Assembly (NCBI GenBank): GCA_964499705.1
Contig: CAZCME010000016.1
Location: forward strand, 1-64,000
Direction of reading: 5' to 3'
Length of the DNA: 64,000 bases
From: an uncultured bacterium
GTDB lineage: Bacteria > UBA8481
Below, piece by piece: positions 1 through 64,000 of the stretch. Each line of letters opens with the position of its first letter. Position 1 is the first letter of the stretch. The notes below the pieces were generated by a model. It had not been told where the DNA came from and ran no database searches. It saw only the letters and a program-made list of their open reading frames with translations. The position numbers were made by a program, and so were the translations under genes.

Positions 1-63
1 CCTAAATGAGTTCCGGTTGAAAATACCAGTTGAATTGTGCAGGCCGAATCAGGTATAAATAGG

Positions 64-81
64 TATTAAACCGGTTTAATA
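64..81. promoter_or_regulatory. Perfect 18-bp palindrome, putative operator
   Basis: TATTAAACCGGTTTAATA, CG-centred, in the AT-rich region upstream of the pilin cluster. Confidence 0.5.
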
Positions 82-133
82 GTCGAATTACGCGGAGGCG
101 CCCGTGGCTTTCTCGGGGTTGGAATCGTCATGC

Positions 134-610
134 ATGGCTCATGAAATTCGCCTGCGGTCCCAACGGACGCGAGGAGCCACGATCATCGAATTGATCGTGG
201 CGGTCATCATCCTGGGGGTGGGGCTTCTCCCTCTCGTGCTGGCCTTGAACAAGATCTACACGAACACGTATTCGTTGGGAACGCGGGGTGAAGCTCAGTT
301 GCTTGCGGCTGAAAAGATCGACGAATTGAAATCGCTTGGGTATCTGAAAATCGCGACGGATTCCCTGGCGGGCAGCGACAGCGTCGTCTATCAGGACGAT
401 GCCGTGGTCATGAAACCGTTTTCAAGATCCACGGAGATCAGCTACATCAAGTACAACGGCGGCACCAGCTTCGTGGACGCGGATTCAGCCGATGTTCCGA
501 CGGACTATATTCAATTGAAGACGGAGGTCAGGTGGGCGACGGATACCGCGGTCTATTCGCGGAACCTGACCGCATTACTGACGAAGGAGGGCGCGCTTGA
601 GCTTGAATAG
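134..610 (+). CDS. Type IV minor pilin, PilV-like
   Basis: Class III signal peptide RG|ATIIELIVAVIILGVGL with Glu5; start moved to ATG 134. Confidence 0.85.
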   Translation: MAHEIRLRSQRTRGATIIELIVAVIILGVGLLPLVLALNKIYTNTYSLGTRGEAQLLAAEKIDELKSLGYLKIATDSLAGSDSVVYQDDAVVMKPFSRSTEISYIKYNGGTSFVDADSADVPTDYIQLKTEVRWATDTAVYSRNLTALLTKEGALELE

Positions 611-1271
611 CCTGAGAACGAGTTCCGGCTCCGCGTTCTCGCTTGTGGAACTCCTCGTGGTCTCCATGATCGTCGGCCTCGTGCTCCTGGCGCTCGGACG
701 ATTCTTCCAGAATTACCTCACCGGCTACCAGGAGACGCAGGCGCGACTGAGGCTGCAGCGGGACATGCGCGCGCTGACCTATTGGATCCGGAAGGATCTG
801 ACGGCCCTTGTGAAGCGCCAGAATAATTTCGAGCTCAGCAGGGATTCCGGCCACTTCTCGTTCCTGGCAGCCGACGATCCGATGAATTCGACCGACATGT
901 CCGATAATTCATCGGATAACGGGCTCGATTCCGTCACTTACACATGTTCCGCGAACAAGATCACGAGAAAGTGGGATCCCCTGGGAGGCGGTGCGATCAC
1001 GCAGAGCGAGATCACTCTGGAGAGCATCGAGCCGGCTCGGGGCGACACATACGCGATCGAGATCACGCTGTACGATATCCATGATTCGCCTCTGGCCAGG
1101 AGCAACTTCGACGGCACCTTCGGCAATTATGAATGCGACAGTTCCATAAAGACCGTCGACCTGGAAATCATCTTCAGCAAGAAGCCCGTCGGTCCCTTCT
1201 CCCAGCGCCGGCCGCGCATTATGGAGCGCGGCCAGGTGAAGGCTGTGGCGATGTACAAGAGGGCTGGTTGA
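597..1271 (+). CDS. Type IV minor pilin, PilW-like
   Basis: Prepilin motif SA|FSLVELLVVSMIVGLVL; overlaps the upstream gene. Confidence 0.85.
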   Translation: MSLNSLRTSSGSAFSLVELLVVSMIVGLVLLALGRFFQNYLTGYQETQARLRLQRDMRALTYWIRKDLTALVKRQNNFELSRDSGHFSFLAADDPMNSTDMSDNSSDNGLDSVTYTCSANKITRKWDPLGGGAITQSEITLESIEPARGDTYAIEITLYDIHDSPLARSNFDGTFGNYECDSSIKTVDLEIIFSKKPVGPFSQRRPRIMERGQVKAVAMYKRAG

Positions 1272-1273
1272 TC

Positions 1274-1627
1274 ATGAAAAAGCGACCTGATCCGCATCTG
1301 CGAGCGAGAAAAGGGAATGAGGGGCAGGCGCTCATCATCGCCCTCATCCTTCTCATCATCGCCGCGATCCTCGTATTGGGAAATGTCTATTTCTTCCAGC
1401 AGAGCTCGCGCATGCATGTGGCGCATGGCAAGATCGTCCAGGAGCGATATCTCGCCGAAGCCGGGCTCCAGATGACCTTGCAGAGGCTCAATTCGGACAG
1501 GGAGTTCTCGGAGCGGATCCAGAATCTTACGTCCGGCCAGGCGAATCCGTTCGATACCGCGGCTGAGCCTCGCGCGATCGACTGGGGAGGCGGAACGATC
1601 ACGATCACGATCGAACCGTTCGACTGA
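1274..1627 (+). CDS. Short PilX-like pilin (N-terminal part only)
   Basis: EG|QALIIALILLII without Glu5, plus YLAEAGL motif; 117 aa; ATG 1274 lies just after the upstream stop. Confidence 0.8.
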   Translation: MKKRPDPHLRARKGNEGQALIIALILLIIAAILVLGNVYFFQQSSRMHVAHGKIVQERYLAEAGLQMTLQRLNSDREFSERIQNLTSGQANPFDTAAEPRAIDWGGGTITITIEPFD

Positions 1628-4600
1628 TGAGGAAGAGCCTTGTCAGAGCCTGTCTGCTGGCCGTCATCATGCTGCCCGCCGCCGATGCCTTCGCGCCGTA
1701 TTGGATTTCGACATGGATCGGCATCCAGGCGCCGGGATTGGATCCGATGGTCGTTGATGGTGATAAGGGAGACTGGCTGGCGGGTATTCCGGACATCGCC
1801 AATACGGCCGCCCTGATCAGCGACGGAACGGACACCGAATGGGTCTGGCGGGATAAGATCGGGGATGTGCGGAGCGATTTCGATACCGCGGAGAGTTCCA
1901 GAAACTGGGACATCAAGCAGATTCGCATCAAGGCCGACGCGACGAATCTCTATTTTCTCGTTGAAGTGGACGAGATGTCGGCAGGTTACCAGAACGCGTT
2001 CCAGTTCAACGTGGCGATCGATACGGAATTTTCCGCGAATGTCAACGGAGGCACCGCCGGATTCAACTGGTTCGGCGATGACGCGGGCACGACCATGGGA
2101 TCGCCCTTGCAGAAATCCGAAATCAATCTCGCCATGGATAATGATGTAACCTGCAAAATGTGGATGTTTTACGACCAGTCTTATGGTCAACCCTGGAAAC
2201 AGCTCACGTGGGCGAGCGGAAACAAGGTCTGGATCGACGACTCCGATAATCTCATGGAAGCCTGTGTCAAATGGAGCGAACTGGGATTTGCATCCGTTCC
2301 CGCCCGCCTGCGTCTCACGATGGGTGTGGCGCGGAAGCCCTGGGACAATTCCGATCCCAATAACATCGACAAGACAACCGATCTGACCGGCTCCGACATG
2401 CTCGATGTCGTCTCGTTCGGCGCCAGCAGCGCCACGGATGAATGGCAGGACGATCTCAACGATGCCGTGGTGACCGCATACGTGGATCTCGCCTTCGATG
2501 CGACGGGAAAGCCGACAAGCACCCTGATACCCTCCGCGCCGGTCAATTTAAAGGCTTACGATGAGCAATTCGGCGCCTGGTGCACGAGCGGCGAAACGGT
2601 CTACACCAATAATCCCCTGATCGCCTGGGATGCCGTGTCGCCGGGCGTCGACCTGGGCGAATCCGTGATCGGCTATTACGTCCAGATCTGCACGTCGGCT
2701 ACCGTGGGAGGCACCGGCTTCTTCTATTCCGACAGCCGTCAGCAGAATCGCAATCCCACCGGAGGCGGTCCCGACAACCGCGTCGTCTTTACAAATACGA
2801 GCGCCAATGACTACCGCTCTCAACCCTGGTGGGGTAGCTCCGACAGCCTGTCGGGTGTTCCGAATGCGGACACAAGCTATGCGCAGAAAAGGATTTTCCA
2901 TTTTGGTCAGACGTATTACATAAGGGTCTGGGCGCGAACGCGCCGGGGAATTCTCGGCAATCCGTCTTCCACGTTCGTCCTGCCCATCGATTACCCGGTC
3001 TGGCATGACCCTTACGTCTTCATATGGGACAGCGGTACGATGCGCGGCAACCGCGATCCGATGAAGGACGCGGATGTCAACTTCATGGTCGGAGTGTACG
3101 ACACGGCGCCGGGCGATCCTGGAGACCAGTATTATACGAATGCTTCGACGAATCAGCGCTCGTCCAACGAAATATTGAATATCATTCTCCATATCAGAAA
3201 GAAGAATTCCGCCGACGATTGGACAACGAACGTCGGCAAGGTCATCCTCGGCAACGAGTGGAAGGGCAGTACCGGAGATATCGCCTGGTACACGCCGTCC
3301 GTTCCGCATAATACCTATCTGACGCCCGATCCCACAAATGTGGAAACCTTCACGGTCTGGCGAACCGGCGGATCCGTGGATTTTAACAAGAACTGGTGGG
3401 ACGGAGTGGATGAGAATAATTTCGTCAACCTCGGTAACAACGGCGGGGGAAACACATTCAAGCTGCAGGCCAATGTCGGCGATGTCATCGAGTACTTCTT
3501 CGAGATCAATAATCCGAATGAAGCTCCGGGCGGCTTCTATTCCATGAGCGAAGCGCCGCGCCGTTTTCTCCATGCCTACGACACATACGGCATCACCGGG
3601 CACCAGATGGGAACTTACGCCAACGCCAAGGGAAAGCCGTTCCGCTTCGTCGTCCAGCGGCGGGATCTGCCGGCGATCTGGCATAATCCCTTGAGTAACG
3701 AAGTGCCCCTGGATTCAGGATATATGATGCGTAATCCCGCCTGGCCGGACACTTCGCCGCAAGATGTTCGCATGCATGTGGGCGGAGTCGGCTGGGGAGG
3801 GTGGAACTTTCAGATGGTCTGGCGCAATGTGGATGCGGGCGGCGCGTGGAACACCGATAATTTCTTCTTCAACGGACTTCCCATCAGCGTCCAGACGGAT
3901 ACGCCCCGCAAGCTCTATTACTACCGGCATAATTTCAGCTACACCGGAGGCCAGATCGAGTACTACTTCAAGCTGAACGATAACAGCGCCTACATCTTCG
4001 CCAACGGCGTGACGGATAATCAGAATGACGTCTACGATAACTCCATCGGAAACGAAACCCGGGCGGCAGTACCTTTCCGCTTCCCCTATTCCAATCGCGT
4101 GAGGGTCGTATCAACGGCGTCCGTGGGAAAAGACAGCCATACCATAGTCGCGGTTCTGCATCTGCGCTCGCCGCAGCTCGACGCCATCGATGAGAATGCC
4201 ATCGGAGTCAGCGAGATATTGAACATGAGCACATGCAGCGGCGCCGTAACCGGAAATATCTTCTCGAACGCATTTCCTTCCGTGCATTATGCGCGCTCGG
4301 ATACGCATGGAATCGCGGATCCCAGGAAGATCCGGGGCAAGTCCTACCAGGCCATTCTCTCCGGTTCCATCTCCGATGTCCTCGCCACGGTCGTGACAGG
4401 GCTGCAGAAGGCGTTCTTCGGCCCCATCTTCCCCAACGACTACGTCGTGACCGATTCCACGAGGTGGAACACGGGCAGCGATGCCTACGAAAACGTCCCC
4501 ATCCTGACATATGACGAAGTCTTCAAGGATGCCATCGAAAAGACGGAACCGCCCGGCACAACTTTCAACGACGCCAAGCCGATCATCGGTGTCACTCTTG

Positions 4601-4983
4601 TCCGGGGCGACGCCATTGTTTCGTCGTTATCGGCCGTCACCAAGGGAGCGCTCATCTGCACGGGCACGATCACGATTCCCGCCTCGGCCGTCATCAACGC
4701 GACAAGGCTGGATCTCTTCTCTCTCGGAGGACAGTTGAACATCCATGGCCGCCTCGAAATCGAAACGGGCATTCTCTTCTCCAATGACGCCATCACTCTG
4801 GACTCGACCGCCGTCGTGAAGCTGAAGAATCTGGGCAGCGTGGTCTCCCAGTCCCTGACGCTGGATTCCGGTTCGCAGCTCCAGGTCAAGCACCTCCCCG
4901 ACGTGGCCTTCCTGGAGTCCAAGGAATCCGTTCTCTCCCGCGCCACCCGCTGGGTCATCTCCACCCTTCGCGAAACCCGCTAA
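1627..4983 (+). CDS. Large secreted protein: DOMON-like sugar-binding, Ig/FN3-like domains, PilX-like C-terminus
   Basis: Signal peptide ending ADA; VDGDKGDW, DIKQIRIKADATNLYF, VAIDT; two WHxP...IEY(F/Y)F repeats; TGATG overlap with the upstream gene. Confidence 0.75.
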   Translation: MRKSLVRACLLAVIMLPAADAFAPYWISTWIGIQAPGLDPMVVDGDKGDWLAGIPDIANTAALISDGTDTEWVWRDKIGDVRSDFDTAESSRNWDIKQIRIKADATNLYFLVEVDEMSAGYQNAFQFNVAIDTEFSANVNGGTAGFNWFGDDAGTTMGSPLQKSEINLAMDNDVTCKMWMFYDQSYGQPWKQLTWASGNKVWIDDSDNLMEACVKWSELGFASVPARLRLTMGVARKPWDNSDPNNIDKTTDLTGSDMLDVVSFGASSATDEWQDDLNDAVVTAYVDLAFDATGKPTSTLIPSAPVNLKAYDEQFGAWCTSGETVYTNNPLIAWDAVSPGVDLGESVIGYYVQICTSATVGGTGFFYSDSRQQNRNPTGGGPDNRVVFTNTSANDYRSQPWWGSSDSLSGVPNADTSYAQKRIFHFGQTYYIRVWARTRRGILGNPSSTFVLPIDYPVWHDPYVFIWDSGTMRGNRDPMKDADVNFMVGVYDTAPGDPGDQYYTNASTNQRSSNEILNIILHIRKKNSADDWTTNVGKVILGNEWKGSTGDIAWYTPSVPHNTYLTPDPTNVETFTVWRTGGSVDFNKNWWDGVDENNFVNLGNNGGGNTFKLQANVGDVIEYFFEINNPNEAPGGFYSMSEAPRRFLHAYDTYGITGHQMGTYANAKGKPFRFVVQRRDLPAIWHNPLSNEVPLDSGYMMRNPAWPDTSPQDVRMHVGGVGWGGWNFQMVWRNVDAGGAWNTDNFFFNGLPISVQTDTPRKLYYYRHNFSYTGGQIEYYFKLNDNSAYIFANGVTDNQNDVYDNSIGNETRAAVPFRFPYSNRVRVVSTASVGKDSHTIVAVLHLRSPQLDAIDENAIGVSEILNMSTCSGAVTGNIFSNAFPSVHYARSDTHGIADPRKIRGKSYQAILSGSISDVLATVVTGLQKAFFGPIFPNDYVVTDSTRWNTGSDAYENVPILTYDEVFKDAIEKTEPPGTTFNDAKPIIGVTLVRGDAIVSSLSAVTKGALICTGTITIPASAVINATRLDLFSLGGQLNIHGRLEIETGILFSNDAITLDSTAVVKLKNLGSVVSQSLTLDSGSQLQVKHLPDVAFLESKESVLSRATRWVISTLRETR

Positions 4984-5053
4984 TAATACGGGGACAGTAT
5001 ACCATTTTCCGTGAATAAATTCACGGAAAATGGTATACTGTCCCCGTATTATT
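4982..5053. repeat. Perfect 35-bp inverted repeat (REP-like)
   Basis: Arms 4982-5016 and 5019-5053 are exact reverse complements with a 2-nt loop. Confidence 0.9.
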
Positions 5054-5109
5054 CTGTTCCCGCATTATTCCCATGCTATACTGAGATTGTCGGTATCAGG
5101 GGAGAGCAC

Positions 5110-5874
5110 ATGGCTGGGCGAATCGATGCGATCGATATCATTCTTCGGGCTACGGAAATCGTTACACAGGCGCCTGTCGATCCCACCGAGTTTGTCCGGG
5201 CGGATCTGGCCGGGATTGCCGAAGCGGAACAGCCGACGCTGCCGGCTGCTGCCCCGACTTCAACTCTCGCTGCGACGGCTGCGCCTGTGGAAGCCGGTGC
5301 TCTTTCACCCGGGCCGGCTCCTCCGGCAGCCTTGCCGGGCGCCGTGGCGGCTGAATTCGGCATAGGGCGCAATCTCGATGTCACTTCCCGCGGGCCATCG
5401 GTTGTCTCTGCCGCGCAGGACGCGGAAGCACGCGCGCGTGCCCTTGCCGCGGTTGAAGCTCGGGCTCTTCCTGAGCAGGTTCCAGCCATTGTTTCTCCTC
5501 GGGAACCGCCTCTCCCGCCGGTCGTTCCGGCGCCGGTGGAAGAACCGCTCTTAAGCGTTGTCGTTCCCGAATCCGGTCCGGAAGCGCAAGCGGCTCGCTC
5601 CATTCGCCTCTCGTCTCTCGCCGGCCTGGCGATGAACGATCCGCGCGGGCCGGTTCCGATCGGAGCTTCGCTTTCACCTCTGATCGCCCCGATCGTCGTC
5701 GAACCGCTGGGCGCCGTTGCCCCGGCCGCCGCGTGGACATTCGGCACGGGCCGGCGCGAGGAGAGGGCTCCCGGCGCTCTGGAGCGCGGCTTCCCCCCAG
5801 CGGAAGCGGGGCCAACGCCGCCTGCAGGGGCTCCTGCCATTGCGTCCGGTGGAGTCGTCAACGTTCAGGCATAG
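5110..5874 (+). CDS. Pro/Ala-rich hypothetical protein
   Basis: GGGGAGAG SD before ATG 5110; TGcTATACT extended -10 at about 5074-5082. Confidence 0.6.
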   Translation: MAGRIDAIDIILRATEIVTQAPVDPTEFVRADLAGIAEAEQPTLPAAAPTSTLAATAAPVEAGALSPGPAPPAALPGAVAAEFGIGRNLDVTSRGPSVVSAAQDAEARARALAAVEARALPEQVPAIVSPREPPLPPVVPAPVEEPLLSVVVPESGPEAQAARSIRLSSLAGLAMNDPRGPVPIGASLSPLIAPIVVEPLGAVAPAAAWTFGTGRREERAPGALERGFPPAEAGPTPPAGAPAIASGGVVNVQA

Positions 5875-5931
5875 GAGCCCGACCCGGCAATATTCTCTGA
5901 ACTTCCTTCGGAAATGGCCGATATCACTTCT

Positions 5932-6561
5932 ATGGCCGATACGATACCATCCTACATCAAAGACTGGACGCGCGAACTTCTGGGCGCTCGAGGATTCCTC
6001 AAGGCATGGAACGACATCGCTCAGAAGAAGAAGCTGGATCTGATTGTCGAAACGATCGCCGCGGAAAAACGCCCGCTCGATGAGATACATAACGCCTTTC
6101 TGCGCGCGCGAGGCAGCAAGTCCCCTCTGGACGATGTCATCAATCAACTTCAGAAACCGGAGCGATGGGATATCGGAAAAGCCGTTCAGGCGGCGAAACT
6201 CGCATCGAAACATGCCGACACATCCAGGCCGGCGGAAATCCGGTCGAAGCCCGCTGAAACATTCAGCGCGGAGCTTCAGCAGGAGCTATCACGCATTCGA
6301 GCTGAAGCCAATATGTCGCGCATAAGGCTTGTCGACATGGAGCAACTTGTCCGCGCGCTTACGGAGCGCGCTGTTCTCGACGCGACGCGGATCAAGGGAC
6401 TGGAGACCGCCCTGATGGCTCTGGCTGAAAACGCGGGAGTATCCGCGGAAGCCGAACGGGTCTATTTCAAAGCCACGGCGCAATTTCTTGATTCCAGAAT
6501 GCCCCTCCTGTATGAAAGCCGCTCCCGGAATTATTCCTCGATCGCGGGCGAACGAACCTGA
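5932..6561 (+). CDS. Hypothetical helical protein
   Basis: Protein-like ORF; start ATG 5932 (alternative 5914) follows a sigma28-like motif. Confidence 0.65.
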   Translation: MADTIPSYIKDWTRELLGARGFLKAWNDIAQKKKLDLIVETIAAEKRPLDEIHNAFLRARGSKSPLDDVINQLQKPERWDIGKAVQAAKLASKHADTSRPAEIRSKPAETFSAELQQELSRIRAEANMSRIRLVDMEQLVRALTERAVLDATRIKGLETALMALAENAGVSAEAERVYFKATAQFLDSRMPLLYESRSRNYSSIAGERT

Positions 6562-8345
6562 ACCGGTCGGAGCTGATATAGAAATGCATCGGCCGCCGTG
6601 TCGGCCGCGACGATCTCGAGAGGCGCCAGCATCCGGTGAAGTACCGCGAAGTCATTTTCGCATGCGGGACCCGGCACGCGCCGGTGGGAAATCAACCTCT
6701 GCAGGATCGTTCTGTTATAAAGCAGGTGCGTATATCCGCGTTGTTGCAGCGCGGCCATGAGCTGTTCGGGCGAATGAGAGGAATGAGCTAGATCGAGGAC
6801 CCGGCTCGGTTCCCAGAAACCGTCATAATGGTTCCTGCGGTGCAGCGGAAAGAGCTCCGCTTCACCAACGGCGATGATAAACGCGTTCGCCGGCAATTTT
6901 CCGTCCGCCTCCGTCTGTAGACCATAGGTGTTCAACCATGGTTTCATGTATTCGCCGACGGAAATCCGGCCCGCGTGAAGATCCAGAAAGTGGTTTTCGT
7001 TTTCAAGAATGCGGAGCTGCATCATGAGACCGAGCAGCGCGGACGCGGAAAGCACCGCGATCGCGCCCCGTCGACCGGAAGCGGCTCGCGCGGCGCCTGT
7101 CGAGCCGAGGATCGCGAGAAGAGGGAGGAGAAATCTCGCCTGACCTCGTCCCGCCGCCAGCCACAGCAGCCATCCGATGATTCCCACGGTTTGCGCTCTT
7201 CGAAATGCCGAGCCCTTTTCCCGCGTGCCGGGCAGGCAAATGTTTGCGACAAGGAGCATAAGCAGGATTCCGTAGGGACCATCGGTGCCGTCCGCGGTGA
7301 TATGTGAGAAGAAGGATTCCAAGAATCTCCGGACCGCGAAGAGTCCGAACTCCAGCGCCTCACGCGGAGGAAGAAAGATCAGCATCTTCTGGACAGGCGC
7401 GCCTGGATCGAACGGCGAACCCGCAAGGATCACATTGCGGACGAACCAGTAGAGGGGAAAGAGAAAGGCTGATCCGAGCAGCGGCACGATACTTCCCGCG
7501 GGCTTGCGCCAGACCGCGCATCCGAGGATGGGAAGAACGGCGAACGCGGATGTGGGCTTTACGGCAAGCGCTGCCCCCACCATCAATCCGATCCGGACGG
7601 GGTGTCGACTCGTGCAGAGAGCATGATAGCTCCAGGCACAGAGTGAAGCGGCGAGGAGATCGTTCTTCGTCAGAACGGACAAGATGGCCGCCAGCGGCGA
7701 TGTGGCCATCGCCGCCGCCGCCAAAAGGCCGGCTCTCCGACCTGCAATATGGTGGGCGATCGCGTATGCGCCGGTGATGAGAGTCTGAAAGATGACAAAG
7801 ACGAGCAGGTTGGAACTGATGCCGCTTCGGTCCAGTGCCAGAAGCGGGGCCAGCGCCAGCTCGAACTGCTGGTAAAAAAGCGAGTAACCACGAAGATCAT
7901 CCGGAATGATGCTCCCGCGGATGAGATATTGATCCGGGAGCGCGAGATGGTACGCCAGGGCATCCATACCTGAAGGGGGAGCGAGCGCTCCCAGGAACGT
8001 CCATGCCATGGAAAGAGAGATGATACCCGACAGGAGGAGGTCTGCTCTATCGCTCTCCATGAGCAGTCGCCTCAGATGCCGGATCGCTTCACTTCCGTTC
8101 CTGCTCAGGGATTTTGCGCCGATGAACGGGACGATCAGGAGGGGAAGCGCCGCCGCCGGCCTGCTGAGAAACCCCGCTGTGCCGAGCAGGATCGTCCAGC
8201 AGGAGAGGAGAAGCAGTCCGGAGAGAAAGCGCTCCGCGAGGGTCGAAGACGAACGGAAGGTGTGATCCAGCCAGTCACCCAGCACGACAGCCGTGGCGAT
8301 GGCGAGCAGAGCAGTCGCTCCACCCATCCAGAGATCGTTCTGCAT
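6531..8345 (-). CDS. Polytopic GT-C-type membrane glycosyltransferase
   Basis: Many TM segments; PPSGMDALAYHL, KNDL, GAALAVK, YWFVRN...GSP and QARFLLP motifs. Confidence 0.75.
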   Translation of the reverse strand: MQNDLWMGGATALLAIATAVVLGDWLDHTFRSSSTLAERFLSGLLLLSCWTILLGTAGFLSRPAAALPLLIVPFIGAKSLSRNGSEAIRHLRRLLMESDRADLLLSGIISLSMAWTFLGALAPPSGMDALAYHLALPDQYLIRGSIIPDDLRGYSLFYQQFELALAPLLALDRSGISSNLLVFVIFQTLITGAYAIAHHIAGRRAGLLAAAAMATSPLAAILSVLTKNDLLAASLCAWSYHALCTSRHPVRIGLMVGAALAVKPTSAFAVLPILGCAVWRKPAGSIVPLLGSAFLFPLYWFVRNVILAGSPFDPGAPVQKMLIFLPPREALEFGLFAVRRFLESFFSHITADGTDGPYGILLMLLVANICLPGTREKGSAFRRAQTVGIIGWLLWLAAGRGQARFLLPLLAILGSTGAARAASGRRGAIAVLSASALLGLMMQLRILENENHFLDLHAGRISVGEYMKPWLNTYGLQTEADGKLPANAFIIAVGEAELFPLHRRNHYDGFWEPSRVLDLAHSSHSPEQLMAALQQRGYTHLLYNRTILQRLISHRRVPGPACENDFAVLHRMLAPLEIVAADTAADAFLYQLRPVQVRSPAIEE

Positions 8346-8405
8346 GAAGGAGGTATATGCTATCAGGCCGGACTTAACAAGTTATCTTGCTCTCAGGACG
8401 GCCGG

Positions 8406-8591
8406 TTATTGAGTCGTCACCAGTTTCTGCAATTTATCCATCAGCTCGCTGGAAATGGTTTCCTCCTTGCGGAGAATGTCCTTGTAATCGTTGCTCCGCG
8501 CATGGCGGATCCCCACTCGCGTTTCACCGATGTGCCTGTGCAGAAGAGTTTCCAGGAGTTCCTTTTCCGTCTCGTCGATCGCCAGGTTCAT
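8406..8591 (-). CDS. Small hypothetical protein
   Basis: GGGAGG SD; 61-aa helical sequence. Confidence 0.6.
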   Translation of the reverse strand: MNLAIDETEKELLETLLHRHIGETRVGIRHARSNDYKDILRKEETISSELMDKLQKLVTTQ

Positions 8592-8719
8592 GTCGCACCT
8601 CCCCTTAATCGCCTGTACCTATTTCTATGCCTTCGCGCCCGCTTTCTCAAGGGGCAACTGTCACAGGTATCACGCTCCTCTTTTGATCCCAGCCGTTCCC
8701 GATGTATGATCGCATCTCC

Positions 8720-10384
8720 ATGGCATACGCGCTTGCGGCTCTGACCGCGGTATTTTTCGGGCTGAACGCGTACCCGGCCAGAACCTTGGGAAGGCGTGGT
8801 CGCCGGGCTCCGGAGGTCGCGTGGATGAACTTCACGATTTCGGCTCCGATCCTTTTCATGGTGGCTCTTGCATGGGGAAACTGGCGGTTTCAGCCCGGCT
8901 TTTTCTCCGGCCTTGCCGCCGGTGTCGCGGGCAACATGATCGCCTACACGCTTTATTTCCGCGCGATTCGCGACACGGATCTATCCATCGCGCTTCCCCT
9001 TGTCTCGCTATCTCCGCTTTTCATGCTCTTCACTTCCCGATGGATGCTCGGTGAAGAAATGACTTCGACGGGCACGGCGGGTGTCGTATGCGTCGCGATC
9101 GGCGCCTATCTTCTCGGATGCGCCCGAGATCGTTCCGATCTTGCGGCTCCGTTCCGGGCGCTCTGGCGGGACAAGGGAGCGCGATCCGCTCTCGCAGTTT
9201 CGGTCGTCTGGTCGATAACCTCCAACATCGACAAATACTGCGTGCGGCTTTCCGACCCCTTCACCTATTCAGCGATCTTCGCGCTCTGCAGTTCGGTGAT
9301 CTATTTACCTCTCCTGTATTGCGTCAAACCGTCGCGGGATGCACCCGCGCTTCGTCATGATGCCGGCATCGCGGTGGCGCTCGGAATCTCCTCGGCGCTC
9401 ATGGTCCTGTGCCAGATGAGCGCGATTCTTCTGATTCCCGTTCCCTATGTCATCGCCATCAAGCGGGCGGGAATGCTCATCGGGATCGCCGACGCGGTGT
9501 ATCGCCGCGAATCGGGCCTGGCATGGAGATTGGCGGGCAGTTTGCTGATCCTGGCGGGCATCGGACTGATCGTGGCAGGGCCGGTCCCGGGATCAGCTTC
9601 GCCATCAACGACATCGGGAGTTCATGGTGGCGGCGAGCCACCGTCGCAGCCTCCACAGACAAATTCCGCGGGGGTTGCGTCGCGCGGAAAGTTGTTGCGC
9701 GGACAATGGGAAACTCATGACCTCGACAGCAAGGATTACGTGATTCATCAGAATGAATGGAGTGGCGATTTCGGCCAGCAAATGGAAGTTGAGGGGAGCA
9801 TCTTCAGAATCGTCGCGGGCGACTTTAATATGCCCGTCGCCGGACCTCCCGCGACATACCCGTCCATCTTCAAGGGGTGTCACTGGGGAAACTGCACGAG
9901 TAACAGCGGCATGCCGATCCAGGTCGGACGCATCGGTTCCGCCACGAGCAGTTGGCGCGCCACGCCGGCTCCGGGCGCCTGGAATATGGCCTACGACATC
10001 TGGTTCAACACAACTCCGACCCCGCGCGGAAAGGCACAGCCGGACCGGGCGGAGCTGATGATCTGGCTCGCCGCGAGCGGAGGAGTGAAACCCGCGGGCA
10101 CACGGGTCGGGACCGTGATCCTGTCCGGTATGAACTGGGATATCTGGCTCTACACGGGATTCCAATGGAAACTGGTTTCATATTCGGCCTCGGTACCGGT
10201 CACGGAGGTTTCGAATCTTGACATCAAGGCGTTTGCAGACGACATGGTGAGCCGAGGCTATCTGAACAGGACCGATTACATGATCGCGATCGAGGCCGGC
10301 TTCGAGATCTGGAACGGAGGCATCGGGCTCTCCAGCGACACATTCGTCGCCGCTGTCCAACCTACCGCGGAGACGGGCAAATAG
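8720..10384 (+). CDS. EamA/DMT transporter fused to a GH12 endoglucanase domain
   Basis: About 10 TM EamA region (SLSPLF...LGE), P/S/T linker, then GH12 motifs YPSIFKGCHWGNC, WNMAYDIWF, ELMIWL, IEAGFEIW; alternative start 8702. Confidence 0.85.
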   Translation: MAYALAALTAVFFGLNAYPARTLGRRGRRAPEVAWMNFTISAPILFMVALAWGNWRFQPGFFSGLAAGVAGNMIAYTLYFRAIRDTDLSIALPLVSLSPLFMLFTSRWMLGEEMTSTGTAGVVCVAIGAYLLGCARDRSDLAAPFRALWRDKGARSALAVSVVWSITSNIDKYCVRLSDPFTYSAIFALCSSVIYLPLLYCVKPSRDAPALRHDAGIAVALGISSALMVLCQMSAILLIPVPYVIAIKRAGMLIGIADAVYRRESGLAWRLAGSLLILAGIGLIVAGPVPGSASPSTTSGVHGGGEPPSQPPQTNSAGVASRGKLLRGQWETHDLDSKDYVIHQNEWSGDFGQQMEVEGSIFRIVAGDFNMPVAGPPATYPSIFKGCHWGNCTSNSGMPIQVGRIGSATSSWRATPAPGAWNMAYDIWFNTTPTPRGKAQPDRAELMIWLAASGGVKPAGTRVGTVILSGMNWDIWLYTGFQWKLVSYSASVPVTEVSNLDIKAFADDMVSRGYLNRTDYMIAIEAGFEIWNGGIGLSSDTFVAAVQPTAETGK

Positions 10385-10580
10385 GAGCCGATTTTCGATT
10401 ATGTTGCGCAAAAATGTTCGATCCTTATCCTTGTTTTGGAGACTGCGCTCCGCTTCGCGCAGAAGCACGTCGATGTTCAGATGACCGGTGATCATCGCCA
10501 GGCTCCCGGTTGAATCGCGCGGCCATTCATCGCGCGGTCGATCACGATAGAGCTCGACGCCGTTGCCGACGGCGTTCATC

Positions 10581-11282
10581 TCACTCGACTACCGGCAGAT
10601 CGAACACCAGGATTTCGGAGTCCGCATCCGCGCGGATCGTAATCGAATCCTCTCCGATGATTCCTGCTCCGTCGCCTGCGACGAGGCCATTGCCGCCGAT
10701 GTGGACGGATCCATGCACGACGTGAATCCATGCAACGCGGCCGGATTCCAATTCGAGCGTGAGCTCCTCGCCACAACGCGGCCTACCCGCCAACAGCCGC
10801 GCATCCGCCGCGATGGATACGGTTCCGGGCGCGCCGGACGGAGCGGCCAGCACGGTCCATGGCTTCGCCCACGAAATTGCGCGCCGCTCGTATCCTGGCT
10901 TCAACCCCTTTCGCCCGGGCATGATCCAGATCTGGAGAAGGTGCAATGAATCGGTCGTCGAGGCGTTATGCTCGCTGTGCATGATTCCGGACCCGGCCGT
11001 CATGCGCTGGATCTCGCCCACGCCGGTCACGCCTTCGACATTAGTCGAGTCGCGGTGCGCGACCGCGCCGTCGAGGACGTATGTCAGGATCTCCATGTCG
11101 CGATGAGGGTGCATGTCGAATCCTGCTCCGGGTCCGATGACGTCGTCGTTGATGACGCGAAGAATCGAAAAGCGATGATGAGCCGGATCGAAATATTCGC
11201 CGAACGAGAAGGTGTGCCGGCTTTCGAGCCACTCCCAGCTCGTTCTCCCGCGTTCCAAGCTTCGTCGAATCGTGATGCTCAT
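10581..11282 (-). CDS. Pirin family protein (YhhW-like)
   Basis: WLESRHTFSF, LRVINDD, GFDMHPHRDMEI, MTAGSGIMHSE, LQIWI. Confidence 0.95.
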   Translation of the reverse strand: MSITIRRSLERGRTSWEWLESRHTFSFGEYFDPAHHRFSILRVINDDVIGPGAGFDMHPHRDMEILTYVLDGAVAHRDSTNVEGVTGVGEIQRMTAGSGIMHSEHNASTTDSLHLLQIWIMPGRKGLKPGYERRAISWAKPWTVLAAPSGAPGTVSIAADARLLAGRPRCGEELTLELESGRVAWIHVVHGSVHIGGNGLVAGDGAGIIGEDSITIRADADSEILVFDLPVVE

Positions 11283-11287
11283 GACTT

Positions 11288-11755
11288 CTAGCCCCTCCTT
11301 TCGTCGATCTCGCCCTGGATCTTTCGGGCGATGAATCCGTCCACGGACCACCGGCCCGCGCCGCCGACGAGAAGCGCGAACGCCATTCCCATGGCAAGGA
11401 GATGATACTCGACGCCTTCGCCCTGCTGGTTTCCGAACCAGTTCATGAAGAATCCGAACTTCGCGTGCACCATGACAATCGCTCCGGACATGATGGCAAC
11501 AATCCCGAAAGCCGAGAGACGAGTCAGAAAACCTGTGATGAGGCCCAACGCGCCCAGGGACTCCCCCGCAACCACCAGGAGCGCCACGATCCAGGGCATG
11601 CCCATCCCGGTCATGAACTCCATAGTGCCCGAGAACCCGTATCCGCCGAAGGCGCCGAGCGTCTTCTGGAGCCCGTGCGGCAGGAAGACCGCACCGAGAA
11701 ATACCCGCGTAATGAGCCCGAACCACTCCGTATCCGTCTGAAAGAACCTCTTCAT
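11288..11755 (-). CDS. DoxX family membrane protein
   Basis: HGLQK, GFFMNW, GEGVEYHL, GAGRWSVD. Confidence 0.9.
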   Translation of the reverse strand: MKRFFQTDTEWFGLITRVFLGAVFLPHGLQKTLGAFGGYGFSGTMEFMTGMGMPWIVALLVVAGESLGALGLITGFLTRLSAFGIVAIMSGAIVMVHAKFGFFMNWFGNQQGEGVEYHLLAMGMAFALLVGGAGRWSVDGFIARKIQGEIDERRG

Positions 11756-11833
11756 CGCTGAATCCTCCGTGTTTGATTTATTCAAGAATAGGCATGTTGC
11801 CAATAAACTACTAGTCAGTATGATTGCGACACA

Positions 11834-11853
11834 TTGTTCTATTAGTAGAACAA
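11834..11853. promoter_or_regulatory. Putative LysR binding site
   Basis: TTGTTCTA-N4-TAGAACAA inverted repeat between the divergent doxX and lysR genes. Confidence 0.5.
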
Positions 11854-11869
11854 AGGACGGAGGCGGAAG

Positions 11870-12769
11870 CTGGATCTGAACTGGATGCGCATCTTCGTTG
11901 CGGTCGTCGACGCCGGAGGATTCTCCCGCGCTGCCCGAGCCCTTTCCGTTCCGAAGTCGTTTGTCAGCCGCAAGGTTGCTCTCCTCGAGGAACACCTCGG
12001 CGTGCGGCTCCTCAACCGCACCACCCGCAGTCTCTCATTGACGGACGCCGGCCGGGAATTCCACGAACAGGCCGCGCGGGTCGTGGCGAGCGCTGAAGAG
12101 GCCGAGCGGACGGTCACGGGAATGCGGGAAACGCCCAGCGGGCTGCTGCGCATCACCGCGCCGGTGGAGTTCGGGATCGAATACCTCGGCCCGGTGGCCA
12201 CGGGATTCATGGCTCGCTACCCCGAGGTGCGGCTCGATCTCGCGCTCACCGATCGCACCGTCGACCTCGTGGAGGAAGGCGTCGACCTCGCGATCCGCGC
12301 GACGTCCCTGGCCGACTCATCGCTCATCGCGCGACCGTTGGGCAAGGCCCGTTTCATTCTCGTTGCGAGCCCGAAGTATCTCGCGGCGCGCGGCGTTCCA
12401 AAGCGACCTTCGGACCTGACCGCGCACGACGCGATCGTATATGGTACGGTCACGGCGAAGCCGACTTGGATCCTCGAAAACAAGGGTCGGAAGGTCCGCG
12501 TGCCGATCAAGCCGCGCCAAACCTCCACCGTGCTCGCCCTCGCGCGGGAGGCCGCGTTGGCCGGATTGGGAATCGCTTTCCTGCCGTCCTTCCTCTGCGT
12601 CGCGGAGATCCGGCGAAAGAGCCTTGTGCCGATTCTCGAGCGATTTCTTCCGGCTGAGAGAGCGATCCACGTCGTCTATCCCGCGCGCCGACATCTTGCC
12701 GCAAAAACGCGGGCCTTCCTGGATTACCTGCGCGAGAAGATGACGCCGCCGCCGTGGGAGATGTGGTGA
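11870..12769 (+). CDS. LysR family transcriptional regulator
   Basis: HTH GGFSRAA...LEEHLGVRLLNRTTR; DLVEEGVDLAIR; likely CTG start at 11870 (first ATG 11885). Confidence 0.95.
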   Translation: MDLNWMRIFVAVVDAGGFSRAARALSVPKSFVSRKVALLEEHLGVRLLNRTTRSLSLTDAGREFHEQAARVVASAEEAERTVTGMRETPSGLLRITAPVEFGIEYLGPVATGFMARYPEVRLDLALTDRTVDLVEEGVDLAIRATSLADSSLIARPLGKARFILVASPKYLAARGVPKRPSDLTAHDAIVYGTVTAKPTWILENKGRKVRVPIKPRQTSTVLALAREAALAGLGIAFLPSFLCVAEIRRKSLVPILERFLPAERAIHVVYPARRHLAAKTRAFLDYLREKMTPPPWEMW

Positions 12770-12859
12770 TCCGATAGGTGCGATTCACAGCTGAGTTTTC
12801 CTGGGCCGTCTGGAGGTTCTTCTCGCGGCGCTCGCGACGTTCGCTAGCGAAGGTCAGGT

Positions 12860-13175
12860 CATCCTCATCCTCCAACCACTCCCAGCCTTCGGCGAGTGAC
12901 ATCGAAGGCAGGGCAATGTGCCATAGATCCTTCGACGATGGGCAGTGCTTGGAAGACATCCAGAGATCATGATTCCCCGCGAGCGCGAGTCTCGTTCTCG
13001 GCGCAACGGAGGATAGCGCGTTCAGGCATTCACCGTATGCGTGCCACGCACCGAGGTCTCCTGCTGCAACGATCACGTCAGGCTTCTCGCCTTGGAGGCG
13101 CTCCAGAAATTCAGGCATGGCGAGGCGCGCTTCCCGATATTCGAAGTGAATATCAGCTGTGATGATGATCTTCAT
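12860..13175 (-). pseudogene. Truncated metallophosphoesterase
   Basis: ADIH, AGDL and GNHD motifs present; similarity is lost after about 105 aa and the frame runs into the antisense of lysR; end approximate. Confidence 0.65.
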
Positions 13176-13235
13176 GAGACTCTCCCGGGCCGGTGAGCCC
13201 ATCCATGAATCTCTATTCCAAGTGTCCTCTTGCTG

Positions 13236-14429
13236 TCACACCCGGGGGGGAGTCCAAAGTCCTTTGCCGGCAAGGAGGGTCGAAAACGAGTCGAAAGAGA
13301 GGACCTCGATACCGTCGCGCGTCTTGAGGGCCGGGCCATGCGGATACACGAGGATGCGCCGTCGGAGCCTCTTGAGACCGTGGATGGCACGAAGGCCGCG
13401 GCACCAGCTCTCGTCGAAGTTCTTACCGGACTTCACCTCTACCGCGATGGAATCTCGACCGCGCATAAGGAGGAAGTCGACCTCGGTCATGGCGCTCTCG
13501 GACGGCGCCCAATAGTGGAGCGCATCGCAGATGTCCCGATAGTCCATGTTTGCCCGGATCAGCTGCGCCACGAGTCCCTCGAAAAGCGAGCCGCGTTCCT
13601 CGGGATGTGGTTCTCCGCTGGTTTGAGTCAAAGCCCGCACGACTCCAGGGTCGAACCAGTAGAGCTTGGGCAGTTTCCGTTCCTTGACGCGCAGCTTCGC
13701 CTCAAAAGCCGTAACGCGGAAGCACATCAGAGTCTCCTCGAGGATCTCCACGTATCCTGTCACTGTGGTGCGCGCCACGCCGCACTCCCGTGCAATGTTG
13801 GCCACGTTGATCGTTCGCGCGTGAAAGAGCGCCGCGATTGGCAAGAAACGAGCGAATCCAGGGAGATTCCGGACGAGCGCTTCCGCGTGAATCTCCTCCT
13901 TAAGGTAGAGGCGGCCGTAGGCTTTCAGAGCATCCTCCCGATCTGGAGAGTTGCGGATGACCGGCAGGAGGCCAAAGCGCAACGCGTCCTCGAGTGAGAA
14001 GGACTTCCCGAGTTCCTCGGCGATAAACGGATGCATGAATCTCTGAACCGCGCGCCCTCCCAGAAGGTTCACTCCACCGCAGCGGAGCTTGCGGGCGCTA
14101 GAGCCAGACAGGACAAATCGCCGCCCGCTTTCTTCGATAAGGCGATGCACTTCGTTCAGGAGATTAGGGAGTCTCTGAATCTCGTCGACGACCACCCATG
14201 ACTTCTTGGGCAGAGCCCGAACTTGCGCGGCAAAGAGGTCGGGATTGGCGAGGAGGCGCTGATAGTTCTCCTCGGCCAGGAGGTCGATGACGGGCGCGCC
14301 CGGCAGGTTCTTCCTGAGCCATGTGGTCTTACCTGTCCCGCGTGGGCCAAGAAGGAAGAAAGTACCTCTGGGGAGGGTGAGAAGCCGAGCGATATAGGCC
14401 CTGCTGCCATTGTCGTCACTTTTCGCCAT
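13236..14429 (-). CDS. AAA+ ATPase with DUF4143 and PD-(D/E)xK-like tail
   Basis: GPRGTGKT, VVDEIQ, SGSS, KLYWFDPG, EVDF...AVEVK. Confidence 0.9.
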   Translation of the reverse strand: MAKSDDNGSRAYIARLLTLPRGTFFLLGPRGTGKTTWLRKNLPGAPVIDLLAEENYQRLLANPDLFAAQVRALPKKSWVVVDEIQRLPNLLNEVHRLIEESGRRFVLSGSSARKLRCGGVNLLGGRAVQRFMHPFIAEELGKSFSLEDALRFGLLPVIRNSPDREDALKAYGRLYLKEEIHAEALVRNLPGFARFLPIAALFHARTINVANIARECGVARTTVTGYVEILEETLMCFRVTAFEAKLRVKERKLPKLYWFDPGVVRALTQTSGEPHPEERGSLFEGLVAQLIRANMDYRDICDALHYWAPSESAMTEVDFLLMRGRDSIAVEVKSGKNFDESWCRGLRAIHGLKRLRRRILVYPHGPALKTRDGIEVLSFDSFSTLLAGKGLWTPPRV

Positions 14430-14717
14430 TAGATGATGACAAGTATATCAAGCCTCCTTGAGTCGTCAAGCGGGTAGCGACCTACGAGAGAGATTCCGTC
14501 AGGCGGAGAACTCTATGACAGTGGCTAGGAAACTTCGACTTCATAACGCGGGTTCAAACTGGGTTCTGGTTTGGGTGGACAACTGAACGATTTAAGAACT
14601 TTCCTGAAGCGGAACAAGCTCGGCGACAATCTTGCTGACGTGCTGGCGGCTTGAGAGTTCAAGTTCGTCGGCTTGAATGCGCGTGAACTGGAATCGTCGC
14701 AAAATCGAGTTCAAGAG

Positions 14718-15329
14718 TCATTTTAAGGGGGGAGGTCTCTCTTCACCTTTACCTGTCTTTCGCGCGCGAGCCTTTCCGTGAATTGCCGCGGCATAGCGCT
14801 GCTCAAATTCCTGAAACTTGATGGCGACGTCGGGACCACCTTCCTCCGCCGACCACTTCTTGATTCGGTTCAAGTGGATCGGCTGGTTTGACGCGACCAT
14901 GAGAGCGTGCTCGAGGCTTCTCCGATCGTTCCAATGGAAGAAGGCGGCGAGGCGATCACAGACGCAGTCGGTCGGCGATAGCAGGCGAACGACTCCTGTG
15001 GGCATTTTCATGGTATCGAGCTCAACGCGATAATTCCTGCCGATCGAGATCGGACCGGGAGGAAACTCCACAAAGAATGAGGACGATGGATGGGTGAACA
15101 TGCGCCCGTCCCGATGGAAACCGAGCGTGCTCATGATAGCGTCAACGCGGGACTCCATTGTCGTATTGTAGACCACGAAATCCAGATCGCCGGATTCGTA
15201 TTCGCCATGAGTATAGATGGAAACGACGGCACCTCCGACCAGGGCGACTTGGATTCCCTGCTCCTCGAGGGCCGTGGCAACGATCCCGGCCAGTTCTTCT
15301 ACCGTTGTGGTTTCGTTGATTTCAGCCAT
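14718..15329 (-). CDS. Putative nucleotidyltransferase
   Basis: LVGGAVV...SGDLDF Pol-beta-type motif. Confidence 0.7.
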   Translation of the reverse strand: MAEINETTTVEELAGIVATALEEQGIQVALVGGAVVSIYTHGEYESGDLDFVVYNTTMESRVDAIMSTLGFHRDGRMFTHPSSSFFVEFPPGPISIGRNYRVELDTMKMPTGVVRLLSPTDCVCDRLAAFFHWNDRRSLEHALMVASNQPIHLNRIKKWSAEEGGPDVAIKFQEFEQRYAAAIHGKARARKTGKGEERPPPLK

Positions 15330-15658
15330 ACAGGCTTTCCCGTCCTGCGCGGTCTTTTGCGCTGAGTATAGTATCTCTCCCTCATCTCTTTAGGCATGGC
15401 GGCGAGGACTTCCTGAAGCCAGGATCGGAATGTAACGAGGAATGGCCAGCGTGGATTCCACGAAAAAAGGCGAACACTTCCGAATTTCTGGCTGACGAGT
15501 ACGCTCGCAGCCTCGAATTTGATGAGTTGTTTCTGGACCATATTGAGAGGGATCCCGAAGGTTCGGGAGATCTCCTTCGCGTATCCTTTTTCGTAGGCCT
15601 GGAGATACAACAGCACGGGCTCCGCTGTATCGTTTCCAAACACCCTGTCGATAAACAT
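15299..15658 (-). CDS. Winged-helix DNA-binding protein
   Basis: GYAKEISRTFGIPLNMVQKQLIKFE...VLVS HTH; overlaps the NTase gene. Confidence 0.75.
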   Translation of the reverse strand: MFIDRVFGNDTAEPVLLYLQAYEKGYAKEISRTFGIPLNMVQKQLIKFEAASVLVSQKFGSVRLFSWNPRWPFLVTFRSWLQEVLAAMPKEMRERYYTQRKRPRRTGKPVWLKSTKPQR

Positions 15659-15832
15659 GACGCGCCTCCGTCTGAATGGATAATATACCTGAAAGAAAGG
15701 TAAGTAAACCTACAATACAGGTATACACGTTCGTGGCAGAACGCGCAGGTGCGTGCGGTAGTCGCCATATTCCGTGACAATCAATGTGATGAAAATGACC
15801 GTGAACAGAAGTTAACAAAAGTTAGCAAGCCG

Positions 15833-15907
15833 GGTGGAAGACGGGACTTGAACCCGCAGCCTCTGGTGCCACAGACCAGCGCTCTAACCAATTGAGCTAC
15901 ATCCACC
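15833..15907 (-). tRNA. tRNA-His (GUG)
   Basis: Minus strand GGTGGATGTAGCTCAATTGGTTAGAGCG CTGGTCT-GTG-GCACCAG...GGTTCAAGTCC; G-1:C73 pair; CCA not encoded. Confidence 0.95.
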
Positions 15908-16026
15908 ATGAGGCCTTCGCTGACTTCTTGCGAGGACGATGAAAAATCATAGCCGAGAGCGTGAAGAAATCCAAGCGGATTGAATCTGCTTCGGACGGGA
16001 GACGCTTGGGGCGGGAGCGAGTCGCG

Positions 16027-16359
16027 TCAGGCGGAGAGGGCGGCCTCGCGACTGGGGAGAATCTCGAAGATCGGCGACAGGCGGGTCAGGTCGAAGATTT
16101 CGTTTACGTACGGGGAGAGGCCGCACAGGACAAGCCGGCGTTTCAGATCCCGGCAGGTCTTGCTGAGAGAGACGAGCGTGCCGAGCCCGGGGGTTGTGAT
16201 GAGGCTGACCTTGGAGAGGTCAATGAGGACGCGCAGGATCGACGGCTTTGTCTGGATCAGCTCCTTGATGGTCGCGCTGTCCTCCGTGGAAACATCGCTC
16301 AAGAAGGTGATGATGAGCGTCTGCGAATTGACTTCGACGTTGAAACGGCTTGAGGTCAT
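16027..16359 (-). CDS. STAS-domain anti-sigma-factor antagonist
   Basis: VLIDLSKVSLITTPGLGTL...IFDLTRL. Confidence 0.85.
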   Translation of the reverse strand: MTSSRFNVEVNSQTLIITFLSDVSTEDSATIKELIQTKPSILRVLIDLSKVSLITTPGLGTLVSLSKTCRDLKRRLVLCGLSPYVNEIFDLTRLSPIFEILPSREAALSA

Positions 16360-17573
16360 GGATTCACGCTCCGCGATCTCGGGACGTACGACTCGCCGGC
16401 GGCCCAGGCGATCGGGTCGACGACTTCCTTTGGCGGGAGCATTTCTTCCTCCGGTCGGCCGCGCCGGAATCCCTTGTGGCGCGTGGCGGCCCGTTCCCGG
16501 GGCTGCTGCTGCTTCGCCGCGGAACGGGGCGGCTTGGCCTTGTGTTCGCTCTTTTCCTGCCGCTCTCTTCCGCCGCGGCCTCCGCGTCGGCCTCTACGTC
16601 CTCTTCGCCCCCGCCCTTCGCGGGCCTGGTCCGCGGCACCGGACTGGGTTGAAGCATCACCCTCGGCAGGCTCGACTCCATCCACGGATTCTTCTCCTGG
16701 CGCAATCTCGCCGGCTTCATTCGCCGCGTGCCGATCGCGGGATGCCGCGCCGCCGCGGTCCGCGTGGGGCCTCCGGCGCGAACCGCGGCGCGAGCCTTGA
16801 TTCTTCTCGTCGTCTCCGGCTTTCTCCCATTCGTTCAGCGCGTTCTCCGCGGCGTCCTGCTCGGCTTCCTTCTTCGATTTTCCGGATCCTGTTCCCCATT
16901 TCCGTCCATCGATGCTGACGGCGACTCGGAAAATGCGCGAATGATCGGGGCCGCTCGAACGCATGACCGAATACACCGGCCTCACGCCGCGCTCGCGCTG
17001 GATTGTTTCCTGGAGATACGACTTGTAATCGCCGACGGATTTGTCGGTCGACATGTTGCGGATGCTCGATTCGAGATATCGGATCACGAATCGACGCGAT
17101 GCGGGCAATCCCTGGTCCATGTAGACGGCGCCGATGAAGGCTTCGAGAATATCCGCCAGCAGCGACGGACGCTCGGATCCGCCGCTTCGCTTTTCCCCCC
17201 GGCCGATGAGGATCATCTCCCCCAGGCCGATTTCCCGGGCGACCTCCGCCAGCATCACCTCGGAAACGACCGCCGACTTGATCTTCGCCAGTTCGCCTTC
17301 CTCGGATTCCGGGAAGACCTTGAAGAGATACTCATTCACGATAAGCCCCAGCACTCCGTCGCCGAAAAATTCCAGCTTCTCGTACTGCTCGTTGTGGCTG
17401 TAGCCCTTCTCGTTCGTGAAGGACTTGTGCGAGAGCGCTCGGTTGATGAGGTCGTAGTCCTTGATCTTGACGCCGACTTTTTCGGCGAAGGTATCGAGCT
17501 GGGCGCGGCGTTCGTCGTCGACGCGGGTGAGATATTCGATCTGCGGGAGCGGGTTTCTTTTTTCGCGGGCCAT
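16356..17573 (-). CDS. rnc: Ribonuclease III with long C-terminal extension
   Basis: ALSHKS, YEKLEFFGDGVL, LADILEAFIGA, dsRBD DYKSYLQE...SKKEAEQ. Confidence 0.95.
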   Translation of the reverse strand: MAREKRNPLPQIEYLTRVDDERRAQLDTFAEKVGVKIKDYDLINRALSHKSFTNEKGYSHNEQYEKLEFFGDGVLGLIVNEYLFKVFPESEEGELAKIKSAVVSEVMLAEVAREIGLGEMILIGRGEKRSGGSERPSLLADILEAFIGAVYMDQGLPASRRFVIRYLESSIRNMSTDKSVGDYKSYLQETIQRERGVRPVYSVMRSSGPDHSRIFRVAVSIDGRKWGTGSGKSKKEAEQDAAENALNEWEKAGDDEKNQGSRRGSRRRPHADRGGAASRDRHAANEAGEIAPGEESVDGVEPAEGDASTQSGAADQAREGRGRRGRRGRRGGRGGRERQEKSEHKAKPPRSAAKQQQPRERAATRHKGFRRGRPEEEMLPPKEVVDPIAWAAGESYVPRSRSVNP

Positions 17574-17575
17574 GT

Positions 17576-18820
17576 TCAGATCCTTCCGAGGGCGATGACG
17601 GCGTTGTGGCCGCCGAAGCCGAGATTGTTGTTGATGACCGCGTCGAGATTCGCTTCTCGCGGAGTGTTCGGGACGTAGTCCAGGTCGCAATCCGGATCCG
17701 GATGCTCGTAGTTGATCGTGGGAGGCACCTGCTTCTTCGAGATCGCCAGCGCGGCCGCGATCGTTTCGATGCCGCCGGCGGCGCCGATCAGGTGGCCGGT
17801 CATGCCTTTCGTGGAGCTGATCATGACCTGCTTCGCGCGGTCGCCGAAGACGCGCTTGATGGCGACGGTCTCGAACTTGTCGTTCAACGGAGTCGATGTG
17901 CCGTGCGCGTTGACGTAGCCGAACTTTTCGATCGCCAGGCCCGATTCCCTGATGGCCAGTTCCATCGCGCGGGCGACCCCGGATCCGTCCGCGCAGGGGG
18001 CCGTCATGTGGTTGGCGTCGCAGGTCATGCCGTAGCCGATCACTTCCGCGTAGATCTTCGCGCCGCGCTTCTTCGCGGCTTCGTATTCCTCAAGGACGAC
18101 GACGCCCGCGCCCTCGCCCATCACGAATCCGTCGCGTTCCTTGTCGAAGGGGCGCGATGCGTGAAGTGGATCGTCGTTGCGAGTGGACATCGCCTTCAGG
18201 GCGCAAAAGCCTCCCATGGAGAGCGGCGTGATGGCGGCTTCGCTGCCGCCGGCCAGCATCGCGGTCGCCTCTCCGCGCTGGATGATCCGCGCGGCGTCGC
18301 CGATGGCGTGCGTGCCGGTGGCGCACGCGGTCGCGACGCACGTGTTCGGGCCGCGGAATCCGAAGCGGATCGCGACGAGGCCGGAGGCCATGTTCACGAT
18401 GATCATTGGAATGAGGAATGCGCTCAGACGGTCGGGTCCGCGGTCGCGGAGGACATTGTGCTGCTCCTCCATCGTGCCGATGCCGCCGATACCGGAGCCG
18501 ATGATGACGCCCACCTCGTCCGCGGGATACGTTTCCGGTGTGAGGCTGGCGTCTTCGCACGCGAGAACAGATGCGGCCATGGCGAAGAGCGCGAACCGGT
18601 CCATGCGCTTCACTTCTTTTTTACTGACGAATCGTTCGGTGGGAAAGTTGTTGATCTGCGCGGCGATGCGCGAATCGAATCCCGTCGGGTCGTAATGCGT
18701 CACCGGACCGATTCCGCATTTTCCGCTCATGAGCGCATTCCAGAATTCTTCGTTGCCCAGTCCGATCGGTGTGACCGGACCCATGCCCGTCAGGACGACG
18801 CGGCGTTTCGATATCATCAT
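17576..18820 (-). CDS. fabF: 3-oxoacyl-ACP synthase II
   Basis: TACATG, NAHGTST, GHLIGAAG, GFGGHN. Confidence 0.97.
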   Translation of the reverse strand: MMISKRRVVLTGMGPVTPIGLGNEEFWNALMSGKCGIGPVTHYDPTGFDSRIAAQINNFPTERFVSKKEVKRMDRFALFAMAASVLACEDASLTPETYPADEVGVIIGSGIGGIGTMEEQHNVLRDRGPDRLSAFLIPMIIVNMASGLVAIRFGFRGPNTCVATACATGTHAIGDAARIIQRGEATAMLAGGSEAAITPLSMGGFCALKAMSTRNDDPLHASRPFDKERDGFVMGEGAGVVVLEEYEAAKKRGAKIYAEVIGYGMTCDANHMTAPCADGSGVARAMELAIRESGLAIEKFGYVNAHGTSTPLNDKFETVAIKRVFGDRAKQVMISSTKGMTGHLIGAAGGIETIAAALAISKKQVPPTINYEHPDPDCDLDYVPNTPREANLDAVINNNLGFGGHNAVIALGRI

Positions 18821-18963
18821 CTTCTACTTCTACCTTTTGCTCCGCCGGTGCGAATTGTCGGGACAAGTTCGCCTGGGAGCGCCCGGTCCGTGGACCCGGC
18901 TATGATTCAGCAGAAGGAGATGGTCCTCCCTCGTGGGGGAGAGGGGAACACCCCGTTCGGCTG

Positions 18964-19200
18964 TTACTTCTTATGGCTGTCGATGTACTCGACGGCTTTG
19001 CCCACCGTCGAGATCTTTTCGGCGTCCTCGTCGGGAATTTCGATGCCGAAAGCTTCTTCGAGCGCCATGACCAGTTCGACCTGATCCAGAGAATCCGCGC
19101 CGAGATCATTGATGAACGAGGCCTCGATCGTCACTTGCTCCTCTTCGACTCCGAGTTGCTCAACGACGATTTCCTTCACTCTCTGGTATGTGTCGGACAT
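18964..19200 (-). CDS. acpP: Acyl carrier protein
   Basis: [12 protein letters not shown]. Confidence 0.97.
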
Positions 19201-19338
19201 GGTTAACTCCCGCAATTATATAAGATTAGCCGGGGCGGCTCCAGCCTTAAGAGCGCCCTCAAGCGCGTCGAGGTTATACGGCTCGGATGGGAAGGCAAGA
19301 GGTTTTTTGCGGATTTTTGGAGCGGAGTCCCGATCGCT

Positions 19339-19563
19339 TTAGTTGTACTTGCCGCATCCGCAATTATGCGGACCGCATCCGCCCGCGGGCATGCCCTGCG
19401 GAACGCCGGCCGAACTCTCGGCCGAGCGCGCGAAGACGGAGAACAGTTTTTCCCCCCGGATGGATGCGCATTCCGGACAGGCCGGGTCGGGCGACTTATA
19501 GGAGTTCACCAGGTCCGACCATTTGTGCCCGCAATCGGGGCAGACATATTCGTAGATGGGCAT
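19339..19563 (-). CDS. FmdB family zinc-ribbon protein
   Basis: MPIYEYVCPDCG...CPEC, Cys-rich tail. Confidence 0.9.
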   Translation of the reverse strand: MPIYEYVCPDCGHKWSDLVNSYKSPDPACPECASIRGEKLFSVFARSAESSAGVPQGMPAGGCGPHNCGCGKYN

Positions 19564-19851
19564 GCGCCTATTATATTCGGATGGACGCTCCACCGGTCAA
19601 GTTTTCCGTCGCGTTATTTCGACTCGCGGCGCGGAAGCCGGAATACTGGTCCAGAATCCTGAATAGAACGGCCATCCAGTTTCGCTCTCCCATGTTCTTA
19701 CTTCGCCGCCGGCGAGCCGGCACCTTCTTCCTGTCGAATGAACTCCTGGTTCTCATGATTACTCCTCCCCACGTATTGACGTGTTCCTGAGACGGGGAGG
19801 ATGAGGGGATTATTTTCGCTTTTTCGCGCCGATGGGGAGAAAAAAGGCTTC

Positions 19852-20601
19852 TTACATCACCATTCCGCCGTCGACGGTGAGCACCTGCCCGGTGATATAG
19901 GAGGCTTCGTCGGACGCGAGGAAATGCACGGCCTTGGCGACGTCGGAGGGTTCGCCGAGACGGGCGAGCGGGATGAGCGCCTTCATCTTCTCGATCACGT
20001 CCGGCGTCAGCTTCGCCGTCATGTCGGTCTGGATGTATCCGGGCGCGACGGCGTTGCAGGTGATCTGGCGGGAGGAGAATTCCTTGGCGACGGATTTCGT
20101 CACGCCGATGATGCCGGCCTTCGACGCCGCGTAATTCGCCTGGCCCGCGTTGCCCATCAGCCCGATGACGGAGGCGATGTTGACGATCCTGCCGTATCGA
20201 GCCTTCATCATCGGCCGGATGAATTCGCGGGTCATGAGAAAGACCGAGCGGAGATTGACCGCCAGCACCGCGTCCCAGTCCTCGTCCTTCATCTTGATCA
20301 TGAGATTATCGCGGGTGATGCCCGCGTTGTTGACGAGAATGTCGATCTTGCCGGTCAGCTCCAGGCTTCTCGGCAGAGCCGCCGCCACATCCTCGGTCCT
20401 GGCGACATTCGCCGAGACGCCGCAGGATTTCACGCCCATCGACCGGATCTTCTCCGCGGCCGCGTCGGATGCATCCTGGGCCAGGTCGATCACGACGATG
20501 TCGGCGCCGCTCCTTGCCAGTTGCTCGGCGATCGAGAAACCGATGCCGCGCGCTCCGCCTGTGATAACCGCCGTCCTGCCGTTCAATGCACCGAATGACA
20601 T
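19852..20601 (-). CDS. fabG: 3-oxoacyl-ACP reductase
   Basis: TGGARGIG, NNAGITRD, NYAASKAG. Confidence 0.97.
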   Translation of the reverse strand: MSFGALNGRTAVITGGARGIGFSIAEQLARSGADIVVIDLAQDASDAAAEKIRSMGVKSCGVSANVARTEDVAAALPRSLELTGKIDILVNNAGITRDNLMIKMKDEDWDAVLAVNLRSVFLMTREFIRPMMKARYGRIVNIASVIGLMGNAGQANYAASKAGIIGVTKSVAKEFSSRQITCNAVAPGYIQTDMTAKLTPDVIEKMKALIPLARLGEPSDVAKAVHFLASDEASYITGQVLTVDGGMVM

Positions 20602-20620
20602 GATCTTGCTCCTTTTAATT

Positions 20621-20764
20621 AACCACGAAGACACAAAGACACCAAGGAGAAATTGAGGATGCCTTGATCCTGGCGGATATCAGTTTAAGATTTGAAATCA
20701 ATATTTCATAAAGGAAGGATTTCGACACTAGATTTTTTCTTTGTGCCTTCGCGCCTTTGTGGTT
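20621..20764. repeat. MITE/REP-like element, family A copy 1
   Basis: Left end AACCACGAAGACACAAAGACACCAAG; inverted right end CTTTGTGCCTTCGCGCCTTTGTGGTT. Confidence 0.75.
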
Positions 20765-20770
20765 GAAATT

Positions 20771-21700
20771 TCAGGGTTCGATCGCATCGATCTCTTCCGG
20801 GAGCCCCGCCCGTACGACGTGCGCCTTCTTCGCGATGCGTTTCATGAGCCCGGACAGGACGCTGCCGTGGCCGACTTCGATGTAGCGGTCCGCTCCCATC
20901 GCCTCGATTCTCCTGATGGACTCCGCCCACCGGACCGGCGCGCAGACCTGCTTGATGAGCAGCTCCCGCACCTTGTCCGCCGTGACGACCGGCTCGGAGG
21001 TCACGTTCGCGAAGATCGTGAGCTGGGGATCGCTCATCTTCGAAGCGTGAACGACGGGCGTCAGCTTCTCTTCCGCGCTGCGCATGAGATAGCAGTGCCA
21101 TGCTCCGGCGACGGCCAACGGGATGACCTTGATGGCTCCGCGCATCCGGGCCAGGCGGATGGCCAGGTCGAGCGCCTTCGATTCGCCGGAAATGACGACC
21201 TGCCCGGGCGAGTTCAGGTTGGCGACTTCCACGAGCCCTTTGTGCTCCGCTTCCACCATCTGGCAGATCACTTCGACGGCCGGTTCCTCCAATCCCAGGA
21301 TGGCCGCCATGCCTCCGGGATGAGCGACGCTCGCCTCGTGCATCGCGCGGCTCCTCGCGTCCACAAGCCGCAGTCCCGTCTCGAAGTCGAAGACTCCCGC
21401 CGCATGCAGCGCGGCATATTCTCCGACGCTGTGGCCGGCCGCGAATTGAGGAACAATCCCTTTGGCTTTCAGGAGCTCATGCGAAACGACGGAGGTCACG
21501 AAGAGCGCCGGCTGCGTCCGATCCGTGCGCCTCAGTTCCTCCTCGGGGCCCTCCCACATGAATTTCGTGAGGTTCCATCCGAGAATTTCATCCGCCTGGC
21601 GGAAGATTTCCGCGGCCTGGGGATACTTGTCGGCGAGCGCTTTTCCCATGCCGACCGACTGCGAGCCCTGTCCGGGAAAGAGAAAAACATTTCTGGTCAC
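20771..21700 (-). CDS. fabD: Malonyl-CoA:ACP transacylase
   Basis: FPGQGSQ, GHSVGEY, NSPGQVVISG. Confidence 0.97.
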   Translation of the reverse strand: MTRNVFLFPGQGSQSVGMGKALADKYPQAAEIFRQADEILGWNLTKFMWEGPEEELRRTDRTQPALFVTSVVSHELLKAKGIVPQFAAGHSVGEYAALHAAGVFDFETGLRLVDARSRAMHEASVAHPGGMAAILGLEEPAVEVICQMVEAEHKGLVEVANLNSPGQVVISGESKALDLAIRLARMRGAIKVIPLAVAGAWHCYLMRSAEEKLTPVVHASKMSDPQLTIFANVTSEPVVTADKVRELLIKQVCAPVRWAESIRRIEAMGADRYIEVGHGSVLSGLMKRIAKKAHVVRAGLPEEIDAIEP

Positions 21701-22764
21701 GAGGCATTCCTCGATTCCTCGTTGAAGGTCTTGATGGTGCGCTCGATGCGGCCGCAGATGTCGAACTGGAGCGCCTCGCGGGTGACCCTCACGGCGTTCA
21801 TGATCGCCTTGGGGCCCGATGAGCCGTGGCAGATGATGCAGGGATGCTTGACGCCGAGGAGCGGCGCGCCACCATACTCCGTGTAGTCGATCTTCTTCTT
21901 CATTTCCGCGAAGGCGCCGCGCACGAGAAGAGCGCCGAGCTTTCGCAGAGGAGTCGCCTTGATGCGGGAGCGGATGAGATCGATGAAGGTGAAGGCCAGC
22001 CCTTCGCCGAACTTCAGGACAACGTTTCCGGTGAAGCCGTCGCAGACGATGACGTCCGCTCTGCCGTTCACGATGTCCCGGCCCTCCACGTTGCCGAGGA
22101 ACCTGCCGTGGTGAGCGGATTCCGCGAAGAGGCGTTCGAAGAGCGGAAAGGCTTCCTTCGTCAGTTCGTTTCCCTTGGTCCGTTCCTCGCCGATCGAGAG
22201 AAGGCCGACCCGCGGATCGGCGATGGAGAGAATCGCGCGGGCATAGATGGAGCCCATGATGCCGAACTGCAGGAGGTGGGTCGCGCGCGAATCGACGTTG
22301 GCGCCGACGTCGATGAGGACGGAATGGTCCGTCGCGGTCGGCAGGATCGTCGCGATGCCGGGCCGCTCCACGCCGCGGATGCGGCCCAGCAGGAGAGTTC
22401 CCGCGGCGAGGACGGCGCCGGTGTTGCCGGGGGAGATCAACGCGGCGGCGCGCCCTTCACGGACCTCGCGCGCGGCCAGCACGAGGGAGGAATGCGTCTT
22501 GTCCCGGACGGCGTCCACGGGCGAATCTTCCATCGTGATGACGTCCTCCGCGTGGATGATCGTGATGTCGGGATGCCCGGAGGCTCCGCGCGCGGACATG
22601 GCGTCGTAGAGAAATTTCCTGTTGCCGACGATGAGAAATTTTCCGCCGTAGTTCTCTATGGCGTCCAGGACTCCTTCCACGACGACTTCCGGCCCCCTGT
22701 CTCCGCCCATGGCATCGACGGCGATGGGGAGGTCGAAGGTGCGCGTGGAATCGGCGGCGGTCAT
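21697..22764 (-). CDS. plsX: Phosphate acyltransferase
   Basis: AVDAMGGD, GNTGA, DVGANVD, VCDGFTGN. Confidence 0.97.
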   Translation of the reverse strand: MTAADSTRTFDLPIAVDAMGGDRGPEVVVEGVLDAIENYGGKFLIVGNRKFLYDAMSARGASGHPDITIIHAEDVITMEDSPVDAVRDKTHSSLVLAAREVREGRAAALISPGNTGAVLAAGTLLLGRIRGVERPGIATILPTATDHSVLIDVGANVDSRATHLLQFGIMGSIYARAILSIADPRVGLLSIGEERTKGNELTKEAFPLFERLFAESAHHGRFLGNVEGRDIVNGRADVIVCDGFTGNVVLKFGEGLAFTFIDLIRSRIKATPLRKLGALLVRGAFAEMKKKIDYTEYGGAPLLGVKHPCIICHGSSGPKAIMNAVRVTREALQFDICGRIERTIKTFNEESRNAS

Positions 22765-22834
22765 GGTCTTTAGAGGACGCGCCGGCGGAAGACTGGAACT
22801 TTCATGATCGCGACAGGTCGGGAAGAGGACGGAA

Positions 22835-23026
22835 TCAGACGGCCTTCTTCTTCGTCTTGATGGCGTTCCGGGATCCCTTCCATGCGCCGCATTTCGCGCA
22901 CGCGCGGTGGGGCTCGATCGAAGCTCCGCACTCGGGGCATCGCGTGAGCGTGGGCTTCATGACGGAATCGCCGGTCCGGCGCTTCCGGCCCCGGGTCTTG
23001 GAATGGCGTCGCTTGGGTAATGACAT
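22835..23026 (-). CDS. rpmF: 50S ribosomal protein L32 (zinc-binding form)
   Basis: MSLPKRRHSKTR...CPECG...PHRACAKCG. Confidence 0.95.
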   Translation of the reverse strand: MSLPKRRHSKTRGRKRRTGDSVMKPTLTRCPECGASIEPHRACAKCGAWKGSRNAIKTKKKAV

Positions 23027-23090
23027 GGTGTTGCCTCCTCGATGATTGCTGAATGCTCTTCGATCGTCCGGTCGGGGCGAGCCGATGATT

Positions 23091-23621
23091 CTAGCGTGTG
23101 CCCTTGTCCTGGAACTTGCCCGCCAGAACCGCAAACGGGTTTCCTTCGGGCAGGCGATCGCATCCGCAGTCGCCGGCGTTCAGGTCGGCGCCACAGCGCG
23201 GACAGAGACCCCGGCAATCGTCCCGGCAATATACAACATCGGGTACCGCGAGGCAAATCCGCTGTCGGATCTCCTCGGTCGGGTCGATCTGATGATCCCC
23301 GAGCCTCTTGAATCCGCCCTCCTCGGGAGGCGTCTCCAGGTCAGCCGCCTCGGTTGTGTTCGCCTCCATATCGAAGAGCGTCGTGAACGTGGTGCGCAGC
23401 GAACGGCTCGTCTGCACAAGGCACCGCGCGCAGGTCGCGGTTAGTACAAACCGGACGTCGCCCTCCAGCTTGATGTGATGCGGCCTCGGGCTGGCAGGAT
23501 CGAGGAGGGAGAGCGAGGACATGCGGAGCCGGGCCTCGATTTCCGAGATGCCGGGATCGTCCGTCTCGTCGAAGTGGAGCGTTTCCTCGATGACGGGTTC
23601 GTAGGGAGAAGGGAGCTTCAT
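23091..23621 (-). CDS. YceD/DUF177 family protein
   Basis: CARCL, CRDDCRGLCPRCGADLN; lies upstream of rpmF. Confidence 0.9.
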   Translation of the reverse strand: MKLPSPYEPVIEETLHFDETDDPGISEIEARLRMSSLSLLDPASPRPHHIKLEGDVRFVLTATCARCLVQTSRSLRTTFTTLFDMEANTTEAADLETPPEEGGFKRLGDHQIDPTEEIRQRICLAVPDVVYCRDDCRGLCPRCGADLNAGDCGCDRLPEGNPFAVLAGKFQDKGTR

Positions 23622-23626
23622 GATTT

Positions 23627-23692
23627 AAGTATGGAGGATGCAGGATGATTAATGAAGTACTTCATCCTTCATACTTCATCTTACATCCTTTA
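23627..23692. repeat. Inverted heptamer tandem repeat
   Basis: AAGTATG-GAGGATG-CAGGATG facing CTTCATC-CTTCATA-CTTCATC-TTACATC. Confidence 0.7.
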
Positions 23693-23702
23693 TAATGCCC
23701 TC

Positions 23703-25169
23703 GTGGCACGCGTTATCATGGTCTACCCCTTCACGGGGCTCGATATCAAGGGCGTCTCCGTCTGGCTCCCTCTTGCCATCCTCCAGGTCGCCTCCACCAT
23801 CGTGAATGATTTCGACGTCGTCGTCATCGACCAGCGCGTGGACGATCACTGGGAGGCGTCCCTGCGGAAGGCGATCACCGATGACACAGTCTGCGTGGCC
23901 ATCTCATCGATGACAGGCACCCAGATCAAGGGCGGTCTCGCCGCCTCGCGCGTCGTCCGCGACGTCAACCCGGATCTGAAGATTGTCTGGGGCGGCAATC
24001 ATCCGACGCTCGTGCCCGAGTCCACGGTGCGGCATGCGATGGTCGATATCGTCGTCATGGGCGAAGGGGAGGCGACTTTCCGCTGGCTCGTGGAGGCATT
24101 CGCAGGGAAGGGGTCCTGGAAGGATGTCCCGGACATCGCCTACATGGACGGCGACCGTGTCGTCAAGAACGGCACGGGCACCGATCCCAAGCGTTTCGTG
24201 AAGCAGGATGACATGCCGCCTCTGCCGTATCACCTCGTCGATGTGGAGCAGTATATCTCGGGGCCCATGCTCTTCGGAAAACAGATGCGGTCGCTCCCTT
24301 ACATCAGTTCCCAGGGCTGCCCGTATTCCTGCACGTTCTGCTGCCAGCCCGTCCTATCCAGCCGGCGCTGGCGGCGGCAGGCCCCGGAACTTCTCCTCGA
24401 GCGCACGCTGGAAATGAAGCAGAAATTCAATCTCGATGCGATCGAGTTTCACGACGAGGAATTCTTCGTTGATCGGAAGCGCGGCGCGAAGGTCGCGGAA
24501 ATGATAGGCGGGCAGTACGAGTGGTACGTCCAGACGCGGATGGATGATGTCCTCGCGATGGACTGCGATCATCTCTACCGGAACGGGCTTCGGGTCGTTC
24601 AGCCCGGACTGGAGACAGGCTCGGCCCGGATCCTCGACATGATCAAGAAGGAGGAGACGCTCGACGAATTCTACGCGGCCAACAAGAAGCTTGCCGCGTC
24701 GGGCATCCGATCGACGTACAATTTCATGATGGGTTATCCGACGGAGACGATCGAGGACCTGACCGCGACGGTCGATCTCGCGCTCCGGCTGCTGGATGAA
24801 AATCCGCACGCCAGCGTCTCCGGTTTCTATGTCTACGTTCCGTATCCCGGCGCGGAACTCTTCAAGCTCGCCGTCCAGGACGGCTTCGAGGAACCTGCGA
24901 CGCTCGAAGGTTGGTCGGTCTTCAACCGTCAGCATCTGGCCTCACCCTGGATCCAGAGCCGCCGCAACACGCTTGAGATGCTTCTGTTTACATCCAAGTT
25001 CATAGACGGCACCCGCCTGAAACGGACCTTCCAGGGCAATCCGCTCGTCGCCTCCGGAATCTCGTTCTTCTCCTGGATCTATCGCAATCGCTGGAGAAAG
25101 CACAATTTCTCGAAGACGCTCGATATAGACCTCCTCTCTTATGCTGCAAAAAAGGCCTTCAACTGGTAA
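23703..25169 (+). CDS. B12-binding radical SAM protein
   Basis: VWGGNHPT, GEGE, GCPYSCTFCC, GLETGS; GTG start 6 nt after TATAAT. Confidence 0.9.
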   Translation: MARVIMVYPFTGLDIKGVSVWLPLAILQVASTIVNDFDVVVIDQRVDDHWEASLRKAITDDTVCVAISSMTGTQIKGGLAASRVVRDVNPDLKIVWGGNHPTLVPESTVRHAMVDIVVMGEGEATFRWLVEAFAGKGSWKDVPDIAYMDGDRVVKNGTGTDPKRFVKQDDMPPLPYHLVDVEQYISGPMLFGKQMRSLPYISSQGCPYSCTFCCQPVLSSRRWRRQAPELLLERTLEMKQKFNLDAIEFHDEEFFVDRKRGAKVAEMIGGQYEWYVQTRMDDVLAMDCDHLYRNGLRVVQPGLETGSARILDMIKKEETLDEFYAANKKLAASGIRSTYNFMMGYPTETIEDLTATVDLALRLLDENPHASVSGFYVYVPYPGAELFKLAVQDGFEEPATLEGWSVFNRQHLASPWIQSRRNTLEMLLFTSKFIDGTRLKRTFQGNPLVASGISFFSWIYRNRWRKHNFSKTLDIDLLSYAAKKAFNW

Positions 25170-25299
25170 AAGGGGGACATTCTCCAACATTGCAACATTG
25201 GCGTTGCATGAGTTAGGGCATGCTCCAATGGAAAAATATTTGAGTTGCTTCCAACTCCATTATCCTGAATGTTGGAATGTTGGAGAATGACCCCTTTTA
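25167..25299. repeat. Inverted-repeat element with octamer subrepeats
   Basis: TAAAAGGGGGACATTCTCCAACATTGCAACATT ... AATGTTGGAATGTTGGAGAATGACCCCTTTTA. Confidence 0.8.
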
Positions 25300-25934
25300 T
25301 CTTTGATTGCGATGGCACGCTTGTGGAGACGCATAAGGATATTGCGGCTTCGGCGCGGCATGTCTGTGAGCGATTGGGTATTCCGCCCGTCGATGAGGCG
25401 ATCATCCCCGGGTACATGGGCCTTGGGATCGACCACCTGCTGCGGAGAATCCTGGGAGATCACGGCGACCGGTTTGACGAAGCCCGTCGATTGTACATGG
25501 CGCATCACGATAATCATTGCACCGACCGTTCGCGCCTGTATGACGGGGCGATCGAGCTCCTCGACGCGCTGCGTTCCCGGGGATGCCGGCTCGGGCTGCT
25601 CTCCAACAAGACGGAGCATTTCTGCCGGATCATTCTCGAAAAGCTGGATGTCGCGCACCGGTTCGATCTCATCTACGGATCCGATTCGACGCCCTGGAAG
25701 AAACCGGACTGTCGCGGGCTGTTGCAGCTGGCGGGCCGGCTTGGCGGAAGTGACGCACTGTACATCGGCGATTCCTCCATCGATATCGACACGGCTCACG
25801 CGGCGCGGGCGCGTTTTCCCGGAATGCGCGTCGGATTCGTGGAACACGGTTATGGTCGAGTGGAGACGGAGAAACCGGATTACACGTGGAGCGATCTGCG
25901 TGCCCTGTTGAAGTGGGTCGAGAGCGGCGCGTGA
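25287..25934 (+). CDS. HAD-family hydrolase (phosphoglycolate phosphatase-like)
   Basis: FDCDGTL, LSNK, KKPD, YIGDS. Confidence 0.9.
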   Translation: MTPFIFDCDGTLVETHKDIAASARHVCERLGIPPVDEAIIPGYMGLGIDHLLRRILGDHGDRFDEARRLYMAHHDNHCTDRSRLYDGAIELLDALRSRGCRLGLLSNKTEHFCRIILEKLDVAHRFDLIYGSDSTPWKKPDCRGLLQLAGRLGGSDALYIGDSSIDIDTAHAARARFPGMRVGFVEHGYGRVETEKPDYTWSDLRALLKWVESGA

Positions 25935-26680
25935 GAACAGTCGCGGGATGGATCGCGATCGCCGCGCTGCTCGGAGCGGCGTGCGGCTCGTCGGAGTCGA
26001 TCATCGTCGCGGCGGGAACCACGCTCGTCGATTCGACTTTCCTCGATCCGTTCATCGAGAAATTCGAGCGGGAAACAGGATACGATGTAAAGCTGATCGC
26101 CGCGGGGAGCGGTGAAGGATTGGAGATGGGGCGGCGCGGGGAAGTGGATGTGCTCATCACGCACGATCCGGCGGGAGAGGAGCAGTTCATGGCGGAAGGA
26201 CGCGGTATCCAGCGCTATCCTTTCATCCGGAATGATTTCCTGATCGCCGGTCCTCCCGGAGATTCGGCGGGAATCCGGGGATCGGGAGCCTTGGAAGCGT
26301 TCCGCCGGATGAAGGATTCTCCCTTCGCCTCGCGCGACGATCAATCCGGCACGCACAAGAAGGAGCAGGCGCTGGCGAAGGCCGCCGGAGTGGAGCTGGG
26401 AAAGAGGATTCGCGTCGGCGCGGGAGTCGCCATCACACTGCGCGCCGCGGACGAACGGCGCGCGTATATTCTCGTGGACTCGATGACCTTCTCGCACTTC
26501 CGTCCGACGCTCGATCTGGAACCGCTCGTGCAGGGCGATTCGCTCCTTGCAAATCCCTACTCCATCATCATCGTCAAACCGCTCCGCGAGGATTCCTCCG
26601 GGGCGAACCGTTCCGCGCGGAGATCGTCCGGCGCGAATCTCTTCGTGTCGATGCTGCTGAAGGAAGCGTTCCACCGATGA
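25931..26680 (+). CDS. tupA: Tungstate-type ABC substrate-binding lipoprotein (TupA-like)
   Basis: Lipobox LGAAC; GRRGEVDVLITH, NDFLIAGP, SRDDQSGTHKKE, LANPY. Confidence 0.8.
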   Translation: MRTVAGWIAIAALLGAACGSSESIIVAAGTTLVDSTFLDPFIEKFERETGYDVKLIAAGSGEGLEMGRRGEVDVLITHDPAGEEQFMAEGRGIQRYPFIRNDFLIAGPPGDSAGIRGSGALEAFRRMKDSPFASRDDQSGTHKKEQALAKAAGVELGKRIRVGAGVAITLRAADERRAYILVDSMTFSHFRPTLDLEPLVQGDSLLANPYSIIIVKPLREDSSGANRSARRSSGANLFVSMLLKEAFHR

Positions 26681-27345
26681 TCATCCCGTGGGATCCCCAG
26701 CTTATCGAGACCGTGCTGCGCTCGCTCTTCGTCTCCGGCTCGGCGACTCTCCTTTCGCTCCTCGTCGGAGTGCCGTTCGGAGCCTGGCTTGCGATCAGGG
26801 ATTTCCGCGGCAAGCGGATCGTCGTCGCGCTCCTCTACACCGCGATGGGATTTCCGACCGTCGCCGTGGGGCTCCTGGTCATGATGCTGTTGTGGCGGAG
26901 CAGCCCGCTCGGAGGGCTCCACTGGCTTTACACCGTCAAGGCGATGATTCTTTCCCAGGTGATCATCGCCTCGCCCGTGGCCGCGGGTCTCGTGCATGCC
27001 GCCGTCGACGCGGTGCCGAAACGCATCCGGCTCACCGCGCTCGGGCTGGGCGTTTCGCGCCGCATGGCGGACTACGCCGTGCTGCGCGAAGCGCGCATCG
27101 GGCTCCTCGTGGCCGCGATGGCCGCGTTCGGCTCGGTCATCTCCGAGGTCGGTTCTGTCATGATGGTGGGAGGAAACATCGCGGGGGAGACGCGGGTCAT
27201 GACCACGGCAATCGTGCAGGAGGCGCGAATGGGGCGCTTCGATACCGCCGTCGCGCTTTCGGTCATCCTGATCGGCGTGTCGTTCCTGATCCACCTCGGG
27301 CTCACGCTCCTGAACTGGAAGAAGTCCCCGGAGTGGACTTCATGA
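26677..27345 (+). CDS. tupB: Tungstate-type ABC permease
   Basis: MGFPTVAVGL, ISEVGSVMMVGGNIAGETRVMTTAI. Confidence 0.9.
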   Translation: MIIPWDPQLIETVLRSLFVSGSATLLSLLVGVPFGAWLAIRDFRGKRIVVALLYTAMGFPTVAVGLLVMMLLWRSSPLGGLHWLYTVKAMILSQVIIASPVAAGLVHAAVDAVPKRIRLTALGLGVSRRMADYAVLREARIGLLVAAMAAFGSVISEVGSVMMVGGNIAGETRVMTTAIVQEARMGRFDTAVALSVILIGVSFLIHLGLTLLNWKKSPEWTS

Positions 27346-28214
27346 CCGGTCCGAGGCCTTTCTGGTGGAAGCTGGCGGCGCTGGGATCTTGCGCCGGAAT
27401 TGGAGGCGACACCGGTCCATGGATTCTCCTCTACCATCGCGTTGCACCGGAACCGCACCACGGAGGAGAGACGACACCGGAAAATTTCAATGAGCATCTT
27501 GATCTCCTGAGAAGCCGCTGCGACTGCCTGTCCCTTTCGGACCTGCTGCGACGTTGTCGTGAAGGCCGGGCGACGGGGCGCGAGGCCACGATCACCTTCG
27601 ATGACGGATATCGAGACCAGGCCGCCGCGGCCCGCAGGGCGATGGCGAAAGGCGTTCACGCGACGATCTTCATTCCGTCGTCGTATCCGGAGAGCGGCAG
27701 GAATTTCTTCTGGGAAGGTCGGGACTCCGAAGAATGCGAGCGGATCAAGGATCAGATGCGACGTGGCATGGAGCCGCCCGAAGGATTGGAGACATCCGAT
27801 GTGATGTCGTGGGCGGAGATCGCCGGCCTCGTGAAGGAGGGAATCGGCATCGAGTCGCACGCGCATTCGCACAGGATCCTGTCGGGGCTCCCGGACCCGG
27901 AGCTGAAAACGGAGCTGCTGGCCGCCCGCCGGGAATTCGAAGCGCATCTCGATCGCAGGCCCGAAGTGATCGCATATCCCAATGGGGACTGGAATGATTT
28001 CGATGCGCGCGTCGATCGCTCCGTTGACGAGGCAGGTTTCGCCGCCGGAGTCACCGCGGTCTTCGGAGCCGTGCGGCGGGCTCAGTTGCCGTGGCGGATT
28101 CGCCGGCTCGGCGTGGCGAACCAGTCCGCGGAATCGCTGGAGCAAGTCCTGCGTGGAGGACATGCCGCCGCCGCATGCAAGGCGGCGCTCGATCATTGGA
28201 GGGGCCGACGATGA
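27342..28214 (+). CDS. Polysaccharide deacetylase (CE4/NodB-like)
   Basis: LLYHRV, ITFDDGYRD, ESHAHSH, AYPNG. Confidence 0.9.
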   Translation: MTGPRPFWWKLAALGSCAGIGGDTGPWILLYHRVAPEPHHGGETTPENFNEHLDLLRSRCDCLSLSDLLRRCREGRATGREATITFDDGYRDQAAAARRAMAKGVHATIFIPSSYPESGRNFFWEGRDSEECERIKDQMRRGMEPPEGLETSDVMSWAEIAGLVKEGIGIESHAHSHRILSGLPDPELKTELLAARREFEAHLDRRPEVIAYPNGDWNDFDARVDRSVDEAGFAAGVTAVFGAVRRAQLPWRIRRLGVANQSAESLEQVLRGGHAAAACKAALDHWRGRR

Positions 28215-29320
28215 ATCCCGTCTCCGGCCGCGCCGGTCTTTGCGAGGCGACAGATCTCGCGGAATTGTCCGCGTTCTTCCAGGAAGCCTGGAGCGACGAT
28301 CCCGACTGCGCCGGCGAGGAGGCGATTCGCTGGCGGTATCGCCATGACATTTCCGACCGCGCATTTCGCGGCACGCACCTGGTCTGGCGCGACGAGGATT
28401 CATCCGGCGCGGCGGGAAAGATCGTGGCGCACATGGGAATACTTCCCGTGCGGCTTTCAAGCGAATCTCCCGGGAGTGGAACCGCCGATATCGACGCGGC
28501 CTGGCTCCTGGACTGGCTCGTTCTGAAATCATTCCGCGGCGCCCGCGTCGGAACGCTCCTCATGAAGCAAGCTCTGTCCCGGCATCAGCTCTCCATGGCC
28601 GTCGGACTGACGCGCGATTCCGAGCTGATCTTCCGCCGCGCGCGCTGGTTCGATCTCGGCCTCGTGCACAGCTGGGGACGCGTGGAGGATGGCGGCGCGT
28701 TTCTTCGAGCGCGCTGGCCCGCGGCCGGTCTCATACCGGGAGCGGCGTCGCTGGCGAAGCTGTTTTTCGCGCACAGAAAGCTGGGATCGCGTAGCGCTGG
28801 TGCGACGGAGATCCAGGTCTCGGATCATTATCCCGATGATGCATCTCTGCTCCTCAAGGGGGCGGTTCTCCCTGAATCATCGGGGCCTCGTCCCATCATA
28901 AGAATCATGCGGGATGAGCGATTTCTCTCCGCGCGCTACGGCGCTCCGCCGTGGATGACGAAACACATCATGGCGCGCCGGGAGGGCCGCCTCCGCGGAT
29001 GGTCGGTCTGGAGCATGAAGACGCGGCAGGACGGCTTGCGCGTCGGCATGCTGCTTGAGCTTCTGGCCGCAGGCCCCGAGGAGGAAGAACTGCTCATGCG
29101 AAGCGGAATCGGCGTCCTGCAGGATGCCGGCGCCGGGCTCCTGATCGTCCAGCAGCGACATGTGTTGAGCGAAGCGACGTTGAAGAAATTCCGATTTCTT
29201 CCCCGCGCCGGGCTTCGATTCATGGGTTACTGGCGCGACGGCACCGATGCCGCGCCCGCCGAACTGAAGGATCCGGATCGATGGATCATCCAGGCCGGCG
29301 ACTCGGACATGGATCGATGA
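28211..29320 (+). CDS. Tandem GNAT-fold acyltransferase
   Basis: IRWRY, VLKSFRGARVGTLL, C-terminal GDSD. Confidence 0.7.
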   Translation: MNPVSGRAGLCEATDLAELSAFFQEAWSDDPDCAGEEAIRWRYRHDISDRAFRGTHLVWRDEDSSGAAGKIVAHMGILPVRLSSESPGSGTADIDAAWLLDWLVLKSFRGARVGTLLMKQALSRHQLSMAVGLTRDSELIFRRARWFDLGLVHSWGRVEDGGAFLRARWPAAGLIPGAASLAKLFFAHRKLGSRSAGATEIQVSDHYPDDASLLLKGAVLPESSGPRPIIRIMRDERFLSARYGAPPWMTKHIMARREGRLRGWSVWSMKTRQDGLRVGMLLELLAAGPEEEELLMRSGIGVLQDAGAGLLIVQQRHVLSEATLKKFRFLPRAGLRFMGYWRDGTDAAPAELKDPDRWIIQAGDSDMDR

Positions 29321-30405
29321 CCGCGCTTCTCCGCGCGGAGAATCTGAAGATCTATCGCGGCGAGGAATCGCATCCGATCGTCGATGTGGAGGAACTGTCC
29401 CTGGAGCGTGGCGAGTGCCTGGCGCTCCTGGGACCGAACGCGGCGGGCAAGTCGACGTTCCTGCGGACCCTGGGGCTGTTGCAGGAGCATCACGAGGGGC
29501 GGCTCTGGATCCTGGGGCAGGAGGTATTGCGCGACACGCGGGACGACCTGCGATCCCGGATCGCGACGCTTCTGCAGAATCCGATTCTCTTCCGCGGCAA
29601 GGTGCGGGACCATATTCGATTCGGCATGGATGGGACGGACACCGGCGCGTTGATGGACAGGATGGGCATCGCTCATCTCGCGGACAGGCACACGGGCGCT
29701 CTCTCCGGGGGGGAAGCCCGCCGTGTGGCCCTTGCGGCGGTTCTTGCCCGCGAGCCGGCCCTTGTATTCCTCGACGAGCCGACGGACGGTCTGGATGAGA
29801 CCTCGCGAACCGATCTGATCCGCGACCTGGGACGCATCAAGAGGGAACAGAATCTTTCGATGATGATCGTGACGCATCGCCGGCTCGAGGCGGTCGCGCT
29901 GGCCGATCGAATCGCCGTGATGCGCGGCGGCAAGATCGTCCAGATCGGATCCGCATCCGATGTGATGAACGCTCCCGTCGATCCCGACGCCGCGGATTTC
30001 CTTGGCTTCGAAAACCTCTGGCACGGCGTCGTGGAATCGTCATCGGGCGGAATTGTCCTGGTGCGCCTGACGAGCGGGCACCACATCGAAGCATCGGGCG
30101 ACATGCCCGCGGGCCGCCAGGTCATCGCGGGAATCCGCGCCGAGGATATGAGCATCTCGCTGGAGACGGCGGACCATGTTCCCGCACCGAGGGGTTCCGC
30201 GCGCAACCACCTGTCCGGCGAGATAGTCTCCGTGGAGCCGCGCTGGATTGTCACGGCTCTGGCGCTGCGATTTCCCGGAAGCGCGTCACCCCTGTCCGGC
30301 CATTGCGTCATTACCAGTCGCTCCGCGGAGGAACTGACCCTGAAGCCGGGCGCGAGAGTCATCGCCACCTTCAAAGCCGTGAACGTTCGCGTGTGGGATT
30401 ACTGA
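29317..30405 (+). CDS. ABC ATP-binding protein with TOBE domains (TupC/ModC-like)
   Basis: GPNAAGKST, LSGGE, FLDEP, SARNHLSG...ATFKA. Confidence 0.9.
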   Translation: MTALLRAENLKIYRGEESHPIVDVEELSLERGECLALLGPNAAGKSTFLRTLGLLQEHHEGRLWILGQEVLRDTRDDLRSRIATLLQNPILFRGKVRDHIRFGMDGTDTGALMDRMGIAHLADRHTGALSGGEARRVALAAVLAREPALVFLDEPTDGLDETSRTDLIRDLGRIKREQNLSMMIVTHRRLEAVALADRIAVMRGGKIVQIGSASDVMNAPVDPDAADFLGFENLWHGVVESSSGGIVLVRLTSGHHIEASGDMPAGRQVIAGIRAEDMSISLETADHVPAPRGSARNHLSGEIVSVEPRWIVTALALRFPGSASPLSGHCVITSRSAEELTLKPGARVIATFKAVNVRVWDY

Positions 30406-30431
30406 AGCCCGGCTCGATTACAGAACCCTGA

Positions 30432-31520
30432 TCACGCTCTCAGCTTTCGTTTCAGATTCTGCGCTTTCAAAGCTGTTTCCCTGAGAAAATCGACATCGAT
30501 GCCGAAGGGTTCGATCAGCTTCAGTTTTCGCGCCGCGGTCGCCGACATCGCCTCCACGCGGTCCGCCAGTGTCTTCAGCGCGATCTTCTGCTGAGGTTCC
30601 ATGCCGCGGATGTCATCCATCTTCATGAGGTTGTCGACGGAATGAAGCAGTTTGGACAAGGCTCCGGATTTATGATCGGCGATGAGCGTGATGAGGTCGG
30701 AGCTTTTATCGCCGAGGAGGCGCTCCGATTCGCGCATCAGAAGTTTCATGCGTGTTGAAAACGATGCGCCCTCGAGCTGAATATCGTATTGACTGTTCTC
30801 GTCGCCCCCGGATTCTTCCTCGGCGGCCGACGGCTTCTCCTCGATGCCGTATAACCAGCCATTGATGAGGCGGCGGTCCTTCCCCAGTTTCTCGTAGACA
30901 TGAAAATGCCCTTCCTTGACCTCGTAGATGGATCCGTGTTTCTCGGCCTTGAGGCGTTTCTCCAGGTCATTCCAGCGGTCCAGGATTTCCGCGGGATCGT
31001 CCTCCGAGGAAAAAGTCTTCAGATGCCGCATCAGGATTTCCGCGTCGGCGCCGGTCGAGCCGCGATAGATGCTCTTCAGGAAGGCCTGGAAGAAGAGGAT
31101 CGCGGAAGTGCATTGAGGTTCTCCGACCATCATGGCGCATCGCTCCGCAAGCACCGGATATTTCAATCCGCAGCGCGTCCGCAGGGCCGCGAGGTTATCG
31201 GGCAGGAGCTGGTGGATGAACTGCATATCCTTCTTCTCTTCGAATCGCCCCGACCAGCCGCCCCCGCCCTTGCGCTCGGGATTCCCGGTCATGTGCCCCT
31301 GCAAGGCTCCGCAACCCTCGATGAGAATGAACGTTTCCCAGTCGATGCGCTGCTTCCTGACCGGCGTGACGGGCTTCGCATCATCGCCGATGGCGACGAG
31401 GTAGTCCGACTCCACGCCGTAGATGTGCCAGTCGATCCGCGCGGCCAGTCCCTTGATCTCCTTGTGAACCGCGCGGCCGAATTTCGCCAGCGCCTGCGCG
31501 AATTCGGATTCGGACATCAT
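30432..31520 (-). CDS. Hypothetical protein
   Basis: 362-aa protein-like ORF; start overlaps the fapA-like stop codon. Confidence 0.7.
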   Translation of the reverse strand: MMSESEFAQALAKFGRAVHKEIKGLAARIDWHIYGVESDYLVAIGDDAKPVTPVRKQRIDWETFILIEGCGALQGHMTGNPERKGGGGWSGRFEEKKDMQFIHQLLPDNLAALRTRCGLKYPVLAERCAMMVGEPQCTSAILFFQAFLKSIYRGSTGADAEILMRHLKTFSSEDDPAEILDRWNDLEKRLKAEKHGSIYEVKEGHFHVYEKLGKDRRLINGWLYGIEEKPSAAEEESGGDENSQYDIQLEGASFSTRMKLLMRESERLLGDKSSDLITLIADHKSGALSKLLHSVDNLMKMDDIRGMEPQQKIALKTLADRVEAMSATAARKLKLIEPFGIDVDFLRETALKAQNLKRKLRA

Positions 31521-32878
31521 TCCTCCACGCTCTCCGTGATCTGCCCGCGGGAGGCCTTCAGCTTCAATCCGGTGCGAGCCGTGCCGATGGGCTTTTCGAC
31601 GGCGATCGTGGAGATGACGACGCCGGGGCGGACCGCTCCGGCCACATCCATGACACCCTCGATGTGCGCCGCCGGATCGCTCAGCTTCTTCCGGATTTCC
31701 GCCGTGACGCCGAGGATCTTCCGCTGCAGTTCCTCGTCCTCGTTTTCGAGCCGCAGCATGATGTCGTGATCCTCCTTGGTGAGCACCTTGCCGGAATCCT
31801 GGAGGGTGACGAGCGGGTGGAGCTTCTGCCGGACCTTCTGGAGCTGATCGCGAAGGGACTGGAACTCGGATTCGAGCTGGGAGCAGAACATGCGGATCCG
31901 AGGAGAAATGCCGAGCTCGACGACGGTCCGCACTCCGGACTCGGAACCGAGCGAACCGATCTGCATGAAGGGAGCATTGATCGTTCCTCCGACGACGGAT
32001 CCCAGTTCCATGACGATCTTCTTCGCGGCGACCGCGGTGACGCGCAGCAGGCTCTCCTGCACGACCAGCGAATCTCCGCATAGAATCGTGGCTTCCTGGG
32101 CGTGCCTCACGTGGATCGATTTTCGCGACTGGAGGACGGCCTTGCCGCCGCCGAAGACGCCGCCGTGTATCTTCAATTCTCCGGCGGCATCGATATAGGC
32201 GCTTTCGACAGTGCCCCTGATTTCGATGTCGGCGGCGGCCTTCACCTTGTAGCCGGAGAGGACATTGCCGTTGATGAAGAGCGCGCCGAGGAAATTGATG
32301 TTTCCCGTCGCCGGTCCCACATCGCCGCCGATCGTAAGCTGATTGTCCACGCAGACGCGCCCGGAGAGATCCAGGAAGACGCGGCCGTCGATATCGGCCT
32401 TCATCTGTTTTTCATCCGGGGACAGGGACACATGGGTTCCTACGTGAAACGGCGTGATTTTCGGTTCCGGCACGGGAATGGCCTGGCCGAAAATATCGCG
32501 GCCGGGAATTCCTGTTTTGACCGGCGGCTGCGTCGCGACGACCTGCCCGGCCTTCACATTGTGGATGAGGCCGAGCTCTTTGAAGTTGACCGTGTCGTTC
32601 TCGCCGGCGGTCATATGCGGTTTCCTGCCGGTGTCGAAGTGGTAATGGGGAAGGCTGTGGACCGGCTGCACGGGAGCAAGCCCTTCGGCAAAGCGGATCC
32701 ATTCTCCGGGGCGGCCCATCGCCTCGCTGAGACGTTCGTCCTTGATCCCGTATACGATCCCCCGGGCGCGGATGAGGTTCCAGACATCGCCGAGGGTCAT
32801 ATCCGGGAGGAGATTGATTTCAGCGTAAACTTTATCGGCGCTGACCCGAAGCCCTGCCTTATCCTCACCCTCAGCCAT
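31517..32878 (-). CDS. FapA/DUF342 family protein
   Basis: GIVYGI, VNFKELGLIHNVKAGQ, GDVGPATGNINFLG, GGTI. Confidence 0.9.
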   Translation of the reverse strand: MAEGEDKAGLRVSADKVYAEINLLPDMTLGDVWNLIRARGIVYGIKDERLSEAMGRPGEWIRFAEGLAPVQPVHSLPHYHFDTGRKPHMTAGENDTVNFKELGLIHNVKAGQVVATQPPVKTGIPGRDIFGQAIPVPEPKITPFHVGTHVSLSPDEKQMKADIDGRVFLDLSGRVCVDNQLTIGGDVGPATGNINFLGALFINGNVLSGYKVKAAADIEIRGTVESAYIDAAGELKIHGGVFGGGKAVLQSRKSIHVRHAQEATILCGDSLVVQESLLRVTAVAAKKIVMELGSVVGGTINAPFMQIGSLGSESGVRTVVELGISPRIRMFCSQLESEFQSLRDQLQKVRQKLHPLVTLQDSGKVLTKEDHDIMLRLENEDEELQRKILGVTAEIRKKLSDPAAHIEGVMDVAGAVRPGVVISTIAVEKPIGTARTGLKLKASRGQITESVEE

Positions 32879-33013
32879 TACCGCATGATATGGCGCCGAA
32901 GCCTTAAGGCAAATCGAAAGGTCGCGAATTCGCCGATTCCGCCCGCTTGAACCTGTGCAATATGTTGCATATGATTCTTGCGACATGGGGCGTTACCTCT
33001 CATCCGCGGTTTC

Positions 33014-33421
33014 ATGGAATTGACCACAGAAGATAACAAGCGGCAGCACGAGCGGGTGACCGTGGCATTCGCCCTGATGGTGCGCGAGGGAGACCGGCTG
33101 CTGGGCACCATCGAAGATATCTCGGAAGGCGGCATGCGAGTCCGTCTCGACGTGGATATCGGAGAAAATTCGGAAGTGCGCGAATGGACGGGAAACAAGG
33201 GAGTCGACAACAAGGAATTCGTCATGGTCAATCTCGTCGGCGAAGTCTTCACGCTCTCCATCGATTACATGAGGGTCCGGCTCGGCACGCTCTCCGCGAA
33301 GCTGATCCGCGTCATCCGTTCGATGAACAATGTCTATTTCGCGATGCAGTTCACCGCGGAATGCGATCCCGAGGTTCCAAAAAAAATCATGACGATCATC
33401 AAGAGACGAAAAGGGGATTGA
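33014..33421 (+). CDS. PilZ-domain protein
   Basis: RQHER (RxxxR) and DISEGG. Confidence 0.85.
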   Translation: MELTTEDNKRQHERVTVAFALMVREGDRLLGTIEDISEGGMRVRLDVDIGENSEVREWTGNKGVDNKEFVMVNLVGEVFTLSIDYMRVRLGTLSAKLIRVIRSMNNVYFAMQFTAECDPEVPKKIMTIIKRRKGD

Positions 33422-33501
33422 TAGCTGTTGCGGATCCAGAAACGTGCTCTTAGAATCCGCCGCATTGCAGCGGTAACGCTGTGGCGGAGGAGGAAGCTTC
33501 G

Positions 33502-34689
33502 ATGAAACTCAAGAATATTCTTTGCGGCGCGCTGGCATTTGCCGCGGCGGCGTGCGGCGGCGGAGGGCAGCAGCCCGCCGGCGGCGGAGCGGGACAGGAG
33601 CAGAGCAGGATCACGATCGGGGTCGCCGGGCCGATGACGGGCGATCTCCGGCAGTTCGGAGAATCCCTCAAGAACGGCGCCGCCATGGCATTCGACGAGA
33701 TCAACGCGAGCGGAGGGCTGCTGGGAAAGCAGGTCGATATCTCCGTCGGCGACGATCAGGCCAATTCGAAGGAAGCGATGAACGTGGCCAGGAACTTCGT
33801 CGGCGATTCCCGCAAACCGCTCGCCGTCCTGGGGCATTTCAATTCCGGATCGTCGAAACCGGCCGGGGAGATTTACAACCAGGCCGGGATCATCATGCTG
33901 ACTCCCGCCTCCACCAATCCCGCGGTGACCTCTCCGGAGCGACCCTATGTATTTCGCAACCTTCCCAATGACGCGCAGAACGGCGACATGCTCGCGCAGT
34001 TCATCATCGCGGACATGGGCGCGAAGCGCATCGCGATCTATTTCGCCAACAATGAGTATGGCAAGGGGCTGGCGGAAATCGTGGAGAAGAAAGCCGCCGC
34101 ACTGGGAGTGACCGTCGTCGACAAGGCCAACTACGATCCCGCCGCCGACGAGGATTTTCGTCCGGTTCTGACGAAGTGGAAGAGCGCCAGGCTAGACGCG
34201 ATCGTCCTTGCGGGAGAAACGCCCAAGGCCGCGCAGCTCATCAAGCAGGCCCGCGAGATCGGCCTCGATGTTCCTTTCGCGGGCGGAGACGGTATTGCGT
34301 CCAGCGACCTCTGGACGATCGGCCGCGATGCCGTCCTCGGCACGTTCGTCGTTTCGTATTTCCATCCGGGAAATCCGGACACGGCCGTGCAGGATTTCGT
34401 GAAGAGGTTCAAGGATAAGTACGGGCGCGAACCCGATGTCTGGGCCGCCCAGGCCTATGACGCGGCCCGCGTGCTCGCGGACGCCGTCAAGCGCGCCGGC
34501 ACCGTCGACGGCGCGAAAGTGCGCGATGCGCTCGCGGCCACGGACGGTTGGAGGGGAGTGACCGGTCCGCATCGCTTCAAGGACGGCGACGCCGTCGGGA
34601 AGCGCGTGATCATCACGAGGGTCGAGGCGGGCCCGGACGGGCCGCAGTTCGGATTTCACAAGGAGGTTGCGCCGGAGTCGGGGGAATGA
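33502..34689 (+). CDS. Branched-chain amino-acid ABC binding lipoprotein (LivK/LivJ-like)
   Basis: Lipobox AAAC; IGVAGPMTG, GHFNSG, TPASTNP, QAYDA. Confidence 0.92.
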   Translation: MKLKNILCGALAFAAAACGGGGQQPAGGGAGQEQSRITIGVAGPMTGDLRQFGESLKNGAAMAFDEINASGGLLGKQVDISVGDDQANSKEAMNVARNFVGDSRKPLAVLGHFNSGSSKPAGEIYNQAGIIMLTPASTNPAVTSPERPYVFRNLPNDAQNGDMLAQFIIADMGAKRIAIYFANNEYGKGLAEIVEKKAAALGVTVVDKANYDPAADEDFRPVLTKWKSARLDAIVLAGETPKAAQLIKQAREIGLDVPFAGGDGIASSDLWTIGRDAVLGTFVVSYFHPGNPDTAVQDFVKRFKDKYGREPDVWAAQAYDAARVLADAVKRAGTVDGAKVRDALAATDGWRGVTGPHRFKDGDAVGKRVIITRVEAGPDGPQFGFHKEVAPESGE

Positions 34690-34718
34690 GAAGGTTCTCC
34701 CTGGAAAATATAAAAAAT

Positions 34719-34783
34719 AACCACGAAGACACAAGGTTCGATTTCAATATTTTCGATCTTCGTGTCTTAGTGTCTTTGTGGTG
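34719..34783. repeat. MITE/REP-like element, family A copy 2
   Basis: AACCACGAAGACACAAG ... CTTCGTGTCTTAGTGTCTTTGTGGTG. Confidence 0.75.
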
Positions 34784-34801
34784 AATGCGATTATTTTCAG
34801 C

Positions 34802-35866
34802 ATGGATGCCGCTGAGATTGCTCAGCAGGCCGCTAACGGCCTGACGCTCGGACTTCTCTACGCCCTCATCGCGCTCGGTTACACGCTCGTATACGGCGTG
34901 CTCCAGCTCATCAATTTCGCCCATGGCGAGATCATGATGTTCGGAGCCTTCTACGCGTACGCGTTCATGGAACCCATGTCGGTCGAAACGGCTTCCGGTC
35001 TCGCGGCGCTCTCCGCGCTCGCCGCGGGAGTTACGGCATGGGATCGATTCGGTTCGCGCCGCGGACGAATCGCCGGAGCGTGCGCGACCGTCCTGGCCGG
35101 GGGACTTTTCGGCGGAGCGGCTTACGCGCTGTCGCGGGCTCAGCTCGGCCTCGTCGCCGCGGTTCTCGCCGCGCTCCCTTACTCGGCATTGCTCGCCGCG
35201 GCCCTGGAACGGATCGCGTATCGCCCCTTGCGCGCCGAGAATCGCCTCATCCCTCTCATCAGCGCGATCGGCGCGTCGCTTTTTCTGCAGAACCTGGCGC
35301 AGGTCGATCCCTGGTTCTTCGGCACGATCCGGAAATCGTACACGCAGATTCCTCCGAGCCTCCATAACGAGGCGTTCTCCGCGCTGGGCGTCCGGATATC
35401 CAACCTGCAGATGCTGATCGCGTTCGTCGCCGTCGTGATGCTGACGGGCCTCCACCTCTTCATCACGCATTCGAGGCTCGGCACCGCGATCCGCGCCACG
35501 GCGCAGAACCGGCGCGTCGCCGCGCTGATGGGTATCGACACGGACGGCGTGATCGTCCTGACGTTCGCGCTCGGAGCCGTGCTCGCGGCCGTGGCGGGAG
35601 TTCTCTATGGAATATATCTCGGGTCGATCTATCCCTTCATGGGATACATGGCCGGCATCAAGGCGTTCACGGCGGCGGTGCTCGGGGGCATCGGGAGCGT
35701 TCCCGGCGCGATGGTCGGCGGGCTCGTGCTGGGCGTCCTCGAATCGGTCGGCGCCGCGTTCATCGATGAAGGCTACAAGGATGCGATCGCCTTCGCGATC
35801 CTGATCGCCGTCCTCCTGTTCCGTCCGTCCGGCATCATGGGAAGCTCGACCAGGGAGAAGGTCTGA
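34802..35866 (+). CDS. livH: Branched-chain amino-acid ABC permease
   Basis: YALIALGYTLVYGVLQLINFAHG, KAFTAAVLGGIGS. Confidence 0.93.
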   Translation: MDAAEIAQQAANGLTLGLLYALIALGYTLVYGVLQLINFAHGEIMMFGAFYAYAFMEPMSVETASGLAALSALAAGVTAWDRFGSRRGRIAGACATVLAGGLFGGAAYALSRAQLGLVAAVLAALPYSALLAAALERIAYRPLRAENRLIPLISAIGASLFLQNLAQVDPWFFGTIRKSYTQIPPSLHNEAFSALGVRISNLQMLIAFVAVVMLTGLHLFITHSRLGTAIRATAQNRRVAALMGIDTDGVIVLTFALGAVLAAVAGVLYGIYLGSIYPFMGYMAGIKAFTAAVLGGIGSVPGAMVGGLVLGVLESVGAAFIDEGYKDAIAFAILIAVLLFRPSGIMGSSTREKV

Positions 35867-36825
35867 TGACACGCGACGCGAAGCTCCGCCTCTCCGGCTG
35901 GATCCTCACGATCCTTTTCCTCGCGAGCCTCCCGCGGCTGCTCCCGGTCACGTTCGTCCTGGGAGATTACCGGATCGACCTGGGCCTTCATCACGCGACG
36001 CTCTGCGCTCTCTTCGTCATCATGGCGATGGGCGTCAATCTCTCCATCGGCTTCGCGGGTCTCCTGGATCTCGGCTTCATCGCCTTCATCGCGATCGGTT
36101 CGTACATGATGTCGATCTCCCTGACATTCCGGAGCCCGGTTCCATGGTGGATCGCGCTCGTTCTCGCGATCCTCGTCGCCGGCACCGTGCGCGCGACGCT
36201 CGGAGCCACCTGTCTCCGCCTGCGCGGCGACTATCTCGCGATCGTCACGCTCGGGTTCGGCGAGATCACTCGCGTCGCTTTGAAGAACAATCTCTTCGGC
36301 CTGACCGGCGGCCCCGACGGCATTTTCCTGGGAAGCGCGTCGATCCCGGATTTCCTCGACCAGAGCCGTAATCCCGTCCCGCTGTATTTCCTCTCGCTGG
36401 CCTTTGCCGCGGGATCCTCCTTCGCCCTGTCGCGCTGGAAAAGATCGAGGGCGGGACGCGCATGGGAGGCGGTTCGGGAGGATGAGACGGCAGCGGCCGC
36501 GAGCGGCATCAATATCTTCCGAGCGAGGCTCTGGGCATATGGGCTGGGCGGAGCCTTCGGCGGCCTTGCGGGAGGACTCTTCGCCATCTACAACACCATT
36601 TCCCATCCGTCCGACTACGATTTCGTGGAGTCGGTCAAGATCGTCGCGATGGTGGTGCTCGGCGGCATGGGTTCGACCGGCGGCGTCATCGCGGGCTCGG
36701 TTCTGTTTCTGCTTCTGCTGGAAATATTCCGCGGTCTCGCCGAATACCGCATGCTCATCTTCGGCGCGACGCTCGTCTGTCTCATGCTCTTCAGGCCCCA
36801 GGGACTCGCGGGACGCCGCTCATGA
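35866..36825 (+). CDS. livM: Branched-chain amino-acid ABC permease
   Basis: RLRGDYLAIVTLGFGE, AVREDETAA. Confidence 0.93.
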   Translation: MTRDAKLRLSGWILTILFLASLPRLLPVTFVLGDYRIDLGLHHATLCALFVIMAMGVNLSIGFAGLLDLGFIAFIAIGSYMMSISLTFRSPVPWWIALVLAILVAGTVRATLGATCLRLRGDYLAIVTLGFGEITRVALKNNLFGLTGGPDGIFLGSASIPDFLDQSRNPVPLYFLSLAFAAGSSFALSRWKRSRAGRAWEAVREDETAAAASGINIFRARLWAYGLGGAFGGLAGGLFAIYNTISHPSDYDFVESVKIVAMVVLGGMGSTGGVIAGSVLFLLLLEIFRGLAEYRMLIFGATLVCLMLFRPQGLAGRRS

Positions 36826-37607
36826 CCGCGAATCCCCTGCTTGAAATCCGGAATCTGACCCGCCGCTTCGGCGGCCTGGAAGCCGCCGCGGATGTCTCGT
36901 TCCGCGTGGAGACGAACGCGATCGTCGCGCTCATCGGCCCCAACGGCGCGGGAAAGACGACGGTCTTCAACGTCGTCACGGGAATCTATCCTCCGAGCGA
37001 GGGCGACATCGTCTTCTGCGATTCCTCCGTCGCGGGACTGCGGAGCGACGATATCTGCCGCCTGGGAATCGCGAGAACGTTCCAGAATATCCGGCTCTTC
37101 GCCGGCATGACCGTCCTCGAAAACGTGCTCGTGGGACGCCACACGCGCACCGGTTCCACGCTGGGCGACGCGCTCATCAATTCCAGGAGACATCGGCGGG
37201 AGGAGGAAGAGAGCCGCGAACGCGCGCGTCATCTGCTTCGATTTGTCGGGGTGCCCGGCCTGGAGGACGAACTCGCCTCGAACCTGCCCTACGGCCTTCA
37301 GCGCCGGCTCGAGATCGCGCGAGCGCTGGCATCGGAGCCGAAACTCATCCTGCTCGACGAGCCGGCCGCTGGCCTGACACCTACGGAGAAGAGCGGACTC
37401 AGGGAACTGGTCCTGACGATGAAGGAGGACGGGCACACGATTCTCCTCATAGAGCACTGCATGAAATTCGTGATGGGTCTTTCGGATCACATCGTCGTCC
37501 TCGATCATGGGCGGAAAATCTCCGAAGGCAATCCGGCGGCCGTGCGGAACGATCCGGCCGTCATTGAGGCGTACCTGGGCGTTGCGACCGAGCAGGCCGC
37601 ATCATGA
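36822..37607 (+). CDS. livG: Branched-chain amino-acid ABC ATPase
   Basis: GPNGAGKTT, ARTFQNIRLF, LPYGLQRRLE. Confidence 0.93.
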   Translation: MTANPLLEIRNLTRRFGGLEAAADVSFRVETNAIVALIGPNGAGKTTVFNVVTGIYPPSEGDIVFCDSSVAGLRSDDICRLGIARTFQNIRLFAGMTVLENVLVGRHTRTGSTLGDALINSRRHRREEEESRERARHLLRFVGVPGLEDELASNLPYGLQRRLEIARALASEPKLILLDEPAAGLTPTEKSGLRELVLTMKEDGHTILLIEHCMKFVMGLSDHIVVLDHGRKISEGNPAAVRNDPAVIEAYLGVATEQAAS

Positions 37608-38308
37608 CGCTGCTGGATGTCCGCGCTCTCCGCGCGGCTCACGCGCACATCGATGTGCTCCACGACCTCTCCATCGAAGTGGATGCGGACAAGATCGTGA
37701 CGCTGATCGGCGCCAACGGCGCCGGAAAAACCACGACGCTCCTCGCGATTTCCGGTCTCGTCCGGAAGACCGGCGGGAGCATCACGTTCGACGGACGGGA
37801 CATCACGCGGATGCCCGCGCACGAGATCGTCCGGCTCGGCCTGATCCACGTGCCTGAAGGCCGCGGCATATTTCCGAAGCTCAGTGTGGAGGAGAATCTC
37901 CGGATGGGAGCCTTCTCGCGTTCCCGATGGGACGCTTCGGAACTGGAGCGGGCCTACGAGCTTTTTCCCATCCTCGGCGACCGGCGGAAGCAGATGGGGG
38001 GAACACTCTCCGGAGGCGAGCAGCAGATGCTGGCCATCGCGCGGGGCCTGATGGCCGCCCCGAAGATGCTGCTGCTGGACGAGCCCTCGCTTGGCATCGC
38101 CCCCAAGCTCGTCGATCGCATCTTCGAAGCCCTGCGGCGGATCCACAAGGATGGCTGTCCGATCCTGCTGGTGGAGCAGAACGCGCGCCGGGCGCTGGAG
38201 CTGGCCGATCGCGCGTACGTGATCGAGACCGGCGTCGTGACGATCAAGGGGACCGGCCGCGAGCTTCTGGCGAACGCGGAAGTGGAACGCGCGTACCTGG
38301 GGATCTAG
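37604..38308 (+). CDS. livF: Branched-chain amino-acid ABC ATPase
   Basis: GANGAGKTT, VPEGR, LSGGEQQMLA. Confidence 0.93.
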   Translation: MTLLDVRALRAAHAHIDVLHDLSIEVDADKIVTLIGANGAGKTTTLLAISGLVRKTGGSITFDGRDITRMPAHEIVRLGLIHVPEGRGIFPKLSVEENLRMGAFSRSRWDASELERAYELFPILGDRRKQMGGTLSGGEQQMLAIARGLMAAPKMLLLDEPSLGIAPKLVDRIFEALRRIHKDGCPILLVEQNARRALELADRAYVIETGVVTIKGTGRELLANAEVERAYLGI

Positions 38309-39696
38309 GAAATCCTGTTTCGCATCAGCCAGTCCGAAGCGGCGGATGTCACCGCTTTGACCATTTCGGGATCGAACTGAACTCCGGAGTTTTCCTGGAG
38401 CAGCCGCAGCGCCCGGGAGGAATCCATCGCGGCGCGGTGGCTGCGGTTCGACACCATGGCTTCGAAGGCGTCGCATACGCTCAATAGTCTTGCCATTCGC
38501 GGGATGTCCTCCTTGCCGAGCCTGTTCGGATAACCCGCTCCATCCCATCGTTCATGATGCGACACGACGATTTCCTCGATTAATTGCGCGAGCGTGAACC
38601 GGCGGAGCAATTTTGCCGACATGCCGGGATGCCGCTCGAAGAAGCTCTTCTCCTGCGGCGTCAATTCCGCCGCCTTATTAAGGACAAGCTCCGGAACGGA
38701 AATTTCCCCCAGATCCATCAGGAATGCGGCTGTATGGCCGGCCTCGATTTCGACGGGCGAGGCGACGATATGTTTCGCCGCTTCCAGAAAGAGCGAAGCG
38801 ACACGGATTTCCCGGCCCGATTTCTGACCGCGGCGGGCATCGAGCTGATTGCCGAGCTGGAGGTAGATGGCATCGAGATTTTTCCGGCCGGAATCCCATG
38901 TGTCTTTTGCGGACAGAGCCGCAGCCGTTTCGCGGCCCAGGGCGGAAAGATAGAGCTGTTCCGTTTCCGTCAGGGTCTTCTCCTCCGCATCCTCCAGCAG
39001 GAGCCATCCCCAGTTGAATTCGCCGATGGAGACCGGAACGCCGGCGCGGGTCGCGGTGCCTCCGAAGAGGGACGGCAATTGAGCACCCTTCTGTCCGTGA
39101 AGGAGCGTTCCTTCTTTCAGTGTTTTCGCGAGATCCTCAGGCAGCGCGATGTTCTCCATCTCCGGTTTTTTGTCCTGGTACCCGGAAGTATTGTGCAGAG
39201 TGCATCGTCCGGGAGTGCCCGGTGTCCACTTAAGCGACGCTCCGAGACGAAGCCTGGATATCTTCCAGGCGCGATTGAGAGCGACAGCCATCAGGTCCGA
39301 CTCGGACAGCACCAGGTCGGGTGCCTTCGCGATCGCCGACGCGACGGAAAAGTCGCGCGCCTGGCGCATGCGCGAATCGACGTCGCCGAAGGTCCGCAGG
39401 CCTTCCTCGCGCCCTTCCATGGCGGAAGAAATTTCCTTCAGTCGATCTTCGACCATCACGGTCACGGTCGCCAGCATCTGTTCCTCGTCCTCGATCGTCG
39501 GCAGATCCCATTCGATGCTCCGCTTCTTCTCGGGCCGGCTCGCATAGAGAATGAAGAGCGCCGCCAAGGCCGCGCAGAGGATCACGACGCCGACCTGGAT
39601 GCTCCATTCCCATCCCGAGAGAATGACAATGAGGAGCGCGATGATGAAGAGGAGGGCTCCAACCCAGAGACCCATGAAGAGCCGGGAATTTTTCAC
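38305..39696 (-). CDS. Membrane-anchored GAF-like / degenerate HD-GYP protein
   Basis: Two N-terminal TMs; HHERWDGAGYP retained; HD motif reads LMDLGEI. Confidence 0.85.
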   Translation of the reverse strand: MKNSRLFMGLWVGALLFIIALLIVILSGWEWSIQVGVVILCAALAALFILYASRPEKKRSIEWDLPTIEDEEQMLATVTVMVEDRLKEISSAMEGREEGLRTFGDVDSRMRQARDFSVASAIAKAPDLVLSESDLMAVALNRAWKISRLRLGASLKWTPGTPGRCTLHNTSGYQDKKPEMENIALPEDLAKTLKEGTLLHGQKGAQLPSLFGGTATRAGVPVSIGEFNWGWLLLEDAEEKTLTETEQLYLSALGRETAAALSAKDTWDSGRKNLDAIYLQLGNQLDARRGQKSGREIRVASLFLEAAKHIVASPVEIEAGHTAAFLMDLGEISVPELVLNKAAELTPQEKSFFERHPGMSAKLLRRFTLAQLIEEIVVSHHERWDGAGYPNRLGKEDIPRMARLLSVCDAFEAMVSNRSHRAAMDSSRALRLLQENSGVQFDPEMVKAVTSAASDWLMRNRIS

Positions 39697-39731
39697 GGGA
39701 GGATTATAACAACAGCGGAGCGATCAGATCA

Positions 39732-40544
39732 CTAGGGATTGGCGGAATAATTTACCGGTTCGATGGAGACGGGATCCACGGTGACGGTCGGCACATCCGT
39801 CGTCTGATAACCTAGAATTTCAGAAGTGGTCTGTGTCATGTTGCTGGGATCGTAGCCCGTCTGGCCGTAGTCCCTGTTCTGCGGATTGGCTGAGACCCTC
39901 GGCGTAACCGGGGCCGACAGTCGAATGTCTTCCTGAACGGGAGGAGGTGCAGGCATGGCCTGCATCTCCTCCATCATCTTGGCGACATCCGGAGGCTTCG
40001 GCAGGGCTTCGACTTTTTCCGGCTCTGCCATGCCCACGATCGCGGCTTTCTGTCCCGCCTCGATGATCATCCGTTCGCCGCTGGAACCCTGAGCGAAAAC
40101 GGAACCTGCCTGGACTTCGATGAGCGTGCGGAAGTTCTGGAAGATGGCGACGGAGAAGATCGTCCCGCGGACGCCGGCAACGGCGTTGAAAGTGCGCACG
40201 GCGAAGAATTCATTCCGGCCGAGCGGGCGAACTTTAGCGCTTAATCGGCCTCTCCGCAGCGTGACTTCCCTGTTGCCGGAATCGAGTGATTCATCGATCA
40301 GGAGCTGAGCATTCGCGTCGAGCGTAATCGTGGCCGGACCGACTTCCACGGTGAGACTCGTGTCGCCTGGCGCCGTGACGATTCGCATCCCGCCGTTTTG
40401 AGCGCTGGACCCGGGATCGAAGGTCGACTCCAAGCCGGCGCTCGACGAGTCGATGATGACGCTGTACATGATAGCGATCACGATGCAGAAAAAGCATCCG
40501 GCCACGATGCGGCCCTGGATCTTTCGACGTTCGCGCCAACCCAT
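39732..40544 (-). CDS. FecR-domain protein
   Basis: N-terminal TM; VRTFNAVAGVRGTIFSV. Confidence 0.8.
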   Translation of the reverse strand: MGWRERRKIQGRIVAGCFFCIVIAIMYSVIIDSSSAGLESTFDPGSSAQNGGMRIVTAPGDTSLTVEVGPATITLDANAQLLIDESLDSGNREVTLRRGRLSAKVRPLGRNEFFAVRTFNAVAGVRGTIFSVAIFQNFRTLIEVQAGSVFAQGSSGERMIIEAGQKAAIVGMAEPEKVEALPKPPDVAKMMEEMQAMPAPPPVQEDIRLSAPVTPRVSANPQNRDYGQTGYDPSNMTQTTSEILGYQTTDVPTVTVDPVSIEPVNYSANP

Positions 40545-40557
40545 GGTTCGGATTATA

Positions 40558-41655
40558 TCATGCCTTCTGATGGATTTGCGATCCCTTGTAGAGGTTCCAT
40601 CCCCGTTTCAGAACGACCTTCATGATGGCCGCCATCGGGAGGGCCGCGACGACGCCGACAAGGCCCAGCAGGGCTCCGCCCACGGAGAGGGCGAACAGCA
40701 CGGCTACGGGGCCGAGGCCGACGGATTTGCCTGCGAGCCTGGGAGTGAGAACGAAACCTTCGAGGAACTGGACCACGCCAAAAACGACGACGATGCCGAT
40801 CACGGGAGTCGTCATGGATGCGAGATCTCCCGCCGTGTGAAGAAAGACAAAGAGGAATGCGGGGAGCATTCCGAGCATGGGGCCGATGTAAGGGAGGAAA
40901 TTTCCGAATCCCGCGATGAGGCCGATCAGGATGAAGTAGGGAACGCCGGCGATACCGAGCCCGGTTCCATAGAGCACGGCCATGGCGAGCGCGACGAGAA
41001 ATTGCCCGCGAAGAACCGTCCGCAGGTTGGCGTCGATTTCCCCGAGCAGATCCTTCATCTCATCGTGCCAGGCCGGAGGCGCCGCCTCGATCATGCGCTC
41101 GTTGATCACGTGAAAATCGCGGAGGAAATAGTAGAAGACGAAGACACCGAGGAGGAGATTCAGGGCCATTTCCAGGAGGCCGTAGAGGGAGGAAAGACCG
41201 GAGAAGGCCCATTCCCCCAGCTGTGTCGCGATCTGCGGCGCCGCGTCCTGAAGGCGCGTGAGAGCAACCCGGGCCATCTGTTCCGCCTGGGGGGGAATTC
41301 GACCGGAAGCTTTCCACGCCTCGAAAGTCGCGGAGAGCTTTTCGCGGTAGGCGGGGATCGAATTCGCCAGGGCGACCGATTCGTTGATGATGATCGGCAC
41401 CGCGAGCGACAGGGCCAGGACGACGATGAGAAGGCAGAGGAGCATTACGACGATCACGCCGCTTTCGCGGCGGATGTGGAGCCGGGTTTCCAGGGCGTCC
41501 ACCAGGGGCGTGGCCAGGTAGGCGGCGATCCAGGCCAGGAGAAAAGGAGCGACGGTGGAACGGATGGCGTAGGCGAGCGAAAGGACGAGAGCCAGCCCGG
41601 CCAGCGCGGAGAAGCGGCGCACCCAGATTCTCGGGATGAGAGCTTCTTCGGTCAT
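40558..41655 (-). CDS. AI-2E family transporter
   Basis: AYLATPLV, LRGQ, LPYIGP, QFLEGFVLTPRL. Confidence 0.92.
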   Translation of the reverse strand: MTEEALIPRIWVRRFSALAGLALVLSLAYAIRSTVAPFLLAWIAAYLATPLVDALETRLHIRRESGVIVVMLLCLLIVVLALSLAVPIIINESVALANSIPAYREKLSATFEAWKASGRIPPQAEQMARVALTRLQDAAPQIATQLGEWAFSGLSSLYGLLEMALNLLLGVFVFYYFLRDFHVINERMIEAAPPAWHDEMKDLLGEIDANLRTVLRGQFLVALAMAVLYGTGLGIAGVPYFILIGLIAGFGNFLPYIGPMLGMLPAFLFVFLHTAGDLASMTTPVIGIVVVFGVVQFLEGFVLTPRLAGKSVGLGPVAVLFALSVGGALLGLVGVVAALPMAAIMKVVLKRGWNLYKGSQIHQKA

Positions 41656-41719
41656 GGAGGAATGATACCGGCCTCCATCCTCTCCGGCAACGCTCCTGAA
41701 AATCCGCCCATTAAATCCG

Positions 41720-41746
41720 AAAGCCCGGGGTTCGAACCCGGGCTTT
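41720..41746 (-). terminator. Hairpin, probable intrinsic terminator
   Basis: AAAGCCCGGG...CCCGGGCTTT downstream of the 41791-43050 gene. Confidence 0.55.
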
Positions 41747-41790
41747 AGGGGTATGATATATATGAATCAGGCCGTCCGCCTGTATGAAAA

Positions 41791-43050
41791 TTATGAGGCC
41801 GTTGCGCCTTGCAGTGTCTTCAATAAGTCCGAAGCCTTGTCGAGATCGTCTTCCTTGTTCCCCAGGCTCCTTGCGTTCTCCGCCGCGATGAGGGAGGAAA
41901 GGAGCGCGTCCGCGTCCTTGGCCGGATCGCGTTTTTCGGCGAGGCTGTTGAGGAGCGTCAGGAGATCGGTGGAGCCGTTCGCGTCGAGCTCCGCGGGGAG
42001 CTCGAAGATCTGATCAGCGGAGACGCCGGGGAAAACCTCGTTCATGGCCCCGTCGACGGCATGGAAGAAGCTCTCGGCCGTCGCCTTGACTTCCTCCGCG
42101 AGCCCACCCAGCTCGCCGACGCGCAGCCCCAGCGTCTCCTCCACCTCGCCGAAGAGCTGTTCCGTGGCGTCGTAGAAGCGGTTCAGAGCGTCCTCGTCGA
42201 GACCGGCGAGACCCTGGACCGCGGTGGAGAAGGCGTCGAGCACTTTGGGATCGATCTTTTCCGCCATATCGGAGAGAGAGAGAAAGCGACCGGCGATCTT
42301 CATGGAGAATCCCGCCTCGAAGCTCGCGGCGACTTCCTGTGAGGCCTCGTAGAAGGATCCGGAACCGTCGGAGCCGGACTTGACGGAAGAGCGGGCGGAG
42401 ACGGAGAAGAAGAGATCGAAGTTCACTTCGGCGTGGAAGCCGACTTCGCTCGGCTGGTAGTTGCCGGTCGTCGGGTTCACGTCGATCGCGGGATCGGCAA
42501 GGAGACCGACGGGCGGCGGCATCTTGGCCGCCTTGCTTTCCAGTCCGAGCATGGCCTCGGCGGCCTTCAGGAACTGCTCCTTCTGTTCCTCGGGCACAAG
42601 GCCGATACCGGACATGACATCCGTGACGCGCTTGCCGGGATCGGGAGCGTTCTCCGCGGCTTTCAGCGTGGACGCGAGCTGTTCGAGGTTGATGCCCTTG
42701 TTGACGTCCTTTTCCATCCCGGTCCGATTGGCGATGATGGCCCGGAGCGACTTGAGAACCTTCGGAGCGTTTTCGTTGACGATCTTGAGAATATCGGAGG
42801 CGTTGACCTTTTCGGGCTCGGGGAGTTTTTCGGCGAGCTTCTCGACGGCTTTTTCCTCGACGCTCTTTTCGCGCGCCGCGTGGTGAGCGAAGTTGAGCTC
42901 GAGAGAATCCTTATCCTCGACCTTGGGAGGTGGAGCCTGTTCAGGGCGGGGCGATCTGATTTTGGGGGATGATTCCTGAGGAACTTCCGGCAGGTTTTCG
43001 ACTGTTCCTGCGGGTGTCCTGAAGAGATTTTTCACATCCGTGGTGTTCAT
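41791..43050 (-). CDS. Acidic helical hypothetical protein
   Basis: 419-aa ORF with AAGGA SD and strong coding bias. Confidence 0.75.
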   Translation of the reverse strand: MNTTDVKNLFRTPAGTVENLPEVPQESSPKIRSPRPEQAPPPKVEDKDSLELNFAHHAAREKSVEEKAVEKLAEKLPEPEKVNASDILKIVNENAPKVLKSLRAIIANRTGMEKDVNKGINLEQLASTLKAAENAPDPGKRVTDVMSGIGLVPEEQKEQFLKAAEAMLGLESKAAKMPPPVGLLADPAIDVNPTTGNYQPSEVGFHAEVNFDLFFSVSARSSVKSGSDGSGSFYEASQEVAASFEAGFSMKIAGRFLSLSDMAEKIDPKVLDAFSTAVQGLAGLDEDALNRFYDATEQLFGEVEETLGLRVGELGGLAEEVKATAESFFHAVDGAMNEVFPGVSADQIFELPAELDANGSTDLLTLLNSLAEKRDPAKDADALLSSLIAAENARSLGNKEDDLDKASDLLKTLQGATAS

Positions 43051-43074
43051 TTGTACCGTCCTTGGTATTAGGAC

Positions 43075-43102
43075 TATTCGGCACGGGATGGCGGAAACTT
43101 GA
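43075..43102 (-). promoter_or_regulatory. Putative sigma28 (FliA) promoter
   Basis: Minus strand TCAAGTTT-N12-GCCGAATA. Confidence 0.45.
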
Positions 43103-43139
43103 GCGGGATGTTGGGGAGATTTTGTGAGGTTTTGTGCGC

Positions 43140-43168
43140 AAAAAAAGGGCGGTCCTTCCGGACCGCCC
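43140..43168 (-). terminator. Intrinsic terminator
   Basis: GGGCGGTCC stem followed by a T7 run on the minus strand. Confidence 0.75.
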
Positions 43169-43203
43169 CTCTCTATTTCAGACTGTTAATCCGGATATTG
43201 CAC

Positions 43204-43575
43204 TCAGTAGTTGGCCGTGTCGAAGACGGTCAGTTCGTACCAGCCGGAGCCTTTGTAAGCGGTGATCTTGACCTTGTAGTCGCCTTCCATGGGAGCCGTG
43301 AAGCGGACCCAATCCGTGTTCTCGTCGTCGTCATCGCTGGAGATGACCTTGTCGCCGTCCGGATCCGTGACCGTGATGTCGAAATCGATGCCGCCCTGGG
43401 AGGCTGCCGCGACGACCATGTAGGTGCCGCCCTTCTTGAAGCGAAGCGTCAACGTGTGATAGGCCTTCTCTTCGAGGCGGTCCGTATCGAAGTAGCGGAG
43501 CGACGCCCACGACCCCGGGGCTGTAATACCCACGAGCATGACCAAGGCCAGAACGAATTTTGTGAATCTCTTCAT
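43204..43575 (-). CDS. Secreted PPC-like beta-sandwich protein
   Basis: Signal peptide; DFDITVTDPDG...SDDDD...FTAPMEGDYKVKI...GWYEL. Confidence 0.75.
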   Translation of the reverse strand: MKRFTKFVLALVMLVGITAPGSWASLRYFDTDRLEEKAYHTLTLRFKKGGTYMVVAAASQGGIDFDITVTDPDGDKVISSDDDDENTDWVRFTAPMEGDYKVKITAYKGSGWYELTVFDTANY

Positions 43576-43650
43576 GAGAGACCTCCCGAGTGGAATATGG
43601 ACGTCATTGTATGGAGCCGATCCATCGGGTAAAGAAAATACTTCCTCCCC

Positions 43651-43700
43651 TTGACTTGCGCGGCGTCCGGAGCGTAAGATTCCATAACGAAAATGTTTTC
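43651..43700 (+). promoter_or_regulatory. Sigma70 promoter with LacI-type operator
   Basis: TTGACT-N18-TAAGAT followed by GAAAATGTTTTC (43689-43700). Confidence 0.6.
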
Positions 43701-43721
43701 TCTCCCGTATGAGGTGCCCGA

Positions 43722-46025
43722 ATGACGCCGCCGGAAACGATGCTCTCCGGGGAGATCCACTATTTCCGCATCCCGCGGGAGGATTGGCCGGACAGGCTCC
43801 GGACCGCGGACCGCACGGGATTGAACACCGTCTCCACTTATGTTCCGTGGATGGTGCATGAACCGGTGGAGGGGCGATTCGATTTTTCGCTCGTGGATGA
43901 CTGGATCCGGGCCGTCGCCGATGCCGGGCTGAAGTTGTTCATCCGGGTCGGTCCGGTGTCCAATGCGGAGCTCATTGGTGAAGGGCTCCCGGGATGGCTC
44001 GCCGGGGACCGCGAAGCGATGCTGCGCGGGGGACCGGACGATCCGTCGGAAGCAACCTTTGGTCCCTCGTATCTCTCGCCGCGATTCCAATCCGCCGTCG
44101 CGGCCTGGCATGACGCGCTTCTTCCGCGTGTCGCTGCCGCACAGGTGACGCGAGGCGGTCCTATAACCGCGGTTCAGCTCTGCAACGAAATCGGCATGAT
44201 TCCCTGGCTCGCGCATCGGCCCGATCGCGCCTCCCACGTCGAGGCGTTCTACCGCGAATTTCTCCGGGCGCGATACGGCGAGATCGGGAGATTGAACGAC
44301 GCGTACGAAACGCAGTACGGTTCATTCGCTGAAATCTCCCAGCCGCCCAATATCCCCACAACCACGAACCGCCTGCAATTGCTCGATCGGGCCCGGTTCT
44401 TCAGGGCCTACTTCGCCCGATACTTCCGGACGCTCGCCGATCATGCCGCGCGTCACGGCATCGAAGTTCCTCTCGTCGCCAACATTCCGATGTTCTGGGA
44501 TTACGACACCCGGGGCCGCGGCCACCAGGCTCCGCTGACCGTTTCCTTCTTCGCGGATTTTGCCGCCGCCGTGCCCGGAGTTTCCCTTGGAGGCGCCTAC
44601 CAGATGCGCCGGCTCGATCACGAGAACTCCCACGATATCGCGATCGCCACGGAAATGGTTCGCGCGTGTCTCAGGAGGAACATTCCCGCCGATCGTGCGG
44701 GCATGCCCCTCTGCGTCGAGCTCCAGACCGGCATCCTCTCCGACCGTCCCCGCCTCTATCCTTCCGACGTGGACATGAACCTCCGCCTCTCCCTCGGCCA
44801 CGGGCTTGCGGGCGTCAACGGCTACATGTTCGCGGGCGGGAGTAACGCGGATGGCATGGGGTGGTTCGGGCATTATCACGAGTGGCAGGCGCCCGTGGCC
44901 GCCGACGGTTCCACGCGACCTCACATCAAGCCGATCGAAACGCTGGGTTCGTTTCTCCGTGGTTTCGGTACGCAGTATTCCTCCAGCTCGAAAACATTCT
45001 CCACCGCGATCGGTTTCCACGCGCCGGACTGGATGACGGAGTATATCGACGGGTCGGAATCGGAGGAGATCAAGTCCGTCCGCGAAGCGTATGCCTTCGA
45101 CGGAGCATGGCGACTCCTGGATATCCTCGGGCGCCCTTTTTCTGTCGTGGACCTGGAGACCGATTCGACGTGGCCGGCATCGATCTGGCTCTTCACGTGG
45201 GACCGGATGGATGCTCCGCTTCAACAGCGGCTCGCCGATTACGTTTTGTCCGGCGGTCGGCTGGCCATCGGCCCGCGCCTTCCATCGCGCGATTTCCGCG
45301 GCCGCGCCTGCCGCATCCTGGCCGACTCGCTCGGCCTGGAAACAACCCGGCGGCCCCGGGAGAATGTCATGATCGATGGAGCGGATCACACCAGCGTGGA
45401 ACACACTAGTGTGGCGCACACTTGTGTGGAGCGCTTCGTCGGTTCCATGGTCGATACGGTCAAGGCTCGGCCCGGAGACGAAATCCTCGCGTCGACGCGC
45501 GATGGATCCGTCGCCGCGCTTCTCGGCTCGCGCGGTTCGGGTCGCGTCCTCTACACGGGATTCGGAATCGAGGACAAGTTCCTGTACTGGAGAGAGATCT
45601 TTTCCCGGTGGTGCGACATGCTCGGCATTCCCGAGCTCATCCGGATCCGCCCCTTCGGCGAGATCGGCGCGCAAGGACGCGAGGGGGAGGATGGCTCCTT
45701 CCTGACGGTCTCGAATCCGCACGATCTTCCCGTCCGGGCAACCGTCGAGATTCCGCATCGCGGATATGGACCGCTCGACCTGGCCCTGCCGCCCCGTGGT
45801 GCCTGGATCCTGCCGATCGATGTCGCGCTCGGGAACGGGTGGAGGCTACTTCGCGCCAACGCGGAAGCGCATGCCGCGAATTTTACGGATCATGGGCTTG
45901 AACTGGAATTCCGCGCGCCCGCGCTGGGCGAAACGTTCGAAGCGGAAGTGTCGCGTTCGAACGGCAGCCGCATCATCCTGACGGCGGATGCCTCCGCGGG
46001 CATCGCGCGCGCGCGGATCGACTGA
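43722..46025 (+). CDS. GH35-type glycoside hydrolase, cytoplasmic
   Basis: SGEIHYFRIP, GLNTVSTYVPW, VQLCNEIG, VELQTG; no signal peptide. Confidence 0.85.
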   Translation: MTPPETMLSGEIHYFRIPREDWPDRLRTADRTGLNTVSTYVPWMVHEPVEGRFDFSLVDDWIRAVADAGLKLFIRVGPVSNAELIGEGLPGWLAGDREAMLRGGPDDPSEATFGPSYLSPRFQSAVAAWHDALLPRVAAAQVTRGGPITAVQLCNEIGMIPWLAHRPDRASHVEAFYREFLRARYGEIGRLNDAYETQYGSFAEISQPPNIPTTTNRLQLLDRARFFRAYFARYFRTLADHAARHGIEVPLVANIPMFWDYDTRGRGHQAPLTVSFFADFAAAVPGVSLGGAYQMRRLDHENSHDIAIATEMVRACLRRNIPADRAGMPLCVELQTGILSDRPRLYPSDVDMNLRLSLGHGLAGVNGYMFAGGSNADGMGWFGHYHEWQAPVAADGSTRPHIKPIETLGSFLRGFGTQYSSSSKTFSTAIGFHAPDWMTEYIDGSESEEIKSVREAYAFDGAWRLLDILGRPFSVVDLETDSTWPASIWLFTWDRMDAPLQQRLADYVLSGGRLAIGPRLPSRDFRGRACRILADSLGLETTRRPRENVMIDGADHTSVEHTSVAHTCVERFVGSMVDTVKARPGDEILASTRDGSVAALLGSRGSGRVLYTGFGIEDKFLYWREIFSRWCDMLGIPELIRIRPFGEIGAQGREGEDGSFLTVSNPHDLPVRATVEIPHRGYGPLDLALPPRGAWILPIDVALGNGWRLLRANAEAHAANFTDHGLELEFRAPALGETFEAEVSRSNGSRIILTADASAGIARARID

Positions 46026-47104
46026 TGGGAGAATCACTGACGATCCGCACGATCGCGGAAGCGGCCGGCGTCTCGCCGTCCGCCGTTTCCAAGGCGCTCA
46101 ACTCCCGTCCCGGAATTTCTCCCGCGATGCGCCTGCGCGTCCAACAGATCGCCCAGAATCTCGGCTACGCTCCGTACGTCGCCTCCCGCCGTAAGGGAAT
46201 GCTCTCCCCGGGCGGCTGCCACGTCGCCGTTCTCTTCGGCCCGGTCGGGCCGCACATCGTCCGGGAGGTCCAGTTCGGCATCGATGTCGCGCTCCGTTCG
46301 TCCGGGTTCTACGAGCTCCGATGCAGCCTGATGCCGGAGGATCCGGATCGCGAGGAAGTGAAGCGCGGCTTTCTCCGCAAGGTGGAGGAAGACCCGGCCA
46401 TCGCGGGTCTTCTCGCCTGCTGCGTCTCCATCGAAGATTCGGTCGCCACGTCGCTCGGTCGCCGCCGCATTCCGATCGTGCATCTCGACGGCGATCGATC
46501 GATCAAACGTGGACATGTGATGATCGATCATGTGGACGCGTCGAACCAGGCGGCCACGGCGCTTCTGAAGCTCGGACGCAGGAAAGTGGGTTACATCGGG
46601 CCGCGCGCGGAGATCGCGTGGGTCTGGCGGGAGCGATATCGGGGCGTGGAGGAGACCGTGCGCCGCGCGAAAGCCGTCTTCGAGTTCGAGGAGGAATCGA
46701 TCTGCGACATGGTGCAGGCCGCCTTTGCCACGAGGCGCCTCATGGAACGCGCGCCGCAAACGGACGCGCTCATCTATTCGAGCGATCTCCAGGCGCTCGG
46801 GGGCATGAGAATGCTTCGCGAGATGGGCATCGATGTGCCCGGCCGGGTGGCGGTCATAGGTTTTGACGATTCGGATGTCTGCCGCGCCGTTTCCCCGATG
46901 GTCTCCTCCGTCCGCCAGCCGTTCCGGAGGATGGGGGAGACGGGAACGAGGATGCTTCTTCGGGCGATCGAGGGAAAATCCGGCGCCCTGAAGAAGACGG
47001 AGCTGCGGGCGAAGCTGGTGATGCGGAGCTCCTGTCTCGGGGATTCGCCCGGGGACAGGTGGCATCGGGACATGTCCCGCGAAGTGATGGTGCGGACGGC
47101 TTAG
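46025..47104 (+). CDS. LacI family transcriptional regulator
   Basis: TIRTIAEAAGVSPSAVSKALN HTH; VIGFDD, SSVRQP. Confidence 0.93.
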   Translation: MGESLTIRTIAEAAGVSPSAVSKALNSRPGISPAMRLRVQQIAQNLGYAPYVASRRKGMLSPGGCHVAVLFGPVGPHIVREVQFGIDVALRSSGFYELRCSLMPEDPDREEVKRGFLRKVEEDPAIAGLLACCVSIEDSVATSLGRRRIPIVHLDGDRSIKRGHVMIDHVDASNQAATALLKLGRRKVGYIGPRAEIAWVWRERYRGVEETVRRAKAVFEFEEESICDMVQAAFATRRLMERAPQTDALIYSSDLQALGGMRMLREMGIDVPGRVAVIGFDDSDVCRAVSPMVSSVRQPFRRMGETGTRMLLRAIEGKSGALKKTELRAKLVMRSSCLGDSPGDRWHRDMSREVMVRTA

Positions 47105-47113
47105 GAGGATGGT

Positions 47114-47961
47114 ATGACGGAAAAAATATCGCGATGCTGTGGGGACCGATCGGGACCCATATTCTGCGCGAAGTGCAGACCGGGATAGATCAGGCCTTGG
47201 CAGCTTCCGGATATCACGAACTGCGTTGCAATCTCGTGTATGATGCCGATCCCGCGGAACGCCAGGCGCGGTTTCTGAAGAAGATTCTGGATGACGATTC
47301 GGTGGCCGGGCTCCTCGCCGCCTTCGTCCTGATTTCGGAAACGGAAATGAAGAAGTTCGAGGCTCGCGGAAAACCGGTGGTGCTCCTGGACTGCGAACCC
47401 GCCCAGCACATCAGGGGATCCGTCAATGTCGACCACGCGTTTATCGCCACGGAGATCGTCAAGGCGATCGCGGCCCGCGGGCGGAAATCGATCGCCTACG
47501 TCGGCCCGGCTTCCGGCGAAGCATGGGTCTGGTCCCAGCGCCACGGCAGCTTGGCGCTGGCCGTGAAGGAGGAAGGATTGGAATTCGAGTTCGAGATGGA
47601 CACGAATTTCGAATCCGTTGGCGAAGGAGAATCGACGAGGCGCCTTCTGGATCGGCGCGGGGATATCGGAGCGATCGTCTACGCCAGCGACTTGCAGGCG
47701 CTGGGAGGCATGCGCGCGATCAAGGAACGCCGCAGAAAAATTCCGGACGACATCATCGTCATCGGTTTCGACGATTCCAACGCGTCGCGCTCTGTGATGC
47801 CGGCGTTGTCGACGGTACGGCAGCCGTTCATGGAAATGGGATCCGCCGCCGCCCGCATGCTGCTCGATGTCCTCGGGGGCAACAAGAGCGCGCTCCGGAA
47901 TATCAAGCTCGAATCGAAGCTGATTCTCCGCGACTCGTACGGAGCGACCGATATCAAGTGA
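47114..47961 (+). CDS. LacI-type effector-binding domain lacking HTH; start uncertain, possible frameshift
   Basis: Paralogue of the upstream core (GPIGTHILREVQ, SDLQALGGM, VIGFDD, STVRQP); SD-ATG at 47114 is out of frame; in-frame starts at 47059 (GTG) and 47134 (ATG). Confidence 0.75.
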
Positions 47962-50513
47962 AGAGAACCGTGCTTGTCCTTGCTCTTATCGGGACGCTGG
48001 CGGCCGTCCTGGCCGTCGCGCGTCACGTGATGCAGGGAGAAAGCTTCTTGCCCGCGCCGGGAAATTTCAGGACGTCCGGACCGTGGGAGAGCGGGCGCTT
48101 CAAGATGGGTATGGCCGGGAACCGGCCGATCTTCCTCGATCCGAACGGCAAGCCCTTCTATTCCATCGGGATGGTTTATGCCTACGATCCGGAAGCCGGT
48201 CCGTTTGCCGAGCTGACATGGGAGCGGGTGAAGTGGGATCTGGAGGCGATCAAGGCGCACGGCTTCAACACGCTGAATCTCTACGGCGACAAATACCTTC
48301 CCGATGTCCTGGTCTGGTGCGACCGGAATGGCATCGCCGTTGTCCTGCGCACCTCCTACACTGACGGCCTGGATCTCTCCTCCGATCGCCGCGAGTACCC
48401 GGATTTCATGGACAGGCGGCTCCGAGAATTCGCCGCGCAGCGCTACGACACGATCCTTGCACAGGCGACAGGACATCCCAGTCTCCTGGCGGTCGACATG
48501 GACCAGCGCTGGCTCTTTCCGCTCGACTGGTCCGGATCATTGCACTCCGGCGAACCGAAACTGGGACCGGCCGCCCTGGAATATTTCCCCGTCTGGCTTG
48601 AAGAACGCTTCCGCGATATTTCCGCGTTGAACAGCGCATGGGGGCGCTCGTATGCGTCGTTCGCGGATGCGCTCGGCGACCCCGACATCATCCGCGACGG
48701 GAAAATACTTCCGCTCGGAAAACATCCATGGCGGCTCGATGTCGTCGAATACACGCTCTGGACGATCGACGACTTTATTCGTGAACTCTCTTCCGCTCTG
48801 AAAAAGAAGGATCCGGGTCTTCTGCTGACGTGCACGACCGAACATCCCGAGGTGGCTCCGTTTCCCCTGACCCCGGCGAAGGCGGGCATCGATTTCATCG
48901 CTCCCGTTCACTACAACAAGAAGGAATGGTACGACCGCGACTGGATCGCCGCCGGCAAGGCGATCTACGAATCGCGCTGGCATTTCGACATGCAGGGGCT
49001 GCCGGTCTACATCGCGGAAACCGGATGGCGAACGACGCCGCTGGATCAGTGGCCGCGCGTGACCAACTATGCGTTCGCGCGCCCCGGAGACGAGAAGCAT
49101 CTCGCGGGAATGTACCTTCGCCAGAACGCGCTCTGGAACGCCATGCCCTGGATGGTGGGTTGGGCTCACTTCAAGATGTACGACAAGGTTTCGGAGGGCG
49201 ACTTCGGCTACCTGCGGGACAACCGGACCGAGAAACCCGTCTCCACGGCGGGACGCGCGACCAACGCGTTTCTTCAGGTCGCGTCGGATCTTCCTGCCGC
49301 CAACCGCGCGACGATTCTCTATCCGCGTTATGCGCTCGCGTCGGAAAAAGCGGGCATGCGCCAGCTCGCGACGCTTGCGTATTGCCTGGAGGAAGACGCT
49401 CTGTCCGGGCTGGAATCGCTGGCAACCGAAGCGGAATCCTATCTCGACGACGCGAACGCGATGATGAGATCGGCTTATGTCACCTCGAGCGTCCGGACAT
49501 TATCCGAACAATGGTATGCCTTCCGATTTGCTTCCGAGGTTCCCGAGGATCCCGGTATCGTGGTCCTGGCGGGAGATCCGCTGGAGAATCTCTCGCGGAC
49601 GGACCGGGATCAGCTGAAATCGCGGCGGACGGTTTCCTTTTCCCGCGCCGGAGTTCAGGACGAACGATGTCGCGCGACGGAGCCGTGGTTCCTGGAGATC
49701 GCCGGAGCACGGCCCGGATTGTCCGCATCGGAATCCTTCGCGATTCCCCTGGCCGGAATGCTGAATCATGACGCGGCCGGATCGCGCGGAAATTTCGACG
49801 GCGCGGGAGGCGCGTTCCAGGATGCCGCTCTGGCGACGGTGTCGTCTTACTCCGCGATGAAATTCTCCGCCGTCGAAAATGCGGCCGGGCTCGACAATAT
49901 CCAGTGCCTCGGGCAGACGCTCTCCCTGGATGGGAAATCCGGAATCAGCGAACTGCATGCCGTCGTGGCCGTTCATGGCGGGGACGTGGCCTTGCCGCTG
50001 GAACTCCTGTACGACGACGGCACGCGCGAGACGAAGTGGCTGGGAGTGGCCGCCCGGGACTGGTCATCCGCTCCTGATGGAGATCGCTTCCTTCGGGTAC
50101 GCGACATGCGTGGAGGCGCGCGCGTCATGACCCACCTTTCGACGACGGTTCATCCTCTCAGGAAATTGAAGAGCGTTCTTCTTCCCAACGATCCGGCGAT
50201 CCATATCTTCGCGCTCACGCTCGTCGCACGTTCCGAAGGGACCATGATCCCTGTTGCCGTGGACATGGGTGGAGTCCGGATCGAGGGCGTGACCGCATGG
50301 GCCGTATTCCTGCCCTCGGATGCCGTGCCCGCAGATCGGGTTCTCGCCCGATTCTCCGACGGCCGTCCCGCGATCATCCTGTCGGAGGATAAAATGCACG
50401 CGGCGTTTCTCTTTGATCTGCTGACGTGGAACGGCAGCAGGACGATGATCAGCCGCGATCTGAAATCCGTCGCGGAGATCGTTCGCCGCGTTCTGAAATC
50501 GGTGGAGTCATGA
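47958..50513 (+). CDS. Exported clan GH-A-like glycoside hydrolase
   Basis: N-terminal hydrophobic segment; HGFNTLNLY, WLEERFRDISALNSAWG, PVYIAETG. Confidence 0.7.
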   Translation: MKRTVLVLALIGTLAAVLAVARHVMQGESFLPAPGNFRTSGPWESGRFKMGMAGNRPIFLDPNGKPFYSIGMVYAYDPEAGPFAELTWERVKWDLEAIKAHGFNTLNLYGDKYLPDVLVWCDRNGIAVVLRTSYTDGLDLSSDRREYPDFMDRRLREFAAQRYDTILAQATGHPSLLAVDMDQRWLFPLDWSGSLHSGEPKLGPAALEYFPVWLEERFRDISALNSAWGRSYASFADALGDPDIIRDGKILPLGKHPWRLDVVEYTLWTIDDFIRELSSALKKKDPGLLLTCTTEHPEVAPFPLTPAKAGIDFIAPVHYNKKEWYDRDWIAAGKAIYESRWHFDMQGLPVYIAETGWRTTPLDQWPRVTNYAFARPGDEKHLAGMYLRQNALWNAMPWMVGWAHFKMYDKVSEGDFGYLRDNRTEKPVSTAGRATNAFLQVASDLPAANRATILYPRYALASEKAGMRQLATLAYCLEEDALSGLESLATEAESYLDDANAMMRSAYVTSSVRTLSEQWYAFRFASEVPEDPGIVVLAGDPLENLSRTDRDQLKSRRTVSFSRAGVQDERCRATEPWFLEIAGARPGLSASESFAIPLAGMLNHDAAGSRGNFDGAGGAFQDAALATVSSYSAMKFSAVENAAGLDNIQCLGQTLSLDGKSGISELHAVVAVHGGDVALPLELLYDDGTRETKWLGVAARDWSSAPDGDRFLRVRDMRGGARVMTHLSTTVHPLRKLKSVLLPNDPAIHIFALTLVARSEGTMIPVAVDMGGVRIEGVTAWAVFLPSDAVPADRVLARFSDGRPAIILSEDKMHAAFLFDLLTWNGSRTMISRDLKSVAEIVRRVLKSVES

Positions 50514-51700
50514 TCAGGACGCGCGTGTTCGCCGCGGGACTTCTCCTGCTGGCGCTTTCGCTGCTCCAAGGCGCTGTGGAAGCGGGAAGCGCGCGCCTCG
50601 CCGCGGTCCGCACGGATGCGGAAATTCGGATCGACGGGACGCTCGACGAGGAGGCGTGGAAGACCGCGGCTCCGGTTGACCTGAAGCATACCCGCAGCCG
50701 GGATGGATCGACGTGCACCGCCCGGATTCTCTGGGATGACGATCGTATTTACATCGCCTTTGATGCGTTGGACCGGCAGGTGGAGACGGCGGGCGAGGAC
50801 GATTGGAACGATGACGGCGTGGCGGTCTCGTTCATGGTGGACGGCAACCTTCATAAATTCCGGTTCGATATCGGCGGGACGGGCGAGGGCATCGGCCACA
50901 CGGTCGCCGGCAAGTTGAAACCCGGCACGACGCTCTCCAAAACTTCCGACGAGGACCAGGGTTACACGGTCGAATTCTCGGTGCCCTGGAAAACTCTCGG
51001 CTTTATTCCCCGCCCGGGATCCACGATCGCCATGGATTTCGTCTCCATCGATCATGATTTCGCTCCGGGAAAAAAGCACGATGCGGCGGGCGTATCCTTC
51101 TCGAAGCTCTCCCTGGACCGCGACTTCAACATCGATACTTGCAAGAACCTGCTGCCGCTCATCGTGACAAGCGGCGACGATTTCCTGCTGGGGCCGGTGC
51201 CGCTGGAGAACGGATTCGTGACGAACTGGCTTGTGGCGGGACCGTGGCCGACCGAATCGATCGACGAGGATTTTCTCGGAGGCGAATCCGGCGTGAAGCC
51301 GGCGCGCGGCTCTGCCGCGGGCGATCGGACATGGAAGACGGCATTTTCCGGGGAGATGTTCGACCTGGAGGATCCGGATGCTTTCGATACGTTCGACGAC
51401 GGGGTGGGATATGCGGCCGCCTGCATCTGGTCCGAGACGGAGCGCGCTGCGCTGCTGGGCGCCGGAAGCGATGACGGCATCAAGATCTGGTTGAACGGCC
51501 GGTGCATCTGGAGAAACGACGCGGCGCGCTGGGTGCAGATCGGAGAAGACAAGATCAATATCGTCCTGAGAAAGGGGTGGAACACGGTTTTGTGCAAGGT
51601 AAAGGACCTGGGCGGGGGATGTGGCATGTCGTTGAAGATATCGGATCGAAAAGGTGACGCGATGCCGGCGTTGAAGCAGGCGATCGAGCCGGATCGATAG
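50510..51700 (+). CDS. Secreted CBM9/DOMON-like sugar-binding protein with PA14-like domain
   Basis: IDGTLDEEAW, LWDDDRIYIAF, GYTVEFSVPW; GSDDGIKIWLNG...LRKGWN. Confidence 0.75.
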   Translation: MIRTRVFAAGLLLLALSLLQGAVEAGSARLAAVRTDAEIRIDGTLDEEAWKTAAPVDLKHTRSRDGSTCTARILWDDDRIYIAFDALDRQVETAGEDDWNDDGVAVSFMVDGNLHKFRFDIGGTGEGIGHTVAGKLKPGTTLSKTSDEDQGYTVEFSVPWKTLGFIPRPGSTIAMDFVSIDHDFAPGKKHDAAGVSFSKLSLDRDFNIDTCKNLLPLIVTSGDDFLLGPVPLENGFVTNWLVAGPWPTESIDEDFLGGESGVKPARGSAAGDRTWKTAFSGEMFDLEDPDAFDTFDDGVGYAAACIWSETERAALLGAGSDDGIKIWLNGRCIWRNDAARWVQIGEDKINIVLRKGWNTVLCKVKDLGGGCGMSLKISDRKGDAMPALKQAIEPDR

Positions 51701-51745
51701 TTGAGGATTTCGGGAAGAAACGAAAATTGCGTGAGGAGGGGAACG

Positions 51746-52411
51746 ATGAAGAATTTCTGGATACCGGGCATTTTGGGAATGACGTTGATCTCGTGCGGAG
51801 GAAACGCGCCCGCGGCGGCCCCGCCGCCTGTCGCTCCGCCGGCGGCGGAAGCTCCGGCGCCCGCGGAGGAACCGGCGCTCGAAAAGGGAACGGTCACGAG
51901 CGCCGAGTCCGGAAAGATCATCGCCGACTTCGAGTCGATCGGTAAGCTCAACAACGTGGGAGGCGCCTACGACATGTGGGCGAGCGAGGCTCCGAAGGGC
52001 ATGGCGAGCGTGGAAGTCGTGCCGGAAGGTGAAGGCACGGGTTCCGCGCTCAAGATCACCTACGACATCTCGCGTCGAGAGGGCAGCAACGGCGCCTACT
52101 CCGGAATCTGGATGAACCTGGAAGGATTCGACGCGTCCACATCAAAAAACCTCGTGATGTCCGTCAAGGCGGCGAACGGCGCGGGACCGAAGTTCTTCGT
52201 GGAGCTGAAGTGCGGCGAGAATAACAAGTTTGTCGCGCGCGCCGAGGCCAGGAACATCGGATCGGCCTGGACGAAGATTGAAATTCCGCTGGTCGAGTTC
52301 AAGGAGATCACGGATTGGAAAAAGCTGACCCAGATGGCCATCGTCTTCGACCAGAATATTTCGAGCGTGGCGAAGGGCGCTTATTTCATCGACAACATTC
52401 GTTTTGAATAG
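51746..52411 (+). CDS. Lipoprotein with CBM11/CIA30-like carbohydrate-binding domain
   Basis: Lipobox LISC, Pro/Ala linker, IADFE, WTKIEIPL, YFIDNIRF. Confidence 0.75.
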   Translation: MKNFWIPGILGMTLISCGGNAPAAAPPPVAPPAAEAPAPAEEPALEKGTVTSAESGKIIADFESIGKLNNVGGAYDMWASEAPKGMASVEVVPEGEGTGSALKITYDISRREGSNGAYSGIWMNLEGFDASTSKNLVMSVKAANGAGPKFFVELKCGENNKFVARAEARNIGSAWTKIEIPLVEFKEITDWKKLTQMAIVFDQNISSVAKGAYFIDNIRFE

Positions 52412-52470
52412 GCAGCACGGGCGCTGGGGGGCGCCCGATTTTTCATCATGGCGGGAAAGAGGTTGAAGAC

Positions 52471-54615
52471 ATGACGCGATATCGTGGAGGCGAGGCCGTG
52501 AAGTCCGGCGTTCCGCTCGGAGGAATCGGCGCCGGGAAGATCGAGATATTGCCGAATGGCTGCTGGCATGGGTTCACGTTCCTGAACAACACGGAATCGC
52601 CGACTGTTGCGGGGCTCGACAAGGCGTCCGGGCGCGCCACGGGGATACCGGGATTCCACTTCGCCCTTGCCGTCACGAAGGATGCGCAGCGCCGCGCGGT
52701 GCTCCTGCAGACGGAGAAGATCATGGATTTGCCGCTGGCGGCCGGCATCCAGTACGACGGCATCTGGCCGCAGGCTCGCCTCCAGTACGATGTGGGTGAC
52801 CCGGATGTCGAGATCGGCCTGACGGCCGTGAGCCCGGTCGCTCCCGGTGATCGGAAAATCTCGGCGCTTCCGGCGGCTGTCTTTCGATTCCGGATCGCGA
52901 ATCGAGGCCGCAAGGAACTGCGTGTGTCGCTCATGGGGATCATCCGGAACATGGTCGGGATCGATGAAATCAGCCGCTTGAACCGTGTCGAGAAGGATGC
53001 GCGGTCTGTGAGCGTCGTCTGCTCTCATTCCAATCCGTTTCCCGGCGATGCCCAGCATGGCGAGTACGCTCTGACGGTTCCCCGTGAGGGCGATGTGTCC
53101 TGGCTCGGGCAATGGAACATGCAGACGAAGAATTTCGTCTTCGGCCCGGAGCTCATCCGCCTGACGGCATTCGACCTGCTGCGCGACGAGGGGCGTCTTC
53201 CGAGTTCATGCGAAAGCGACCCGCAGCGCGGAGGCAGCGCGGCGCTGGGCGCGGCACTGGCGGTCGAGAAGACGATCGAGCCCGGCAGCAGCACCTCGAT
53301 CGATTTCATTTTCTCGTGGCATTTTCCCCATCATCACGCGGGACATATCTACGAGAAGCATTGGCGATCGGCCGTGTCCGCCGGCCGTCATGCGCTCCGC
53401 GATCGCGCCCGGATCATCCGCAAGTCGGATAAATGGCTCGCTTCGCTGGACGGCGCCGGACTTCCCGACTGGCTGAAGGACGCGCTCTTCAATAATCTAT
53501 ACGTGCTCTCCAGCACGACCTGGTGGGACCGCAAGGGAAACTTCGCCTTTTACGAAGCGCCCGTCATCTGTCCGCTCATGGGGACTCTCGATGTCCGGTA
53601 TTACGCGACCGTCCCCTTCGCGCGGATGTTTCCGGAGTTCGACAAGAGCGAGCTGATGCTCTTCGCGAAGGCGCAGCGCGCCAACGGCTATATCCCTCAC
53701 GACCTCGGCCGAAACCGCCTGGACAATCCCAACGACGGCACGACGCACTTCTACTGGAAGGATCTCAACGCGAAGTTCGTCCTCCAGATCTACCGCGATG
53801 CGCTCTGGCTGAAGGATCGGACATTCCTGGAAAAAATCTATCCCGCCGCGAAGCGGGCTCTGCTCTGGAGCCTGACGACGGACTCCAACGGCGATCATCT
53901 ACCGGACAACCAGGGCGCGGACCAGACCTACGACGTCTGGGAATTCTTCGGCACGAACTCCTATACATCCTCCATCTTTCTCGCATCGCTCCTCGCTTTC
54001 GAAAAGCTCGCCGTCATGATGAAGGACCGCGCGATGGCGCGGCTCTGCCGCGACTGGTTCGAGAAGGGCCGGACGAGCTTCATCGAGCAGCTCTGGAATG
54101 GAAAATATTTCGTCGCCGTTTGCAGCGGCGGCGAGACGTATCCCGCCTCGATCGCGGGCCAGTTGAATGGCCAGTGGTACGCTCATCTGCTGAACCTCGG
54201 ATATCTTTTTCCGAAGGAGATGGTGCAATCGGCGGTTCGCGAGATCACGCGTCTCAACGGAAGCGATTCTCCTTATGGCGTGACAAACAGCATCTTTCCC
54301 GACGGAAAGCGTGACGCCTCGAACGCCCACGCATCAGGAATCTGGCCCGGCGAGAGCTATGCCGTTGCCGCGCTCGCGATCTATGAGGGATATCCGGAGG
54401 TGGGACTGGAGATCGCGAAGAAAACATGGGAGAACATGACGGCGGTCCAGAAAAATCCCTGGAATCAGCCGGACGTGGTGCATGCCGCCGACGGTACTTT
54501 CGGTTTCGGAGACAGCTACATGAGGAACATGGCGATCTGGGCTGTGGCGGAAGCGCTGGGATCATCCCGCCCGAAACTGTGCGCGGCGCTGCGAAAAGCG
54601 TACCGAGGAGGGTAA
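52471..54615 (+). CDS. GH116 beta-glucosidase / glucosylceramidase family
   Basis: GVPLGGIGAG, GTLDVRYY, IPHDLG, WKDLN, DQTYD, GQLNGQWY, YMR. Confidence 0.92.
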   Translation: MTRYRGGEAVKSGVPLGGIGAGKIEILPNGCWHGFTFLNNTESPTVAGLDKASGRATGIPGFHFALAVTKDAQRRAVLLQTEKIMDLPLAAGIQYDGIWPQARLQYDVGDPDVEIGLTAVSPVAPGDRKISALPAAVFRFRIANRGRKELRVSLMGIIRNMVGIDEISRLNRVEKDARSVSVVCSHSNPFPGDAQHGEYALTVPREGDVSWLGQWNMQTKNFVFGPELIRLTAFDLLRDEGRLPSSCESDPQRGGSAALGAALAVEKTIEPGSSTSIDFIFSWHFPHHHAGHIYEKHWRSAVSAGRHALRDRARIIRKSDKWLASLDGAGLPDWLKDALFNNLYVLSSTTWWDRKGNFAFYEAPVICPLMGTLDVRYYATVPFARMFPEFDKSELMLFAKAQRANGYIPHDLGRNRLDNPNDGTTHFYWKDLNAKFVLQIYRDALWLKDRTFLEKIYPAAKRALLWSLTTDSNGDHLPDNQGADQTYDVWEFFGTNSYTSSIFLASLLAFEKLAVMMKDRAMARLCRDWFEKGRTSFIEQLWNGKYFVAVCSGGETYPASIAGQLNGQWYAHLLNLGYLFPKEMVQSAVREITRLNGSDSPYGVTNSIFPDGKRDASNAHASGIWPGESYAVAALAIYEGYPEVGLEIAKKTWENMTAVQKNPWNQPDVVHAADGTFGFGDSYMRNMAIWAVAEALGSSRPKLCAALRKAYRGG

Positions 54616-54657
54616 TTCGACTTTTCAACACCCTCCTTACCGGGGTATAATTTCAGC

Positions 54658-56595
<1,938 letters not shown>

Positions 56596-56663
56596 TATTG
56601 ACTTCGGTCGCGGGCGCGGGCCGGCGCAACCCTGAACTGACTTTCACTCGCGACGCCTGACCC

Positions 56664-57533
56664 ATGACCGACACGGCGCGCGTTCGAACTTCTGCACCCG
56701 CGCGCTGGCTTGTGCGCGACACGCTCTTCTCCGCTTCGGAACCGGTTCACGTCGGAATTATCAACGTGACGCCGGATTCCTTCCATGACGGCGGCCGGCA
56801 TGATGACGCGGATTCCGCCCTGCGGCGCGCGCAGGAGCTTCTGGCGGATGGAGCGCATATCGTCGATGTCGGCGCGGAGTCGACGCGCCCAGGCGCCGAC
56901 GATGTCGCGTCCGGCGATCAGCTCCGCCGCATCGGCCCCCTCGTCGCGAAACTTTCCGCAGCCGGCGCGCTCGTCTCCATCGATACCCGAAATCCGGAAG
57001 TCGCCGCTCGCGCGCTCGAGGATGGCGCGGCCGTCATCAACGACGTCTCGGGGCTTGCCGATCCGGAGATGGCGCGCGTCGTGGCTTCGTTCGGAGCGTC
57101 CCTCGTCATCATGCATACCAAGGGCAATCCGAAGACCATGCAGAAGGAACCGTCTTACGACGATGTCGTCGGCGAAGTCTCGGCCTTTCTTGAGGAGCGG
57201 CTGGCCCATGCGATCGAGGCGGGCGTTCCTCCCGGGAAGATCGCGATCGATCCCGGCATCGGCTTCGGCAAGAGGCTTCGCGACAACCTGGACCTCCTGC
57301 GGAATCTCGGAGCGCTGGCGCGCATGGCGCCCGTCATGATCGGCGTGTCGCGAAAGAGTTTCCTGGGCGCTCTCGGCGCCGGAGAAAAGCCCGCCGATCG
57401 GCTGGCCGGCTCGCTGGCCGCTTCGGTCATCGCGTGGCGTAACGGCGCGCGGATCTTCCGGACGCATGACGTTCTTGAGACGCGCCGCGCCATCGAGGTG
57501 GCGCGCGCGCTCGATCCGGAATCCGCCTCATGA
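56664..57533 (+). CDS. folP: Dihydropteroate synthase
   Basis: NVTPDSFHDGG, ESTRPG, DPGIGFGK, SRKS. Confidence 0.97.
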   Translation: MTDTARVRTSAPARWLVRDTLFSASEPVHVGIINVTPDSFHDGGRHDDADSALRRAQELLADGAHIVDVGAESTRPGADDVASGDQLRRIGPLVAKLSAAGALVSIDTRNPEVAARALEDGAAVINDVSGLADPEMARVVASFGASLVIMHTKGNPKTMQKEPSYDDVVGEVSAFLEERLAHAIEAGVPPGKIAIDPGIGFGKRLRDNLDLLRNLGALARMAPVMIGVSRKSFLGALGAGEKPADRLAGSLAASVIAWRNGARIFRTHDVLETRRAIEVARALDPESAS

Positions 57534-58189
57534 AGACGCTCTTTCCCCAGGTCGGTTCGCAGGTGGAAGTGGTCCTGGGCGGCGACAAGGGCACGGAGCA
57601 CATCCTGGCCGAAGTGATGGATGAAACGGAAGGCGGTCTCATCCTCGCCAGCTTCGATGCCGCCGACGACTTCACTCTGCCCGGGATCAACACGCCCTTG
57701 AAGGTCCGGTTTCATCTCCGCGATGCCGGCTACGAATTCGAATCGATCATCCTTCAGCAGAAACAGAGCCCGCATCGGATGGCCTTCATCGCCAAGCCCC
57801 GCCAGGTGATCCGCAGGCAGCTCCGCGCCTACCTCCGCGTCGACTGCCGGATCCCGGTATCGATCATCCGGAGAGACGACAAGAAACGCAACGTCCTCGG
57901 AGGAACCATCACGAACATTTCCGGCGGCGGCATGCTCATCGAGATGAAGGTCGCGATTCCGCCGGAAGTTCTCATCGAGCTTAAGTTCGACCTGGGGGAG
58001 AGCGGCCAGACGATATCGAGCATCAGCGCGCGGATCGTGAACATCCGGGAAGGACAGGACGGCCAGAAGATCTACGTGCTGCAGTATGAGGGCATGGACG
58101 AGGAACAGCGCATGGCCATCATCCGCTTCACGTTCCAGCTTCAGCGCAAGGCGGCGAAATCGGAGCCTGCGGAGGCGGGAAAATCATGA
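57530..58189 (+). CDS. YcgR/DgrA-like PilZ protein (flagellar-brake type)
   Basis: N-terminal YcgR-like domain; QLRAYLR and NISGGG. Confidence 0.85.
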   Translation: MKTLFPQVGSQVEVVLGGDKGTEHILAEVMDETEGGLILASFDAADDFTLPGINTPLKVRFHLRDAGYEFESIILQQKQSPHRMAFIAKPRQVIRRQLRAYLRVDCRIPVSIIRRDDKKRNVLGGTITNISGGGMLIEMKVAIPPEVLIELKFDLGESGQTISSISARIVNIREGQDGQKIYVLQYEGMDEEQRMAIIRFTFQLQRKAAKSEPAEAGKS

Positions 58190-58953
58190 TGCCGCCCGAG
58201 ATATTCGAATGGCGACATATCGCGGACATCATACTCGTCGCCCTCATCGTCTATCTCTTTCTCCTCGTCTTCCGCGGCACGATCGCGATGCAGGCCCTGC
58301 GGGGGCTCATTCCCGTCGGGCTCGTCGTCATCGTCGCATACTTTTTCTATCTCGAGACGCTTTCCTGGATCATCGAGCGGCTGGCGCCCGTCATCCTCGT
58401 CGGAATCATCGTATTGTTTCAGCCGGAAATCCGGCGCGGGCTTGCGAGAATGGGCGAGCGCAGCTTCGGCTCGTTCATCGCGCTGGAAGGGGAGCGCGTG
58501 ATCGAGGAGGTCGCGCGCGCCGCGGTGGAGTGCTCCAGGAACCGCCACGGGCTCCTGATCGCGTTCGAGCGCGACACGGGCCTGGAGTCGTTCATCGAGA
58601 CGGGAGTGCTTCTGAACGCGGAAGTGACGGAGGAGGTCCTTCTCACGATCTTCTTTCCGAAGACAGCGCTGCACGACGGCGGCGTGATCATCCGCGGCAA
58701 TACCGTCGTCGCGGCGGGATGCACGTTGCCTTTTGCGCATGACGAGAACCTGAAGGTGAAATACGGGATGCGTCATCGCGCCGCGCTGGGGCTTTCGAAG
58801 GAAACCGATGCGGTCGTCGTCGTCGTCTCGGAGGAGAAGGGCGACATCTCCATAGCGACGGGCGGCCAGCTGGTCCGCGGCATCGACGACAAGATGCTGC
58901 GGGAAATGCTGACGCTCTACCTGGGCGGCGGCAAGCCGGGCGGGCGCGGCTGA
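58186..58953 (+). CDS. cdaA: Diadenylate cyclase CdaA
   Basis: Three TMs, FQPEIRR, ALHDGG, GMRHRAA, VSEE. Confidence 0.95.
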   Translation: MMPPEIFEWRHIADIILVALIVYLFLLVFRGTIAMQALRGLIPVGLVVIVAYFFYLETLSWIIERLAPVILVGIIVLFQPEIRRGLARMGERSFGSFIALEGERVIEEVARAAVECSRNRHGLLIAFERDTGLESFIETGVLLNAEVTEEVLLTIFFPKTALHDGGVIIRGNTVVAAGCTLPFAHDENLKVKYGMRHRAALGLSKETDAVVVVVSEEKGDISIATGGQLVRGIDDKMLREMLTLYLGGGKPGGRG

Positions 58954-59624
58954 TGGATCGTCGCACCGTGGAGCGGTTCGCGCTGCCGGTCATATCCGTC
59001 GTCACGGCTTTCCTGCTCTGGGTCTACGTCGTCGGGCAGAAGGAGATGGAGTGGGCTTTTTCGCTGCCGGTCACCGTCGACGTCACATCCGAGGATGTTC
59101 GCGCGGCATCGACCCCCGATCATGTCTCCGTCATCCTGAAGGGCCCCCGCCGCGTCCTGGACGGCATTCCCGGTGAAACCATCGCCATCCGCATGGTCCT
59201 CATAGACGATCAGCCCGGCGAATACCTCCGCAATATCCTGCCCTCCATGGTGCTCGGTCTTCCCTCCGCCGTGCAGATCATCCGCATCGAGCCGGCGGAA
59301 GTGCGCGTCCGACTCGACGAGATCATCGAGATTCGAAATCGTGTCCTCCCGCGATTCAAGGCTCCGGAGGACACGATGCTCTATGTCACGGGATCGGTCG
59401 AAGTGCTCCCGAAGACAGTCGACCTGAGGGGCACGAGAGATGACGTGGGAGCGATCGAAGGCATTGTGACGGATTCCATCGCTGTCGCGGGTCCTCCAGG
59501 CACGAAGTCCATTCTGGTGGATCTCGTGGTGCCCGGGAACGTGACGGCGAAGCCGGGCAAGGTGACGGTCACCTATGAAGTGGGAATGCGCGTCGATACT
59601 TCGCACGCGAGAAGGCCGCGATGA
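58953..59624 (+). CDS. cdaR: CdaR/YbbR family regulator
   Basis: AFLLWVYV anchor, YbbR-type repeats, directly after cdaA. Confidence 0.85.
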   Translation: MDRRTVERFALPVISVVTAFLLWVYVVGQKEMEWAFSLPVTVDVTSEDVRAASTPDHVSVILKGPRRVLDGIPGETIAIRMVLIDDQPGEYLRNILPSMVLGLPSAVQIIRIEPAEVRVRLDEIIEIRNRVLPRFKAPEDTMLYVTGSVEVLPKTVDLRGTRDDVGAIEGIVTDSIAVAGPPGTKSILVDLVVPGNVTAKPGKVTVTYEVGMRVDTSHARRPR

Positions 59625-60394
59625 CGAAGACAAACGGCGGCGATTCAACATCCTCCGGCATTCTCCTGGGCGTCAATATCGATCACGTCGCGACGCTCCG
59701 GCAGGCCCGCCGCGGATCGGTTCCGGATGTCGTGGCCGCCGCGAGCGAGGCGATGGCCGGCGGAGCGGACGGTATCACGATTCACCTGAGGGAGGACCGG
59801 CGCCATATCCAGGAAGCGGACCTGGCCTCTCTCGTGCCGAAGTTCCGGGTGAACCTGGAGATGGCGGCCACGGAGGAAATGGTCGGATTGATCCTCGGCA
59901 GCGGACCGCGCCTGAAGCCCGTATCCGTCTGCCTTGTTCCCGAGAAGCGGGAGGAGCTGACGACGGAAGGCGGGCTGAATGTGGTGGGCAATTACGACAG
60001 GGTGCGGGCGGCGGTCCGGGATCTGAAATCCAGCGGGATCGTCGTCTCGCTCTTTGTCGAGCCCGATCCATGGCAACTCGACGCCGCGGCCCGTTGCAGG
60101 GCGGATTTCGTCGAACTGCATACGGGCCGTTATGCCCAGCTGTTTCCCGTGAATGCGGCCGCGGCCGAAGAAGAACGGCGCCGGTTGTTTCAGGGCGGGG
60201 AGACGGCCCGCAAGCTGGGTCTGCGGGTAAATGCGGGACATGGGCTTGATTTATTTAATGTTATGAGTATCCTTAATCTCACAGGCCTCGAAGAACTCAA
60301 TATAGGCTTTTCCATTGTCGCGCGTTCCGTCTTCACCGGCCTCAGGGCGGCGGTGGCGGAGATGAAGAAAGCGTTGAGCCCGGCTCCGCTGTAG
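59621..60394 (+). CDS. pdxJ: Pyridoxine 5'-phosphate synthase
   Basis: LGVNIDHVATLRQAR, HLREDRRHI, VELHTG, NAGHGL. Confidence 0.97.
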   Translation: MTKTNGGDSTSSGILLGVNIDHVATLRQARRGSVPDVVAAASEAMAGGADGITIHLREDRRHIQEADLASLVPKFRVNLEMAATEEMVGLILGSGPRLKPVSVCLVPEKREELTTEGGLNVVGNYDRVRAAVRDLKSSGIVVSLFVEPDPWQLDAAARCRADFVELHTGRYAQLFPVNAAAAEEERRRLFQGGETARKLGLRVNAGHGLDLFNVMSILNLTGLEELNIGFSIVARSVFTGLRAAVAEMKKALSPAPL

Positions 60395-60436
60395 CTGTTT
60401 CGGAGCGAGAAGTCATCACATCGGAGGAACAGGACT

Positions 60437-62611
60437 TTGAAGAGTAATTACGAGGAGCTCAGGTCAGCCCTTTTCGCCGACATGGCGGCGCTCTTCGAAT
60501 TCTTCTCCTACGACATCCAGTCCATTCTCGAACGCTGTATCCAGGCCGCACGGAACATCCAGGACTTCGAGGAATATGCGTTCGTCGTCCAGAATTCCTC
60601 GGGCGAGATCAGGACCTATCTGTCGGATGGCGTGAAGCTTCCGAAGAAAGATGTGTACGAACTCTCCGATTTCTATCCCGGCGAGTCGGCGCTCTATATC
60701 GTCGACGACGTCACGGACAAGACGCAGAACATTCTTTTCCACGCCGAAGGCGCGATCCGGTCCTACGCGATCATTCCGCTAATCACGCAGAACGAAGTCA
60801 TCGGTCTCCTGATACCCGCTTCGAGCCGGGTCGCGGCCTTCGAGGAAGACGCGCAGGATCTCTTCTTCTCTCTGGGGTCCTATCTCGCTGTCGCCGTCGA
60901 GAACATCCGCCATTACGAGCGGTCGCAGGAGCGCCTCAAGGTCCTCATCAGCCTCACGGAGAGCCGCAACGCCATTGCGGCCGCGGTCGACCTGGACCGC
61001 ATTCTGGCGAAGGTCGCGGAGGAGGGCTTGAAGACGCTGGGGGTGATGAGCATCGCGATTTACCTGCGCGACGAGACGGCGGGCGCCTGGGAACGCCGGG
61101 TCGTGAAATCGAAAATCCCCACCGCGCTCGGTCCGGCCCGCGTCATGCTCCAGGATCTCCCGCGCGAGATATCCTCCGCGATCTCGAAGCTTGAAATTCA
61201 TTTCATCTCCGGCGCCGCCGTCGAGAGCCTCGGGTCGTTCAAGTTCTCTCCCCGGTTCGGCACGGCCGTCATCGTGCCGCTGCGGATCGCGGAGACCACC
61301 TCCGGATTCATCCTGATGGAGACGACGAAGATCGACGGCGAGCGGCAGTACCTCATCCAGCTCTTCTCGGGCCAGGTCCAGGGAATCTTCGCCAACGCGA
61401 TGCTCGTGAAGGGGCTGACGGAGAAGACTTCCGAGCTGGAGCGATCGCACAAGCTCGTCCGCGAGTTCGCGGACGATCTCCAGAAGTCGAACGAGATGCT
61501 GGAGCGGCGCGTCAAGGAACTCTCCACGCTGCATGACGTCAACGCGGTTCTCGTCTCCAAAACCGATGTCAACGAGACGCTCCACTTCATCCTCGACCAG
61601 GCCTGCACGGTCATGAAGGCCGACAAGGGTTCCCTTCTGCTGCTGGATGGCGACCTTCTGACGGCCCGATGCACGCGCGGCATAGAAGCCGGATGGGACT
61701 TGAAGTTCAAGCTGGGCGAGGGAGTGGCCGGGTGGGTTGCGAAGATCGGCCAACCCCGGATCATCGAGAACATCCAGGCCGACCCGCTCTTCCGGCACAA
61801 GCCCGGCGGCGTGGCGCGCGAGGAGACGATGCTGGCGGTTCCCCTGGCCATCGACGGCAAGGTGATCGGCGTTTTGAACGTCGACCGGGAAGTGAAATAC
61901 GGCGTTTTCAGTTCCGACGAGGAGCGGCTCCTGATGTCCCTGGCCATGACCGCCGCTCGAGCCGTCGACAAAGCCCGGCTCTTCGACGACCTCCGCGACC
62001 TCCACCATGAAACGCTCGAGGCGTTCGCTCAGGCCGTCGACACCAAGGACGCGTATACGCACGGCCATTCGCGGCGAGTCAGCTACCTGTCCGTCCTGGT
62101 GGCGCGCATGCTGAGATTGACGGGCGATGAGATCGAGATCATCGGCAGGGCGTCCCTTCTGCACGACATCGGCAAGATCGGAATATCCAATTCCGTCCTG
62201 TTCAAGCCGGGACGGTTGACGGACGAGGAATACGAGATGATGAAGACGCACGTCATCTTCGGCGAGAATATCCTGAAGCCGATCAAACGCATGGCCGCCG
62301 AAGCGAAGATCGTGCGGCATCATCACGAGCGATGGGACGGAAGGGGATATCCTGACGGGTTGAAGGGCGAGGAAATCCCGATCGGATCCGCGATCATCGG
62401 CGTCACCGACGCATACGATACAATGACCTCGGACCGGCCCTACAGAAAATCGCTGGGCAAGGAAGTCGCGAAGGAGGAACTCCATCGCTGCGCGGGAACG
62501 CAGTTCAACCCGCTGGTCGTGGGCGCCTTCATGATGGTCGCCAGCCGCGACGACTTCAACATGGAAGACCTGGATCTCCATGCGGCCATGCAGGACTTCA
62601 AGGCCACCTGA
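60437..62611 (+). CDS. Multi-GAF HD-GYP phosphodiesterase
   Basis: About three GAF-like domains; GHSRRV, LHDIGKIG, HHERWDGRGYP. Confidence 0.92.
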   Translation: MKSNYEELRSALFADMAALFEFFSYDIQSILERCIQAARNIQDFEEYAFVVQNSSGEIRTYLSDGVKLPKKDVYELSDFYPGESALYIVDDVTDKTQNILFHAEGAIRSYAIIPLITQNEVIGLLIPASSRVAAFEEDAQDLFFSLGSYLAVAVENIRHYERSQERLKVLISLTESRNAIAAAVDLDRILAKVAEEGLKTLGVMSIAIYLRDETAGAWERRVVKSKIPTALGPARVMLQDLPREISSAISKLEIHFISGAAVESLGSFKFSPRFGTAVIVPLRIAETTSGFILMETTKIDGERQYLIQLFSGQVQGIFANAMLVKGLTEKTSELERSHKLVREFADDLQKSNEMLERRVKELSTLHDVNAVLVSKTDVNETLHFILDQACTVMKADKGSLLLLDGDLLTARCTRGIEAGWDLKFKLGEGVAGWVAKIGQPRIIENIQADPLFRHKPGGVAREETMLAVPLAIDGKVIGVLNVDREVKYGVFSSDEERLLMSLAMTAARAVDKARLFDDLRDLHHETLEAFAQAVDTKDAYTHGHSRRVSYLSVLVARMLRLTGDEIEIIGRASLLHDIGKIGISNSVLFKPGRLTDEEYEMMKTHVIFGENILKPIKRMAAEAKIVRHHHERWDGRGYPDGLKGEEIPIGSAIIGVTDAYDTMTSDRPYRKSLGKEVAKEELHRCAGTQFNPLVVGAFMMVASRDDFNMEDLDLHAAMQDFKAT

Positions 62612-62627
62612 TTTCAGTTCTCGAAGT

Positions 62628-62755
62628 AACCACGAAGACTCGAAGAAAAATAATTAATGTGATTTAGCGATGCAGATCCTACAATCGGTCTTAAGCAGAA
62701 AATCGAAAATGAAAGATTTGATTTCAGAATTTGGTGTCTTCGTGTCTTCGTGGTT
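62628..62755. repeat. MITE/REP-like element, family A copy 3
   Basis: AACCACGAAGACTCGAAG ... TTGGTGTCTTCGTGTCTTCGTGGTT. Confidence 0.75.
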
Positions 62756-62758
62756 ATT

Positions 62759-64000
62759 GTGAGCGGAAATAGCCCCGAGGAACATCGCGGCGAGCTGGAA
62801 GTCCGGCGCGCCAAGCGCGACAAGCTGGCGGCGGCGGGAATCGAGCCGTATCCCTGCCGGTTCGACCGCGTGGACACCGCGCGCGGGATCACATCTTCCT
62901 TCCATGATGACGCCCCCTCGAAAAACGCCGTGACGGCCGGGCGGATCCGCTCCATACGCGGCCACGGCAAGGCCTGCTTCATGACGATCGAGGATGAATC
63001 GGGCACGGTGCAGATTCACCTCAAGAAGGATGTGCTCGGGGAGCGTTACGGGATCGTCGCCGCTCTTGATCTCGGAGATTTCATAGGAGTCAGCGGGCCG
63101 GTCTTCCGGACCAGGATGGGCGAGATCACGGTGGAAGCCCGGGAATTGCGCTTCCTGTGCAAGGCGCTGGAGCCGTTGCCGTCGAAATGGCATGGTCTTG
63201 CGGACGTGGAGATCCGTTATCGGCGCCGCTATCTCGACATGATCTCCAATCCCGAAGTGCGGGGGCTTTTTCAGAAGCGCGCCAGGATCATCGCGGAAAT
63301 CCGCTCCTATCTGTCGCAGCTCGGGTTCATGGAAGTCGAGACTCCGATGATGCAGACCCTGGCCGGCGGCGCGTCCGCGCGTCCGTTCATCACGCACCAC
63401 AACACACTGGATATCGATCTCTTTCTTCGGATCGCTCCTGAATTGTACCTGAAACGCCTGATCGTGGGCGGCCTGGAGAAGGTGTACGAGCTGAACCGCA
63501 ACTTCCGCAACGAGGGGATGGACCGGAACCACAATCCGGAGTTCACGATGCTGGAGCTGTACCAGGCTTATTCGGATTATCACGGCATGATGGACCTTAC
63601 GGAGTCTCTGATCGCTCACGTGGCGGATCGCGAATCCGAAGGCGTCGCTATCGTTCCCGGATCCGATCCCGTGCAGAAGCTCTCGCTTGCGAAACCCTGG
63701 AAGCGCATCACGTTTCTCGATGCGATCGCCGCCGGCGGAGGCCCGAGGCTTGTCCCCGGCGATGCGGCCTCGGCGTTGCAGGCCGCGAAGGCGGCGCACT
63801 GCGAGCTTGCTACGGAAGATTATGCGGAATGCCTTGATGTTCTCTTCGGCCGTTTCGCCGAGTCGATCATCGTGGAGCCGACGTTCGTGATCGATTATCC
63901 GGTGGCGCTCAGCCCCCTGGCCAAGAGAAAGCCGGGCGAACCGGAATTGACGGAGCGCTTCGAACTCTACGTCGCGGGCATGGAGATCGCGAACGCGTTC
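62759..64000 (+). CDS. lysS: Lysyl-tRNA synthetase class II (runs off the window end)
   Basis: Absent from the ORF track; the frame from GTG 62759 gives GIEPYP, RYRRRYLD, LRIAPELYLKRL, FRNEG, HNPEFTMLE, ERFELYVAGMEIANAF. Confidence 0.96.
   Translation, partial: MSGNSPEEHRGELEVRRAKRDKLAAAGIEPYPCRFDRVDTARGITSSFHDDAPSKNAVTAGRIRSIRGHGKACFMTIEDESGTVQIHLKKDVLGERYGIVAALDLGDFIGVSGPVFRTRMGEITVEARELRFLCKALEPLPSKWHGLADVEIRYRRRYLDMISNPEVRGLFQKRARIIAEIRSYLSQLGFMEVETPMMQTLAGGASARPFITHHNTLDIDLFLRIAPELYLKRLIVGGLEKVYELNRNFRNEGMDRNHNPEFTMLELYQAYSDYHGMMDLTESLIAHVADRESEGVAIVPGSDPVQKLSLAKPWKRITFLDAIAAGGGPRLVPGDAASALQAAKAAHCELATEDYAECLDVLFGRFAESIIVEPTFVIDYPVALSPLAKRKPGEPELTERFELYVAGMEIANAF

Follow-up and report, generated by a model that had tools for sequence, protein, structure and literature searches.

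We propose that in an uncultured Hydrogenedentota bacterium a K-class cap pilin is completed in trans by a giant tip adhesin encoded by the adjacent gene, a reading reached in silico only and to which we give a probability of roughly 0.7. The two genes lie in the window, i.e. the whole stretch of 64,000 nucleotides analysed. The proposal starts from the gene order, the conserved split between the two genes, the signal peptide of the giant protein and the homology of its tail to one-piece TadG-like pseudopilins, all of which were read from sequence. The features concerned are as follows (positions in the window):

104–610, plus strand: PilV/GspI-like minor pseudopilin (I subunit), prepilin motif G/ATIIELIVAV with Glu at +5
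597–1271, plus strand: PilW/GspJ-like minor pseudopilin (J subunit), motif S/AFSLVELLVV
1274–1627, plus strand: putative minimal PilX/GspK-class cap pseudopilin (K subunit), 117 aa, called short PilX below
1589–1624, plus strand: last strand of short PilX (residues 106–117, GGTITITIEPFD), predicted acceptor edge
1625–1629, plus strand: TGATG stop/start overlap joining the gene of short PilX to that of the giant
1627–4983, plus strand: giant secreted protein, 1118 aa, candidate tip adhesin
1627–1689, plus strand: putative Sec-type signal peptide MRKSLVRACLLAVIMLPAADA, read from sequence
1744–2526, plus strand: N-terminal module (about residues 40–300), possibly CBM9/DOMON/Glucodextran_C-like, a lead from the Atlas
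4075–4980, plus strand: tail (residues 817–1118), related to the C-terminal region of TadG-like pseudopilins
4090–4164, plus strand: beta-hairpin (residues 822–846, SNRVRVVSTASVGKDSHTIVAVLHL), predicted to add to the PilX sheet and to pack against its helix
4534–4890, plus strand: beta-helix/solenoid (about residues 970–1088)
4927–4980, plus strand: conserved extreme C-terminus (residues 1101–1118, ...SRATRWVISTLRETR), candidate second donor element

The original prediction described a PilX-like gene that ends at 117 aa and is coupled to an 1118-aa gene. The open reading frames and the TGATG overlap bear this out: the stop codon TGA of short PilX (1625–1627) overlaps the ATG of the giant gene (1627–1629). 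Overlapping by 1 nt, the two frames look as they would if a single long PilX-like gene had been frameshifted by an assembly error or had become a pseudogene, but this explanation is refuted by the data. The giant gene has a start codon and a signal peptide of its own, and the same split is present in all five genomes that carry the giant, one of which has a 100-nt spacer at the split and a giant protein with another signal peptide. All 16 short homologues have a common end. Furthermore, contigs of three runs from two studies bridge the junction (1620–1635), reaching 31 bases or more into either flank, and show no difference, hence no frameshift. Seven runs are listed for the locus, none of them an RNA run.

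The order PilV, PilW, short PilX, giant (I-J-K-giant) was found in the five genomes carrying the giant (5/5). This synteny is strict across family- and order-level relatives, in which the PilV- and PilW-like genes occupy the same positions. The PilV-like frame, which probably starts at the ATG at 134, matched N_methyl (E 3e-4) and the PilV N-terminal model TIGR02523 (E 2e-5, below cut-off); the PilW/GspJ-like protein was matched weakly, at its N-terminus and always under cut-off, by PRK10557, GspJ TIGR01711 and N_methyl. Both the I and the J subunits have Glu5. In relatives, a GspE/PilB-type ATPase gene (T2SSE+MshEN) and a GspF/PilC platform gene (T2SSF) lie upstream of I-J-K; the orthologue of these genes in the genome studied here is at a contig end. 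No major pilin, secretin or retraction ATPase was found within the operon, and a surface filament is therefore an assumption. One related genome (86% complete) had no giant at E <= 1e-20. Glycoside hydrolases are abundant in the window and in the genome. Among the literature titles listed, none dealt specifically with pili of Hydrogenedentota.

Short PilX occupies the third place, after the I- and J-class pseudopilin genes. Its N-terminus, G17/QALIIALILLIIAAILVLG (G/QALIIALILL), forms a hydrophobic helix that has no Glu5; an amphipathic helix (ERYLAEAGLQ...) and merely about two strands follow, up to the C-terminal sequence ...WGGGTITITIEPFD. The chain stops about 40 residues past the helix, and a complete pilin beta-sheet is absent from it. 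The protein reaches the cut-off of no pilin family model: the GspK model NF037980 gave 30.3 bits (cut-off 130, E 3e-7) over model positions 2–92 of 307 only, and PilX_N (PF14341) matched neither this protein nor any other of the genome. Its 16 homologues, 89–141 aa long and named PilX or PulK by JGI, share the C-terminus ...VIEPY(x) within one residue (16/16), and T110, V111, I113 and E114 of the last strand are invariant or nearly so among them. A search for longer one-piece relatives of short PilX returned 743 candidates, none at E <= 0.01, a result that the tool itself rates as weak evidence. Neither short PilX nor the giant tail has a paralogue in its own genome. A PDB sequence search with the profiles of both gave chance-level rows only; a chimallin row (E 0.01) was a short helix match and was discounted.

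Nine homologues of the giant protein were found (42–55% identity, 1098–1471 aa), all from Candidatus Hydrogenedentota and all with a hydrophobic N-terminus. The N-terminus of the giant itself, MRKSLVRACLLAVIMLPAADA/FAPYW, reads by eye as a Sec-type signal peptide, which fits the signal peptide originally assigned to it. Among Pfam and NCBIfam families, PilY1 included, nothing matched the giant at E <= 1 except CBM_56, at chance level (E 0.98). The PilY1 beta-propeller (PF05567) did not match it at E <= 1, in agreement with the earlier statement that no such propeller is recognisable. A PilY1 family search of the whole genome also gave no match, but its control gave no signal anywhere, which makes this search uninformative.

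For residues 40–300 of the giant, an Atlas feature match pointed to Glucodextran_C clusters (0.92, 171 shared features), with CBM9_1 at rank 13. This match is the sole backing of the DOMON-like domain that had been proposed; the AF2 model of the full-length giant was poor (mean pLDDT 46.6, the beta-helix being the only usable part) and confirmed neither the DOMON-like fold nor the FN3-like and Ig-like folds that had also been proposed. Two other giant ORFs of this genome contain a paralogous module and lie away from pilin genes; at one of these loci an alpha-amylase domain is found downstream of the module within the same locus translation. Binding of glycan or carbohydrate by the N-terminal modules, to which the feature match and the paralogue near an amylase domain point, is taken as a lead only. 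The WHxP motifs (residues 459 and 685) and IEY(F/Y)F motifs (residues 621 and 777) are present as described, but the two repeats that they were thought to delimit did not hold: the WHxP...IEYxF segments align no better than shuffles (alignment score 46, versus 36 ± 6 with a maximum of 59 for shuffles). A scan of metagenome contigs with the alignment of the giant gave 88 pattern matches, of which none was confirmed.

The tail carries the relationship to pilins. As first described, RVRVVSTASVGKDSHTIVAVL starts at nucleotide 4096, which is giant residue 824, and the protein ends with RWVISTLRETR. When 1.84 billion representatives were searched with a tail profile, only four proteins outside its own family matched. 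All four are TadG-like, with a Tad + Tad_C + DUF7305 architecture, and carry PF23981. Compared by hhalign with the C-terminal beta-helix region of the TadG-like proteins, the tail gave a probability of 97.3 (E 1.7e-11). In global mode, the tail and the TadG-like proteins were collinear to both C-termini, with a confidence that was high just for tail residues 46–268 approximately and near zero for the hairpin and the C-terminus. The Pfam DUF7305 (PF23981) model itself did not match the tail at E <= 1; a DUF7305 search of the genome, in which the control gave no signal anywhere, also returned no match. Nothing related was found in the literature on DUF7305, PF23981 or DUF4900. By linking the tail to the C-terminal regions of one-piece pseudopilins, the hhalign result supports the pilin relatedness claimed for residues 824–1118 approximately; the homologous one-piece proteins are of the TadG class, not of the Pfam PilX_N class. 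Short PilX had no detectable similarity to the TadG-like (Tad N-terminal) profile (probability 1%), and the Tad/TadE pilin-like domains PF13400 and PF07811 had no match in the giant.

The beta-helix is the only part of the giant that AF2 modelled confidently (pLDDT 75–92). Folded alone, the tail had a mean pLDDT of 52.3, with values below 50 for tail residues 1–142 and 273–302. Such a poor fold outside the beta-helix fits segments that need a partner, but it may merely reflect a shallow alignment. When the tail model was compared with the PDB by Foldseek, nothing reached E <= 0.001, and what resemblance there was, to bactofilin and ice-binding-protein solenoids, was weak. Two elements flanking the beta-helix are highly conserved among giant homologues: R824, S829, H838 and A842 are invariant in the hairpin, and T1107, W1109, R1115, E1116 and R1118 at the C-terminus, where the last 18 residues have an identity of 0.78, compared with a mean of 0.51 for the giant.

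The complex of short PilX with the giant tail was predicted with a median score of 0.61, while the best of three controls reached 0.00. Of 157 solved complexes, 116 attained the benchmark mark for this score, as did 2 of 215 mismatched pairs, a calibration that holds only roughly for a prediction built on alignments as shallow as these (10 and 16 rows). At least 92% of the contacts were common to the runs, and the pLDDT of the partner was at least 70. In the model, giant residues 825–832 run antiparallel to residues 108–114 of the last strand of short PilX (pairs 829:111, 827:113 and 831:109, giant:PilX), giant residues 838–846 are placed on the PilX helix, and the contacts at the last strand of short PilX span residues 106–117. 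The C-terminal segment 1108–1116 is also placed at the interface, through residues 1108, 1109, 1111 and 1116, but the best-defined pairing is that of 825–832; the contacts of lowest expected error (1.1–1.6 Å) are all in giant 825–844, none in the C-terminus. The predicted interface coincides with invariant columns of the giant (S829, H838, A842, W1109, E1116) and of short PilX (R58, A61, G64, L72, N73, E114). The pairing of the hairpin with the K sheet is a prediction only. At this level, the original view of a PilX made as two polypeptides that would reassemble by strand complementation came out favourably from all the in silico tests suggested for it, by the conserved split and the unbroken junction, by tail homology and by the predicted complex, and none of the observations named as refuting it was made.

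In the model that we propose, the locus would encode the module that primes a type IV filament at its tip, its minor pseudopilins of the I, J and K classes following the usual order. The K subunit would be reduced to a membrane helix and about two strands, and could not form a full pilin sheet alone. The giant, presumably exported by Sec into the periplasm, would provide the hairpin at the start of its tail (822–846), which would join the free edge of the K sheet and cover the K helix; its invariant extreme C-terminus probably contributes too. About 800 aa of N-terminal binding modules would thereby be locked on the filament tip, and the giant probably licenses assembly as PilC/PilY1 do. Tip location, licensing of assembly and a carbohydrate ligand are what we infer from these data. 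A narrower version, which we hold tentatively and at slightly less than even odds, is that of a naturally split capping pilin: the K fold would be cut within its beta-sheet, between the membrane-anchored 117-aa stub and the separately exported giant, the giant would give the hairpin and probably the closing strand, and the pair would derive from fission of a TadG/CpaL-like cap with a giant insert. If so, priming of the filament would depend on arrival of the adhesin, and the cargo would be held at the tip by complementation of a whole domain, not by a 10-residue tail.

Completion of K pilins is described in two reports. The last 10 residues or so of PilC/PilY1 complete the PilK sheet in trans (PMC13533445, PMC13711793), GspK and CpaL complete it in cis, MshQ is predicted to act like PilC/PilY1, and MshP is described as lacking the final strand only (PMC13533445). 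As presented there, PilC/PilY1 of Neisseria, Acinetobacter and Kingella are, like the giant, large Sec-exported proteins encoded right after I-J-K, with a conserved C-terminal element predicted to complete the K-pilin sheet in trans (PMC13533445, PMC13711793). The giant differs from them in that it has no PilY1 beta-propeller and a far shorter K partner, and in that it is predicted to donate mainly a hairpin, situated about 290 residues ahead of its C-terminus, and not just the last 10 residues or so. MshQ, a protein of about 1200 aa encoded downstream of mshDOP for the MSHA pilus of Vibrio cholerae, is another non-PilY1 protein of similar size in the same operon position (PMC13533445); the likeness is one of size and gene position only, and the giant differs from MshQ in having no Pfam family. 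A further MSHA-like trait is the MshEN domain of the ATPase encoded at the locus in relatives. Rather than PilY1-independent, as first proposed, the giant is better termed a PilY1/PilC/MshQ analogue, because tip adhesins that dock on PilK/PilX through beta-strand addition have been published before (PMC13533445, PMC13711793).

The TadG/CpaL class and other cis K subunits (CpaL, GspK, the Thermus competence pilin; PMC13533445) have a large insertion between the sheet and the closing strand. The giant tail resembles the TadG-like pseudopilins through its profile-level homology to their beta-helix (DUF7305) region, collinear to the C-terminus, and would share with the TadG/CpaL class a common plan of pilin head, large insert and return strand. 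Unlike in that class, the chain is cut here: the head stub and the insert with its return elements are on separate genes, and the second product carries a signal peptide of its own as well as 800 additional residues at its N-terminus.

Other relations between the two proteins can be considered. The giant might be a released, polysaccharide-binding or -processing substrate of an adjacent type II secretion-like system, as could be expected from the GspE/GspF-type genes next to GspI/J/K-like pseudopilins, the lack of a major pilin or PilT in the operon, the PulK label that JGI gives to some of the short proteins and the richness of window and genome in glycoside hydrolases. We consider this unlikely: a full-length canonical GspK, separate from short PilX, is encoded elsewhere in the genome (184 bits, above cut-off), the giant tail is homologous to pseudopilin C-terminal regions, and it is predicted to complete the K sheet, which released type II payloads do not do according to PMC13533445. 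A mere neighbour, i.e. a surface protein co-transcribed with the filament genes and unconnected with the filament, would account for the absence of a family annotation and for the presence of the N-terminal module in other giants of the genome, away from pilin genes. It is less probable still, given the strict synteny over family- and order-level relatives, the tail homology and a complex prediction that passed with controls at zero.

A further competing reading is classical PilY1-type docking, in which the RWVISTL strand would be the sole donor, the hairpin contact an artefact, and the two proteins an ordinary pair of PilX and PilY1 analogue. This is the published mode for PilC/PilY1/MshQ (PMC13533445), and the last 18 residues, among the best conserved of the giant, do contact the partner in the model. 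Nevertheless, the lowest-error contacts involve 825–844 and not the C-terminus, and the 40 residues or so that follow the K helix are far fewer than in a pilin head missing a single strand; docking of this type is accordingly improbable in our view, and completion of the K pilin by the giant, hairpin included, is preferred.

It was not until 2026 that addition of a beta-strand in trans was established at pilus tips, and this for PilC/PilY1 only. Completion of a K-class pilin by the giant would extend it to a phylum without cultured pilus models, the Hydrogenedentota, to an adhesin family without annotation, and to a cap pilin divided more radically, with a hairpin and not one strand as the donated element. 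The locus links, by detectable homology, completion in cis (TadG/CpaL, GspK) with completion in trans (PilY1, MshQ), which bears on the evolution of tip adhesins. The pair is compact, a 100-aa stub and a 300-aa tail, and offers a testable system for the study of fold complementation and for attaching cargo to filaments. Should the N-terminal modules bind polysaccharide, the system would provide pilus-borne substrate capture in a glycan-degrading groundwater bacterium.

The contig carrying the locus (CAZCME010000016.1, here C16) belongs to a 4.67-Mb MAG that is 96% complete, and the window is its first 64 kb; homologues place the organism in Candidatus Hydrogenedentota. The window opens with a non-coding, AT-rich stretch of about 100 nt, and four genes of the forward strand follow (a slash marks the break in each prepilin motif):

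104-610, +, PilV-like protein, prepilin motif G/ATIIEL
597-1271, +, PilW/GspJ-like protein, motif S/AFSLVEL
1274-1627, +, short PilX, 117 aa, motif G/QALIIAL without Glu5, match to the GspK model
1627-4983, +, giant, 1118 aa, fourth gene of the run

Of the 307 positions of the GspK model, the short PilX covers 2-92 (E 3e-7; 30 bits for a cut-off of 130). Its stop codon overlaps the start of the giant (TGATG), whose N-terminus reads as a typical Sec signal peptide. Compared with Pfam and NCBIfam, the giant matched no family at E <= 1 except for a chance-level CBM_56 row. Another contig of the same genome, C41, ends in an orthologous ATPase gene (70% identity) and the start of a platform gene (its first 225 aa); the operon was thus probably split across C41 and C16 by an assembly gap. 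Elsewhere the genome encodes a full-length GspK of the canonical kind (184 bits), and its GspE/PilB-type ATPases number about ten, at 10 places; the locus is therefore an additional filament system, and a specialised one. For a genome of 4.7 Mb this set of type IV filament motors is unusually large; two of the ATPase genes stand in tandem on contig C1 (287991-291398), and a third fragment lies at 291830.

Several neighbouring genes were recorded. Directly 3' of the giant are a 287-aa Pro/Ala-rich ORF (5011-5874, +) and a 215-aa ORF (5914-6561, +) that matched no family. Neither is present at this position in the related genome G002 (locus L008), the sole relative compared downstream; there, the gene after the giant is an ORF of 465 aa that Pfam does not match. 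Near the pilin operon (6531-8345, -) is the gene of a multi-pass membrane protein of 604 aa that has a PMT_2 domain (GT-C type glycosyltransferase). In the 560-aa ORF at 8702-10384 (+), two EamA stretches form an N-terminal EamA-type transporter domain, and the C-terminal part is a GH12 domain (E 6.5e-24); such a fusion of permease-like membrane protein and endoglucanase is unusual. A glycoside hydrolase cluster at 43722-56595 comprises a GH35/GH42-like protein (767 aa) and a GH116 protein (714 aa), together with a 996-aa ORF without Pfam match, then FtsH.

Nine homologues of the giant (1098-1471 aa) are conserved over the whole span, with 42-55% identity. The giant is present in four of the five genomes of the phylum set, including its own, and was not found at E <= 1e-20 in G004 (86% complete); a search of genome contigs gave a fifth carrier, L015. 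All five carriers share one gene order, T2SSE-type ATPase, T2SSF platform, PilV-like, PilW-like, short PilX-like (109-139 aa) and giant, the first two being read from C41 and the rest from C16 in the present genome. That the giant is an unrelated neighbour of these pilin genes is less well supported. L015 diverges most among the carriers: its short gene and its 1471-aa giant, whose signal peptide differs, have a 100-nt spacer between them. This L015 giant (4762-9177), from a low-GC MAG, has about 400 extra N-terminal residues, including Big_1, before the common architecture, so that the adhesin head is modular. A profile search returned 16 short-PilX proteins (89-141 aa), all ending in ...(I/V)T(V/I)(V/T)IE(P/A)(Y/F)x; some lie on contigs equal in length to those of giants and are probably co-located with them.

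The original prediction had described a PilX-like gene that ends early beside the giant, and this split is real and conserved, with pilin-like neighbours in every carrier. Contigs from three runs of two studies span 1620-1635 with at least 31 bases on either side and no difference; the contig of a fourth run extends just beyond the junction. The assembly may itself derive from one of these runs. A frameshift between the two genes is therefore excluded, since the split is conserved and the junction is bridged unchanged in both studies.

When 1.84 billion representatives were searched with a profile built on the final ~300 aa, three members of the giant's own family were retrieved (P0008, P0010 and P0011, the last a fragment of 226 aa), along with four further proteins of 348-361 aa (E 4e-5 to 8e-4), whose Tad, Tad_C and DUF7305 domains identify them as one-piece TadG-like pseudopilins. 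In profile-to-profile comparison, tail residues 46-268 matched TadG-like residues 144-332 (probability 97.3, E 1.7e-11), bearing out a pseudopilin C-terminal relationship, with relatives of the TadG rather than the PilX_N class. With a 10-row tail alignment the local mode gave 97.2 and the global mode 97.9, the tail being collinear with the TadG-like proteins from within Tad_C to the last residue, with confidence near zero at both flanks. Profile comparison found no similarity between the short PilX and the N-termini of the TadG-like proteins. AF2 modelled confidently only a beta-helix (about 970-1088), and Foldseek with the tail model gave weak solenoid matches only. Conservation within the tail is highest at 941-966 (identity 0.81) and over the last 18 residues (0.78; whole protein, 0.51).

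The complex of tail residues 817-1118 (10 rows) with short PilX residues 14-117 (16 rows) was predicted with scores of 0.65, 0.61 and 0.60, and all three controls scored 0.00. Of 157 solved complexes, 116 attained this score mark, as did 2 of 215 mismatched pairs. The calibration is only rough for self-made alignments, and a passing score supports binding and does not show it. The runs had at least 92% of contacts in common, with partner pLDDT of at least 70. The confident predicted interface comprises residues 822-846, 1108, 1109, 1111 and 1116 of the giant and 56-73, 79-85, 99 and 106-117 of the short PilX, many of them invariant in the respective alignments. In the lowest-error pairs (giant:PilX 829:111, 827:113, 831:109, 832:108) the sum of residue numbers is constant, hence the predicted antiparallel pairing of RVRVVSTAS in the giant with the last short-PilX strand, TITITIE; residues 838-844 of the giant would contact helix residues 61-69. 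The model thus agrees with the proposal that the tail completes the short PilX by strand pairing. Docking through the C-terminal strand only, and release of the giant as a T2SS substrate, are less well supported. The split-PilX interpretation is supported in silico, as a prediction, and the original observation as a whole was upheld.

For the head of the giant, language-model features, to be taken as a lead only, related residues 40-300 to Glucodextran_C clusters (0.92, 171 shared features, 15 of 30 matches), with CBM9_1 at rank 13. The N-terminal module (residues ~40-300/360) recurs with 26-27% identity in two further giant ORFs encoded by this genome:

G000:C23:24801-25523 (locus L002), module copy in an open frame of 5865 aa
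G000:C5:194478-195392 (locus L003), module copy in an open frame of 3172 aa

Within one locus translation, the L003 copy is followed by an alpha-amylase catalytic domain; the L002 ORF has beta-helix, FN3 and Big_1 domains. The window also encodes GH12, GH35/42 and GH116 enzymes and a polysaccharide deacetylase. Carbohydrate binding by the head is plausible but unproven. The strings quoted in the original prediction were all found where it placed them; its two WHxP...IEYxF repeats hold as motifs, but the segments align no better than shuffled sequence.

The docking principle itself is already known, as excerpts of two papers indicate. PilC/PilY1 contribute their last ~10 residues in trans to complete the PilK sheet, whereas GspK and CpaL/TadG supply the closing strand in cis, often behind a large insertion; MshQ (~1200 aa, encoded after mshDOP) is predicted to play a PilY1-like role, and modelling is suggested as a way to uncover further tip subunits (excerpts of Ellison et al., PMC13533445). 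The same docking mode was shown for Kingella PilC1/2 and PilX (excerpts of Yount et al., PMC13711793). Compared with these systems, the giant represents an undescribed adhesin family without a propeller and the K subunit is a stub; strand donation is predicted to come mainly, and not only through the last ~10 residues, from an internal hairpin opening a 300-aa tail, and this tail shares homology with the C-terminal part of cis-type, TadG-like caps. On these grounds, 'split cap pilin' is a fair description of the short PilX and the giant together.
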